64,000 nucleotides of DNA from Intoshia linei (GCA_001642005.1 LWCA01000026.1:14254-78253), one strand, 5' to 3'. Counted from the first letter of the stretch, positions 1 to 64,000 are shown. Numbers and translations: made by a program. Notes: generated by a model from the letters alone, not told the origin.

Positions 1-218
1 AAGAAATTATTATAATAATTTTTATTATTTATTTATCTTTGTAAAATGTAAAATTAATAAATAAGTTGTATATTATTTTGTGAATTGTTATATCAACTTT
101 AATTTTACGGTTATTATGTAAATAAATTTTTTGTTCATCATTTCTAGAATCATGACTAGAATTTAACAATGAATTATAACTTGTAAATAACACTACATTT
201 TTCTACTACAAAAATGTA

Positions 219-616
219 TATATAAGAAATGTAAATTTGGTGGTGATGAGTGGCGAAGCAATAATTAATTTTATGCTGTAAAAATTTGTACAAGTCATTT
301 TTAACCAATTTTCCTAATATATTCAAAAGTACTTTTTAAATTTTTTTTTTTTAACCACCCTAATGTATATGTAGTTTACATAATATAAATTAATTAATAT
401 AATATTGATATAAAAAGTTAAAAAAAGCGCACAAATTTGATAATAAATATAAGTTAAAGTACACATTTTNTATATAAGAAATGTAAATTTGGTGGTGATG
501 AGTGGCGAAGCAATAATTAATTTTATGCTGTAAAAATTTGTACAAGTCATTTTTACTCAATTTCCTTAATATACTCAAAAATACTTTTTAAATTTTTTTT
601 TTGAACCACTCTAATG
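219..616. repeat. Two diverged copies of a DNA-transposon end, joined at a single-N scaffold junction (N at 470)
   Basis: TATATAAGAAATGTAAATTTGGTGGTGATGAGTGGCGAAGC... occurs at 219 and again at 471; both copies end in CAC(C/T)CTAATG|TA, the reverse complement of the CATTAGGGTG terminus at 4171. Confidence 0.7.
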
Positions 617-3600
617 TATATTATAGTTTATTTTGTATAACTTTAAATTCACTCAATCTAAGTCTTAACAATAATTACTAAATATTTATTATTATATTAA
701 ATTATATATTAACCATAAATAATTAAATAATAAAATAAGTAGTATTAAATAATAAATACACATATTTAATATCGGATAATAAACTAAATTTACAAGGGAA
801 TTTACAAAAAAATTTTTAAGTGGTACAGTTGTATCTGTTAACACACAAAAAATTTCAATTTGAAAAAGTGACGCCTTCATGGTCAAAAAAGAATTTTAGG
901 TTTCCTATATTTTTTTTCCGAAATATTTTATTAAAAAAAATGTGAAATAATTAACTGTCCGAAAATTAAAAAAAACAACAATATTTAAAATGACAACTCA
1001 ACTCAATACTTATTAATTATTTTTATTGAGAACTATTGTGAAAATTCCTTAAAAACACAACATGGGTGCCCGTTCGTCTCAATTCTCCGTTCCATTCTTA
1101 AAATTATCAAATTTTTTAAAAAATGTAACACCCTAATGAAATGTATACAGGTGATAATTTTTAAAAAAATTTAAATAAATAGAATACAAAAATAATGAAG
1201 AGTTTAATAATTTCAATATCTAATACAAATTTTTTTTACATTGTATTGATTCAAATTGCATCCATTTGACTAAATTTTAAATATAATTTAGTTTCTTTAT
1301 TTTTACCATAATCGGAATTTGACAATTCAAAAGCAAACGTATCAACTGATGTAAATATGTGGTGATATATGCTAAAATACAGTTTTTAAATATTATAAAT
1401 ATCTATTCACTACATTATAATCTCAATAACGCCATAAATATCAAAAAACCAACGTTAATGAGCGGCGTTAATGAGAGGTCTGACTCTATTATTATTATAC
1501 TTCAAAGTAACCACAGTAAAAAGCAATTTAATTTCAATTATTTGAATATTTTAAATTTATGCTTACAAGAAAGAAACATAAACAAATTTAAGATTAAATA
1601 TAAAATTTCAGCTATTATTAAAAAAATAATTTTATGGTTACAACCGATTAAATATTCAATTTATGAATCGTTTCCAACACTTTATAATTTTTTAAAATAT
1701 CTAAACATCTAAGATATCATCAAATATCTAAAAAATTTCTGATCAACAAGATTTACTACAGTTAAAACACGAGTAATATTTACAAATCATTTAACTCAGT
1801 GGTTTTAAACCTTTTATACCAAAAAAATTAGGATTGGTAGTTCGTACAGAATTTAATTTGCGTATCATTGATTTAATATTTGAATGATAACATGATTATT
1901 CAACCCCTTACTAATCGAGGTATCACATATGATTTATCACTTAAAAAGACTCATAAATAATAACGCTATAAATATTTTGTAACTGTTTTTTTCTGGTTTA
2001 ATCAAGGATATGCTTTATATTATTTAAAATTTGAATTTCACGTCGTACAATATGCTGTCTCTTAGAAATACCTAAAAATTATCAGGTTTATATTGACATT
2101 AGATATGTAAATAAAAAAATTTTATTGACAAATTTTATTTGAGCCATTTAACATGCTTTAACGAATTCTAAAAAATACACGAATGTCCTATAAAGACTAG
2201 ATATTTGTTATCCATTGAATTTAATTTACGAAAGTAGCTGTTTTCAGTTTGCAATTTGGCTTTAATTCTGGAATTAAGGTTTTTCATAAATTCAGGAAAA
2301 TGGTGATTCATAATTTTTTTTTATAATATTTCAAATATCTTCAGTTTTAATAATTTTACCAATTAATAAGCTTAATGTATTTTTTAAGTCGTATACAATT
2401 AATTCGGCTTTGAAAGGGTTAATATTGAATTTCATTTTTTGTGTTGATATAATTTTAAAGTTCACCCTTAGCAGAGCTAGCTACGGTTTGTAAATTCAAG
2501 GGTTAATTGTTTTAAATAAAGGTAGCACACATTCGATTGCTATCAATTTGCATTTTTTTGTGCCAAATGGAAAAAAGGGTTTTAAGAAAATATTTTTGTA
2601 TCAAAATTTTAGAGACAAATTTTAAATGTTTTAATTATAATTATCTTAGAATTTACAAATAAAAAAATTTCGTCATACTTTTGGAACCATTCCTTTAAAA
2701 TATTAGTCATAGTGAAAAGTTGCATTTTTATGTGAGATTTTATTTTTTAGTAAAATTAAAATAGTCCGCACTCGGCAGAGCTACAGTATTGAAAAAATTA
2801 TTATAAATTCTCATAAAATATTAATTATTAGTATTTAAAATAATAAAAATCACAAATAAATTAAAATATAATAACAAAAATAATTTCGTAGTTTCGCTCA
2901 AATAAAGAAATTATGTGAATTTTGGTTTCGGACAATATATCTGCTTTTTTCCCCATAATAAAATTATTTTTTATAAAAGTAAATATTTTTATGTCGTAAT
3001 GAGTGATATTGAATTTAAAATGCGTTAGTTATCTTTTAATATTAAGTCATTTTAGTATATTTATAAAATGAACTAGAAAAAATGCGCATTAAGTATTATT
3101 ACAATAATACGATGGAAATATTTAATGCGCATGTACTCATACTTGCTGATTAGACAATTTTTTGAATATTCCTTTCATACTTTTAGCAGATGTATGTTAG
3201 TAATTTAATTATATTCTATAACTTTTTAAACGTATATATATAATATGCTAAAGCATTTAATGAAATATATAAATAATTTATAATAATTTTTCATATACTC
3301 TATATGCTTTTTTTATGAATACAAAACAGCCCAGCTAGTAGATTATAAACTTTTACTGTATACTATTTTACTACATGCACTATTAATTAATACCCTAATG
3401 AACAATGTAATTTTTCAAATACTTGCAAACTCTCTATTTTAATATATTGCAACGTTTCACAAATTGGGCTCGTGAAATATCTTTTGAATTTCATGAACGA
3501 AATTACAATATTTTGCAAAATAAAGTAGTGTAATGTTTTAATAATTTTAAGAGTAATACCATCAAATATTTAAATAAAACATGAAATTTGTTCTAAAAAT

Positions 3601-6339
3601 TTGTTTTTATAGATCATAGATAATAATAATGTAATTTTAAAAATTACACACACAATCCATCTTTAAATATATACAACGCAAAATATCAATTTGATTGAAA
3701 AATATAGCAATTTTATGGATTTTCTAAAAAAAAAATCAAATTTAAATATTTCTTTAGCATAATATAATAATTAATAGAATTTATTAATTTATAGAATATA
3801 AATAAAATAATTATAGAATTCCAAAATAAATTTTAATATTATGCACTATTCTCATAATAAATATGATGTTTTATGAATAATTATTCAAACATATGTAAAT
3901 GTTATGTACTTTTAATTCAAATTATTCAAACATATGTAAAAGTACATAACAGTTACATTAACTCAAAAATGTTTATATATAATGTACATTAACATAAAAT
4001 TGAAAACAATTCATTTTAAATTTTAATAATTTAGCAATAATACAAAAAGTTGTTGGATAAGTTCCCTAATATAAATTTAAACCAATCTAATCGCTCTCAA
4101 TATCAAAAATTTAGAATGTTTCACTTGTAAAATATTTGTAATAAGAATGCAAGCTGATATTTTAAGTGTACATTAGGGTGTCACATTTTTTCGAAAATTT
4201 TAAAATTCGATGGCCACTTAGCACTAAAAGTGTGTATTTTTAAAATAGAAAAACTAATTCGCAATCAAAAACATTTCACGCTATCTATTCGAGTTGCGTT
4301 TGTCATTTTAAATATCACATTAAAAATAATATGGAGAAATTAAAAATTAACTTTATTTTAACGGACATTGGCGTTTAAGCTTTCAAACGTGGTCCGACTT
4401 TATAATATTGTTCTCCATATTTGAATCAAATATTGTGCCTTAATCAGAATGAATTTGATTTGGCACTCCATAACGAGCCACTATATTAGTTAGAATATGA
4501 TGAGCGACACATTCTGCGATCATATTTTCAATTGGAAATATTTCAGGCCAACCAGAATAATGATCAACCATGACCAACAAATAACGATTTTCTTCTTTAC
4601 TAAGTGGTAATGGGCCAGCGAAATCGATTTGCCATAACTAATTGAATTTAATAGATACTATTTGTTTTAATTTATAATTATAACGAAAAAACCCTGTTTT
4701 AAATAAATTACATTTTTGACAATTTTGAATAAAATAAAATAGAATAAATCGGTAACAGTTTTAATAATACTTTAATTTAAACCAGAACAATAAAAATCTT
4801 TCTTTATAGCTGACATTAATTTTTGAATATCAGAATGAGCAGATAAAGAACCAGAATGCATTTCACAAATTAGTTTATCTCGTAATACTATTGGTGCAAA
4901 CATAACTCCATATTCTCCAACTTATAACACACCTATGCCAATGACAGTATATAGTTTTTGTTTATGTATATTAGCTAGAGGAAAGTTGTATTCCTGCACA
5001 AAATCGATGCGTGTAACCAACATAAAAGAACTAGATAAAATAAGTTCTTCCAAATGTATTAAAAAAGTGACTTCACTGAAGGCTACAAGAACTGTTGTGT
5101 TTTCAAAAGAAAATATGTCTTCAATTCAAACAGATTTAAGTTTGAGTAACACACAGATTTTGACATAGCGGGTCATATCAGAGTATAAACTGGTGATAGA
5201 AATATTATTGAAACTCATCTTAAAACAAAATTGCAAAAAATCAATCACAGGTTAGATGACTTATTTACTCTTTCTAATGAAGAATTAACAATAAAAGAAC
5301 ACTTTCTAGAAATGGCAGAAAACAATACCAAATTAAAACCTCACATAATTTGCAATAATATTACTCAGCTTGTACAGAGACTTGAAAAAATGCGTGCTAA
5401 AAAATATAAAAATTTGAAAATTGGAATGGATGGAGGTGGAGGCTTTTTTAAAGTTTTTTTTACATTCAATTTTGATTTAATCAAAATTTATTATATTATG
5501 TAAATTTGTTTGAATTTGATCAATATCAATGATATGGAAATAGCAAATGTGAGACAAAGTTATAGTGATGAAATTGCATCAAAACAAAAAAAAGATCGTA
5601 GTGTCAATAAACTTTTCATTTTAGCAATGGTTCCAGGCATTCCAGAAAACTTTGAAAATGTGTTTAGTATTTGGCCAAAACTGGAAATAGAAAAATTACA
5701 ATTGCCTTATACAATAGCAACCGACTTGAAATTGGCGAATATAATCACTGGATTAATGGGTCATGGATCGAATCATCCATACAAATGGTGCGATGTGACA
5801 AAAGAAAATCTGTTACTGGATTGTGTGGGAAGTATTAGAACCCTAGGAAATATGAGAGAACTTTTCAAAAAATGGAATGAAGGTACCTTCATTAATAANG
5901 ATTTGTTTGAATTTGATCAATATCAATGATATGGAAATAGCAAATGTGAGACAAAGTTATAGTGATGGCATTGCATCAAAACAAAAAAAAGATGGTAGTG
6001 TCAATAAACTTTTCATTTTAGGCTAAAATGGTTCCAGGCATCCCAGAAAACTTTAAAAATGTGTTTAGTATTTGGCAAAAACTGGAAATAGAAAAATTAC
6101 AGTTGCATTATACATTAGCAACCAACTTGAAATTGGCGAATATAATCACTGGATTAATAGGTCATGGATCGAATCATCCATGCACATGGTGCGATGTGAC
6201 AAAAAAAAATCTGTTACTGGGTTGTGTGGGAAGTATTAGAACCTTAGGAAATATGAGAGAACTTTTCAAAAAATGGAATGAAGGTACCTTCATTAATAAT
6301 ATATATATTAATATAATAATATTACTATTAATTTATATA

Positions 6340-7885
6340 CAGTGGTTGCCAAAATGATAAAGCCACTCTTAATTACTTGATAATTTAGTGAATAACATTC
6401 GTAATAACTCAAAATTTTACAATGTGATAGTATACATTTTTATATTAATTAGCTATTATAATTTTAATTTCCATGATTTAATTAAAAAATGTTATAACTT
6501 TTATGATTTGACAATAAAATTTGAGCAACAAAATGATAAAGCCACTGGCAATTCGTAACGTTTATTGCACCATACCATTGATTTTTATCAATTTTCTGTG
6601 TCTAATGTATATCGTAAGAGAATATAATGTTTTTTTATAAAAAAATTTTAGATTAAAAATATATGAAATGGGTTAAGGTAAAAAATTAAATAACTTTGTA
6701 AAAGGGCAAATCCTAGCTTTATACAATGATGGTAAGAGTTATAGAAAAATTGGTATTATTATTGGCCGATCCAAAGATGTAGTTAAAAATTATTGTATAG
6801 ATTCCGAACAATACAGTAAAAAGAAATCAAGTGGGAGGCCTAAATTTATATCACCGCAAGATAAAAGGAGACTTTTGGGACTTGCTACACACGAAAAATG
6901 TACTGCAACTCAGATATCTATTAAAATGAATAATGCTATATCTATTCGCTCCATTCAAAGAACACTCCAACACACAAAACACATACCTAGATTATTAAAA
7001 AAACACAAAAAAAGCAGAATGTTTTTCGCTGAAAAAAATATATTAGAATCGACGGATTGGTCCAAAATTATTTGGAGCAATGAAAAGAAGTTCAACTTAA
7101 ATGGTCCAGATAGAATTCACTGCTACTGGCATAATCTAAGACAAGAATCAAAATTCTTTTCTAAGCGACAAGCTGAAGGTGGTTCTGTCATGGTGTGGGG
7201 AGGGTTTTCTGTTAGAGGAAAGTTGACGTTGGCATTTCTTGAAGCAAAGCAGGATAGTCACAAGTATCAAAATGTAATAAAAAAGTATTTAATTGACTCC
7301 AGAAGTAATATATTTGGCCCTGTAATTACATTTCAGCAACATAATGCTTCAATACACTGTTCAAAATCGACAAAATTGTTCATGAATGAACATCAAATAC
7401 CAATTCTCGAATGGCCATCATGTAGTCCAGATCTTAACCCCATTGAAAATATGTGGGGCATCATAATAAAGCGTATTTACAGGAAAGATGGCGAGATAAG
7501 ACAATTTTCGTTTAAATCGCAACTGCAGACAGAAATAATTAACGCCTGGGAGTCAATTCAGCCAATAATTTTGAAGAATATTTCAAATTCGATGTCGAAA
7601 CGGTGTATAGATATAATAAAATCGAATGGATGTAGTATTAATTATTAAATAATGTATTCATTTAATTGTTTTGTATTCTGGCTTTATCATTTTGTCGCTT
7701 AGTTTTTTTGAGAAATTATAAAAGTGCTAATATTTTTTAATTGAATTGTGAAAATATAAATTTTAACAGCTAATAATTATAAAAATGTATTATATTATCA
7801 CTTTGTAAAATTTTGAGTGGTTATGAATGTTATTCAGTTAATTATAGCGAAATTAAGAGTGGCTTTATCATTTTGGCAACCACTG
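6340..7885 (+). mobile_element. Tc1/mariner (Tc3-like, DD34E) element with ~205-bp IR/DR terminal repeats
   Basis: TA|CAGTGGTTGCCAAAATGATAAAGCCAC ... GTGGCTTTATCATTTTGGCAACCACTG|TA with TA target duplication; inner direct repeats at ~6525-6547 and ~7679-7699. Confidence 0.95.
6668..7648 (+). pseudogene. Tc3-like transposase, inactivated
   Basis: ATG at 6668, TAA at codon 3, then open (GKSYRKI HTH, SSGRP). Catalytic motifs read WSNEKKF (D>N), FQQHNA (D>H) and SPDLNPIENMW. Confidence 0.9.
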
Positions 7886-9048
7886 TATATATATAAATAT
7901 TATCCACTAGGTGTAAAAAAATTTACCAAGAAATTTGGAAACGTCATACATATTCCAATATTCCATGAAGAAAATGAATGTAAAATCTTCAATTTAATTC
8001 CACCGCCTGAATTACACTTGCTTATAGGCACTGTAAATACAATTTTTAATGCATTCAAAAAAATTTGGCAAAAAGCGGATAACTGGGTTACACTTTGCAA
8101 TATCCAACAGGAAGTTTACCACGTATTTACGTTACACGTTACACACCATTTATTGATTGATAAACTGCACTGTCCATATCCTGAATTTGTCATCGCATTA
8201 AATGANTGCTTATAGGCACTGTAAATACAATTTTTAATGCACTCAAAAAAATTTGGCAAGAAGCGGATAACTAGGTTACACTTTGCAATATCCAACAAGA
8301 AATTTACTACGGAGGAGTTTTTAATTGGAATGACTGTAAAAAGCTATTGCAACACACACATTTATTGATTGATAAACTGCACTGTCTATATCTTGAATTT
8401 GTCACCGCATTAAATAATTTCAATGCTGTTGTTGAAAGCTATACAAGATTATGCAAGCAAGCACATTTGAAAATTCATTATCATTTTATTAAATTTCTAT
8501 ATATTCAAGTTTGTCATAAATTTTTCAAAATGTTGAACTATGATTTATTTTTAGTATTTCAATGAAAATAATTATATTCAGTATAAAATGTTAAAAAAAT
8601 GAAAATTTAAATATTTTTTGCAGTAAAATTTCCATTTCTTGCATTTAAAAAAAACACTACTAAGAATTTTTTAAAATACTCCAGAAAGTGTACCGGTTCA
8701 GAAAATGTATAATTTGTAGACCTACAATTTTTTTCATCTAAAATTTATNTGTCATAAATTTTTCAAAATGTTGAACTATGATTTATTTTCAGTATTTCAA
8801 TGAAAATAATTATATTTAGTATGAAATGTTAAAAAAATGAAAATTTAAATAATTTTTTATTAAAATACTCCAGAAAGTGTACCGGTTTAGAAAATTTATA
8901 ATTTGTAAACCTACAATTTTATTCATCTAAAATTTATTCAGACAGACTGTGAGTGGGTGCTGATTTAGAAATTTATGAATTATGGTGGAATGGGGTTGGT
9001 TTAAAAAGGTTGAGAACCCCTGATGTATAATATGGACGAGCATATTAA

Positions 9049-9187
9049 CTCTTTCACTGTCTGGAATTTATGTTTTAATATAAATTTGTATAATTTTTAA
9101 ATTACCTATGTGAAAATGTATGAAAATAAAAGACTAAAGTTTTAATAATAATGCTGTGTATAGTATAGAATACAGACAGTGAAAGGG
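9049..9187. mobile_element. piggyBac-type MITE
   Basis: TTAA|CTCTTTCACTGTCTG ... CAGACAGTGAAAGGG|TTAA; same family at 20951 and 21650. Confidence 0.85.
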
Positions 9188-9333
9188 TTAAATATGTTGT
9201 GTCCACTTCAAAACTGTTTAATGAATTTTTTTTGAAAATTCAATTTCTTGTAAGAACATAAACAATATGTACCCAAAGCTATTTTAAAACGTTCCGAAAT
9301 GTGAACTACCCTAATTTATAAAATTAAATTTAG

Positions 9334-12111
9334 GTCGATTTGAGGATGATTTTATTGCCGACAGAATGACTCACTTAAATTATTGGATACACTATGCATG
9401 TAATCACCCTGTAATACGACTATGGCCAGTAATGTCACATTTTCTGACAAGCCAAGATACTAGTGTAAAAATTTTTACATTTATGGATTGATTCAAAATC
9501 TTTTAGAATTGGAAAGAAGGTAAACGCATAGCTGAAAAAAGCACATATATTGTAAGAATAAGAAAGATTTTTAAATTCATATTATAGGGTTACAGATATC
9601 TATGTTATATTGATACATTGGGTGTTGAAATGCACTTAAAAAATGCGTAATTCTCGTAATAATTACAATTTAATTTTGTATATAGGTCTACAGATATCGG
9701 TCGATGCGACGACATTGTTCAAAAAATTAAACAACCTTTTCGTAACATCCAAAATACTATGGAAACCTTCCATAAAATTGAACTTCCAATGGTTGGAAAA
9801 CACTACCTACGACTATCTAACAATTATCAACTAATTAGTGAAGGATTAAACATGACACCATCAACGAGTAATTTATCTTTACTTATTGTTAATTAAAACA
9901 TTTTGGATACAATTATAAAATATTCGTATTAATGCTTGTAATAATTATTTACAATAATAATAAATATAATAAATGTATAAATTAGGATCCAATTAAGTTG
10001 TCACATTTTTTGGTCATTTTGACCATTGCATCGGTAATTGTAGTTAAATGTGTGTATTTTTATAATAGAAAAACAATTAGACAATTCAAAACATTTAATG
10101 CTATCTATTCGAGTTGCGTCTGTCATTTTATTTTTATTTACATTTTTATATGATAAAGTTAAAATGACAAACTCGAATAGATAGCGTTAAATATTTTTTC
10201 TACAAACTATTCTTAATATTAAATAACTGAACAGATTGAGAAATAATTATCCTTGATTCTTAGATAGCTGTGACACCCTAATATACATATAGGGATTTAA
10301 AAAATTATAATTTAATATTATAAAATGTAGTTATATATAGATATGCGATATTTGAGCGGTATTTTGGATGAACTACAAAAAAAATTTAAGAATGTGGGTA
10401 CATTGTGTTGCGAAGGTAATCAACTAGAAAACAAACGTACTGCTGATACTATGCTTTTTTGTCTTAATGTCTCTACTGGGCTAAAAAATGTCATTACATC
10501 TCACCAGGTGAAATATTTATTTAACTTTTAAATAAAAACGTTTAGCTTGGCTCTCAATTTTACCAAGACACTCACCCTCTTCGCCCTGATAAAGATTTGT
10601 ACTATGCCAAACAGAGATACTCAAATCTAACGCTTTCAACTCAGGTATTTTCAATTATAAAAAAAATAATATAAATTAAAAGATGAAATAAGGTTTGCGC
10701 TATAAAAGTATATGTGAGCCATTCCCTGCCATAAATTAAAAAAACGATACATATAAATGATGTGCTACCATATTTCCTTTTACGTTGTTTGTTAGTGTGA
10801 TTCGTACATTTTTAGGATATTACAAAATCATTATAGAAAATTTAATATTAAAAAATTATGACATCAAAAAATAGAATCTATTATATTTTAAAATACATTA
10901 TCAAAAGGAATGCATCATAACTACGCCAATATTGACTAAAAAATAATAACAGTACATGATAATGTTCAGAAAATTAAATTCTATCGAATATGCGTAAAAA
11001 TAATGCGGTTTGAATTTAAAAACATGAGTTCATTATTAAAATATATAATTATATGTGTTAATTAGAATTAAAAAATTATACTTATATTAATTTTAATTAA
11101 AATGTTAATTTATCAGAACGTAGAAGTGAAGAACCGTTTTGTAGTTATAATTTACAATTTATTAATACCATACATGTATAACGTAATTATTAAATTCAAT
11201 TCGTAACGCCGTAACATTTTATGCGTATTTTGAACTTATAGTCTATTCTATTCTGAATTTATAGTCTAATTACAAGAATAGATTTTTCTGAATTTCAGAA
11301 ATATCTGTTAACTACGTTCTTATTCAATCTATTACAAATCCTACTTTAATTAAATATTCACAAGAATCTCCAAAAAACAGATTTTCAAATTTTATCATAT
11401 TTTTTGCTCGTAACAACGTAACGGTTTTTAACTGTAAACGTACGTTGTAGTATTTACTTATATGTAAAATAGTGAAAATAGCCATGTTGCACGGTATCAT
11501 ACGCGCATTTTAAGTCTATCTATGAGTATGAGTCTTGGATATTATTTCCTGTAGGTCACTTAAATTGAAATATTTACATTTTATTTGCCAGAGAATGGCT
11601 TATATTAATATCTTGTCGGTTATGTATTATCATCTAGGTCTTTAGAGAGTGAACTTTTAAAAATTTTAAAAAACATTAAATAGTAATGTTCGTTTCCCAT
11701 AATGTCATTGCATCAGGTTGAAAGCCCTAAAAGTCGACAGATCATTTTGTATTTTATATTTCTTCACATAAAACTTAACATTTCTTATAAGATGAAGAAA
11801 TGATACAAATGAAACCGTGCCCTTATTTTAAAGTTTAGATTGAGATAAAAATTATTATTTATCTAATTTATTATTTATTAAAGAAAATATTATCACTAAT
11901 AAATTATAGGCTGAAATAAATCAATATTATGCTTCAATCGCTACCCAAATCAAGAATGACATCAAAAATTGGCTTGAAGTTTCCATAAAATTTCATAATA
12001 TGGTACATAATTTATTCTTTAAATAAATTTAAACTGATATATTGTTTTATTTAGCAAATGAAACTATTCCAAGATGTATTAACTTTAGTAGATAATGATT
12101 CCAACAATTAA
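9334..12111 (+). CDS. SNX9: Sorting nexin 9/18/33 family (end of PX domain plus BAR domain), 5'-partial
   Basis: Phase-consistent GT-AG exons 9334-9464, 9507-9551, 9588-9646, 9686-9867, 10341-10507, 10546-10644, 11910-12002, 12055-12111. Translation GRFEDDFIADRM..CNHPVI..HFLT..NWKEGKRIAEK and ..STQAEINQYY.. matches the SNX9-family signatures GRFEEEFI..RHPV..WKxGKRKAE and LQAEMNHF. Confidence 0.85.
9991..10283. mobile_element. Non-autonomous foldback derivative of the CATTAGGG-terminus transposon, in an SNX intron
   Basis: First ~140 nt resemble 4171-4310; the right end is GTGACACCCTAAT; there is an internal inverted copy of CTATCTATTCGAGTT..GTCATTTT. Confidence 0.75.
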
Positions 12112-13560
12112 TCTAATTAAACATCCATTTAGTATATAAATAAAAATGTATCTTTGTTCTTCCCACACTTAGTATTATTATGTCATTATTAAATTTATTA
12201 ACAAAATCAATTAGGGAAGAATTAATTCCGTTAAACAGGTTCCCTTAGTGCAGATTTAGAAAATATCAAATAAAAATTTCCATAGCAATCAGTTACTAGA
12301 CTATAGTAACCAGACCGTATAACAATCAATTTTAAATTAGGAGTCGTCAAAGATATATGTATCCCTGTATGACTTTTTAGGACTTTTTAGTTCATAGCAC
12401 CCTTTGTACTGGCGTATATTAATTCCTTTGCATATTTATCGTACTACAATTTAAAAATTATTAAAAATAAAAAGTTACAAAGATAATTATATATGTAAAT
12501 ACCATGGAAATGACGTTTGAGTTTGGAAAACGTATTGTACGCCGTCTACTATTCAACGTGTGTAAAAATTTCAAAATTTATAAAAATCAAAATAATTAAT
12601 ATTTTAAAATAATGGCTACTGATACTACTATATAAATACAAAATACTGTTACACGCTTGAACATAGATACAGCTTAAGTTATAATGTTTAAACTATAAAA
12701 ATGAATCAAGAGCTCTAAATTTAACTAGGAGTTACTTTTCAAAGAAAATTAAAACACAAAAATAGACGTAAACTAAGTTATTTTAAAAATTCGACATTGA
12801 TATTGCACGTTTATTTTTAAATGACAAATATTGACTCAACAGTATTGATAAATTCAGAAAATTATTATTTCATGTTACATGAAATGAATATTTCATATGA
12901 TTTTAAATGTGGCCTCGGTTTAAAATAACAGTTATCATTTATTTAAGTAATTTAATTAATTACATTAAAATTTTTTAATATTTAGTCCTGTATATTAGTA
13001 TAGTTGAATCAGCCACAACATATAAAATTTGTCCAATTCGATACACATTTGATGAATCATTCGTCATTCATATGCAAAAGGTTTCTTATACCAATTATAA
13101 TATGCAAAGCGCTTACATCAACAATATACCATGTGTTATGGAATACAAATATATTTTTTATTTTAATGTGACATTTTTTGAACAGCTCAAAAGTGGTTGA
13201 AAATGTATAATAAAACGGTTTTTAGAAAGTATTTATTTAGTAGATGAAATTTTAATCCTTTGAATTGCATCAACTAGCAAAGTATCTTGTAATATATAAT
13301 GGAAATTGACAATATAAAATTGTATTTTATTGATTGCGTCTTGCTATATATTAATTTATGAACCTACATTTATTATTTATAATATATTTATTAATACAGA
13401 AAAGTTTAATAGAATTATCACATGATGATATATTTAATTCTCTCAGTAACAACAAATTGAAAAATATATATCCGAATCTTGCCATCAGGTTTGAAAGAGC
13501 TCACATATTTTTCCCTAAAACGCATTTGAATGAAACGGTAATTATTAGTATTATACAGAA

Positions 13561-13790
13561 CTAGCTTGACTGTTATGTACTACGTACAAACAGCACCTAG
13601 CTCTGCCGAGGGCACATTTTTATTATACCAAAAAAATAAATTCATGTTGAAAATCTAATTTAAAAATCGTATTATTCACTATTATCAATCCTTTAAATGA
13701 GTGGTTCCCAAACTTGTTTCAGGTGGAACCATCATATCACATTACTTTTTACTTTAAAGTGAATTACGTTATCTTAATTTTTTGTTTGTG
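13561..13790 (-). mobile_element. Non-autonomous Helitron 3' end fragment
   Basis: CTAGCTTGACTGTTATGTACTACGTACAAACAGC is the reverse complement of the hairpin+CTAG end of the 26075-27265 element. Confidence 0.75.
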
Positions 13791-14072
13791 AGGAGGAGAC
13801 ACTGACATTCTAAGTTTTTCAGAACGTTTTTTGCTATCCCTGATGAATCCTTAAAGTGAACGGTCATTCGCGTTAAGGTCTCAGTTTTATTATTATTTAT
13901 TGTAATTATTTATTTAAAATAGGATATATGGTTTCCTGAAAAATGTCAATTAACTACAAACTACAATATACCTTATTGTACAAATTATGCCTCATATAAT
14001 AATGACAAGTATTTTTATTATCATTGTAATTTAACCCTAGAATTCGAACGGTGGTAGTTTTATCGTTTAATA

Positions 14073-15091
14073 CAGGGGTGGGTGACGATTCAACAATCGG
14101 TGGCCAAATCTGTCTAGCGAAAATTACTAAAGGCCATAAAAAAAAATAAAAATAATTGTTTTATGTATTTGCATAAATTCTTTTTCTTTCATATGTTTAT
14201 TTTACAAAGAATTGTTGCTCTTAAAATCAGTTCAATGAAGAGATTAAAAATTATTTCCTCAGAAAAGCCATCTATTTTGAACTGTTGAACTTGTTTCTTT
14301 ATTGAAGTTTCTTTCAAATATGGAAAATGTATCTGTGAAATATTTTTCTTGTTTATAAGTAATTTCAAAAGTGTAATGTGAGCTCGAAAAATTTTGATTT
14401 TTTTCTAAACCCTATAAATGTTTTTTTGATTTTCTTGTAAGAACATATTTAAATCATTTTGTTTCAACATTATATCCAACAAAAAGGCCATGTTTAGAAG
14501 AAAATCTGCATCAGTCAATATACATTCTTTCTCTAAAGCTTCAAAAAAATTGATTATAGGTTGTTTTAATTCAAATACTCTTTTTAACACCTTTGCTTGA
14601 GATAGCCATCTAACGCTAGAATGATATATGATGCCGTTTTTCTCTTGAAATTCTTTATTTTGCAGCATTGTGCGAAATTATCTGTGTCGTGTAGATTTAA
14701 AGAGAATAAAAATTACAATTTAATTGATTTTCTGGAATGTATCATCGAGAAGAACAGATTTGGCGCATAAGCTTTGCTGATGGAGAATACAATGGAAAGA
14801 ATATATTGTATGTTGGCTGAAATTTTTTCGCAAATGTGCAACAAATCCTGAATTTTTACTAAGCATGGCAGGTGCTCCGTCTGTACAAATACTTATTATA
14901 TTTTCTTTTTCAAGATAATATTGAACAAACAGCTCGTTGACTTGATTATAAACATCCAATCCTCGAGCCTGTCCAGTGATCGTCTGCATACCTAACAATT
15001 CTTCAAAAAGATTAAAATTTTTATCTATAACTCTGGCAAATATAAGTAATTGGGCTGAATCAGTCGCATCTGTTGATTCATCAATAGCCAA
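14073..15091 (-). mobile_element. hAT (Buster/SPIN/GTF2IRD2-like) transposon fragment with degraded transposase
   Basis: Motifs AIDESTD..AQLLIFAR, ICTDGAPAM, HCILHQQSLCAK and VRWLS on the minus strand, with stops. CAGGGGTGGG terminus at 14073; truncated at N 15092. Confidence 0.9.
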
Positions 15092-15092
15092 N

Positions 15093-15711
15093 TTGTGAAT
15101 TCATGTTTTGGCAAAACTTTGAAAGGAAATTATAAACAAGTGATAAGTAATTTTAAAGAAAGTTTTTGCAAGCTTGACATAAGAATAACTCCAAAACTAT
15201 ACTCTATTTTTTTCCATATCTTTGATTTTTGTGAACAAAATAAATCAGCACTTGGTATATGGTCTGAGCAAGCCTCAGAATCTTTGCATACAAATTTTAA
15301 AAAAACCTGGGCTAAGTATGCTGTAACAGAAGTTAATAAAGACAAGTATGGTCAACAATTGCTGAAAGCTATACAAGATTATGCATGCAAGCACATTTGA
15401 AAATTCATTATCATTTTATTAAATTTCTATACATTCAAGTTTGTCATAAATTTTTCAAAATGTTGAACTATGATTAATTTTCAGTATTTCAATGGAAATA
15501 ATTATATTCAGTTATAAAATGTTGAAAAAATAAAAATTTAAATAATTTTTTGCATTGAAATTCTCAATTTTACATTTTTTGCATTTAAAAAAAAGCCAAC
15601 TAAGAATTTTTTTAATTTTTTTTAAAATACTCCAGAAAGTGTACCGGTTCAGAAAATGTATAATTTGTAGACCTACAATTTTTTGTCATCTAAAATTTAT
15701 TCAGACAGGCT
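15093..15711 (+). mobile_element. 3' part of the RAG1/Transib-like transposase (catalytic E region) plus downstream sequence
   Basis: ITPKLYSIFFHI..LGIWSEQASESLH (ORF 15095-15400); the sequence after the stop is near-identical to 8440-8950. Confidence 0.8.
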
Positions 15712-15738
15712 ATACATAATGACTGAAACTCCAAACGG

Positions 15739-18700
15739 ATGGTAACATGTATTATACAAATTATATTATATCAAAATGATTGTCTTGCAAAACTGTTTAA
15801 AATAATTTAACCAATACGTAGAAAGTAAAAATAAAATTGTTTTTATCATTAAATATTAATTATATTATAATAAATTATACCAGATTTTTAATGTATATAA
15901 AATAATCATTGATTAAATTATTTAGAAAGTATACTTTTTATTCGATAATATTAATGTCATAAAAGTGGTTTCTAGTGTATAAGGAACTTTCTAATATATT
16001 GTTCGAATATATACCGAGTTATTATTAACTTGATCAATTCAATATCTTATTCACCTTACTTTAGTAAGTAAATTATTTTTAAGTTGTAAATGATATCACA
16101 TATTTTAATAGCTTTTTCGATGGTTTGAGTACCACGATCATTACATCTAATTAAGTGTCTAAAAAAATGTGACTTAAAAATAATTATATAATTTAGTTGG
16201 TAATTATCAATAAAATTGAATGTTCTCTAAAATTTAGAGTCTAAATGATATAATTAATGATAAAAGTCAAAAACTAATAACAAATTTGAAAATTAATGTA
16301 TAAACAATTATAGTTGGTATGAAATTGATTTATACTTGCACTAATACATTAGTATACACTTGTACATTATTGTATATAAATTTCATTACACAATCAAAAC
16401 ATACTTTATTTAGTCGGTATACTGTATTAAATATTTATAAAAATAAAACCAAAAACTTATATCATTAACATGCCCATGGAGAGGGTAGAATAGGGATATA
16501 ACGGGTTGAAAATTTTAAATTAATAGTTTATGAATCAACTTATGATTGATAGTTTCTTTATTTAGCCAAAATTATATATTGATCGGGTATATAGATGTAA
16601 TTTAATATGTAATATCATACTAATTTAAAAATTTCATAAAAGTTTTTTTTATAAACCTATAATACCCTTAATATATTTTTGTAATAATTATATATAATTT
16701 TAGTAAATTATAAAATAATAGTTGGTAAATTCAAAATTCTACTAAATTAAATTAGATATATTACACCAAATATTCATAACGTGAGCAGTAACGCCCCTAG
16801 GGGCGCTGGAGCTATTTGGGGGTCGGTATAAAAAATTTTAACTTTTGGGGCGCTGGACTAAATTTGGTATTATAATATATTATTAATATTTTATATTTGT
16901 GTATTGACTTATACTTTGAATAACTATTATAATTATTTGGGATATATAAGTAACTATATTACATTATTATAATATTTCATGATAAAATGTAAAATCAGTT
17001 TTGACCGGGAATGCGAGATTTCTAGAGTTTAAATTTTTTATATATATCAACTGAAATAAGCTGTATGAGAATAATCCTTTTTTTTAATTGTAGGACCAAA
17101 TTTTCAAATGTTGTCTTTTAATAAAATATTTAGGAAAAAAAATATATAAATACTAAAATGCTTTTTTGACTGTGAAGACGTCAATTTTTTAGATTCAAAT
17201 TTTTTCTGTGTGTTAACTGGAGATAGATGTATGTGTAGTAATTTTTTTGAAAATTCTAATACTTTTTATTTTTAAAATAAAGGGTAATCTGGGGTTTTGA
17301 TAATGAACATGAAGTTTTTTGTGATTACGATTTGTCATAATTCGTCATAACTCATAATAATTATGATTTATTAAAATATCACAGAATCTATGTTTATAAG
17401 ATTCTATAACATTTTTAATTTTTGCAAAAAAAAATTATTTGGGGTTTTGACTCTAAAGATATACCGTTTTAAAATCTGTATAAGATTGTATATCTTTTTA
17501 AATTTTATAACTGGCTTGATTTAAAAAAAGGATAATTCTGGTTTTGACCGGCAAGATGTAAGAATCTGAGTTTTACATTTATTTTAATTTATGTACCGTA
17601 AAAATCTGATTTGGAATTTGTGTTTGTTAAAATTCTAGGTCTGTTAGTTATTGAAAAAAACGGTAACACACACAAACAGACAGTCATTCAATTTTATATA
17701 TAAGTGTAAGTAAGGATAACTAAAATTAATAGTATATTATTTAGTATATTAATCTATATTTAATTTAAAATAACTCGAAAATTGTTCTACAAAATTTTGG
17801 GAAATACTTTATATCATTTATATTTTATTTTACATAAATTTTACGTTAAACGTATTTTTGGAGTAGATTTTCTTCAATATTATTTATTCAACTATATATT
17901 ACCGTAATATTATTAGCTGGTAATAACTACAAAAATTTAAAATGCTTAAAATAAAATTAAATTTACAATAAATTTGATATAATTACATGTATTTATTTTA
18001 TTTATATACTTTTATATATATTTTATTTATAGTGCGTAAATATTAATTTCATTCCACACATGATATGACTTAATACCACATGATTGATTATAAACCTTAA
18101 ATCTCCAAACATGTGTTTAATCTAAAATGACGATTTTCATTATCATAGATATTTCATACTATAATTATATAATATATAATAATAACTAGCTTGACTGTTA
18201 TGTACTTTGTACAAACAGCATCCTAGCACTGTCGAGGGCGGACTTTTTTAATTCTACCAAAAAAATAAATTCGATAATAAAATCTAACTTAAAAATGGTA
18301 CATTCACTATTATCAATCTTTTAAAAGACTAATTCTTAAACTTATTTCACAATGGACCCGTCATTTCACATTTTCTATTAATTTAAAGTAAATTGAAACA
18401 AGTTTAGGAACCACTCCTTGAAAAAATTGATAATAGTGAATAGTAGGATTTTTAAGTTAGATTTTCAACGTGAATTTATTTGTAGAATAAAAATGTGCTC
18501 TCGGCAGAGCTAGGTGATGTTTGTACGTAGTACAATACAGTCAACCTAGTATATAATATATCCGCCCGCCTCATAATTGACGCCACTGGTCTATATACAT
18601 TTTATAATATACAATGTAGTAATAATGTAACAATTTTCTTAAAAAATTCCTCGAATCTTGTAACGAGTTTTTTTAATTAATCAATTATATAATTCAAGGG

Positions 18701-21700
18701 CTTAAAGTTTTTTAATTTATATTGTTTATAATAAATAAAATAGTATTGTAATAAAAGTATATTTGAAACAGTCTGTAATATTAATGTTATGAATTTATCA
18801 ATTGCGATTTAATCCATAGTTTACCATCAGTGCTTTTCAATGGGTGTCACAAACTTTTTAAAATTTATTATATATTATTTTTCATCACTTTATATATTAT
18901 TCAAATTTCGAAAAATGTAAAATTTTTAATTACTTTGAAATTTGTGTCGCCAAATCAAACAGATTGGAGAGCACTGCTATAGACAGTCATAGCTAACCCA
19001 ATTATTTATTTTTGTAATTTATAAGATTTTCTTAATTTAAAATTATTATCAAAAGTTGGTAAACATTTAATCTACTTTATATTATACATTGTCTTATTTA
19101 TATTGTAATTATAAAACTGATAATGAATTAATTAATGCATTTCTTACATAGGGTATATAATATATAAAATAATAAAATATTAGTTGGTATTAATTAACTA
19201 CTTACTATCATTACTACATATCCAATTATTATCTAATTCAATATTTATTATTTTTTGGGTCAATTTTCGCAAACCATGCAAAAACCTTTACGCAAAGTTG
19301 CAGTGTGTATGGATTAGGGTTGGCAATCGATAAAAATTTAATTTTATTAATATTTTTCTTTAATTTATTTTTAAATTATTAATGAATTTATTTTAATGCA
19401 ATGCCTATTATTATAATTATAGTCATTATTTTTCTCAAGTATATCCTAATTCCTAATCTGAATCCGGATTCCTAACCTATATAAATCAGTTTTTTTGTCT
19501 GTCTGTCTGTTATTGTTTATATCAATAACAAAGAGATATAGGATTTTAACAAACACAAATTCCAAGACAGTTTTCCATCTCAGCAACTACAATTATCCTT
19601 TTTTTTGAAAATCAAATGAGTGCTAGAATCTAAAAAAGTATACACTCAAATACAGATTTTAAAATCATGAACATTCTCATAAATATAAATTTCAAAAAGA
19701 TATATCTTAAGAAACAAAACCCCAAATCACATTTTTTTTAAAAATGAAAATAGTACTATAATTTAAAAAAAAATTACACTTCATACCGTTATCTCCAGTT
19801 AACACATACATACATTTGGTCTCACTAAAAAATTACATTAAATTGACATTAAAATACTATTTAAATAAAATTTAACATTAAAATTTTATCAGGTAAATTG
19901 ACAACCCTAGTATGGATATTTTGTAATTTAATGAAAGCTATCAATGAAACTCTAATCAATTTATTTAGCTGGTATATTTACGCTTAAATACATTTATAAA
20001 GGAATTAAAAAGCGACAATTTAAATTATATTAATAATATAAACATTAACCTGTGTCCAAAAACAGCTTTTTTTGAGTAAACAAAAAGTTGCCAATGGGGA
20101 AAGATGAGCAATTATGTGTATGTTACGAATATGCTTTTTATAATTTTTGAGATCAAAAAAAACCACCCACTTTTGCTCTAAATGTCCCCCCGAAAAGTGA
20201 AAATATTTTTAAAATTGATATTAAATTAAAAATTGTTGGGTATTAAGTTAAATAATTTGTATTGTGTTTACATCTCTGATGTGACAAAAATTGTCCTCTG
20301 TCAGATACAATTTTAAAAATGACCCATCTATTAACAGAAATAGTCCTATTATTATTAAAAAAAAATATATGAAAAGACTATAAATTGACATAATAAGTAG
20401 AATTTGGGTCAATTTAACTCGCGGGCCATAATTTTACGAACGCTGGATTAGTCGATCGCATCAAAAACTTATTGGCCCTGATGCAGTATAATGGATTCTA
20501 AATTATAATACATTGATGAATAATTATAATTAATCAATTCTTTCTAATTTTATAGGCGGTAAATTATCTGTTATTAATTAATGAATAATACTTTATAATA
20601 CATAATGTATATATAAAATCATTATGTGACAGCAGTTCACACGTTATCGTTTAGATCAGAGGTGGGATAGCTTTGACTGTTTGAAGGTCGCACTAACGTT
20701 CTAAACAAATTTAATAAAGCCGCACCTTTCTAAACAAAATTTAATCAAATACAGCAGTGCGTCGCATGGGGTGACTGAGCACCTGAAAAAGGAAATAATT
20801 TTATTAGAGGTGAATACAAAAATTTTTAGCATTTGTTATTTAATTTAGTAAAATCTTATGAAAAAAAACCAAAATTTTACTAAACTTTTAGATCAAAAAT
20901 CCCTCTATCTTATACCAAACTAATAAAACCAAATTTTACCAGCCCCTTAACCCTTTCACTGTCTGTGTATTCTATACTATACATAGCAATTTCACTTCAT
21001 TCGTATGTGTATTCTATAATATACACAGCATAATTTTGAAAAACTTTATTATTTTATTTTCATACATTTTCACATATGTAATTTAAAAATAATACAAGTT
21101 TAAATTAAAACTAAAATTAAAATTAAATTCCAGACGTGTAGTGATACATCATAATATAGTATCAGACAGTGAAAGGGTTAAAGAAAAAAACTGCTTTACT
21201 AATATTTTTCTGAAAAATCCCATTTTACCAAAAATTATTATTTTTAAAATAATTTAAATTGTTCAGAAGGCCGCATTTTCCTCACCTCTGGTTTAGATGA
21301 TAATCTTCAATCGGTGATAGCGTGCGAACATTCAGTTAAGCGACATAATCATCGATTTGGTTAATTACAATAATAATAATTGTAATCATAATATTTATTT
21401 TTTGACAGTATTTTTGTGGTTGTTTAATTACAATGGTCAAAAGTAGGGTTTTTAAGTGATAATTTTTTAAAGATAATATTGAGACGAAAATTTTGTAGGG
21501 TTTTTAAAGGATAATTTTTTTTATGATTTTTTAAATATTATGAAGATAATTTTGAGACCAAAATTTTATAGGGTTTTGAAGGGAATATGTTTAAAATTTT
21601 ATGGCATCTTCTAAATCTTTTAAAAATGAGGGGAAAAAACTTCCCTTAACGCTTTCACTGTGTGGAATTTATGTTTAAATTTCAATTTGTATAATTTTTA

Positions 21701-23060
21701 AATAACCTATGTGAAAATGTATGAAAATAAAAAAATAAAGTTTTTCAAAATTATGATGTGTATAGTATAGAATACACAGACAGTAAAAGGGTTAAAAACC
21801 CTACAAAATTTTGGTTCCAAAAATTATGAATATAACATAATAAAATATTAATAAAGAAACCCACTAAAATTTAATGAAAAAATCAATGATAAATTTGTAA
21901 AATCGATGATTATGTCGCTCTAAGATCTATCGCTCCCAAGAATGTCTCTCAAATGTATGTCGCTTCAGGGAACGGACGTCATCTTCAATGAGTGGTAGCG
22001 ACATTTGTGTGTTGAAATTTTGTATTTTATTTAGTTCAATATAAATTAAGAATTATTTTTTTGTTAATTGATAGAAAACCGATTAATCATTGATACAATA
22101 TTTAACCACTGCGGTGGTTAATACTGTACACTAGAATATACTCATTAGGTGAAATTCCGTAAATGTATTGTTAACGAATTAAAAAAAAGGTAACATAGTT
22201 TCTAAAAATTTTACTTCTCGATTACATGAGTGTTAATGGTTCTATCAAATTCCAATATTCGATACATGTCAATGGATTTATACCAGGATTCACAAAAAAT
22301 ATATATTCATCGATAGTTACTTATTTTTAGGGAGTAAATCACAAAATTCATATTAATTTCATAACAATTTATATATACATTATTGGATTTTTTAATGAAA
22401 TTTAAATTAGTATGTAATTAAAACTAATCATTAAATTATTTTTATCGGTTAATGGATATTTATAGATAAATTAATATATTTATTTAAAGTAAGTAAATTC
22501 AATTTTTTTCATACATATTTAATTTCTTACAGTATATTGCTAAAAATAACTTTTACAATAGCAATGAGTAAAAATAAATATTTCAAAATCATAGGTTAAG
22601 GCTTAACTTAAGCTTCTTATCAATAACTATTGATTTATAATTTAATTTGTATTAATTTTAATATATTAAGTCGGTATAATAATTTACATGTTATTAAATC
22701 ACCATTAATAATATACATATATAAAAAGTCGATTACAGGGTTTAGTATAAAAATTAAATGTTTTAGATTCATAATTATACGTATTCCACGGAAATAAATA
22801 ATACGGCATATTGTATTTATTAATTCAGAACAAAAACATACCAATAATATAATTTTTCGTTTAGGCTTGGGTAATGAACTTTATAAAATACATTTATACT
22901 CAAGATAAGTTCAACTTTTGTATTTCCATTTCATAAATTAATACATAAATAATGATTAATATATTTAATATTCTATTTATAGGTGCAACTGGATTCTTTA
23001 CGGTAAGTTTGTGTAAAATTATTTATATAAGAATTTTAGCTTGATAAAAAAGCCGCATAA
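15739..23060 (+). CDS. Putative extreme micro-exon gene encoding a short signal-peptide-like or hydrophobic peptide
   Basis: 18 AG-NNN-GTA motifs plus 6-, 10-, 11- and 20-nt AG..GT units on the + strand; ATG|GTAAC at 15739; last acceptor at 23039; AATAAA at 23090-23095. The exact exon set and frame are not resolved (see findings). Confidence 0.6.
16990..17716 (-). mobile_element. Non-autonomous Helitron 5' portion
   Basis: Minus-strand 5' end A|TCCTTACTTAC..TATATAAAATTGAATG; the body matches the 26075 family. Confidence 0.7.
18186..18549. mobile_element. Two inverted Helitron 3' ends forming a foldback
   Basis: Starts CTAGCTTGACTG.. (minus copy) and ends ..CAGTCAACCTAG|T (plus copy); arms are ~150-200 nt. 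Confidence 0.75.
19315..19909. mobile_element. hAT MITE containing a Helitron 5' fragment
   Basis: TAGGGTTGGCAAT..ATTGACAACCCTA with a perfect 8-bp TSD GTATGGAT; Helitron-like sequence at ~19470-19815. Confidence 0.85.
20657..21290. mobile_element. hAT MITE with a nested piggyBac MITE
   Basis: CAGAGGTGGG..CTCACCTCTG with 8-bp TSD GTTTAGAT; a second copy lies in the opposite orientation at 40481. Confidence 0.9.
20951..21177. mobile_element. piggyBac-type MITE
   Basis: TTAA|CCCTTTCACTGTCTG..CAGACAGTGAAAGGG|TTAA. Confidence 0.9.
21650..21791. mobile_element. piggyBac-type MITE, inside a larger element with AGCGACATAATCATCGATTT inverted repeats (21339 and 21919)
   Basis: TTAA flanks; TIR CGCTTTCACTGT / ACAGTAAAAGGG. 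Confidence 0.8.
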
Positions 23061-23170
23061 CTTTGTTATGAAAATAATTTAATTTTTTGAATAAAAATAT
23101 ACATACATTCACTCTTGTTAGCTTTAGTTAGATACATTAGTTTTAAATATCTTGTATATTTATATAACAG

Positions 23171-24049
23171 TTAAACAGTCTGTTTAGCAAGTTTATTTTC
23201 CCACTCTATTGGAGTATAAGTATTAAGAGTTAAAGCATGAATTTTGGGTAATTCATTTTGAATAGCCTTGTGTATCATTCTATTATATTTATATTAAAAG
23301 TTTTAAAAGTATTGTAAGATCACTATACTATATTACAGGAAATATGGGCCAAACAACAAATCAATGGGTTAATAATTATTTATATTTATTTATTAATTTA
23401 TAATTGGGACTTGAAGAGCCGTTCGGTCACAACATCGACACTATTAATTAGGGTTATTCATTTAATATTTTTAAAATTATTAAAAACTTTAAATTAAAAA
23501 ATTTCACTATTAGACATTGAAATGTGTAATATTTGTATTAATGACATTGATTACAATGTTTTTGTATAAGGTAGGGTCAAAAAAAATTTTCAGATTTTGA
23601 TAGACAAAAAATTGGTGAAAATTTCTGTTTTACGGAGAATTACTATAATTTAAAAAAGTCTACTTAATCTGAGTAAAAAGAATTTCCAAAAATTTGCATG
23701 TTGATTGAATTTAACCAATTTTTGATATAAAATTATTAAACAAAATAGTAACTTAAATGATTACAGTCGTCTTTCAAACTCATATTTTAAAATTGTAAAT
23801 TACTTGTGTCTATTCAGTAAAGCATTATTGTTAAATTCAGAAGATACTATCAATACATCAAGTTTTATTCCACAAGCACAGTTTTTAGTTACATCAGTAA
23901 TTTCCTACATTTATAAAATAAAATAAATGTGATAAAACGTAAAATAAAATTTTTATTCAATGAATAATATTTTATAAAATTACTAGCACAGATGGACAAA
24001 ATATCTTTTTTAATTCACTATATACAATTTTATCCATTCGATTTAACAT
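23171..24049 (-). CDS. BOLA2: BolA-like protein 2, paralog B
   Basis: Exons 24049-23984, 23904-23804, 23279-23171: MLNRMDKIVYSELKKIFCPSVL/EITDVTKNCACGIKLDVLIVSSEFNNNALLNRHK/MIHKAIQNELPKIHALTLNTYTPIEWENKLAKQTV*. BolA motifs IVS..F..LL.RH and IHA..T.TP.EW. Confidence 0.9.
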
Positions 24050-24844
24050 GTAATAAAAAAATTAACAATAAATAAAGATTAAATTCAATTTAAATTTATT
24101 ACACAGAATTTAAAATTTAATCGATATTTTTCAATCTTTTGCATCTCATGACCCCTCCCTATCACCAACAACCAAAAATATTACGTAACTTGTTACTATC
24201 GTTTTTATATTTATTTCAATGTTAGTAAAATTTACCCAAATATGTTTTTTAAGTTTCGAGTCCGAAATTCGGACTCTGAATTAATTTATTGATACTAAAT
24301 ATTTTTTACTTATCGAAGCAGATACTTGAATATATACCATTACATTAAAAAAAATTTCTGGTTAATTTTATTTTTTCTGGAATTTAAGCTATTTATGACA
24401 ATTTTTTGGATTGTACTGTTTTTACTTTATTTTTAAAATTATACATTCATTATCTCTAATAAATTAAAGAAATGGCCTCAGAAAATTAATTTTTCAAATT
24501 CTTTACACAAATGTTAACAAAATAAAATTTAGTAGAAATAATTAATTTAAAATTCAATTCGAAATAACTTGTTCATGGTGAAACAGACTTGGAAACACTC
24601 CGTTATAGGATTGGTAATAGTGAATAGTAGCATTTTTATGTAAAATTTTATTTAATTTACTTATTTGGTAGAATCAGAAAAGTTCGCCGTGACAGAGCTT
24701 GTAGCTGTTTGTACGTAGTACACAACAGTCAAGCTAACTTGTCATAAATTACAATACAATTAACAGGTAAATTTAAAAAATTTAATTATAACAATCTTTG
24801 AACAAATAATACAGAAATACAAAAATGTACAATGTTACCAAACA

Positions 24845-27800
24845 TTATTTTTTAATTTTAGCAACTTCATTTTTCCATTCCAATGGGGTAAATGTTCGTG
24901 GAATCAACGTATGAATTTGTGGTAAATCACCCATAACAGCTTCGTGTACTAATCTAATTTAAGTATAATTTGAAACATATTTTGAAGGGATTAAAAAAGA
25001 GGTAAAATGTAGTATATAATGCCTTGGGCGTGTGTTTATAAAAGGACAAATAAGTGATTCCGTTTTTTGAATATTTAATGAGGTCTCACTAAACAGTGAA
25101 TCGCAGTAAATCTTAGTGAATCACAGTAAATAAATTAATTAATAAATAAAAAAATATAAGATGGATATAAAAATATGCATTCACTCAAACAGCCCATAAA
25201 TTCTAGAGCACCTCAATAAAATATAATTTTTCAATGCACTGGCAAATACTAAATGAAAATTTTCATTAAAATATTCACTGTGATTTGGAAAATCTCTTTG
25301 ATCAACTGTGATTCATTATTTAAGATTTTAGTTCATTCACTGTGATTTGGTAAATCTCTTTGGTCAACTGTGATTCACTGAAATTCACTGTGATTTACTA
25401 TTTAGTACCTGATTCACTGTGATTCACTATTTAGAAATTTTTTTACTGTGATTCACTGTTTAGTGTGACCGTATTTGTATTTAATGCATAATTAATCCTT
25501 ATATGTAAATTCAAAATTTAATCAACACATCTCAAAACTAAAAACTTATTAATCAAGAATCATCGAGTTTGGCAACCAATAATAAAAATTTTAAGCTACA
25601 AAATAAATTTAATATAATCTTAATAAGTTACTAAAAAAGTACAATCATGATTAGTTAATAATTAAATTTTAATCTAAAGTCATAATTTTACGCTAAAAAG
25701 TTAGTACGACTAGTACTAACCTCGCACTGTACGAGTTTGGTAATTACAAAAGTAGTATTTATGGTTACTGATTGAAATTTGATTATTTGGAAGGTTCAGA
25801 TTCTACATAATTATTAGTTTCATCGTTAATATATTAATAAATCAAAACGACATGAGCAAGTTTCTGAAGGATAAAAATTACCGATTCCTATTAATAATAC
25901 TTTCATCACAAAATACATTTGATACAATCAAGATATCCAGTTTTAGGCCACATTTATAATCATCCGTTACGTCCAATATTTCCTAAAGTTAATAAATATT
26001 GTAAATTATTTTTAAAGTCCAGAAAATATGGAATTAGTATTTTCACTATAATTTACTAAATGTAAATTACTAAATCTTTTACTTATGTAAAAATTAATGT
26101 CTGTGTGTTTGTGTGTAACAATATATTGAAAAAATTGACAGTGGCAGAATTTAAAAAAACTCAACTTCTAATACAGTTTTTCCCAAGGCGTGTTTTTATC
26201 TATTTTTCAGTTTCAGAAAATCATTAACATTTTCGTTAATCTAAGCCTCAAAAACGCATACCTTCATCGTCAAAAATACAAATTACCCTTTGTCTTAAAA
26301 ATGAAACATGTCCTAGAATTTTTTTAAACATAAATTCTGGGATAGTTTTTAAAATCATAAACACTATCATAAATGGAAACCTCAAAAAAATATATCATTA
26401 GGACCAAAACCCAAATTACCATTTTTTTTAATAAAAACAGCCCTAGAATTTAAAAAAAATTACAGATGGTACAGTTGTATCCTGTTAAGATACACAAAAA
26501 ATGTCAAATAATTAACGGTCCGAAAATTAAAAAAAAATAAGCACTGGACGTCTACACATTTCCAATAATTCAATATGGGTGAAAATTTATATAATTCATT
26601 CCTTCGGAATTTTTTTCATTGCTACACAATTTTTCAATCTCAAATTCTCATTTTTAAAACATTTTATTTAAAATTTAAATTAAAACTACAACAACAAAAC
26701 TAAAAGTAATACAACTTAGTTAATATCATTTTTATATTTATTCCAATGCTTTGCAATATTGGTAAAATTCATCTGATCTATGTTTCTAAAGTGCTGATTC
26801 CATTAATTATTGATACATGATTGGTATTTTTAATGATTTATTAAATTTGTACTAAATATTTATTATCATATTGAAAATAACAAAATACGTTTTTACAATT
26901 TTATTTTTTCTAGAATTTATGCTATTTATGACAATTTTAAGGATTGGACTGTTTTTACTTTATTTTTAATATTATACACATTCTGTCTAATAAATTAAAA
27001 AAATGGGATAACAATTTTTTTTAAAATTCTTTACGCAAATGTTAACAAACAAAAAATTAAGATGGAATAATATTCTTTAAAGTAAAAAGTAATGTGATAT
27101 GATGGTTCCACCTGCAACAAATTTGGGAACCACTTCTTTAAAGGATTGATAATAGTGACTAGTAGCATTTTTAGGTTAAATTTTCTTATTAAATTTATTT
27201 TTCTGGTAGAATAAAATGTCAGCCCTCGGATACTGTTTGTACGATGTACATAACAGTCAAGCTAGTATATAATAAAATCTTTACTTATGTAAAGCAGTGC
27301 CGAACGTACCGTACCGAGATCCCTCTTCGAGGTATCGACGAAATTTTTGTAAAATGTGTTTTTTCAAATAAACATTAAATAATTATATTCTTGAATATAT
27401 ATAATATATAACTATATAGACTAACTCTATAGAATATAACTATTTTGTATGTTAAATTTAAAATCGAGATACTAGGGTACATGACACTACGCATCGTTTG
27501 TTAACTTTTTTTAAGAGGACATTTTTAATTTTCGAGTGGCGTCGAAATTTGTAGGTTCGGCTGTGGTATAAACTTTACAGTAAAGTAAAAGTAGATAAAA
27601 ATGTATTTGTGTAACCATGTATTTAGAATATCAATGTTCCCAGAAATTTAAAAAACACAAAGTACAAGTTCGTTTTTCAAGACTAATGCAGTTTTATAAA
27701 CTATTACATGTGAAATGTGTATTTTTTAAATCAAAAACTCAAATTACTCATTTTTTGAATAATAAAAAAAGCGTAGTTAAAACTGCATTTTTCCAATTAA

Positions 27801-28039
27801 CACTATGCATTTTATATACTAATATATTTGCTAATAAATTTCAAATATTAGTACACGCAGTGTAACATGGAAAAATTTTAATCACCGAAAGTAATGTCTA
27901 ATGTTATGATAATTATGAAAATAAATGAATAAATTGGAAAAATTTCATAATTTGAATTCAATCATTTCAATAAAATAAAATTTACTAGCACCATAGGAGA
28001 AAAAACACTGCTAAGTTTACTATGCACCATTTTTTCCAT
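24845..28039 (-). CDS. BOLA2: BolA-like protein 2, paralog A
   Basis: Exons 28039-27986, 25982-25882, 24953-24845 (same 101- and 109-nt exons as paralog B): MEKMVHSKLSSVFSPMVL/EILDVTDDYKCGLKLDILIVSNVFCDESIINRNR/LVHEAVMGDLPQIHTLIPRTFTPLEWKNEVAKIKK*. Confidence 0.85.
25082..25470. mobile_element. MITE with ~28-bp TIRs and subterminal CACTGTGATT repeats, in a BolA intron
   Basis: GGTCTCACTAAACAGTGAATCGCAGTAAA / TTTACTGTGATTCACTGTTTAGTGTGACC; multiple CTGTGATT copies in 25276-25460. Confidence 0.75.
26075..27265 (+). mobile_element. Apparently complete non-autonomous Helitron (~1.2 kb), in a BolA intron
   Basis: A|TC 5' end followed by a TG-rich tract; internal subrepeats; 3' hairpin CTGTTTGTAC-GAT-GTACATAACAG followed by CTAG|T; no TSD. 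Confidence 0.85.
27296..27565. mobile_element. MITE of a CAG.G.CGAACCTAC-TIR family (other copies at ~28482-28745 and 47716-47959)
   Basis: CAGTGCCGAACGTAC..GTAGGTTCGGCTGTG inverted ends; internal similarity among the three copies. Confidence 0.65.
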
Positions 28040-28193
28040 TTCTTTATCAACAAATGTATATTGTAACTGACTGTTATAGATACGAAATATAATTTAAACG
28101 TTACTATAATGATTAAATATTTAAAAATTCAAGAAAATTTTATAAATTGATTCATTTATGAATTACAACCCAAACAATTTAAATAATATAAAC

Positions 28194-31100
28194 ATGGAAC
28201 AACATGACATTGGAAATACCAAGCCTATGGTTATTGAAAATATGAACAAGCCATTCAACGAAAATCAACTCACAAAGTATCCGAATCAACCAATTATTCC
28301 TCAGAATGTTACGAATCCGGTTTTTAATTAATTATCAATCATACATATTAATTTTTTCAATGTATCAATTATTATTCTATAATACATGTATCATTTTAAA
28401 TACAAAGTTTCATATATATTTATAATTTATAAATTTTTTAACTTGCATTTATTAGTTAATTTGTTATACTGCGTGCCACGACACAAAAGCAGAACTTATT
28501 CACCCCGAGGTCACCCGAAAAATAAAAATAGCCTCCTAAAATTTTGAGAAACGATGCGTAATGTCTATAACTCTAACCATTTCTCTAAGACTATTGACTT
28601 ACATTTTAAATTTAACTCACAAAATATTTATGAAATTCAAGAATATAATTTTTTCAATGCACAATTAAGAAAAATGAAGCCCCATTTGTCAAAAATTTCA
28701 TTGACGTCCCTATAACAAGATCTTGTATGGTAGGTTCGACTCTGCACGACAGGGCAGTGTCAGTTGACTTGTATATTTTTTTATGAGAAACATTATCCAC
28801 GTAATCCTCAATTATGTATACTTGTTAATTCAGATGGATGCCACTTTAAAATTATTGATTCAATTTTCGATTTAGAAGTTTATCAATAATTATGGAACAA
28901 TTGTTGGACAATTGAAGGGAAATGGAGTACCCCAATATCCTATTCAAGGAATGAATCAAATGAATTATCAAGTTCCAAGTCAAAACGTATACATGGCACA
29001 GAATCACATGCAAATACCAAATCCTAATGTTCAACTTCCTCCAATGAATATTAATCATCAGATGCCTTCAAATGTCAATGTAAATCAAAATGTTAGGTTT
29101 ATGCAGCCGAATATGCATGTTCAAAACAATAGAACACTTCCAGTTGTGGCGAATAAAAGTTATTCGATGCCAGCAAGAGACAAAACATTAAGTTTGATTA
29201 ATTTAGATTACATTAATTTTAATTTTATAGAAGAGAGGCCTAATCAAAATGGAACTTTTACACCAGAGACTAAGAAAAGGATTGATCGTAATATAGATGC
29301 AAAAAAAAGAAAAGTTATAGATAAAACTATACCTAAAATGGTAATGATTTGATTTGGATTCATTAATCCTTACCGTATAAAGTAATTTAGCTAAAAACGC
29401 ATGTCTGTTTGTTTGTAACCGTTTAAGAAAGTGAGATGTGTAGAATTTTAAAAATTCCAATTTCTGGTACAGTTTTTCGAGGGTAAGGTTTTATTTTTAA
29501 AAATTCAGTCCTTAAGCCTTCGACTTATTTACTAAAAATTTTGAATATTTTTAAAAAAAATAATGAAAACAAACATTTAAAATTAAATTTTAATTTTAAA
29601 TATAGTTTTTGATTGTGAATGCAAATTTGCCTCGTTTTAATATATTGTCAAAATTTGCATTGTTTTAATTTATTATCGAAATTTTTAATGGAAATTTGGA
29701 TTCATATTGACTGAAGGATTAAGGGTCAAAAACCCAATTTATGCTTTTTTTAAAAATCAAATGAGTCTTCAAATTTAAAACAATATACGATCTAATACAT
29801 TTTAAAATATGAACGTTATATTAAATTTAAATTTTAAAAACTTAAGTCTTGATGGCCCAAACCTAAATTACCTGATATGTATAAAAATATATATTCTGAT
29901 ATTGATTTTAAAATCATGAAACTTATCATAAATTTTAAATTTGAAAACTTATATCTTCACAGTAACAACCCAAAATTAAAAATATAATTAATAATTAAAG
30001 TATATACCATGATGAAAACAAAATTTTCAATTTTAGGGGTCCATGACATCTATTACTTTGGGAAGCACAGTTTTAGATTGTTTACTTAACAATTTTTAAA
30101 TTGTAATAATTTACTATCGCACATGCTGTTGCGATACATCATTATGTATGTATCATCATTTATTTTTTAGTTTACATGTTAATAGAACTGGGTGGGTCAA
30201 CAAAATTTTGGTAAAATGACAATTAGAAAAAAATATATTTCTGAATATTATAACTATTTTGTTTATTCCATAAGTTTCATTTCAGGAGTGACCTCGAGCT
30301 TTGTAGTTTCGGCTATGGTTAATGTAACTAAAAAGTTGCTAAAAAGATTAAATTCAGTGATTTCACACACACAAATGTCAACTCTAAAAACAATCAAGGA
30401 CAGTCATGTAGTTTCAAAATAACCAAAATTTTTTAATTACAAAAAGTTACTTAGAATGTATTATATATTTATATATTAACATGTACCTTGGGAAGAGCCA
30501 AACATACTCTGTCGAGACTCCCAGAAAATTAAAAATAGATTCCTAAAATAATTTTCGTAAACCATTTACAATTCCATATATCCACTGACCATCTTCACTG
30601 GTCTGGAGTCCAGGCTAAACAATTTAATTTTGATAGTTATCATATTGAAAAATATTACCAAAATTTTCGGCGTTGTACAATTTTAGATGTGAATCCCCGC
30701 GTTCATATTCGCATATTAATTTTATAAATTTGGTTTTATTTCACTTAATTTTTATATTTTTGCGAAAATTAAGTTTTTTAAAACTTATTACTATTTTAAT
30801 TCTGTAATAATCGGAATCGTTTCAACTGAATTATATACATTTTTTTAATGATTTTAATTTCTAGATCAAAATTTTGGTACCAGAAGTAAATGCTTTTGAA
30901 ACTCTGTTGGAATATGAGAAAAAATTGGATTTAACCATGAATTTAAAAAAATTGGACCTACAAGAGGCATTAAAGCGACCCGAGACTACTAGAGAAAAAA
31001 AGACCCTAAGATTATACATTTCAACTACATACTACCCACCAGGAAAATCTGATTCAGAAATTGCAAACATTGGTTCTTGGGATTTAAAAATTGAAGGACG

Positions 31101-31992
31101 TTTATTAAACGAAGACAAAAAAAATCATAAAAAATTTTCAAATTACTTTAAATCACTTGTTATTGAATTGGATAGAAATCAATATGGACCGGACAATCAT
31201 TTAGTTGAATGGCACAAATCTGTAAACAGTGGAGAAACGGATGGTTTCCAAGTAAAAAGGATGGGAGATCAAGATGTAAAAGTGACGATACTGTTAATGT
31301 TAGATTACCGGCCGCTAAGATTTAAATTGGACGTAATACTATCTAAATTACTTGGAATTCATACAGACACTATGGCTAATATAATCAATGCTCTCTGGAT
31401 TTACATAAAAAATCACAAATTGCAAGACCCTGTTGATAGATGGTATATAAACCTGGATTGTTACCTCCAACGTATTTTTGAAGTTCCGAGAATTCAATTT
31501 TCTGATATACCACAATTACTCAAAATACACTGTCATCCTCCGGAACCAATAGTTGTAAATTACGTCATTCAACCAGATGCCCAAAATTCTCAAAAATGTG
31601 TTTCCTATGATGTTCAAGTAGAAACAAATAGTGATTTAAAAGATTTAATAAACAAATTTCTCGCATCATTTGAAAAAAATGACCAACTTTCTAATATGAA
31701 TGTTAAAATTTATGATATTATTGAAAATTTGAATAAATTGAGCGTTAGTAGAGAGTTTTATGTTCAATTTGCAAATGATCCTCAACTGTTCATTTACAAT
31801 TGGATTCAATCTCAAGCTAAAGATTATAAAATTATGACTGAAAATCTTACCAACCCTGAAGAACAACGTTATTCTAAATTTTACAATAAGCCCTGGATCA
31901 ACGAGGCTGTTTCCCGGTATATTTATTCTCAATTACAATATAAGCGTATGGAAGTTGAAAATATTCTCTCTAATCGTAAAACTAATAATTAA
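28194..31992 (+). CDS. SMARCD1: SWI/SNF complex subunit BAF60/SMARCD (SWIB domain)
   Basis: Exons 28194-28319, 28876-29340 (possible in-frame 39-nt intron at 29192-29230), 30865-31992. Motifs LLEYEKKLD, WDLKIEGRLL, YGPDNHLVEWH, ETDGFQVKR, LWIYIKNHKLQDP, NPEEQRYSKFY. Confidence 0.95.
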
Positions 31993-32281
31993 ATGTATTT
32001 TTTCTAGTGTATTTATTTGTATTTCAAGGGTTGGTGTTTGAATTTTTGTTTTTGTAGCTACAAACAATAAATATCATTAATAATGGAGTGTATGTTTTAG
32101 TGTTATATTTGTTTCAATTAAGGCAATTTCTAGGTCAAAATCAAATCTACTAATATTGATATTCTCTCTAAGCATGAAACAATAAAAGTGACAATTTTTA
32201 AACATTTTTAATCAATTAGTATTGTAGTTTTGATTTGCATATATCGAATCGAAAATTATTTTTTTAAATTTTAAAAATAAT

Positions 32282-34155
32282 ATGAAGAAAAGAGAAATTA
32301 TCAAGGTTTATTTCAATTCGTTTGAGTTAATCCTTTCAAATTATGATTTTAAGTTAATTGACTGTAGATACCAGAAAGAGAGAGATGGTGGAGATGCTTG
32401 ATTAAAAATACACCGGACCCAGGGCATTATAAAGTGAAATCAAACTTGGATTTGCTCGAGAGCCAAAGTGCTTCATGTGCTTTTAAATCTTCAAGTAGAT
32501 TGAAGAATTTTGCAGATATTAACACGAAAAAAGGACAATATTTACTTCCTGGGGCGTATAGTGTTGATTCATTTGTTGATAAGTAATTATGATTGTCATT
32601 GTTGATTTGATTATAAATTTAAATTTTTTTGCTATAAATGTGTACCTGTAGTTGTACCTCATTTTTTTGATGAATTAATTGTATTGTTATACCACATAAA
32701 TGAGCGTGTCAATTTTTATTTCATTTATTTTAATTTCGAAGGATTCAAATTGGAAAACCCAGCAGCAGTTTTACAAGCATAGCTAGAGAGAAAATTGATA
32801 AAAAACGCAAGATTAAAAAAATCGTTGAATTAGCGGTATAAATATAAAATATTCATGTCACTGCAAAAAGATGATCATGGTTCATTAAACAATGTTTAAT
32901 CGTAAATCTTTAAAATGGTGTTATTTATATTTTCCTTTTGCATGCCTTGGTACACCTGTTAAAATCATATTTCCAAAATTATAATGATGAAACGTACATT
33001 CAGTGTCCTTAATTTTATTAAACATTAATAAGCCACTTAGTTTTAGATGTCTGTTCAGTTACTGAGTATTTCAATTATTTTTTTTAATTTTTGAACAGTT
33101 TACGTTTTTATTAACAGACTTGTGAAATACTCATTTCTCTAAGTTCAGTTTTTCTAGTCTGCAAAATAGAATATGATTTTGTTTTTGTATATTATGTTAA
33201 TTAGTATGGGTTTTTATTTTGATTTGAAATATCCAGTTACTGGTATAAGTAAAGTAATAATACAAATACCTTTTTATTGTATGTCTTGATATATACAAAA
33301 ACACTTTAGGAAAAAAAAACGCCTCTTATTGTGGATAGACAACAAAAACTGTAAATTGGTCGAAATTTTAATATAGTATTTTTTTAGAAGTTGGTATTTA
33401 AAATCGAAAATAATTAGACTTCCTTCAAAAGAATTTCTACCGGTAATTTCAGTTTTTTCACATATCAACTATCACCATGGTTCACTGTATATTTAAACTA
33501 GAAAGCTGGACCGGCACCAGGATTATATGAAGTACATTTAAGTAAAATTGTACCAATTAAATCTAGCTTCGTATCAAAAACAGAAAGATTTAAAGTCGCC
33601 AAGAATGTGGTATGTCTACAATTTATGCATACAGCAGTGTCCCAAGTTGGGGAATAATCGATAGGGACTCCCAACATATCGAGTAACATGTACAGTGCAT
33701 ATTGTGCACCATTTATCAAAAGCTTGGATTAAAAAGTTACATTCTTGCGTTATAAGCCTTTAATGCAGAGTCAACAAAGTGGTCCATATAGAGCCCTAGG
33801 GTTGAAAATTTTTAAGATTATTGAGGTATGTTTCGGAATCCCAAATTGTGCACCACACAAATTTTTAACATTATTCTTTTCAGTGTAATGTTTAACGTTT
33901 ATTTAATGAAATTTTCAAATTACTTACTGTATTATTTTTTAGTGGTTCACGGGAATTTTATATTGCAAATTGGAAAAATTTGTTAAAACTTTTGGCGACT
34001 CCGCTCTAATACACTATATTTAATAAAAATTTAATCAATTATCCTAGAAAACACCGGGTCCAGGAACGTATGATAAAATTGTTCAATATCCATTCATAAA
34101 AAACTTGAAAAAAATGTCTGAAAAATATGGTGTATTTTATGAAAGCGGAATATGA
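32282..34155 (+). CDS. STPG4: SHIPPO/PG-repeat protein, STPG4 (C2orf61)-like
   Basis: Exons 32282-32305, 32368-32582, 32742-32836, 33310-33350, 33388-33442, 33502-33609, 34048-34155. ERERWWR..TPDPGHY, LPGAY, GPAPGLY and KTPGPGTY occur in the order known for STPG4. Confidence 0.75.
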
Positions 34156-34377
34156 ACTCTAGTATACATTTAGACTAAATTTTAGTACACAGTAGTGTTA
34201 TTACATGTATTAAATTTGAATGTTAAATTTAAAAATAAAATTTTTTTTAAATATTGTTGAATCTCAAAATAATGAAATGGCATCGATGTGCAAAATGGCT
34301 TTTTCTAATAAATTTATAATAATCAATAAATAAATCGGAATATATAGATAAAATGTTCTCATTATACATGTAATGAT

Positions 34378-35322
34378 TCTTACTTATATAATATGCTTTG
34401 TTTGTGTAAGTGTGTGTGTTATCGTTTATTTCAATAACTACCAGTCTTAAAATTTTATAAAGTCCACATTTCAATTAAAGTTTTTTCCAGAGGTGTTAGC
34501 AAAATAATAACAAAATTTTAAGCTTTTAAACTCATCTTATGGGTCAAAAATCCCAATTGTCCTTTTTTTTGAAAATCAAACGAGTTTGACAAATTTAAAA
34601 AAATATATACTCTGATACAGATTTTAAAATGATAAATATTAACATAAATTTAAATTTAAACAAAATATATCTTCAGGGTGAAAACCCCAAATTACCCTTT
34701 TTTTAATGAAAACAGCCCTACAATTTAAAAAAATTTACAGGTCATACAGTTGTATCCTGTTAACACACACAAATAATTTCAATCTGAATAAGTAACGTCT
34801 TCACGGTCAAAAAAGCATTTTAGTATTGATATATTTTTTATCAAAACAAAAAATGTGAAATAATCTTTAGATCTTTAAATCTTTAGAAAATCAATTGAAA
34901 TGGGTTAAATTTATAATTTTCCTACTTGGAGGGTTAGTTTCGCCATACCCACGATATACAATGTACATATAATTTTATTTAATCCTGACATTGAGTTTAT
35001 ATTTAAATTATCAACTTTATACAAGTGTAATAAATATAGTACATACAAACATTGATAAAATAAGTTTAATATTTTACTACTACTATTAATTGTGTAAATA
35101 CTACCATATTCAGTACTATGTATGAATACTTCTCATTTTATAACTGATATATAGTTGTGGACAATAAAAAATGAAAATGTGTATAACGTAAGTTTTTATT
35201 CATTATTGATACAATATATTAAAATTTTGTGTTTATTAAAAAATTTAAATGTTTTATTTAACAATTACAATGTTTATAACTACACAATTTTTCCATCTCA
35301 AATTCTCATTTTCAAAACATTT
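34378..35322 (+). mobile_element. Helitron fragments preceding the Gypsy remnant
   Basis: TCTTACTTATATAA..TGTGTGTG start and subrepeats matching the 26075 family; no 3' CTAG end. Confidence 0.6.
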
Positions 35323-35330
35323 TGAATAAT

Positions 35331-37123
35331 ACCCACGCCAGTAAAATGCTAAATAAGCACCAGCGAAATTATGGCGTTGTGGATAAGGAGGAATTGGCCA
35401 TTGTTTGGTCGGTGAAAAAGTTTCACAAGTATTTATATGGAAGGAAGTTCTTTATAATTACAGATCATAATACTTTGGTCAGGCTTCGTACGTCGGAAAA
35501 GTTAACGGGAATAAAGTTAAGTTGGATCCAAGTGCTTGAAATGTATGACTATGAGATTATCTATAGACCGGGTGTATTGAATGGGTCTGCGGATGCGCTG
35601 TCTCGGCAGTTCGCAATACTGTCGGAGAATGATAACTTCCGGGTTAAGGAAAGTCAGAGATTGGACGCAAATTGTCGAATGGCGATTCAAAGATGTTTAA
35701 ATGGTCGCAGAATGTTGTCTGAGGCAGAGTATGGTCTATATTGGATAATAAGAAATCGCTTATCGATTCGAGATGATTCGTTGGTCTATACTAGAGAGTC
35801 CAGTTTTCTAGTAATAATGCCGGTAGCTAAACGAAGAGATGTCATGAGTAAATACCACGAGGTTTTCGGTGGATCTCATGTGGGAATAACTAAATTGGTC
35901 GATGTCATTCGACTAAGTTATTTCTGGCCAGGTATAGTCATAGATATTGTTGATTTCGTATGTCATTGTGATCGATGTTGGCGGGGCAAGGACGGGAAAC
36001 GTAGACATTTGACGGAATTGAGACCGCTGGAATGTAATAAGATAAATGAGGTTTGGCAAATAGATTTTGCAGGCCCTTTGGTCGAATGAAACCAGAGTAA
36101 TAAGTATTTACTTGTAATGGTGAATCATTTTAATAAATGGCCGGAAGTTTTTCCTGTGTCGGATATGTCTGCGAGAATGACGTGTAAAGTAATATTTGAA
36201 CAGCTAATTCCACGATTTGGTGTTCCGATGAGAATTCATACGGATCAGGGCTCTCAGTTTGAGTCGCAAATGGTGAGGGATTTATGTGCCCGTTGTCAAA
36301 TCGTGAAGACAGAGACTCGTAGTTACCACCACGAATGACTCGGGGCTGTTGAGAAATTGAATAGAACGATAAAGAATCTCTTAATGACACACCTTCAACG
36401 TCGTTTTGATCGTAACTGGGAGGAAAAGTTACCAGAGGTATTGTTCGCTATTCGCAACACGGTTTCGGCGGTTACTAATAAAAGTCCGGCCAAAATGGTT
36501 TATGGGAAGAATCTAGATTTACCGTGGGATGACAATAGGACTGGGGTGGTAGTGAATGACCAGGAGCTGAGGAACGTGGGTAAATATTACCGGGCTACTA
36601 TGTCGAAAAATTACGACAAGACAGTTCCAAAACGGCAGGCTGTAGAAGCGGGAAACTATCGGAATAATGACCCTGTACTGGGAAAATTGGATCAACGAAA
36701 GCGGAAGGTGTTGGAAGGGAAGAATGATAATATTGGCGGGTCGGAGCCAATAGATACTACTGGAAAGTTTTGCTATTATCGCGGAGAAATAGCGGCGATT
36801 TTATGATCGAATGCGATCGATGTAGAAAATGGTTCCAGAGTCAATGTGTTTAATTGACTAAAACCGAAGCAGACAAATTGGATACTTTCTGTTGTAAGTA
36901 TTGCGTAAGGCAAAATGGAGCCAGGTGTCGAAGATTACCTTCGAGGTTTAATGATTATGTTTTGAATCTTAAATCTCGCAGGGTAAATAGCAAAAAGATA
37001 GATTGCGAACAATCTGCCGGCCAAACACAAAGGATTTGTGATAAATGTGAAGAGGGCACTGAGGAGGTGGACAATTTATGGTGCGAAATTTGTGAAAAAA
37101 TGTGTACCCTTTTTGAATTTTAA
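35331..37123 (+). mobile_element. Ty3/Gypsy pol remnant: RNase H, integrase and a C-terminal PHD finger
   Basis: RNYGVVDKEELAIVW..FHKYLYGRKFFIITDH (RNase H); H..GGSHVG..YFWPG..CDRC (zinc-binding domain); WQIDFAGP, IHTDQGSQFES and E.LNRT (DDE core); then MIECDRCRKWF..CV..FCCKYC. Several stops; higher GC than flanks. Confidence 0.92.
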
Positions 37124-38141
37124 GGTTTTCGCGTGCTTTTTCCCCTTTTTCTTGATTGGCATCATTTTTTTTAAAAGATGGATATGATTAATGTATGACC
37201 CACTAAGACATATACCAAATTTGGACTGACAAAAATTTAATATTTAATTTCAAAGGGTGTTTTTTCCTTAAAAAGTGATTTTTGTAATATTGGTCAAATT
37301 TAAAAATACTAACATTTATAATAACCAAAAATTTATTTCAAATATGAAAATCTGAGTTTCCCATGTTGAAATTCAGTTATTTACGTTTTAAACACATTTT
37401 AATGAAAAAAAGTAATATGAACTCTCTAGAAGCCGAGCTAAAAAATTGAACTGTGTTTGTTCTAATCAATTAATTTATGTATGACGATATGTAAAATGTT
37501 ATGCAGATTCGAGGCAATCGAGTGTAGTTTTTTTTATATTATAAGTTTCTTCATTTTAATTAATTAAAATTAGGAAAAAAAATAAAAATACTTTATCTTG
37601 AAAAAATTACGATAAATCATGGAAACAATAGTTTTTAAAATTTTAAAATAAAAGCAGAGCTAGGTGCTGTTTGTACGTAGTACAAAACTGCCAAGCTAGT
37701 GTAAATATAATATAAGTAAATTATTCATTCATGATTCATGAATATTCATTACCATTGTATTGATCAAGAATTGATATTGTAAATTTAAAACGTATTCTGA
37801 TTGATATAGGACTACAAAATATCCAGATAAACTAAAATAAACAAAATTTAAACATTTTGACGCACATGCATATATGTATTGATTCGCATTTGTTATTGCA
37901 CTAAAAAACCAAGACATGATAACACAATTAAAAATGACTGCAATTTGAACTAAGTAAATGTATTACACTAGCAGGATAACTCGTTAATAACGAGTCAAAA
38001 ACAACAAAAAATGCTCTATCAATAATCCATGACGTCTTACATACAAAAATGCGCATAATTGTTGATAAGAAACGTCAAGTTTACGTAAAAATTAGAAATT
38101 GATTTTGCATACAAGAATTTGAAATTTTGAAAAATATAAAA

Positions 38142-39196
38142 ATGCCAAAAAGAAATCTAAATAAAAGTAAAGGTAATTTCATAATTGAAATAAAAACTAA
38201 TATATACTATTAGAAGAAATACATCCAGATTTGAATGAAAATCCAGTTTTAGATCAACAACGACATGCTATAGCCATGTTGCAAAATCACGCAATTAATA
38301 CATACGGAAAATATCAACAAAATGATTTAACAAATATGATTGACTTTGCTCAAAACATTCAATCTCAATTAGCATCTCAAACCATTATAAATAAAATACG
38401 TGATGCTCAAGAAAAGAAAAAACTATTTGAAAATAGTTTGACTAAAGCGGGTACACCGCGAAAACGACAATACACTAAAAGAAAGAGTACCGTGAATGCA
38501 AAGCCAAAGGAATGTAAACCAAAGCGTAAATACACACGGAAAACTAAAAAGAGTATACAAAGTCAATTAGACAGCGAAGAAATTAAAAAAATTTGCACAA
38601 TGCGCCGGGAAAAAACTGCTCCAATTGTACATGAAAAATCTTTTATAGACTTAAAAATAGAACAAATAATTGATAAAGAACGATATCAGTGTAAACCTGC
38701 AAATCAAATGGACAGTCAAGTTAAATCAGAGCAAATTGAAATTGCACCTGTCTGTGAAGAGGTGTGCTCAGTAGTAGCAGAAAAGGGTAGTATTTCCGGT
38801 GATAGTATGGAAAATGAAAAAAGCGTTGAAATGGATTGTAATGAACAAGCTAATGGTGAGCAAGACAAAACTCTGACAAATTCACAAATTGACAATGACA
38901 TCAAGTTTGACATTGAATCCAAGAAGAAAAAATGCGTTAATGAATTTATCAGCTTTACTGATGAAGAACATATACGTATTATGAAAGAAAACAAAATAAT
39001 TCAAATTATAAACCCGACAAAAGACAAACCATTAGCATGCAAGAAATGCTACCTTGTTTTTAAAAATGCAGAGTTTCTATGTTGGCATATACTCTCACAT
39101 CACAGAACTTTTTGCCCAGTTGATTGTATCGACCAAAAAACTCTTAATACTATGAAGATGTGTGTATCTGATACACAAACCAATTCTACCGACTAA
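38142..39196 (+). CDS. Uncharacterised basic nuclear protein with a single C2H2 zinc finger
   Basis: Exons 38142-38172 and 38214-39196; CKKCYLVFKNAEFLCWHILSHH; basic motifs PRKRQYTKRK and PKRKYTRK. Confidence 0.75.
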
Positions 39197-39229
39197 ATTT
39201 TAATTTAATTACAACTTTAAAAATATACA

Positions 39230-42200
39230 CTAAATAACACTTTCTTCTGATTTTACCAATTTAAACAAATTTGCAGCTTCTTTTATTCGACTATATTGGA
39301 TACAAAACGCTTGAAGTTCGATAAACATAGCCTACAAATAATTATTATTATAGTAGTTAAGTCTATTCGTCGTTCTAAAGCAGTTGTTCTTAAACTTAAA
39401 ACTCCACGGACCCCTTAAAAATTTACATTTTTAAATCACTTAATGAGCTAAATATTTGATAACTAAGCGTGAATAGATCAATTTGTAAGATTGAAAAATA
39501 TTTTTGAATTTTTAATTTAAGATACCATTGACCAGACCGAACATACCATAATCGATGCACATCCAAAAATAAAAATAGATAAAGTTTTTGCAAACGATGT
39601 TTGATCCCATATAGCCCGAGTCACCTCTCCACGGATCTGGATTAATTGTTTAAATTTGATACAAAATTCAATGTGTGGTTATGATTGCCAAAAATACCAT
39701 ATGTTTTTTTTAAACTGTTTAAGTTTGAAAAATGACCCATTTTATAAAAATTTCGTCAAATTTGCCGAAAATGGGTATCAACTCTGTCGTCGATATTTCC
39801 GATTCTTAGTTTTCAATTTAATTTAACATTTGTGTAAATTAAAAAATGCTAAAACGTGTTTTTGACCGATAAAAGGAAAATTTCTGATGTTTAATTTTTT
39901 CTCTATAAAATAAAAGAAAACTGACTTATAATTATATTTTTTATATTCTCGTTATTTTAACCCTTTACTGCTCGCGCAATGTCCATTTTATTTAATATTT
40001 TCAAAATGTTGGTAATAAACTGATAAACTGAGTTCTTGACCGTGAGAATGCAAATTTCTGATAAAACACTGACTGAAAAAACTGCACAAGAATTTGTCTA
40101 AATTTATTTTTTAAATGTTAGATTTTATAAAACAGGACTACAGATACTAAAAATAAATAAACATTACATTTTTATCATAATTATAAAATAATGATTAAAT
40201 CATGCCCAGGGATCCGTGGACCCTAGTTTAAGAAAAACTGTTCTAAAGTAATTACTTCTTTATCAACCAAATCATTTCGAAACAAAGATTGTATAAATAC
40301 ACAAACTAGCCGAATCATTCGATTTTGATACGTCTTATCATTCATAGCCTCACAAGAACGTAAGCAATTTGAGGCAAACGAAGTTGTGAATTCTAGAGGC
40401 AGTTTAACTATCTAAAATTGTTATTTAGAATAAAAATGAAAATTTGAAAAAATTTTGAGCTTTTATGAAACCATGTAGAGCAGAGGTAGAGAAAGTACGG
40501 CCTTATGAACAATTTTAAAAATATTAATTTTTGATAAAATAGCATTTTTCCAAAAAATTGGTTGGTAAAATTAGGTTTTTTCTTTTGGGATCAGATAGAG
40601 TGATTTTTGATCTAAAAGTTTGGTATAATGAGATTTTTCAAAAAATATTGGTAAAAGGGGATTTTTTCCTTAAAGGTTGGTAAAATTTTCGTATTCACCC
40701 CTAATAAAATTATTCATCACCTGGGGTGATCAGTCACCCCATGAGAAGCACTGCTGTATTTGATTGTATTTAGAAAGTTGCGGCCTTATTGAATTTTTTG
40801 GACGTTAGTGCTGCCTTTGAAAAGTTAATGCTTCCCACCTCTGATGTAGAGTCTATGGGTGTTAAGGGGTCAGGGGGACCACGAAAAATATTGTCTAAAT
40901 TATTATTAGTAATACTGAACTACGGTTTAGGAACCACGTGGTAAGTGAATAATACAGTCATTAAAAGCAAACTATCGTTCATTATCCAATGTACCCGTAA
41001 CATTAAAAAAAGACGATGAGAACATTGAGAATAGGGATGTCAAACTCCATTTTCTGTACGGGCCAAATATAAAAAAATTTGTTACGCGGGCCGCACAAAA
41101 AATCTTTACTCAAACTGACAGTTTTAATTGATTTAGAATTTAAAATAAAAAAAAGAAACAATAATAATAGAATAAGTATATAACAAATGTGATAATTGTA
41201 ATTATGAATAAATATATAAAAAAACAGTAGAAAACGAAATATGTGTAAAAATTTTTGTTATCAAAATAAAAATTTATATTATAACGCGGCCCGCACATTC
41301 CATAATTGGGAACCGCAAATGGCCAACGGGCCGCATAATTTACACCCTGATAAAGAAGTAATCAAAATTTTGACAATAAAAGAATAAATACCGCAACCAA
41401 CGAATTTATCACTTCCAGTGTGTGTAATGACAACCCAATCTTTTGTATACCAAGCAAAAACCTAAAAAAGGTAATAATAATAATAAAATAAATTAAGATT
41501 ACAAAAAAGTATATTACTTTGTACTGTTTTTAGATTCCGTAGATTCTTCTGATTTTATCATTGATGCGATACAGTGAACAGCTACATTAGGATTGTATTC
41601 CACCAGTAATTTAAACTACATACAAAAAAATGAAACAAAAATGAAAAAAAGATTACCGAATCTAATCTTAATTTAACACCATTCACTAAAGACGGTGATT
41701 CGTTGAGTAAATTATAAATAGTATTTTGCTTTTCAATTGGTAAAACAATTCGATGTGATTTTGCAATTAATCGAGATAATTCTGAAAATTTTGATTCAAT
41801 AGATATAATTGAATTATCCATGATAATTGGAGCATAATCTACAATTGGGTTTATCCAGCATAACTAGTAAAATGAACGAATATAAAGAAAATAAATACAT
41901 GTTAAAAAATTGTAAATTACTTCATCATCAGCAATATGTAGAGGTGGTCGTAATCTTAAAAGTTTTGGTGCAAAAGAAGAATTTATTGGAGGATTCTCTC
42001 CAGAAATAATATTAACAATAATGTCCAAAATTTCAGAGGAAAACAAAACAGAATGTTCTTTTGTATATTTGGAATTACTAAATAATACATTTTTATTTTT
42101 TTTCTTCAGTTGTAATCCAAAATAGATTTTTAAAATCTACTTAATCACTACAGTTGTCAACGGCAAAAAAAGGTTGTGAATCACTGTTGTTAAGATACAA

Positions 42201-44223
42201 CTTTAAATGTTGCAGTATATTTCAGTAATTCATGGTTATCTGTATATATAAAAAATGCACTTACGTAAATTCTTGAGATGGTAATATACTAGGTGCTAAG
42301 CAACGTGCCATAGTTGGTTTACGACCTTCAATTTTTAATAATTGCGTATGAATATCTGTAACATTTTGTAACTAAATGCTAATAAATAAATAAAATTAAT
42401 AAAAAAACCTTGATAAACTGGAGTCCATCGTTAACAATTTCATAAGCGGTGTGTGAATACAACTAAAATGTAAAATTAAATGAATTAATGATAAAATAGT
42501 TGAAAAAAATGTATAAAAGACTCAAATAAATTTTAACGATTTTTAAAAATAACGAAAACGGTCAATAAAAAAAATTATTTGGGAAATACCGCTAAATGCT
42601 TATAGATGTTCTCTATCGATATTTTTTTGGTAGTCTGCCTCTAAACTTTTAACGTATTGATATCGTAGTCGTGATTTCGACCAAAAGAAATTGAGATAGA
42701 TTCTATTAATCTGCCTCTGTTAATAATTATACAGACATAAAAATGATAGTAGAAACCTAGTTTCTGAGAACTGCCTATGAACAATGTATACTGAATACAT
42801 CATCCTTACTTATATAAAATTGAATGTCTGTCTTATGTGTTATCGTTTTTTCAATAACCAAGAGTCCTAGAATTTTAACAAATACAAACTGCCAAATCAG
42901 ATTTTTCCAAGACAAAAATTAACATAAAGTTGAATTTAAAAAATGCATATATTCATGGTCAAACCCCCAAATTACCCATTTATTTAAAAATGAAAAAAGG
43001 CCTAGAATTTAAAAAAATATACACTGATACTGACGATGACACTTATCTGATACAGATTTTAAGAACATGAGTATTAAAATAAATTTTAATTTCCAAAAGG
43101 CATATCCTCAGGGTCAAACCTCTAAATTACCATATTATTTAAATATGAAAAAAGTCCTAGAATTTTATAAAACATACATTCTGTGATATTTTTTAAATAA
43201 TAAGTATTATCATTAAATCGCAATCTTATAACAGTTCATTTTCATGATGAAAACACCAGATTGCTTTTTCCCTTTTTTTAAAAAATGAAAATAGTCCTAG
43301 AAATTGAAAAAAAATTACACAACTTACATTTATCTCCAGTTAACACACACAAAAAATTTAAATATCAAAAAATGACGTCTCCACGGCCAAAAAAGTACTT
43401 TGGTATACATTTTTATTATTTGGTAACTATTTTATAAAAACAAAAAATTTGAAACAATTAAATTCATATATTTGGTTCCAGAATTTAAAAAAAAAATTAT
43501 ACTGATACAGCTTATTCCAGTTGATATTGATACAAAAAAAATATGTATAATTCGTTATTTATTATTAATAATTTTTACTAATTTACTCAACAATCGAAAG
43601 CGTCCTTGTTCAAAAAACTATTTTACTGTTGGACAATATAAAAATAATGTATAATTTATTTTATAACACAAAATAGTACGTCGTACAATTTACGTATTAA
43701 TTTTTCATTTTATTTTATTAAAAACAACTTGAGAATAAGGTAAAAATGGACACAAAACTAGATAACAAAATTAAGTTATTAACAAATTTATAAATTATAA
43801 TATATAAACATAAAAAAATATACATCTGTGACTTTATCGTTCACTAAACAGGACACAAAAAATTGTTCAGTTTGATTTCCAATGGAAGTAGACCAAAATG
43901 GTTTAGTAATAATATTTTTTGTTTTTTTCTAAATTAATAATAAACTCATCAAAAATAACAAAAACCACAATTTGTGACATTTAACATTTAATAAAAAAAC
44001 GATCGGAAATTTTCAGAAAATCTGATAAAATTCAAAACTATTGCAATGAACAGTGGTTCTTGTCCCTGTTTCAATAAAAATAAATTACCATAATTGAGAA
44101 TATTTCAAAAGCAAAAGGATTTTGGATGAATGGACCATTCGAATATAAATAGTATAAAATTGATATAATTACAATTCTAACAGTGGATGAAGATATAAGA
44201 TCATAATTGCTTAATAAAAACAC
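39230..44223 (-). CDS. CNOT11: CCR4-NOT subunit 11 (first exon not located)
   Basis: Exons encode VFLLSNYDLI..QNPFAF, EQFFVSCL, RLRPPL..DE, LVEYNPNVAV, SLHTLEVINSL, LPLEF..SNCLRSCE..QNRMIRLVCVFIQSL and FIELQAFCIQYSRIKEAANLFKLVK*. Confidence 0.92.
39381..40240. mobile_element. hAT MITE in the last CNOT11 intron
   Basis: CAGTTGTTCTTAAAC..GTTTAAGAAAAACTG with 8-bp TSD TTCTAAAG. Confidence 0.9.
40481..40843. mobile_element. hAT MITE (same family as 20657)
   Basis: CAGAGGT..CCCACCTCTG with 8-bp TSD ATGTAGAG. Confidence 0.9.
41032..41349. mobile_element. hAT MITE with GCGGGCCG subterminal motifs
   Basis: TAGGGATGTCAAA..TTTACACCCTG; related to the 46140 element; TSD degraded. Confidence 0.65.
42803..43540 (+). 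mobile_element. Helitron 5' portion in a CNOT11 intron
   Basis: A|TCCTTACTTATATAAAATTGAATGTCTGTC start plus tandem subrepeats. Confidence 0.75.
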
Positions 44224-45754
44224 CTAAAAATTTAAATATACATTGTTTTATATCAGAGATTGTCGACATATCAACAAAATTTAAATGTTTTTTTAACATT
44301 CAAAAACTGAATTTACAATATCATTTTATTTGTGGGTAATATGTTTGGAGAAAAGTCAACACCTTAATCTACATCAGGGATTGGCTACTTTAATGTAACA
44401 GAGTTTTACAATAACTACAAATCATCATGATCTGAAACAGAGCAGTAACGAAGATTTTTCGAACACATAAATAAGATTTAAACAATTTTATCCAAAACTG
44501 TTGTATCATAAAATAACAGTGACTGATTTAAATAAAGCTTGCCGACCCTGATTTACATTCTCTATATGTCCACTATTTAATAAATATTTACAATCACAAC
44601 TTATAAATATATTATACATTATAGTCTAATTCAGGGGCTCCCAAAGTAGGCGATTAATTCAGTTAGGGGGCGATTATAAAAACATAAATATAATTTTTTA
44701 AATATATTTCAGTACAGTAAAATAAGTAAAATTGATGCGGTACCAAATTTAAAATATAGTTCCATGTCAAAGTTCATGGATTGTTTTATTATAACATTTT
44801 AATTATTAATTACACACATTTACAACACATGTTATATTGATACTATAAAATTATAAAATTTTATTATAAAATAAATTATATATTCTATGTACAAGTGGTT
44901 TTATATTTTTTTAGTACTTTATTTATTTATAGACAATACAGTTTTGTTCAAACAATTTTTAAAGTACAAAAACATATATAAAAACACTGTATACCCAAAA
45001 AACGATTTTACATGGATAGAGTGGAGCGTTGATAAATTTTTTGGTTGTAAGGAGATATTTTTATAGAAAGTTTGGATCCACTGATATAAAAAGTGACAGT
45101 AAAAAATATATATACGACGTAGTCAAAATTTTTTTTAGGAGAACGTTGAGAAAATATATTGCTAAAAAAAAGGCGGAATAAGTTTGGGAACCCCTGTGTT
45201 AGTGTATAAAATGTTCTTATACAAAATGTTAATGTATTTGGAAAAATTATATCATTTTTATTAAAATTATGTAAAAAAATATAAAAAGGTATTTCTGTTA
45301 TAAAAAATATTATAAAATATATCGTATAAAAACGAGTAAAATTAAAAATTATAATTTGAATTATACATACACTGCTAGAAAAAAATTTGTATTTGTATTT
45401 TGATAATAATCGCCAAAATAAACATGTACCATCACATCGTCTCAAGATTTTTGGACCCGTAAGGTTAATAAAAATACTGTAAATTTTAATTATTCCTGTT
45501 TTATTCTATTTCATATAACATTTTCATTATCGACAAAGATATACACGTACAAACGACAAATCACATGAAATTAAATACGCGACACTAAAAATAGGACAAG
45601 AAATGATTTTGTTATTCATTATAATCAGAATTACTGAAACATTACTGCTGAATCAGCAGTGCTGATAGATTAATAATAATATGTGTAATAATATATGATA
45701 GGATATGATATATGATAGTGTAATAATAATGTAAACTCTATAAATAAACATTAC

Positions 45755-48700
45755 ATATTTGGAATTTTCAGTTGAGTCTCTATTAACCCACTTTTTATAG
45801 TTGCATATTTTTTCAACATAACACATGTTTGTTCCAGTTCCTAGAAGCAACATAAATATAATATTTTTACGCTAGATCGCCAATTTTGGGATTCTCACAT
45901 AATTTAATTTAATTTAGACATTTAATGTAGTAAGGAATTTTGTGAAATAAAAGAGGAATAACCAAAGGTCATTTAAAATATAAATCATATATGATACCAA
46001 CAATATTTATGAGAAAATTTAACATAAATTGGTTATAATGACAAACCTACTGTTATCGAGACCCCTTTTTGGGTATAGGAAATTTTTGTAAAAATGGGCA
46101 ATCATTTTTCCAAGTTGCAACTAACTTACACTTATAGACCAGGGGTCTCAATTATACGGCCCGTGAGCCATTTGCGTCCCCAATTATGGCATGTACGATC
46201 CGCGTTATAATATAAACTAACTTAGCAGTTTTGTATTACGTACAAACAGCATCTAGCTCTGCTGAGGGCACTCGTTTATTATACCAAAAAAATAAATTCA
46301 CGTTGAAAATCTAACTTAAAAATCCTACTATTAACTATTATCATTTAAAGGAATGGTTCCCAAATTTGTTTCAAGTAGAACCGTCATATCACATTACTTT
46401 TTACTTTAAAGTGAATTATTCAATCTTAATTTTGTTTTGTTAACATTTGTGTAAAGAATTTTAAAAACAATTATTATCCCATTTTTCTAATTTATTAGAC
46501 AGAATGTGTGTATAATATTAAAAATAAAGTAAAAATAGTCATAAATAGCATAAATTCCAGAAAAAATAAAATTATAAAAACCAGTTTGTCATTTTCAATG
46601 TGATGAATCACTGATGACATATATTCAGTACCAATTTAATAAATACTTAAAAATATCAATTGTGTATCAATAATTAACCGCATCTTATCTTTATAAACAT
46701 ATTTTAGTTGAATTTTACCATTACTACAAAGGATTGTAATATAAAAATGATATTAACAAAGTTTTTTAGTTTCGTTGTTGTAGTTTCTTATTTAAATTTA
46801 AATGTTTTAATAAAAATGTTTTAAAAATAAAAATTTTAAATTTTAAAATTGCGTAGAAATGAAAAAAATTCCGAAGGAATGAATTATATTATATTTTCAT
46901 CCATATTTCTTTATTGCAAATGTGTAGACGTACAATGCACATTTTTTTTGAAAATGTAGGATCATTATTTACATTTTCAATTTTTGATTTTAATCGAAAT
47001 ATTTGAAAAATATTGATTAATAATATATTAAAAATTATTTTTCACCGGAAATGCGTAGATTTCTGGGGTTGAAATTTTGTATTTATATTAAGTGGAATAA
47101 GCTCTATCAGAATAATCTTTTTTTTTAATTTTCTGACCGTTAATTATTTCACATTTTTTGTTTTAATAAAATATTTCGAAAAAAATATATTAAATACTAA
47201 AATGCTTTTTTAACCGTGAAGTTTGCACTTATTCGGATTGAAATTTTTTATGTGGGTTAACAGGATACAACTGTACCACCTGTAAATTTTTTGAAATTCT
47301 AGGGCTGTTTAAAAAAAGAAAGGGAATTTGTGGTTTTGGCCATAAAGAAATAATTTTTTTAAATTTAAATTTATGATAATGTTTATAATTTTAAAATTCG
47401 TATCGACGTATATTTTAATAAATTCTCCAACTCATTTGATTTTTAAAAAAAAAACAATTGGGGTTTTTGACCCGTAAGATATGAGTTTGGGAGGTTGAAA
47501 TTTATCTTATCATATCCCACAAAAAATTGTAATTAAAACGTGGAGTTTATAAAATTCTAAGACTGGTTTGAATAAAGATTTTTTTTGTGCAACCCGTGTA
47601 AAAATTTTTTTTCATATTTGGCCCTCCAAGCAAATTGAGTCTCACAGCCCTATTATAAACCTAACTACATTGTATAAATATTTATACCGTATACTTAATG
47701 CGCGATAACAAAATACAGAGTCGAACCTACCCAGATCGAGACCACACCAAAAATCAAAAATAGGTCCCAAAAACATTTTTTAAAAACTATGAAATGCATA
47801 GTGTCATACAGCCCTAGCGACCACTCTAAGGCTCTTGACTTGATTTTTTAAATTAACACACAAAACAGTTATGATATTCAAGACTATAATTTTTTAATGC
47901 TTAATTTGAAAAAATGTGGCCACCCGAAGAGGGTCTCGAATACGATAGGTTCGCCACTGACTTAATGTATCATTTTTGATTAGTAAAATTAAAAAAATGT
48001 CATTCTTTTTTACCAAAACAGGTAAATTAGAGGAGTTACTATAAAAACAATGTGATTGACTAAATTTGGGTCGCTGTCACTACTTGGCCACCTCTAATAT
48101 AGATAATTAAAAATGCATTTTATATAACCATATTTTATGTATCGATACAAAATTGAAACTTTTCCAAGTGATAGCTGATGCGATTAGATAAGAAATAAAT
48201 CTAATTATCCTTATTTAACTTGGCAATAAGTTCTTTTTTTAGAATAGTTTTTAAATTCATAAGTATTATAATAAATAAAAACTTAAAAAAATTGCATTTT
48301 CACGATCAAAACCACAGATTACCCTTTTTAAAAAATTCAAGAGTCCTAGCATTTAAAAAATTACAGTTGATACAGTTATATACAATTAACACACACAAAA
48401 ATTTCACGATCAAAAAAGCAGTTTTGTATTCATTTTTTTTATTATGAAACTATTTCATTAAAACAAAATATTTGAAATAAATCCTAATAATTAAGTCCTA
48501 CAATTAAAAAAAAATTCATATGATACAGATTATTCCATTTGATACAATACAAATACAATGATTTCGACAGTCCATAACTCAGATCAGAGTACTTTAGAGT
48601 ATAGGGGTTAATCTAAGATTTAAATTCTAAGTTATAGGGCTACCATTACAAATTAATGAAATAAATTATTTATGAAAGTTTAATTTTATGTTGTTTTTGA

Positions 48701-50611
48701 TATTTCATCATTCCCTATAACATTGTGATCCAAGTTTTCAGAGCCGACCCTACCAAGCTCGAGGCCATAGAAAATGAAAAATGGACCCTAAAATTTTTTT
48801 TGGAAAACAATGCGTTGTGTAGTATTGCCACAGCCACATCTTTAAGGTTCTCGACTTTACACTTTAAATTTAACACACAAAATAGTAATGATATTCAAGA
48901 ATATAATTCTATATATATTTAATTTGATGTGAATTGAGAGGTCCATTGTAAACTAAGTTTGGGGACCACTCCTTCATCCGAAATGCATCATAGAAGGAAA
49001 AATTATGTACTACATGTACTTAAAATTTTATATTTTATAGGATGTATGTTTTTAAGATGCTTTTTTAGGGTTGAAAGTATAATTTCATTATTTTTAATAT
49101 CATACACTTATTGTTTAATAAATTAAAATAATAAGTCGGCCTTTCCATTTAATTTAATTTCATAAAACATGCTGTTGCTGTTTGTACGAAGTACATAACA
49201 GTGAAGCTAGTATTGAAATAAAGACGGGATAGATATACTGAAGATGATAATTTCCAATACATATTTTAAGAATATATTGTTTACACACAATGTAAATACT
49301 ATGAAAATTAACTTATCAGTTCCCAAAATAATTTGATATTAAACCAGTGGTTTTCAACCTTTTTGTGTTCGCGACCCCCGTATAAACATAAAAAATTTTC
49401 GCGACTTAAAAAGTTTCTACATACACCAAACATCTTATCAATTCACATCAATGAAAATATTAAAGAAGCATATTCAGTTTTATTTATATTTTCTACTGTG
49501 TTCAAATTCTCACGACCCCCTGATAAATTTTGCGACCTATCGGTTGAAAACCACTGCATTAAACCAAATTTTTTACAGTAATGTAAAAATATAAAATTAA
49601 ATGATGAGCATAATATAACAATGGAATAAAATGATAAACCTATAACTACACCAATCTTAGCGTTGTGGTATTCGAAAGCTGTTGTCATTAGTGTCCCAAC
49701 TGTGTCATTGAGTATTGCACAAATTGAAACATTGAGGTTCTAGAAATGAAAAATTCATTAAAATAAAAAAACTTCAATAAAATGTACCTTTCGGTGAATT
49801 GCATCAGTTAAGAGTTGATTAATACAGTTTCCTACGGCATCGTCAATTTTATAACCCTTAGTCCATGAAATTAGTTTACCCGTGGATAAGGATGTCTGAA
49901 GCAATGGGAAAGAAAATGTGAAACCTAACCGCATGTGTTTATCCATTAAATTATATTTTATCATAAAATCTTGAATTGAATCAGCTATTAAATCAAACAT
50001 CTAAATTTTGGGTTAATTTGAAACAATCTATGAAAATTAATAATTATAATTATTAAAGTTAAAAGTACATAAATTGTTAACCTTTATAGAATTCCCAATT
50101 TTGACAGATTCTGGGATGTAGTAAATGTTACTAGTTGATTTATACGCATTGCCATCAATATCTATAAGCATAACACGAAAATTAGTGCCGCCTAGATCCA
50201 GCGCTAAAAAAGAACCAGTCTCTAAAATAAAGCATTTAAGAAATTGACAATAATATATAAAGTACACAACTCAGAAAGGGAAAATATCTACATTCTACAT
50301 GTAGTAGAACACTTTAAATGAAATGTGGAAATCAAAATTTTCCACATGTAAAAGACGTGATTGATAATTAATGATTAACGTGTGCAACGCTATAACATGT
50401 TATTATCACTATAAAATACCAAAAATAATAATAAATAATTACCTGAACCATTAGGTAAATCCGTGACAAACGAATTTAACATTTTTAAACTACTGCGTTC
50501 ATTATTTACTAATCCAGATTCAATTTCTACGGATAATAACCTAGAAACTTCTTTATATGTCTCTGGGTCTAGTAAAAATGCATTCAAAGTTGTATCTATC
50601 GCGGAATACAT
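45755..50611 (-). CDS. HK: Hexokinase, N-terminal half only (exons 1-5); possibly truncated or a pseudogene
   Basis: Exons 50611-50443, 50221-50082, 50000-49788, 49739-49640, 45840-45755. Motifs LKMLNSFV, LALDLGGTNFRV, LGFTFSFP, WTKG, LNDTVG, GTGTNMCY. No INTEWG or later exon was found downstream. Confidence 0.85.
46140..47652. mobile_element. hAT MITE with a Helitron (~46217-47570, minus strand) inserted in it
   Basis: CAGGGGTCTC..CAGCCCTA with TSD TTATAGAC/TTATAAAC; the interior matches the Helitron family. Confidence 0.75.
49345..49556. mobile_element. hAT MITE
   Basis: CAGTGGTTTTCAACC..GGTTGAAAACCACTG with TSD TATTAAAC/CATTAAAC. Confidence 0.88.
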
Positions 50612-51433
50612 CTATAGTTAAAAATAGAAATTTGCAGCAGTGATATTTTAGTTTGTGTGCTTTATAGTTAATTAATGTATTTGCAGATAATACATTTACT
50701 AATATTGTAAGTTAAATATTTATAAACTTTTGAAATTTACAGTTTTTTTAGCACAATTTTTTTTACTATTAAAATTTTCATTTAGCTTTCACAAAAAAAA
50801 CTTGGAATGACTTGAGAAGTATAGTAAATACATAATTCCAAAAACAAATTTAAATATTTAAAACATTCTAAACAAAGTGTAATATTCTCACACGTTGTAA
50901 CATTTTTTTAAATAAAACATTCAGCTACGCCGTAACATTATTATTGACGGTCAAATTTGAAAGTTTTTTTGTTTAAGTTAAACTTTAACTTAACTTGTAC
51001 CAGATTAATCATTATAAGGTTTTACGATCTTATAAGTCATGTTTGTATTGAATCTAAAATTTAATAAATAATTTGACATTGACATTTGTAAAGATGAATA
51101 GTCAAAATCTCATTTAACCCAAATACTTCCAGTGTGACCATATGGTCACACAACATTACAATTATAAAAAGACGTATCAAATTGAAACAAAGTTAATTAA
51201 ATATGAAAAATTATCTTAATTAGTATATTATATAACATTTCAGTATATTAGTTATGGGTTTTCACCGCTTAGCCTCCTGTGTCACTGACAGTGAGCCAAA
51301 ATAATTTTTCAAAGCAAAAAAAATCCACTGAAAAAATTTTATATATTTTTTATATGTTAAAGTTGTGATAACTGAATTTAATGAATACCATATGATGAAT
51401 TCATGGATCGATCCTGAACTCAATTTGGCAAAC

Positions 51434-51915
51434 ACTTATACCAATTTAAGAAAAAGCCTTTCGGATTAGTTGATGCTCCAATGACATGCTAAAATGTGAT
51501 GGACGATTTACTTGGCGATTTAAAAAATGTTACAATATATATGGATGATATCATCATTGCATCACCAGATACACAAACCCACGAAGCTGATTTGCAAGTC
51601 ATCCTTAGTCGTCTTTCTTCAGCTGGTGTTCACTTACAACCCAATAAATGTAACATAGGGAGTTCTCAACTTAAAATACTTGGTAAAATTATATAGATGA
51701 AAATGGAATTAGAACTGACCCAGAAAAAATAGAAGCCATTGCCAAGCTAAAAACCTTTACAAATCTTAAACAATTACGAAATTTTCTGGGCTTTTGTGGA
51801 TATCATATATCATTTATCCGAAACTATGCCGAATTATGTATCCCATTAAATCGCTTAACACAAAAAAAGATTAAATTTGAATAGTCACGCGAATGCCAAG
51901 TCGCTGTAAATGCTA
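51434..51915 (+). mobile_element. Ty3/Gypsy reverse transcriptase fragment
   Basis: PFGL..AP, IYMDDIIIAS, LQPNKC, FLGFCGYH..FIRNYA; stops and frameshifts; no LTR seen. Confidence 0.88.
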
Positions 51916-52389
51916 TATGGTGAAAAATATGCAAATATGTATTAACTTCCTAAATTTTTGTAAAAACCGAATCTAAAAAATTGGAAAAATTTGTCTGGGA
52001 GTATTCGGGTTAAGGAAAATGGCAAAACGTTAAAATGGCATTGTAGTATCGTCACAGATACTAACTAAACTTATCTTATTCTACTATAAATATAAACGAG
52101 TTATCACTTAAGAATCTTTCGAATAATGTATTGAAATTGTAAATAGTATATAACTTATTTTAGCTTAATTAATTAATAAACGTATTTACTACAGGCATAT
52201 TCGTTAAATGAATTAAACGAAAATATTAGAAATGTAACTGTATTAGAAATGTGCTGCTGCACTTTGAAACTGCAATATATGATAATGGTTGTAATTTTAA
52301 ACACTCCCACAATTTATGTTGTACAAATTCTATGAAAATGTATTTTTTCATTTTTAAAAAAATTAATTAGGTATTTTGGCCGAAGATGT

Positions 52390-53450
52390 AATATTTTGAA
52401 ATTAAAAATTATTATAATGTTGATAATTTTAAAATCTTTGTCAGATTGTGTATTTTTTATAATTCAAGGATTCGTAAAAATAAGAATTAGCAACCAGTAT
52501 TTAGAAAAATATTGCTTTAATTTGTTAATATTTACATTCTCAATTTTTATTTTACATATTATATTAATCGAAATATTTGAAAAATATTGGTTGATAATAT
52601 ATTAAAAATTATTTTTCACCCGGGAATGCGTACATTTTTGGGGTTGAAATTTTGTATTTATATCATCTGAAATAATCTCTATTAGAATAATTTTTTTATT
52701 TTTAATTTTCGGACTTGTAATTATTTCACATTTTTTGTTTTAATAAAATATTTCGGAAAAAAAAAATATGAATAGTAAAATGCTTTTTTGACCGTGAAGT
52801 CGTCACTTATTCAAATTGAAATTGTTTGTGGGTGTTAATAGGATACAACTCTACCACCTGTAAATTTTTTGGAATTCTAGGGCTGTTTTCATTAAAAAAA
52901 AGGGGTCATTTATGGTTTTGGATCTGAAAATATAATTTTTTTAAATTTAAATTTATGATAATGTTTATGATTTTAAAATTCGTATCGATGCATATTTTTT
53001 TAAATTTTCCAACTTATTTCATTTTCAAAAAAAGGACAATTGGGGTTTTTAACCCCGTAAGATGTGAGTTTAAGAGGTTGAAATATATCTTAATATACGT
53101 CCCAAAAAAAACTGTAATTGAAATGTGGTCTTTAAAAAATTCTAAAATGGGTAGTTATTTAAATAAAGTGAAACACACACACACAAACAAAATTTAATAA
53201 ATAATTAAATAATTTTTAAATTTAATTAAATAATTATATTATCAACCAATAATAATCAAATATTTCGATTAAAATCAAAAATTGAAAATGTAAATATGGA
53301 TCCTACAATTTCAAAAAAAATGTGGATTGTACGTCTACACATTTCCAATAATTTCGGAATTTTTTTCATTGCTACGCAATTTTTAAATTTCAAATTTTCA
53401 TTTTCAAAACATTTTGTATAAACTTTACTTAAATTTTAACACTACAGCAA
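52390..53450. mobile_element. Helitron fragments (minus 52390-53190, then plus 53230-53450)
   Basis: Strong similarity to 46800-47570 and 26540-26700. Confidence 0.7.
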
Positions 53451-54853
53451 CGTATTTATAAAATAAAACAATAACTTATTGTTTGAAAATGCCAAAAAGA
53501 AAAGGCCAAAAGTATGAAGATGAGACGTCTCAATAAGATGATGATATCAGAAATAGGTTATATAACAATTGTTTAATTAATTAATAAAAGGTTTACCAAC
53601 ATTAAGTTATTCTCAGCCCGATTTTTTAAGCGAAGCGCCATATAGTGAAGCACAGCGTGTTATGCAATTTCGAAGTTTCTCAATTTTCGTATGCAAAAAT
53701 TTTTTTTGGAGGCTCTCTTCTACTGTGGGATTCTCTGTTTCAAAAAATAATAGCAGTTTACACACAATTTTTTATTGCAAATTTCAAAATGAATATTTTA
53801 AATTTTTCATAACATATAGCAAATAGCACATTTCAAAATGACTTCATGATGAATACTTTAGAGAAAAAAAACAAAATATGGGTGTCTCTAAGTAATGGAA
53901 TAAAATTAACTGCTAACACTAAGAGTCTTTCACCATAGAGCTAAAAATTATGGAATATAAATAAAATATGTCTGATCTGATGATTTTTATTGAAATAATT
54001 AAATTACCCTGTGAAATATCACTTAACCCAGAGCCCTAAGTTGAATTTGAAAACTTGAATTCTCAGGGGGAAAATAATGCAGTTGGAAACCCTGATTAAT
54101 CATCATAATGTATTCATTCTGATATACATTTAGGAAAATTTTAAGTAGTATTATATGAAGTTATGATCTACGGTAATACATTTTTGTAGCTTTACTTTAA
54201 TGTCTTCGAAAAAGTGATTTGAACCATAATAGATTTAATTTTTAATGCTAAAATTAGATATATCCGCCCTCAGTAGAGCTAGGTGCTGTTTGTACAAAGT
54301 ACAAACCAGCCAAGCTAGTTATATATAAGTAGTGATTATAATTGAAATCTTTTCAAATTCATCTTCTGTACTAGGGGTTCAATTATGGAATGTGCGGCCG
54401 CGTTACAATATAAAATTATATTTAAATAAATTAATCAGTGAAAATTTTCGTACAAATCGATTTGAAGTGGTAAGAAATTTTATCACATTGGGTGCGCCGC
54501 AACAGTAAAAACTTTGGGAACCACTTGCCGTAATAATGAAATATTTTCGACAATAACAACAATTATCATGATTAAACTGTGACTTTAAAATAAAAAATTA
54601 TAAAATTTTTCAATGGATTTCCATTATTGCAAAGCTAATAAAGCCTTTAAAAAATATAACTAAGCAAAATAAAAACATGGATGGCACAATTAATTAACAT
54701 GTAAATATAAAGCAATATTCTGTAAACTAGATAAATCCAGGATGTCGAGGAAACAAACTGGTATACATAATTTGTTATTAGTATAAATAAATCATAAATT
54801 TGAACTATTTGTAAATGTTTTAATTTGTAATAAATAAAAAAATTAAACAAAAA

Positions 54854-57800
54854 ATGACTGATGTGAATGAAAGATTAAATTTAATTCTGTCCGATTTTGA
54901 TATACCATGGAATACTTATGACAAAATTTCCCAGCTAATGAACCAAGAAATTGAAAATGTTCTCACTAACAAGAATATCAATAACAGTTTAAAAATGTTA
55001 AATTCTTTTGTAAAAAATGTGCCCTTAGAAGCCAGTAATATTTAACGTGTTGTAATTAGTGATGCGACGATTCCTAAGTTTTTAACAATACCGATTCCGA
55101 TGCGATTTTAAATAATTTTGAATCATACTATTTGAGTGAGTTTTATTTCTTTTAATCACAAAAATCACCAATAAACAAGTTTACTGTTTCAAAAATAAAT
55201 CGACTTTATTAAATTGCTTATAATTACATATATTACTTGTTAAGTGAAAGCAATTAAATTTCTCAACAATTATCACGATATTATATTACATTTATGATAA
55301 ATTTTATCTCAAATTTTTATGAAATTAGGAAATAAACAACTAAGAACTAATATCAGAACCAAACATTTTTAAATTATAATCTAAATACATTAGTTTTTCA
55401 CCAATTGTACCAAGCATTTTATTTCGGTTTGGAGAATAGATATAACCTACAACACTGAAAATTATTCAGTTTCACTTTTAAGGAGGCAAAGATAAATATA
55501 TTTTTTTACAAGTAAAGCAATATTCGGAAAATGTAAATGATTTATGCATTGAGCGATAATTCAGATGTAATTAATTTTCTAATAAAAACTGCTGCTTTTG
55601 GAAATTTATTGTTGTTTTTATTTAAAAAATTAGTAAAGAACGATTCTAGCGATTCCAGATTCCTCGAAATCGTCGCATCACTAATTATAATACATATAAT
55701 ATCGTAGTATATATGGTAATTAATAATGGGTTTCTACTTAAATCCATCCATTTTTACTAAAAATCAAAATTTACCAACCCTAAAATTAAAAATGCAGTTA
55801 TGGTTTTAACCTTTTAGGGTTGGTAAATGTGGATTACTCCATTAAGGGTATGTGAAATTATAATTTTGCCTAAAAAGTTGGTAAAACTCGATTTTTCTCT
55901 TTAGGGTTTAAGTAAAAATGGTTGGGTTTAAGAATATTTTTATTAATAATTATCATGTTACATTGTACATTAAGGTGTCACATTTTTTTAAATTTTTAGA
56001 ATTTAATGGGCGATTAGTAATCAATGTGTATTTTTAAAATAGAAGCATTATGTCGCAATTAAAAATATCTAATGATACTTATCCGAGTTGCGCTCATTAT
56101 TTTAATTATCCTTTTAAAAATCGTATAGAAAAATTTAAATTTATCTTTATTTTTTGCAAAAACATTGTGTTATGTTGTCATGGTTATATTTTATGCTCTC
56201 AAAAGCCACGCTTAACTATACATTTCAATTGTTAAAATTTGATTCTAGCTCAATTTTTGTGGTTTGATTGATTTGATTGTGTGTGATTCACATCACGACA
56301 ATGATTGTTTAAAATTGATAAAAATTTGAATAAAATGAATTAAAATTTTAGTTTAATTTTTTTTGGAGCTTAACTCGAATCGGCATCTTTGCAACACCCA
56401 TTTTAGATTATTTTATATATCATGATAATACACCATTTTCGCACTAAACGCCATTAATTCTTTGATGGGTGTGACACCATATTGTACATTGTATGTATTT
56501 ATATTTTTTTGCCTTAAAACTAAAATTACGCTAAATCTACTAGAAGTGGACGAAATCTTTGTAAAATGAGGCTAAAATTTGTCTAAAATGAGCATATAAA
56601 ATAATTATACTTTTGAACCTTATAACTATTGTCTATGTTAAATCTAAACTATTATTTAAATTTTTGATATTCCGGAGGTTTGATTAAAGTAAGTTAGGCT
56701 CTATATTCATTATCTTGGTTGTTTTGTACTTGATAGAAACATTAAGTCAATGTGACCTAACAAAGGTCATAAATGGAGAATAAAATAAAATTTTATTTAA
56801 TATAATGATTAGTATGGTTTCATTGTTTTATAAAAACTATGTTAGGAATTGTCGTATATTAACAGCTATTATTAAAATTATTAGAGGATGGCAAATATCT
56901 TGCTTTGGATCTAGGAGGAACCCATTTTCGAGTTTCGTTGATTGAATTACATGGCAGTATTATAAACTCAAACCACAAAATTTATGAGGTCCCTAAAGAA
57001 ATTAAAAGATCGACAACAGATGAAGTAATTAATTATTGTCTTTAGTAGTGTTGATAATTTCATTAAATATTATTATTATAATTAATAATAATTATAATTA
57101 TTTTGAAAAAATAATTTGTAGAAAAATTAAATAAATCGTGATTTTTTAAAGATACGTCTGTTATTTAAATTCTAAAATTATTTTGATATGGTAAACACAT
57201 CTTTTAAGGGGTATTCAAGTTATTTTTTTATTTTTATTATAGCTATTCAATTTCGTGACCGATTCGTTAAAAAACTTTTTGTCGTTGAACAATTTAAGCA
57301 AAGAAAAGTTATACCTAGGATTTACATTTTCATTTCCTGTATCGTTGAAATCATTGAATGAAGGTATCATTATTTCATGGACAAAAAATTTTCAAATTAA
57401 CGATGGTATTGGAAAAGATGTTTCCAAAATATTAATGAAACACATTCAAGATAAGGTACACAATATAATACTCAACTAGCTTGAATGTTGTGTACTTTGT
57501 ACAAACAACAGTTATGTCTACCTACAGACGAATTTTTTATTTTAATACCGATTTTTGAAATGATTATAGACAATCAGTGTGTAATTTTAAAAGACGTCAC
57601 TTTGTCAGATTAAAATTTTTAGTGTATTTTATTGGAAATAACTGTAAGAGTTATAATTTTTTTGAAATTTAGGACTTTTTTCTGATTTTAAAAAAATTTT
57701 CATTTACGGCTTTTGATGGTAATTACTAATTAATTAATAACTCTAATTTTAAATTGAAATGAATAATAAAAATAGAATTGATGTTACCTTTTAATTGTGA

Positions 57801-60800
57801 GAATTGTGAATTTTTATTAATTTAAATCAAAAATAATATAAATTATTTCAATGAAAAGCGTTAAAATTAATAGGGTATGCTTTATTTCAACGACTATTTT
57901 TAATATATTAAATTTTATGCAAAATCTTACATGCTAAACTAGTATTATAATAATAATAATTTTTATTTGGTATTTTTAACTAAAGATTAGATTAATTATT
58001 TCACAGTCGCCATTATTTCAATGTCAAAATTTTTCATAGACCTTCATAGGTTGATATATGTATACCACTTTGTCATCCAGAATTAAGTGGCTTATGAATA
58101 ACTACAGTGTATTAGAATACATTTAGAATATAAATGTCGTTTGTCGAGCAATCATCAATGATACAGTTGGATGTCTCATGTCAACAGCTTTTGATCACAA
58201 ATTGGCAAAGATTGGTGTAATTTTAGGTATGAAATCTTGTATATCAATCAAATTTTAATTTTTAAATTAAGGAACTGGAACTAATGCTTGTTACTTTGAA
58301 AAAACTGAAAAAATGAAAACTTGGGAAGAACGACATGATTTCAAATCTGATCAAGTAATTTCTAAATTTTGAAGTTAAGAATACAATATTTATGTTACTA
58401 TAACAACAATACATCGGTTTTTAATATATTCACTATATAATCTATTTATTTCACTGTTGGTATTCCTACATTTCCAAAAAAATATTTCTTCTTTTTTTTA
58501 AATTTTGGAATGTGATATATTTCATCCAATTTTTAAACGAAAAAACAAAATTTTAAATATCGTGATCAAATTAACCATAATGAAAATAAACATAAATTTA
58601 CATTATATTTATCACAATTACATATCATATTTTAATAATTCAAGTTTTTATTTTTTTAATAAAATTTATTTTAAAATATCAATATTTTCCGGTACACCAA
58701 CCTTCACTAACGGCATATAGTTTGGGAATCACTGATACAGATATTTCGTTAAAAGAAAATTGGGTATTGAATAAATTTGTGCATTAAAATATCCCCAATC
58801 ATTTAGAATATTAAAAATAAATTATTTTTAGAAAGGTTATATAAATTAATTAACCGTTAGTTAATTGCATTATACAGTTACTAGGTTGACTGCTATGTAC
58901 TACGTAAAAACAACAACTATATATACCGAGAGTGGAATTTTTTAATTCTACCGAAAAAATAAATTCACATTTCATATCAATAAGAAAATATAACTTAAAA
59001 ATGCTACTATTCACTATTAGCATCATTTAAATGAGTATTTCCGAAACTTGTTTTACTATGGACCGTTCATTTCATATTATCTTTCTTTTCTATTTATTTC
59101 TATTATTTTTTTTGAAATTTTAGTTTCAATATTTACATTTTTAATTTTAATCCAAACATTTGAAAAATATTGGTCGATCAATGATCATATATTAAAAGAT
59201 ATTTTTCACCGGAAAAGCGTAGATTTCTGGGGTTGAAATTTTATATCTATATCAAGTGGAATAAGCTGTATCATAAGAACTTTTTTTTAATTGTATTAAT
59301 TTTTTGTTTTAATAAAATAGTTTCGAAATAAAAAAATGAATACTTAAATGCTTTGTTGACCGTGAAGGCGTTACTTTGTCAGATTGAATTTTTTTGAGGT
59401 TACCATTTATGATAATGCTTATGATTTTAAAAAGTATCTCACAATTTATGTTGTATAAAATTTTAGGATTTTTTTCATTTTTACAAAAATGGAATTTGGG
59501 GTTTTAGCAGTTAAGTTATAAAATTTTGAAATCTTAATATAGAATGTGTATTTTTTATAATTTTGGGACTGGTTTGAATTTAAAAAAAGAAAAATTTGTT
59601 TTTTGACCCTGAAGGACTCTAGTTCTGATAATTAAACTTTGGATAATACATTATACTCGAACAACTGTATTAGAAAATAAATTTTTTTAATTTTAGGACT
59701 GATAATTTTTTAAATAAACGGTAACAGACAGATATTAATTTATTTTAATTTTATCTAAGTGAAGGATGGTTCTTATCAATAAAATGATTTTTGAATTTAT
59801 TTTCTTAAATTTATTACCATACCCGAATTATTGGTCGATATAAGCGGCTTCTACTGTACTAATTATAATATCTCATTTAATTAACGTCATTATTCTAGGT
59901 TTTAATTAACACAGAATGGGGATGTTTCGGAGAAAATGGAGTATTGGACTTTATATTGACTAAATATGATATTGAATTGGATAAAAATTCTTTAAATCCG
60001 ACAAAATCAATGTAAGTATTAAATTATGAATTTCCTATAAGTTTCACGACTACAGTAAGTAGTTTGCAAAGATGGATTAATTTTCTTTAATGTTATAGCC
60101 AAGAGTTTATTTATTCAGGAACGTTTTAAAAAGTATACTTACAATGTTAATATAATTTACCTCCAAAGAGTCTAATGTACTGAATATAAATAAAAATAAT
60201 GTATATTGTTAATTTAACAACTTCCACAATATTGGACATTTTGTTACACTCCTCTGGTCTGACTGTATTAAGAAAAATTTTTAAACTGATTCAGTTTGTA
60301 GATTCGAAAAAATGATATCAGGAATGTATTTGGGTGAAATTACTCGTAGAGTTTTTTTGAAGTGCATTGAAGAAAAATTAATATTTAATGGAAAACTGAG
60401 CGATATAATTAAACAACAATTTACCATAAATACTACAACCTTGTCTATATTTGCTGAAGGGTAAGTTTACTTATACATTTAAAGATTATGTTCATTTGAT
60501 ATTCAGTACTTTATAAAATTTAGAGATTACGAAAAAGTATGGAAGAACATTTTAAGCATGGGTTATAATTCCATCTTAGAAAAGGATATTGAAATAATGT
60601 CAAAAGTATGTGACATGATATCTAAACGTGCGGCATTTTTAGCTGCAGCAGGTAATGATCACAATTATATTTATAAATTACTAGCTTGGCTGTCATGTAC
60701 TCCGTATAAAATAGCAGCTAGATCGGAGTAGCAGTAGGACTGACGTTTCGGAATATATAGGATTTGATTAAAAATGCTATATTCTAGTTTATCTAGAATC

Positions 60801-61376
60801 TAGAATATTTTTTTGGACATAACCGTGAAGCTATCATAATCGTTTTTAACTGCGTTTTGACAAAAATATTTACGAAAAAAGAACTAAAAATCAACCATAT
60901 TGTAGTTATAAATATAAAAATTATAATACATCGGCGAAACCATAGATATGCATTGCATATGGAGGGTTTGAAAATTGTTATCATTGTTAGTTATAATTTT
61001 GTAATGTTTTTGATGTATCACTGGTTATTATCTATTAAAAGTTACACGATAATTATGATTATAAAATGTATATTTAACACTATAATGGCACTAATTTAGG
61101 CATATCATGTCTGATTAAACGCTTGGATGTTACTGATAAAGACGAGATTATTGTTGGAATAGATGGAGGCCTTTTCAAGTGTCATCCAAATTTCGAAAAA
61201 TATATAAAATTAGGAATTTCTAAATTAATTATGGATAGAAATGTAATTTATTTTCAATAGTTTAAATTGAATTACTTAATATTGTACTAATTTCACAATT
61301 TTAGGTTAGTTTAAAATTGTCAATAGATGGTTCAGCGATTGGAGCGGCTATAGTAGCAATGTCTACTGTAGAATAG
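54854..61376 (+). CDS. HK: Hexokinase (complete single-domain type, 10 exons)
   Basis: Exons 54854-55034, 56885-57024, 57243-57455, 58127-58226, 58272-58354, 59899-60011, 60302-60460, 60524-60651, 61100-61242, 61305-61376. Motifs LDLGGTHFRV, LGFTFSFP, INDTVG, GTGTNACY, INTEWGCFG, FEKMISGMYLGE, RAAFLAAAG, DGSAIGAA. Confidence 0.95.
55057..55683. mobile_element. hAT-type MITE (TAG termini) in hexokinase intron 1
   Basis: TAGTGATGCGACGATT..AATCGTCGCATCACTA; imperfect 8-bp TSD GTTGTAAT/ATTATAAT. Confidence 0.8.
55968..56484. mobile_element. Non-autonomous member of the CATTAGGG-terminus family
   Basis: TA|CATTAAGGTGTCACA..TGTGACACCATATTG|TA; the left arm resembles 4171-4340. Confidence 0.7.
58881..59766 (-). 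mobile_element. Non-autonomous Helitron with both ends, in hexokinase intron 5
   Basis: Minus strand A|TCCTTCACTTAGATAAAA .. hairpin .. CCTAG|T. Confidence 0.8.
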
Positions 61377-61730
61377 CTAAAATTTCATTGTGAATAAAAA
61401 AATTAACGTATGACTAATACCATATACTGTGTATTTTATTAATACATGTAATTTAAATATTATTCAATACATTAACAAGTATGTATTACGTATTTTTAAC
61501 AAATAGAAAAAATTAAATGTCGAGACAATATTTAATATTTCTTGAAAAAAATAATGAAAAATGCTTTAATTTTATAAAATAAAAATTTTTAGTGAATTAT
61601 ATTAATTATTTAATCAAATGACAACTTTAGACGTTCAAACCTATTTTTTTGTTTTAAAAAAGTGCGTACAGATACGCTACCATTCCGTACACTGTTATGT
61701 GTTAACTGTAATTTAATCATAACAATAAAA

Positions 61731-64000
61731 TTAAAAATTAATTGTAATGTTATTAAACAAGGCATTCCAATAAAGTTTTTGTAGTGTTTGGTCCAACCTG
61801 TGAATAATATAATCATAAATTTGAGTGTGTCGTATCACCTTTACAATATTTTGATGGTTTCTGGTAAGATGAAGGGATTCTGGATTCAAATCATATGAAT
61901 TACAGGAAACACCCATTATCTATAGTTCAAAACATATAGTATTTGGTATTTTAGAATCTAAGTAACTATTAATAAAATTTTACCACACCTTACCTCTGAA
62001 ATTGTGAATATATAACATGACAGATACGGATAATTGTACAATGTTCACATCTTGATTCATAAAAATTCTAATTAATTAATATAAGAATTGGAATTCAAAA
62101 TGAAAACTTTTAAATATCATCAGAAGGTATTATAAATTTAAATTTATCGTATTCAATTAATTTTTCAATTGTATTGTAATGATCGATGACGATGAATTTT
62201 GATCCCAATGAAAGAGAAAAATGACCATCAAATCTAAATTTCGGATAAACTAAAATATAATAAATAAAATTGCGACAAATGAACCTGAATTTAACCAAAT
62301 GGCTAGATTTCAACAAATAGATAATTTCGAATATCATGATTAAAATAAAAAGTGGATTTTTCATTGATTGTTGCCAATAGTCGCATTTTGTGTAGTTTTT
62401 TCAAGAATGGAACATAATAAACTATTTTCAACACCTTTAATTTGTTGATAACATCAACGCAATTACTGTAAGCATTTAATTCAAACATTGGGTTGGAGTT
62501 GCTTATAGATTTAATGATTTTTAACTAAAAAAATTAAATATAATATAAACTTTATATTATAAAGTTATACCAATACAGTCAACTTTTTGAATTTTTCTTG
62601 TGTCGGTAAATTTAATGATACTTTTGCATTGGAATTTTTCAGTTTTGTATTACTTTTTATTATAATAATACTTGTAATTATTCAATGAGTTAAAATAAAT
62701 ATTTTTAAATTTACCGTAATTTTTAAAAGTTGAATCGATTGTTTCAATTTTTTGATTAGTAAAATTTTCAATATTATTTAATAAGACAAACACTTTTAAC
62801 TTTATCAATAGAATTCTAATATGTAAACATAAATATTTTTATAAGAATTGCAACGGTTTCATCCAGGCTTATCATATTATCTATAATATATTTACAAATA
62901 TCTTTTTTATATAACTAATCATTATTTCAGATTCTGTCACATTTTTTCGATGAAAATTTAATGTCTAAATATTAAAATTATGTTTTTTATAAATGTGAAA
63001 TACTATATGCCTATTCAATATTATTTTATTCAACTTTTCAGATATTTCAAATCTAAACATACTTAATACAACCCTTATACAACTTTTTATTGTCTCGATC
63101 TATAAGTAATATACACAGAATTTATTTATTTCATCTCTTCCTTTTCTAATTTTTCGAAATCTATTGTTTATATAAATATATCGCACAATTTAAATTACCT
63201 AAAAAAGTGGAAAGAATTGCATATATAATTTTTTGTAGTAAATTGGAGTCTAATAGGGATTTTGAACACTGTGATATAGTATTCGAAATAAACATTTGAT
63301 CAGTTTTATCAGCCAATACCTATAAAACGTTATAGATTTTATATATATAATATAATAATAAATACAATTATCTGTCTACCGAGTGTTTCGTTAAAGTACA
63401 AATTTGCTTGAACGCATGACATAAGTTTATTTCAATGTAAACGTTTTTTTTATTTTCAAGGTTTATTATCGGTATAATTATAGGCAATGCATCTAATTAG
63501 TTATAATAGTATAATAATAATAACTTAAAAGATAAATGAACAGTAAAATAATTATAAAGTGCAATCATAATAAGCTACCACTATATAAGTTTTTTATTAA
63601 ACGTTACCTTCATATGGAAGATTCAAATCAATATTATTTATTTTGTAGTTGACCTCCATATAGTCTGCAATTGTTTCGTCACAATAAAAATAAATTTGAG
63701 TAAAATGAATGCTTTTCTTGTAATCTTTAATATTGCAATTTTTTTTAACAAATTATAATATTTATATTGGAAATGTCTACCATCAATTAAATAAAATAAA
63801 TATAATAATATGCATGGATTACAATCATAAACAAATTTCCCTTTCGTCAATAATTTTTGTTATTTCACACGATATTAAATGACTGTCTCCACTTAAAATA
63901 TTGGTTATTATATTAAAAGTTCCGCTGCAAGCTAGAACCAAGCAAACGCCCAGTAATCGACAACAAATTTGCACGCATTAATTATAGCTGCAGATTTGTC
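61731..64000 (-). other. Possible unidentified multi-exon gene or pseudogene
   Basis: Several exon-like minus-strand stretches with GT/AG borders (e.g. ~61731-61919, ~62300-62520, ~63608-63780). In-frame stops are present, no family was recognised, and no consistent model could be built. Confidence 0.3.

Follow-up and report, generated by a model that had tools for sequence, protein, structure and literature searches.

Genes built of very small exons

In the micro-exon genes (MEGs) of schistosomes, exon lengths are mostly multiples of three, a few genes having one or two exceptions, and most exons measure 15 bp, the minimum being given as 6 bp in the text and the range as 3-81 bp in the abstract of the same paper (PMC10526429). 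The signal peptide is the sole consensus motif conserved across the MEG proteins (PMC10526429). In aphids, the 37 exons of the gene KQY1a are spread across 45.7 kb, and 33 of them are 15 bp or shorter (PMC7495047). The spliceosome can include an exon of 3 nt, as in the 3-bp microexon of RPS24 and in neuronal and other animal cases (PMC12207440).

The locus described here is a stretch of 7.4 kb from Intoshia linei, an orthonectid parasite with a small, AT-rich animal genome of 41.6 Mb. It lies within a 64,000-nt piece of DNA (GCA_001642005.1, LWCA01000026.1:14254-78253; hereafter the window, from whose first letter positions are counted), is itself AT-rich and riddled with transposons, and holds about 15-20 good splice-site pairs, 3 bases apart, on a single strand. 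The best explanation, and probably the correct one, is that a micro-exon gene occupies the plus strand between about 15.9 and 23.1 kb. Among the papers searched, none combines Intoshia with microexons.

Like the schistosome MEGs, this would be a parasite gene with many tiny (candidate) exons and much longer introns, missed by gene finders, and its product, as predicted from the sequence, would be small, hydrophobic and probably secreted. The likeness is structural, however: the Intoshia exons would mostly be 3 nt long, in runs of at least 11 that are predicted to encode the hydrophobic leader itself. The aphid cassette effector genes KQY/KHI are likewise very large, with miniature exons by the dozen that encode small secreted proteins, but they belong to a lineage unrelated to Intoshia; unlike the Intoshia array, they join a conserved signal-peptide region to divergent C-terminal regions encoded by mini-exons, and no runs of 3-nt exons have been reported for them. 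The 3-nt microexons of other animals occur singly, as cassette exons flanked by ordinary exons of large genes, whereas the array proposed here is one of consecutive single codons. Recursive splice sites, or ratchet points, are juxtaposed acceptors and donors in long introns that allow stepwise removal, with a spacing of 0 (AG|GT). The locus resembles them in that acceptor and donor signals are juxtaposed within long stretches, but between 15700 and 23150 on the plus strand an acceptor abuts a donor (AG-N0-GTA) only twice, against 22 cases of AG-N3-GTA, so that the zero-length exon of a recursive site is not the prevailing form, and the intervening triplets look codon-like.

Splice-site pairs at a single spacing

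In the region 15700-23150, AG-N3-GTA occurs 22 times on the plus strand and once on the minus strand, whereas the other spacings of AG-Nk-GTA within k = 0-12 occur 0-8 times per strand; the local peak at k = 3 that the initial annotation had proposed to look for is thus found, and on the plus strand only. The form with a TAG acceptor, TAG-N3-GTA, is present 14 times on the plus and once on the minus strand. Control rates were taken from the remaining window (both strands) and from 85 kb strand-bases of gene-rich loci in the same genome. Against these rates, AGNNNGTA was observed 22 times with 4.3 expected (Poisson P 1e-9) and TAGNNNGTA 14 times with 1.1 expected (Poisson P 2e-11), which bears out the excess of TAG acceptors first estimated by hand, and PWM-qualified pairs exactly 3 nt apart, for which the 10th percentile of real sites served as the threshold, were observed 9 times with 0.38 expected (Poisson P 3e-10).

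All 18 triplet units originally listed, together with the 11-nt, 10-nt, three 6-nt and 20-nt units, the last acceptor (23038-23039) and the AATAAA at 23090-23095, were recovered at their coordinates. The four AG-N3-GTA sites outside that list (AG at 16480, 17483, 19302 and 21778) have poor context or sit inside repeats (17483 and 21778). Pairs of splice sites 3 nt apart form a real chain, specific to a single strand and a single spacing.

Splice signals and candidate exons

Splice-site matrices were derived from 29 introns inferred in PF00118 (chaperonin) genes of the same genome. These introns have the donor G|GT[A/T] and the acceptor TTTAG, with T at -3 in 24 of 29, and their lengths have a mode of 36. 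The units of the locus agree with this genomic consensus, which was derived independently of them. Specifically, at positions that played no part in selection, T stands at -3 in 64% of units as against 23% of control AGNNNGTA sites, G is depleted upstream, and A or T is found at donor +4 and +5. Moreover, 18 of 25 acceptors are preceded by an AG-free zone of at least 25 nt, compared with 38% of background AGs (p = 6e-4), and branch-point-like motifs occur at the frequency seen in real introns. Two findings count the other way or give no help: the acceptors of 6-7 of the 3-nt units are weak, scoring 1-2.3 bits, which counts against a micro-exon reading, and T/(A+T) in the non-repeat 'intron' sequence is 0.51 vs 0.58 in real short introns, so that on this measure the micro-exon model is unsupported.

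Altogether 24 candidate exons of 3-20 nt with canonical splice sites lie on the plus strand, a micro-exon architecture in which exons of 36 nt or less make up most of the putative coding sequence (below, paired scores are acceptor / donor bits). At the 5′ end, AAA at 15822..15824 (1.2 / 4.2) has a weak acceptor and is doubtful, while the next two units pass the strict scan, namely a strong AAA at 15926..15928 (TTTAG|AAA|GTATAC; 6.9 / 7.5) and TAA at 16065..16067 (5.2 / 6.4), which is no stop in the sole frame that is open throughout. The 11-nt unit at 16112..16122 has modest scores (3.8 / 3.2) and a GTT donor, a type found in 10 of the 29 real introns; it ends in ATG, the earliest to occur in phase with the long frame.

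Eleven central triplets follow between 16197 and 20558. Six of them pass the strict scan: TTG at 16197..16199 (9.3 / 5.0), TTG at 16314..16316 (5.7 / 5.7), TCG at 16414..16416 (9.5 / 5.4), TGC at 18033..18035 (7.8 / 6.0), CTG at 19969..19971 (8.9 / 6.8) and GCG at 20556..20558 (5.6 / 6.4). Weaker are TTG at 16722..16724 (2.2 / 5.9) and CTG at 17917..17919 (2.0 / 4.2), both with weak acceptors, and TCT at 18772..18774 (2.0 / 4.6), which has a CAG acceptor; TTG at 19184..19186 scores 4.2 / 5.1. TTG at 19056..19058 (2.3 / 6.0), with an AAAAG acceptor, is doubtful, as 14 nt around it resemble, by eye, the unit of a repeat family discussed below.

Further downstream are a 10-nt unit at 22149..22158 (2.5 / 3.7), on whose inclusion the frame depends and which has no support of its own, GGA at 22331..22333 (5.2 / 1.1, a weak donor), TAT at 22411..22413 (4.8 / 4.3), TAA at 22490..22492 (4.0 / 5.9), out of frame in the open reading, and TCG at 22671..22673 (7.5 / 5.2), which passes the strict scan. 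The 6-nt units are CAATGA at 22562..22567 (4.2 / 4.2), GGTTTA at 22739..22744 (1.4 / 4.3, a weak acceptor) and GCTTGG at 22865..22870 (10.2 / 3.1); neither they nor the 10- and 11-nt units show a statistical excess of their own in the counts for 15700-23150 or in the strict scan. Strong sites mark the 3′ end: a 20-nt exon at 22983..23002 with a GTAAGT donor (6.4 / 7.7; strict scan), a 37-nt intron at 23003..23039 (acceptor 6.7), of the modal size for real introns of this genome, and a putative terminal exon at 23040..23110, with an in-frame TAA at 23058-23060, the AATAAA and a predicted 3′ end.

The triplets themselves carry a signal as well. T is the first base of 13 of 22 units, compared with 3 of 29 real exons (p = 5e-4), and the eleven central triplets contain no A at all (P about 1e-7). 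Because of this excess of first-base T and this absence of A, the triplets are not the product of the splice consensus alone; the A-free composition fits codons for hydrophobic residues.

Repeats and genomic context

Repeats make up 37% of the locus, and all units lie outside them (P about 2e-4). Five dispersed-repeat insertions occupy the long gaps between units: (i) a repeat at 16961..17682 in a gap of 1192 nt, with many copies at 68-79% identity, (ii) a MITE-like element with inverted arms at 18152..18561 in a gap of 736 nt, with multiple genomic copies and a related copy at 13559-13721, (iii) an inverted copy of the first, at 19496..19859, in a gap of 782 nt, (iv) a repeat at 20036..20405 in a gap of 584 nt, with at least 8 copies at 80-89% identity among the matches listed, and (v) an element with 116-nt inverted arms at 20932..21808 in a gap of 1590 nt, with at least 30 genomic copies. 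Every repeat match in 16771-22140 falls between units. Gaps between units measure 44-305 nt where they are free of repeats and up to 1.6 kb where they hold them, and all exceed the modal 36-nt intron, a point against the micro-exon reading. Upstream of the first unit, the end of a dispersed repeat at 15715..15758 on the plus strand recurs at 14 or more other loci, with 86-97% identity; a TIR search found no inverted partner for it within the window.

Could the array be unspliced, that is, a compositional accident or a decayed repeat? One candidate is a family of 30-33-nt repeats (unit ...TTAG-AGTTGGTAAAAC...) which is found on many contigs and once in the window, at 55815-55905; it accounts for most AGTTGGTA pairs in the genome, leaving about 5 plausible sister sites vs 3 in the control, which is mildly informative, and it is with this family that unit 19056 has its 14 nt in common. 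The weak acceptors of several units would also suit such an origin, as would the finding that TTTAG-N3-GTAA is no commoner genome-wide than its reversed control and that a 3-nt spacing outnumbers a 4-nt spacing by only about 10%. The local excess, with its P of 1e-9 to 2e-11, is nevertheless confined to one strand and one spacing, the units are spaced 75-140 nt apart and not 30, and their triplets vary (TTG, CTG, TCG, TGC, TCT, GCG and others). Nor do the modules behave as a family: they are not mutual copies, no direct-repeat family joins them, and their flanks resemble neither one another nor any other locus in the genome. If a repeat had decayed, one would not expect the splice dinucleotides, the AG-free zones and a T-rich -5..-3 to be all that was preserved. 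An unspliced array is consequently quite unlikely.

The segment 15759-16770 has no match elsewhere in the genome, the 5′ part has no paralog besides the repeat end, and the terminal region 22940-23140 matches only itself and so offers no sign of conservation. As for comparable arrays elsewhere, the genome-wide spacing check suggested at the outset gave a divided answer, in which same-strand clustering was found but a marked total excess was not (the roughly 10% over N4 mentioned above). TTTAG-N3-GTAA forms same-strand clusters on other contigs (6 on C197, 5 on C217 and 7 on C261, among the matches listed), and 25 pairs of same-strand neighbours within 5 kb were counted, vs 3 for the N4 control, among the first 100 matches listed. 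Three TAGNNNGTA units with gaps of 35-65 nt have 7 matches in the genome vs 3 in the control and none at spacing 4, which is again mildly informative.

Reading frame and putative protein

The initial annotation proposed a first exon ATG|GTAAC (15739-15746, plus strand) and a protein beginning MKKLTFSM. Neither was retained. The ATG lies inside the repeat end (about 40 nt, shared with at least 14 other loci), and its donor is weak, at 2.8 bits vs a median of 2.3 for all GT sites. The frame ATG(15739)-AAA-AAA runs into the TAA unit as a stop directly after MKK, so MKKLTFSM mixes two frames; the frame yielding ...TFSMLLSLL reads D-E-K-I upstream, with no Met there. Therefore, of the micro-exon gene as first interpreted, the chain of 3-nt-spaced pairs stands and the start exon and N-terminal reading do not. 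A conventional 5′ exon encoding a signal peptide was not found, and the hydrophobic segment, as translated from the joined units, would be encoded by the micro-exons themselves.

When the listed units are joined in order, a single frame is open through all of them to the terminal stop, and the second of the two C-terminal readings originally offered (LLAVKFR...DKKAA*) is obtained. In this frame the first ATG ends the 11-nt unit (16120-16122), giving an ORF of 38 codons. A product of this kind would contain a second hydrophobic stretch and would finish in a KKxx-like C-terminus (...DKKAA). Dropping any single 3- or 6-nt unit preserves the frame, as these units are symmetric; the 11-, 10- and 20-nt units are not, and dropping the 10-nt unit leads to an early stop. 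Openness is rejected as evidence, however, because the frame also stays open in 32% of permuted unit orders and in 81% of random 80% subsets. Similarly, the signal peptide first described as 'textbook' carries less weight than it seems to: T/G-rich triplets read as hydrophobic in two of three frames.

These weaknesses bear on two further explanations. The splice signals may be genuine and yet belong to a non-coding RNA, or to a long, repeat-laden intron or UTR of another gene, removed stepwise at its close acceptor/donor pairs much as in recursive splicing, leaving 3-nt remnants without codon meaning. With the proposed start exon being a repeat end with a weak donor, the ORF tiny and its continuity not significant, the AAA, AAA and TAA units 5′ of the first in-frame ATG, and repeats in the long gaps, such an origin deserves some weight, but we consider it unlikely: classical recursive sites abut, the first-base T and the A-free T/G/C triplets exceed the splice consensus and fit hydrophobic codons, and one frame is open across every unit to a stop followed by AATAAA. 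Alternatively, a micro-exon gene may be real with another exon set or frame, for example a Val/Ala-rich or Cys-rich one, with some listed units unused and the 5′ exon lying upstream of the 10.9-kb repeat at 4827-15758. The eleven central triplets contain no stop in any of the three frames, and one base supplied by an earlier exon would keep the long frame open across the upstream units; no candidate for an upstream exon could be singled out, though, and just one frame stays open across every listed unit as far as the terminal stop, which makes this variant improbable.

A gene assembled codon by codon

The preferred reading remains a micro-exon gene in which some 15-18 exons would have a length of just 3 nt, with a T-rich ...TAG acceptor before each of them and a GTA[A/T] donor after it. 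The most likely role of the eleven consecutive triplets would be to specify, at one residue per exon, the hydrophobic core of an N-terminal signal or anchor; they would be continued by the 10-nt exon, further 3- and 6-nt exons, the 20-nt exon, the 37-nt intron and the short terminal exon into the ORF of about 38 codons. As introns of this genome are very short, each may be recognised singly (intron definition); since two sites 3 nt apart leave little room for donor and acceptor to be bound simultaneously, the introns would probably be removed sequentially, every step appending one codon to the growing exon. Later, the five dispersed-repeat insertions would have enlarged some introns to 0.6-1.6 kb. 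Transcription, splicing and frame are all predictions here, and only tentatively do we extend them to the stronger proposal that at least 11 consecutive single-codon exons spell the signal/anchor core and that such arrays form a set in the genome of this orthonectid parasite.

If true, this would be the most finely split coding sequence described, and exon skipping could add or drop single residues. If the locus is spliced as it looks, exons at the lower limit of size would no longer be a rare oddity but the regular unit from which a gene is made, and intron-defined splicing would be able to build coding sequence codon by codon, which would raise testable questions about the order of intron removal and the recognition of donors and acceptors 3 nt apart. 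A parasite genome would then also hold a class of small proteins, probably secreted or membrane proteins, that annotation and read alignment overlook.

Splice-site pairs 3 nt apart

All the units listed in the initial annotation of the putative micro-exon gene (15700-23150, plus strand) were found at their positions. Counting AG-N(k)-GTA over this locus at spacings of 0-12 nt on both strands gave 22 AG-NNN-GTA sites (acceptor AG, 3-nt unit, donor GTA) on the plus strand, 14 of them with a TAG acceptor, and one on the minus strand, while every other spacing yielded 0-8 per strand. Background rates come from both strands of the remaining window and from 85 kb (counted as strand-bases) of gene-rich loci in this genome, whose 41,603,068 bases lie in 3,520 contigs. 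At these rates 4.3 plus-strand AG-NNN-GTA sites are expected against the 22 observed (Poisson P 1e-9) and 1.1 TAG-NNN-GTA sites against 14 (P 2e-11), and the excess holds after correction for the windows, strands and spacings open to examination.

A species-specific splice model may be drawn from 29 introns of chaperonin (PF00118) genes in this assembly (loci L002-L031), which are inferred here rather than annotated, each as the shortest GT...AG stretch whose removal leaves a frame that is open and matches the profile. They are 27-158 nt long with a mode of 36 (a review gives a median intron of 57 bp for Intoshia linei; PMC6543705). Their donor consensus is G-GT[A/T][T/A] (hyphen at the splice junction), with GTT instead of GTA in 10 of the 29, and their acceptors are T-rich (TTTAG), with T at -3, i.e. 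TAG, in 24 of 29. With matrix thresholds set at the 10th percentile of these sites, the locus holds nine acceptor-donor pairs with a spacing of exactly 3 nt on its plus strand and one on the minus; the corresponding counts in the window's other 56.5 kb are 2 and 4, and the gene-rich control loci have 0.047 per kb. The nine pairs compare with 0.38 expected (P = 3e-10). When spacings of 1-30 nt were scanned with the matrices at the locus, no spacing other than 3 nt was in excess, so that the candidate 6-, 10- and 11-nt units are not separately supported by these statistics.

Sequence context and repeats

Features independent of how the sites were selected can be assessed against 64 control AGNNNGTA sites. 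T stands at -3 in 64% of units and 23% of the controls, upstream G is rarer in the units, and donor positions +4 and +5 are A/T in the units when set beside the same controls. At least 25 nt upstream are AG-free for 18 of 25 unit acceptors; for background AGs of this region the share is 38% (p = 6e-4). Branch-point-like motifs are about as frequent as in the inferred chaperonin introns. The triplets themselves differ from what the exon-side splice consensus predicts: the first exon base is T in 13 of 22 units versus 3 of 29 chaperonin exons (p = 5e-4), and A is absent from all eleven central triplets (16197-20558; P about 1e-7).

The long gaps between units are accounted for by dispersed repeats. 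Three of these lie at 16961-17682, 19496-19859 and 20036-20405, a MITE-like element of about 400 nt with inverted arms occupies 18152-18561 (related copy at 13559-13721; many genomic copies), and a non-autonomous element with 116-nt inverted arms (21003-21118 and 21666-21781) and at least 30 genomic copies spans 20932-21808. These five elements cover 37% of the locus and all units fall outside them (P about 2e-4), the layout to be expected if mobile elements had inserted into introns. The modules, compared with each other, are not mutual copies, and the repeat-free 5′ part (15759-16770) matches only itself in the genome.

G+C is about 21-34% per 2-kb bin of this AT-rich window, and mobile-element remains are plentiful in it. 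It holds a 401-bp tandem duplication (5504-6299), a DDE_3 transposase ORF (6875-7648), a weak DUF4371 match (14720-15091; E = 3e-4, under the Pfam cut-off) and RNase H and integrase zinc-finger fragments of Ty3/gypsy type (35322-36089). The only clearly cellular-looking gene among its long ORFs is an intron-less ORF of 372 codons with a SWIB/MDM2 domain (30874-31992, plus strand; E = 4e-19).

Start, frame and predicted product

The first exon originally proposed, ATG-GTAAC at 15739, has a weak donor (2.8 bits) and lies inside a segment (15715-15758) repeated at 14 other loci with 86-97% identity, which makes this segment the end of a dispersed element. The leader MKKLTFSM fares no better in a scripted join of the units: the TAA unit, a stop, directly follows ATG-AAA-AAA, and the frame that yields ...TFSMLLSLL has D-E-K-I ahead of it and no Met there, so that MKKLTFSM is a mixture of two frames. 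A single frame is open through all units, and its first ATG is formed by the last three bases of the 11-nt unit (16120-16122); the ORF predicted from there has 38 codons, starts MLLSLLCSLLLA and ends ...DKKAA, with its stop at 23058-23060. With one base contributed by a candidate upstream exon, the reading would gain K-I-T-F-S ahead of this Met from the AAA, AAA and TAA units. A continuous frame is weak evidence: when the units are permuted, 32% of the orders are still open, and the A-free central triplets are stop-free in all three frames and hydrophobic in two of the three.

An extra 3-nt unit with good scores, TTTAG-CAA-GTTTAT (23188-23190; 5.8 / 6.7 bits), lies about 80 nt beyond the presumed poly(A) signal; it may mark an alternative continuation at the 3′ end, or may be there by chance.

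Candidate sister loci

In the genome the strict motif TTTAG-N3-GTAA is found 1,183 times and TTTAG-N4-GTAA 1,074 times, and since the former is only about 10% commoner, 3-nt units are not a genome-wide background feature. They do, however, form clusters on other contigs. Cluster counts rest on the first 100 listed places of TTTAG-N3-GTAA; among the matches listed, 25 same-strand neighbour pairs lie within 5 kb, versus 3 for the 4-nt control. On the plus strand, clusters occur at C197:2220-9968 (at least six within 8 kb among the matches listed), C217:2611-8146 (at least five within 5.5 kb, likewise) and C207:18257-19286, and on the minus strand at C261:20787-30855 (at least seven among those listed) and C159:2397-6973. 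None of the five appears among the matches listed for the 4-nt spacing, and all five are probably sister arrays made up of 3-nt exons.

Searches of the genome for pairs of TTG micro-exons are contaminated by a dispersed, often tandem family of 30-33-nt repeats of the form ...CCTTTTAG-AGTTGGTAAAACTGGATTTTT..., in every unit of which TTAG resembles an acceptor and GGTAAAA a donor. The family occurs in the window (55815-55905) and on contigs C121, C380, C413, C1570, C1688, C1751, C2242, C2525, C2533 and C2970, and possibly represents subterminal repeats of transposable elements.

Interpretation

The array of 3-nt-spaced pairs in the initial annotation is thus confirmed, its start exon and MKKLTFSM reading are not, and its interpretation as a gene is partly supported: counting all variants together, the triplets are probably spliced exons of a gene. 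Introns so short would have their splice sites paired across the intron. Simultaneous binding of a donor and an acceptor only 3 nt apart would hardly be possible, and the introns would therefore be removed in sequence, every step adding one codon.

Exons of schistosome micro-exon genes are mostly 15 bp, with a minimum of 6 bp given in the text, and the signal peptide is their sole conserved motif (PMC10526429). Among the aphid KQY/KHI genes, in which the signal-peptide region is conserved, KQY1a has 37 exons, 33 of them no longer than 15 bp (PMC7495047). Isolated 3-nt microexons are described in animals, e.g. in RPS24 (PMC12207440). At the present locus the leader itself would be encoded by runs of one-codon exons, a known kind of arrangement carried to a new extreme.
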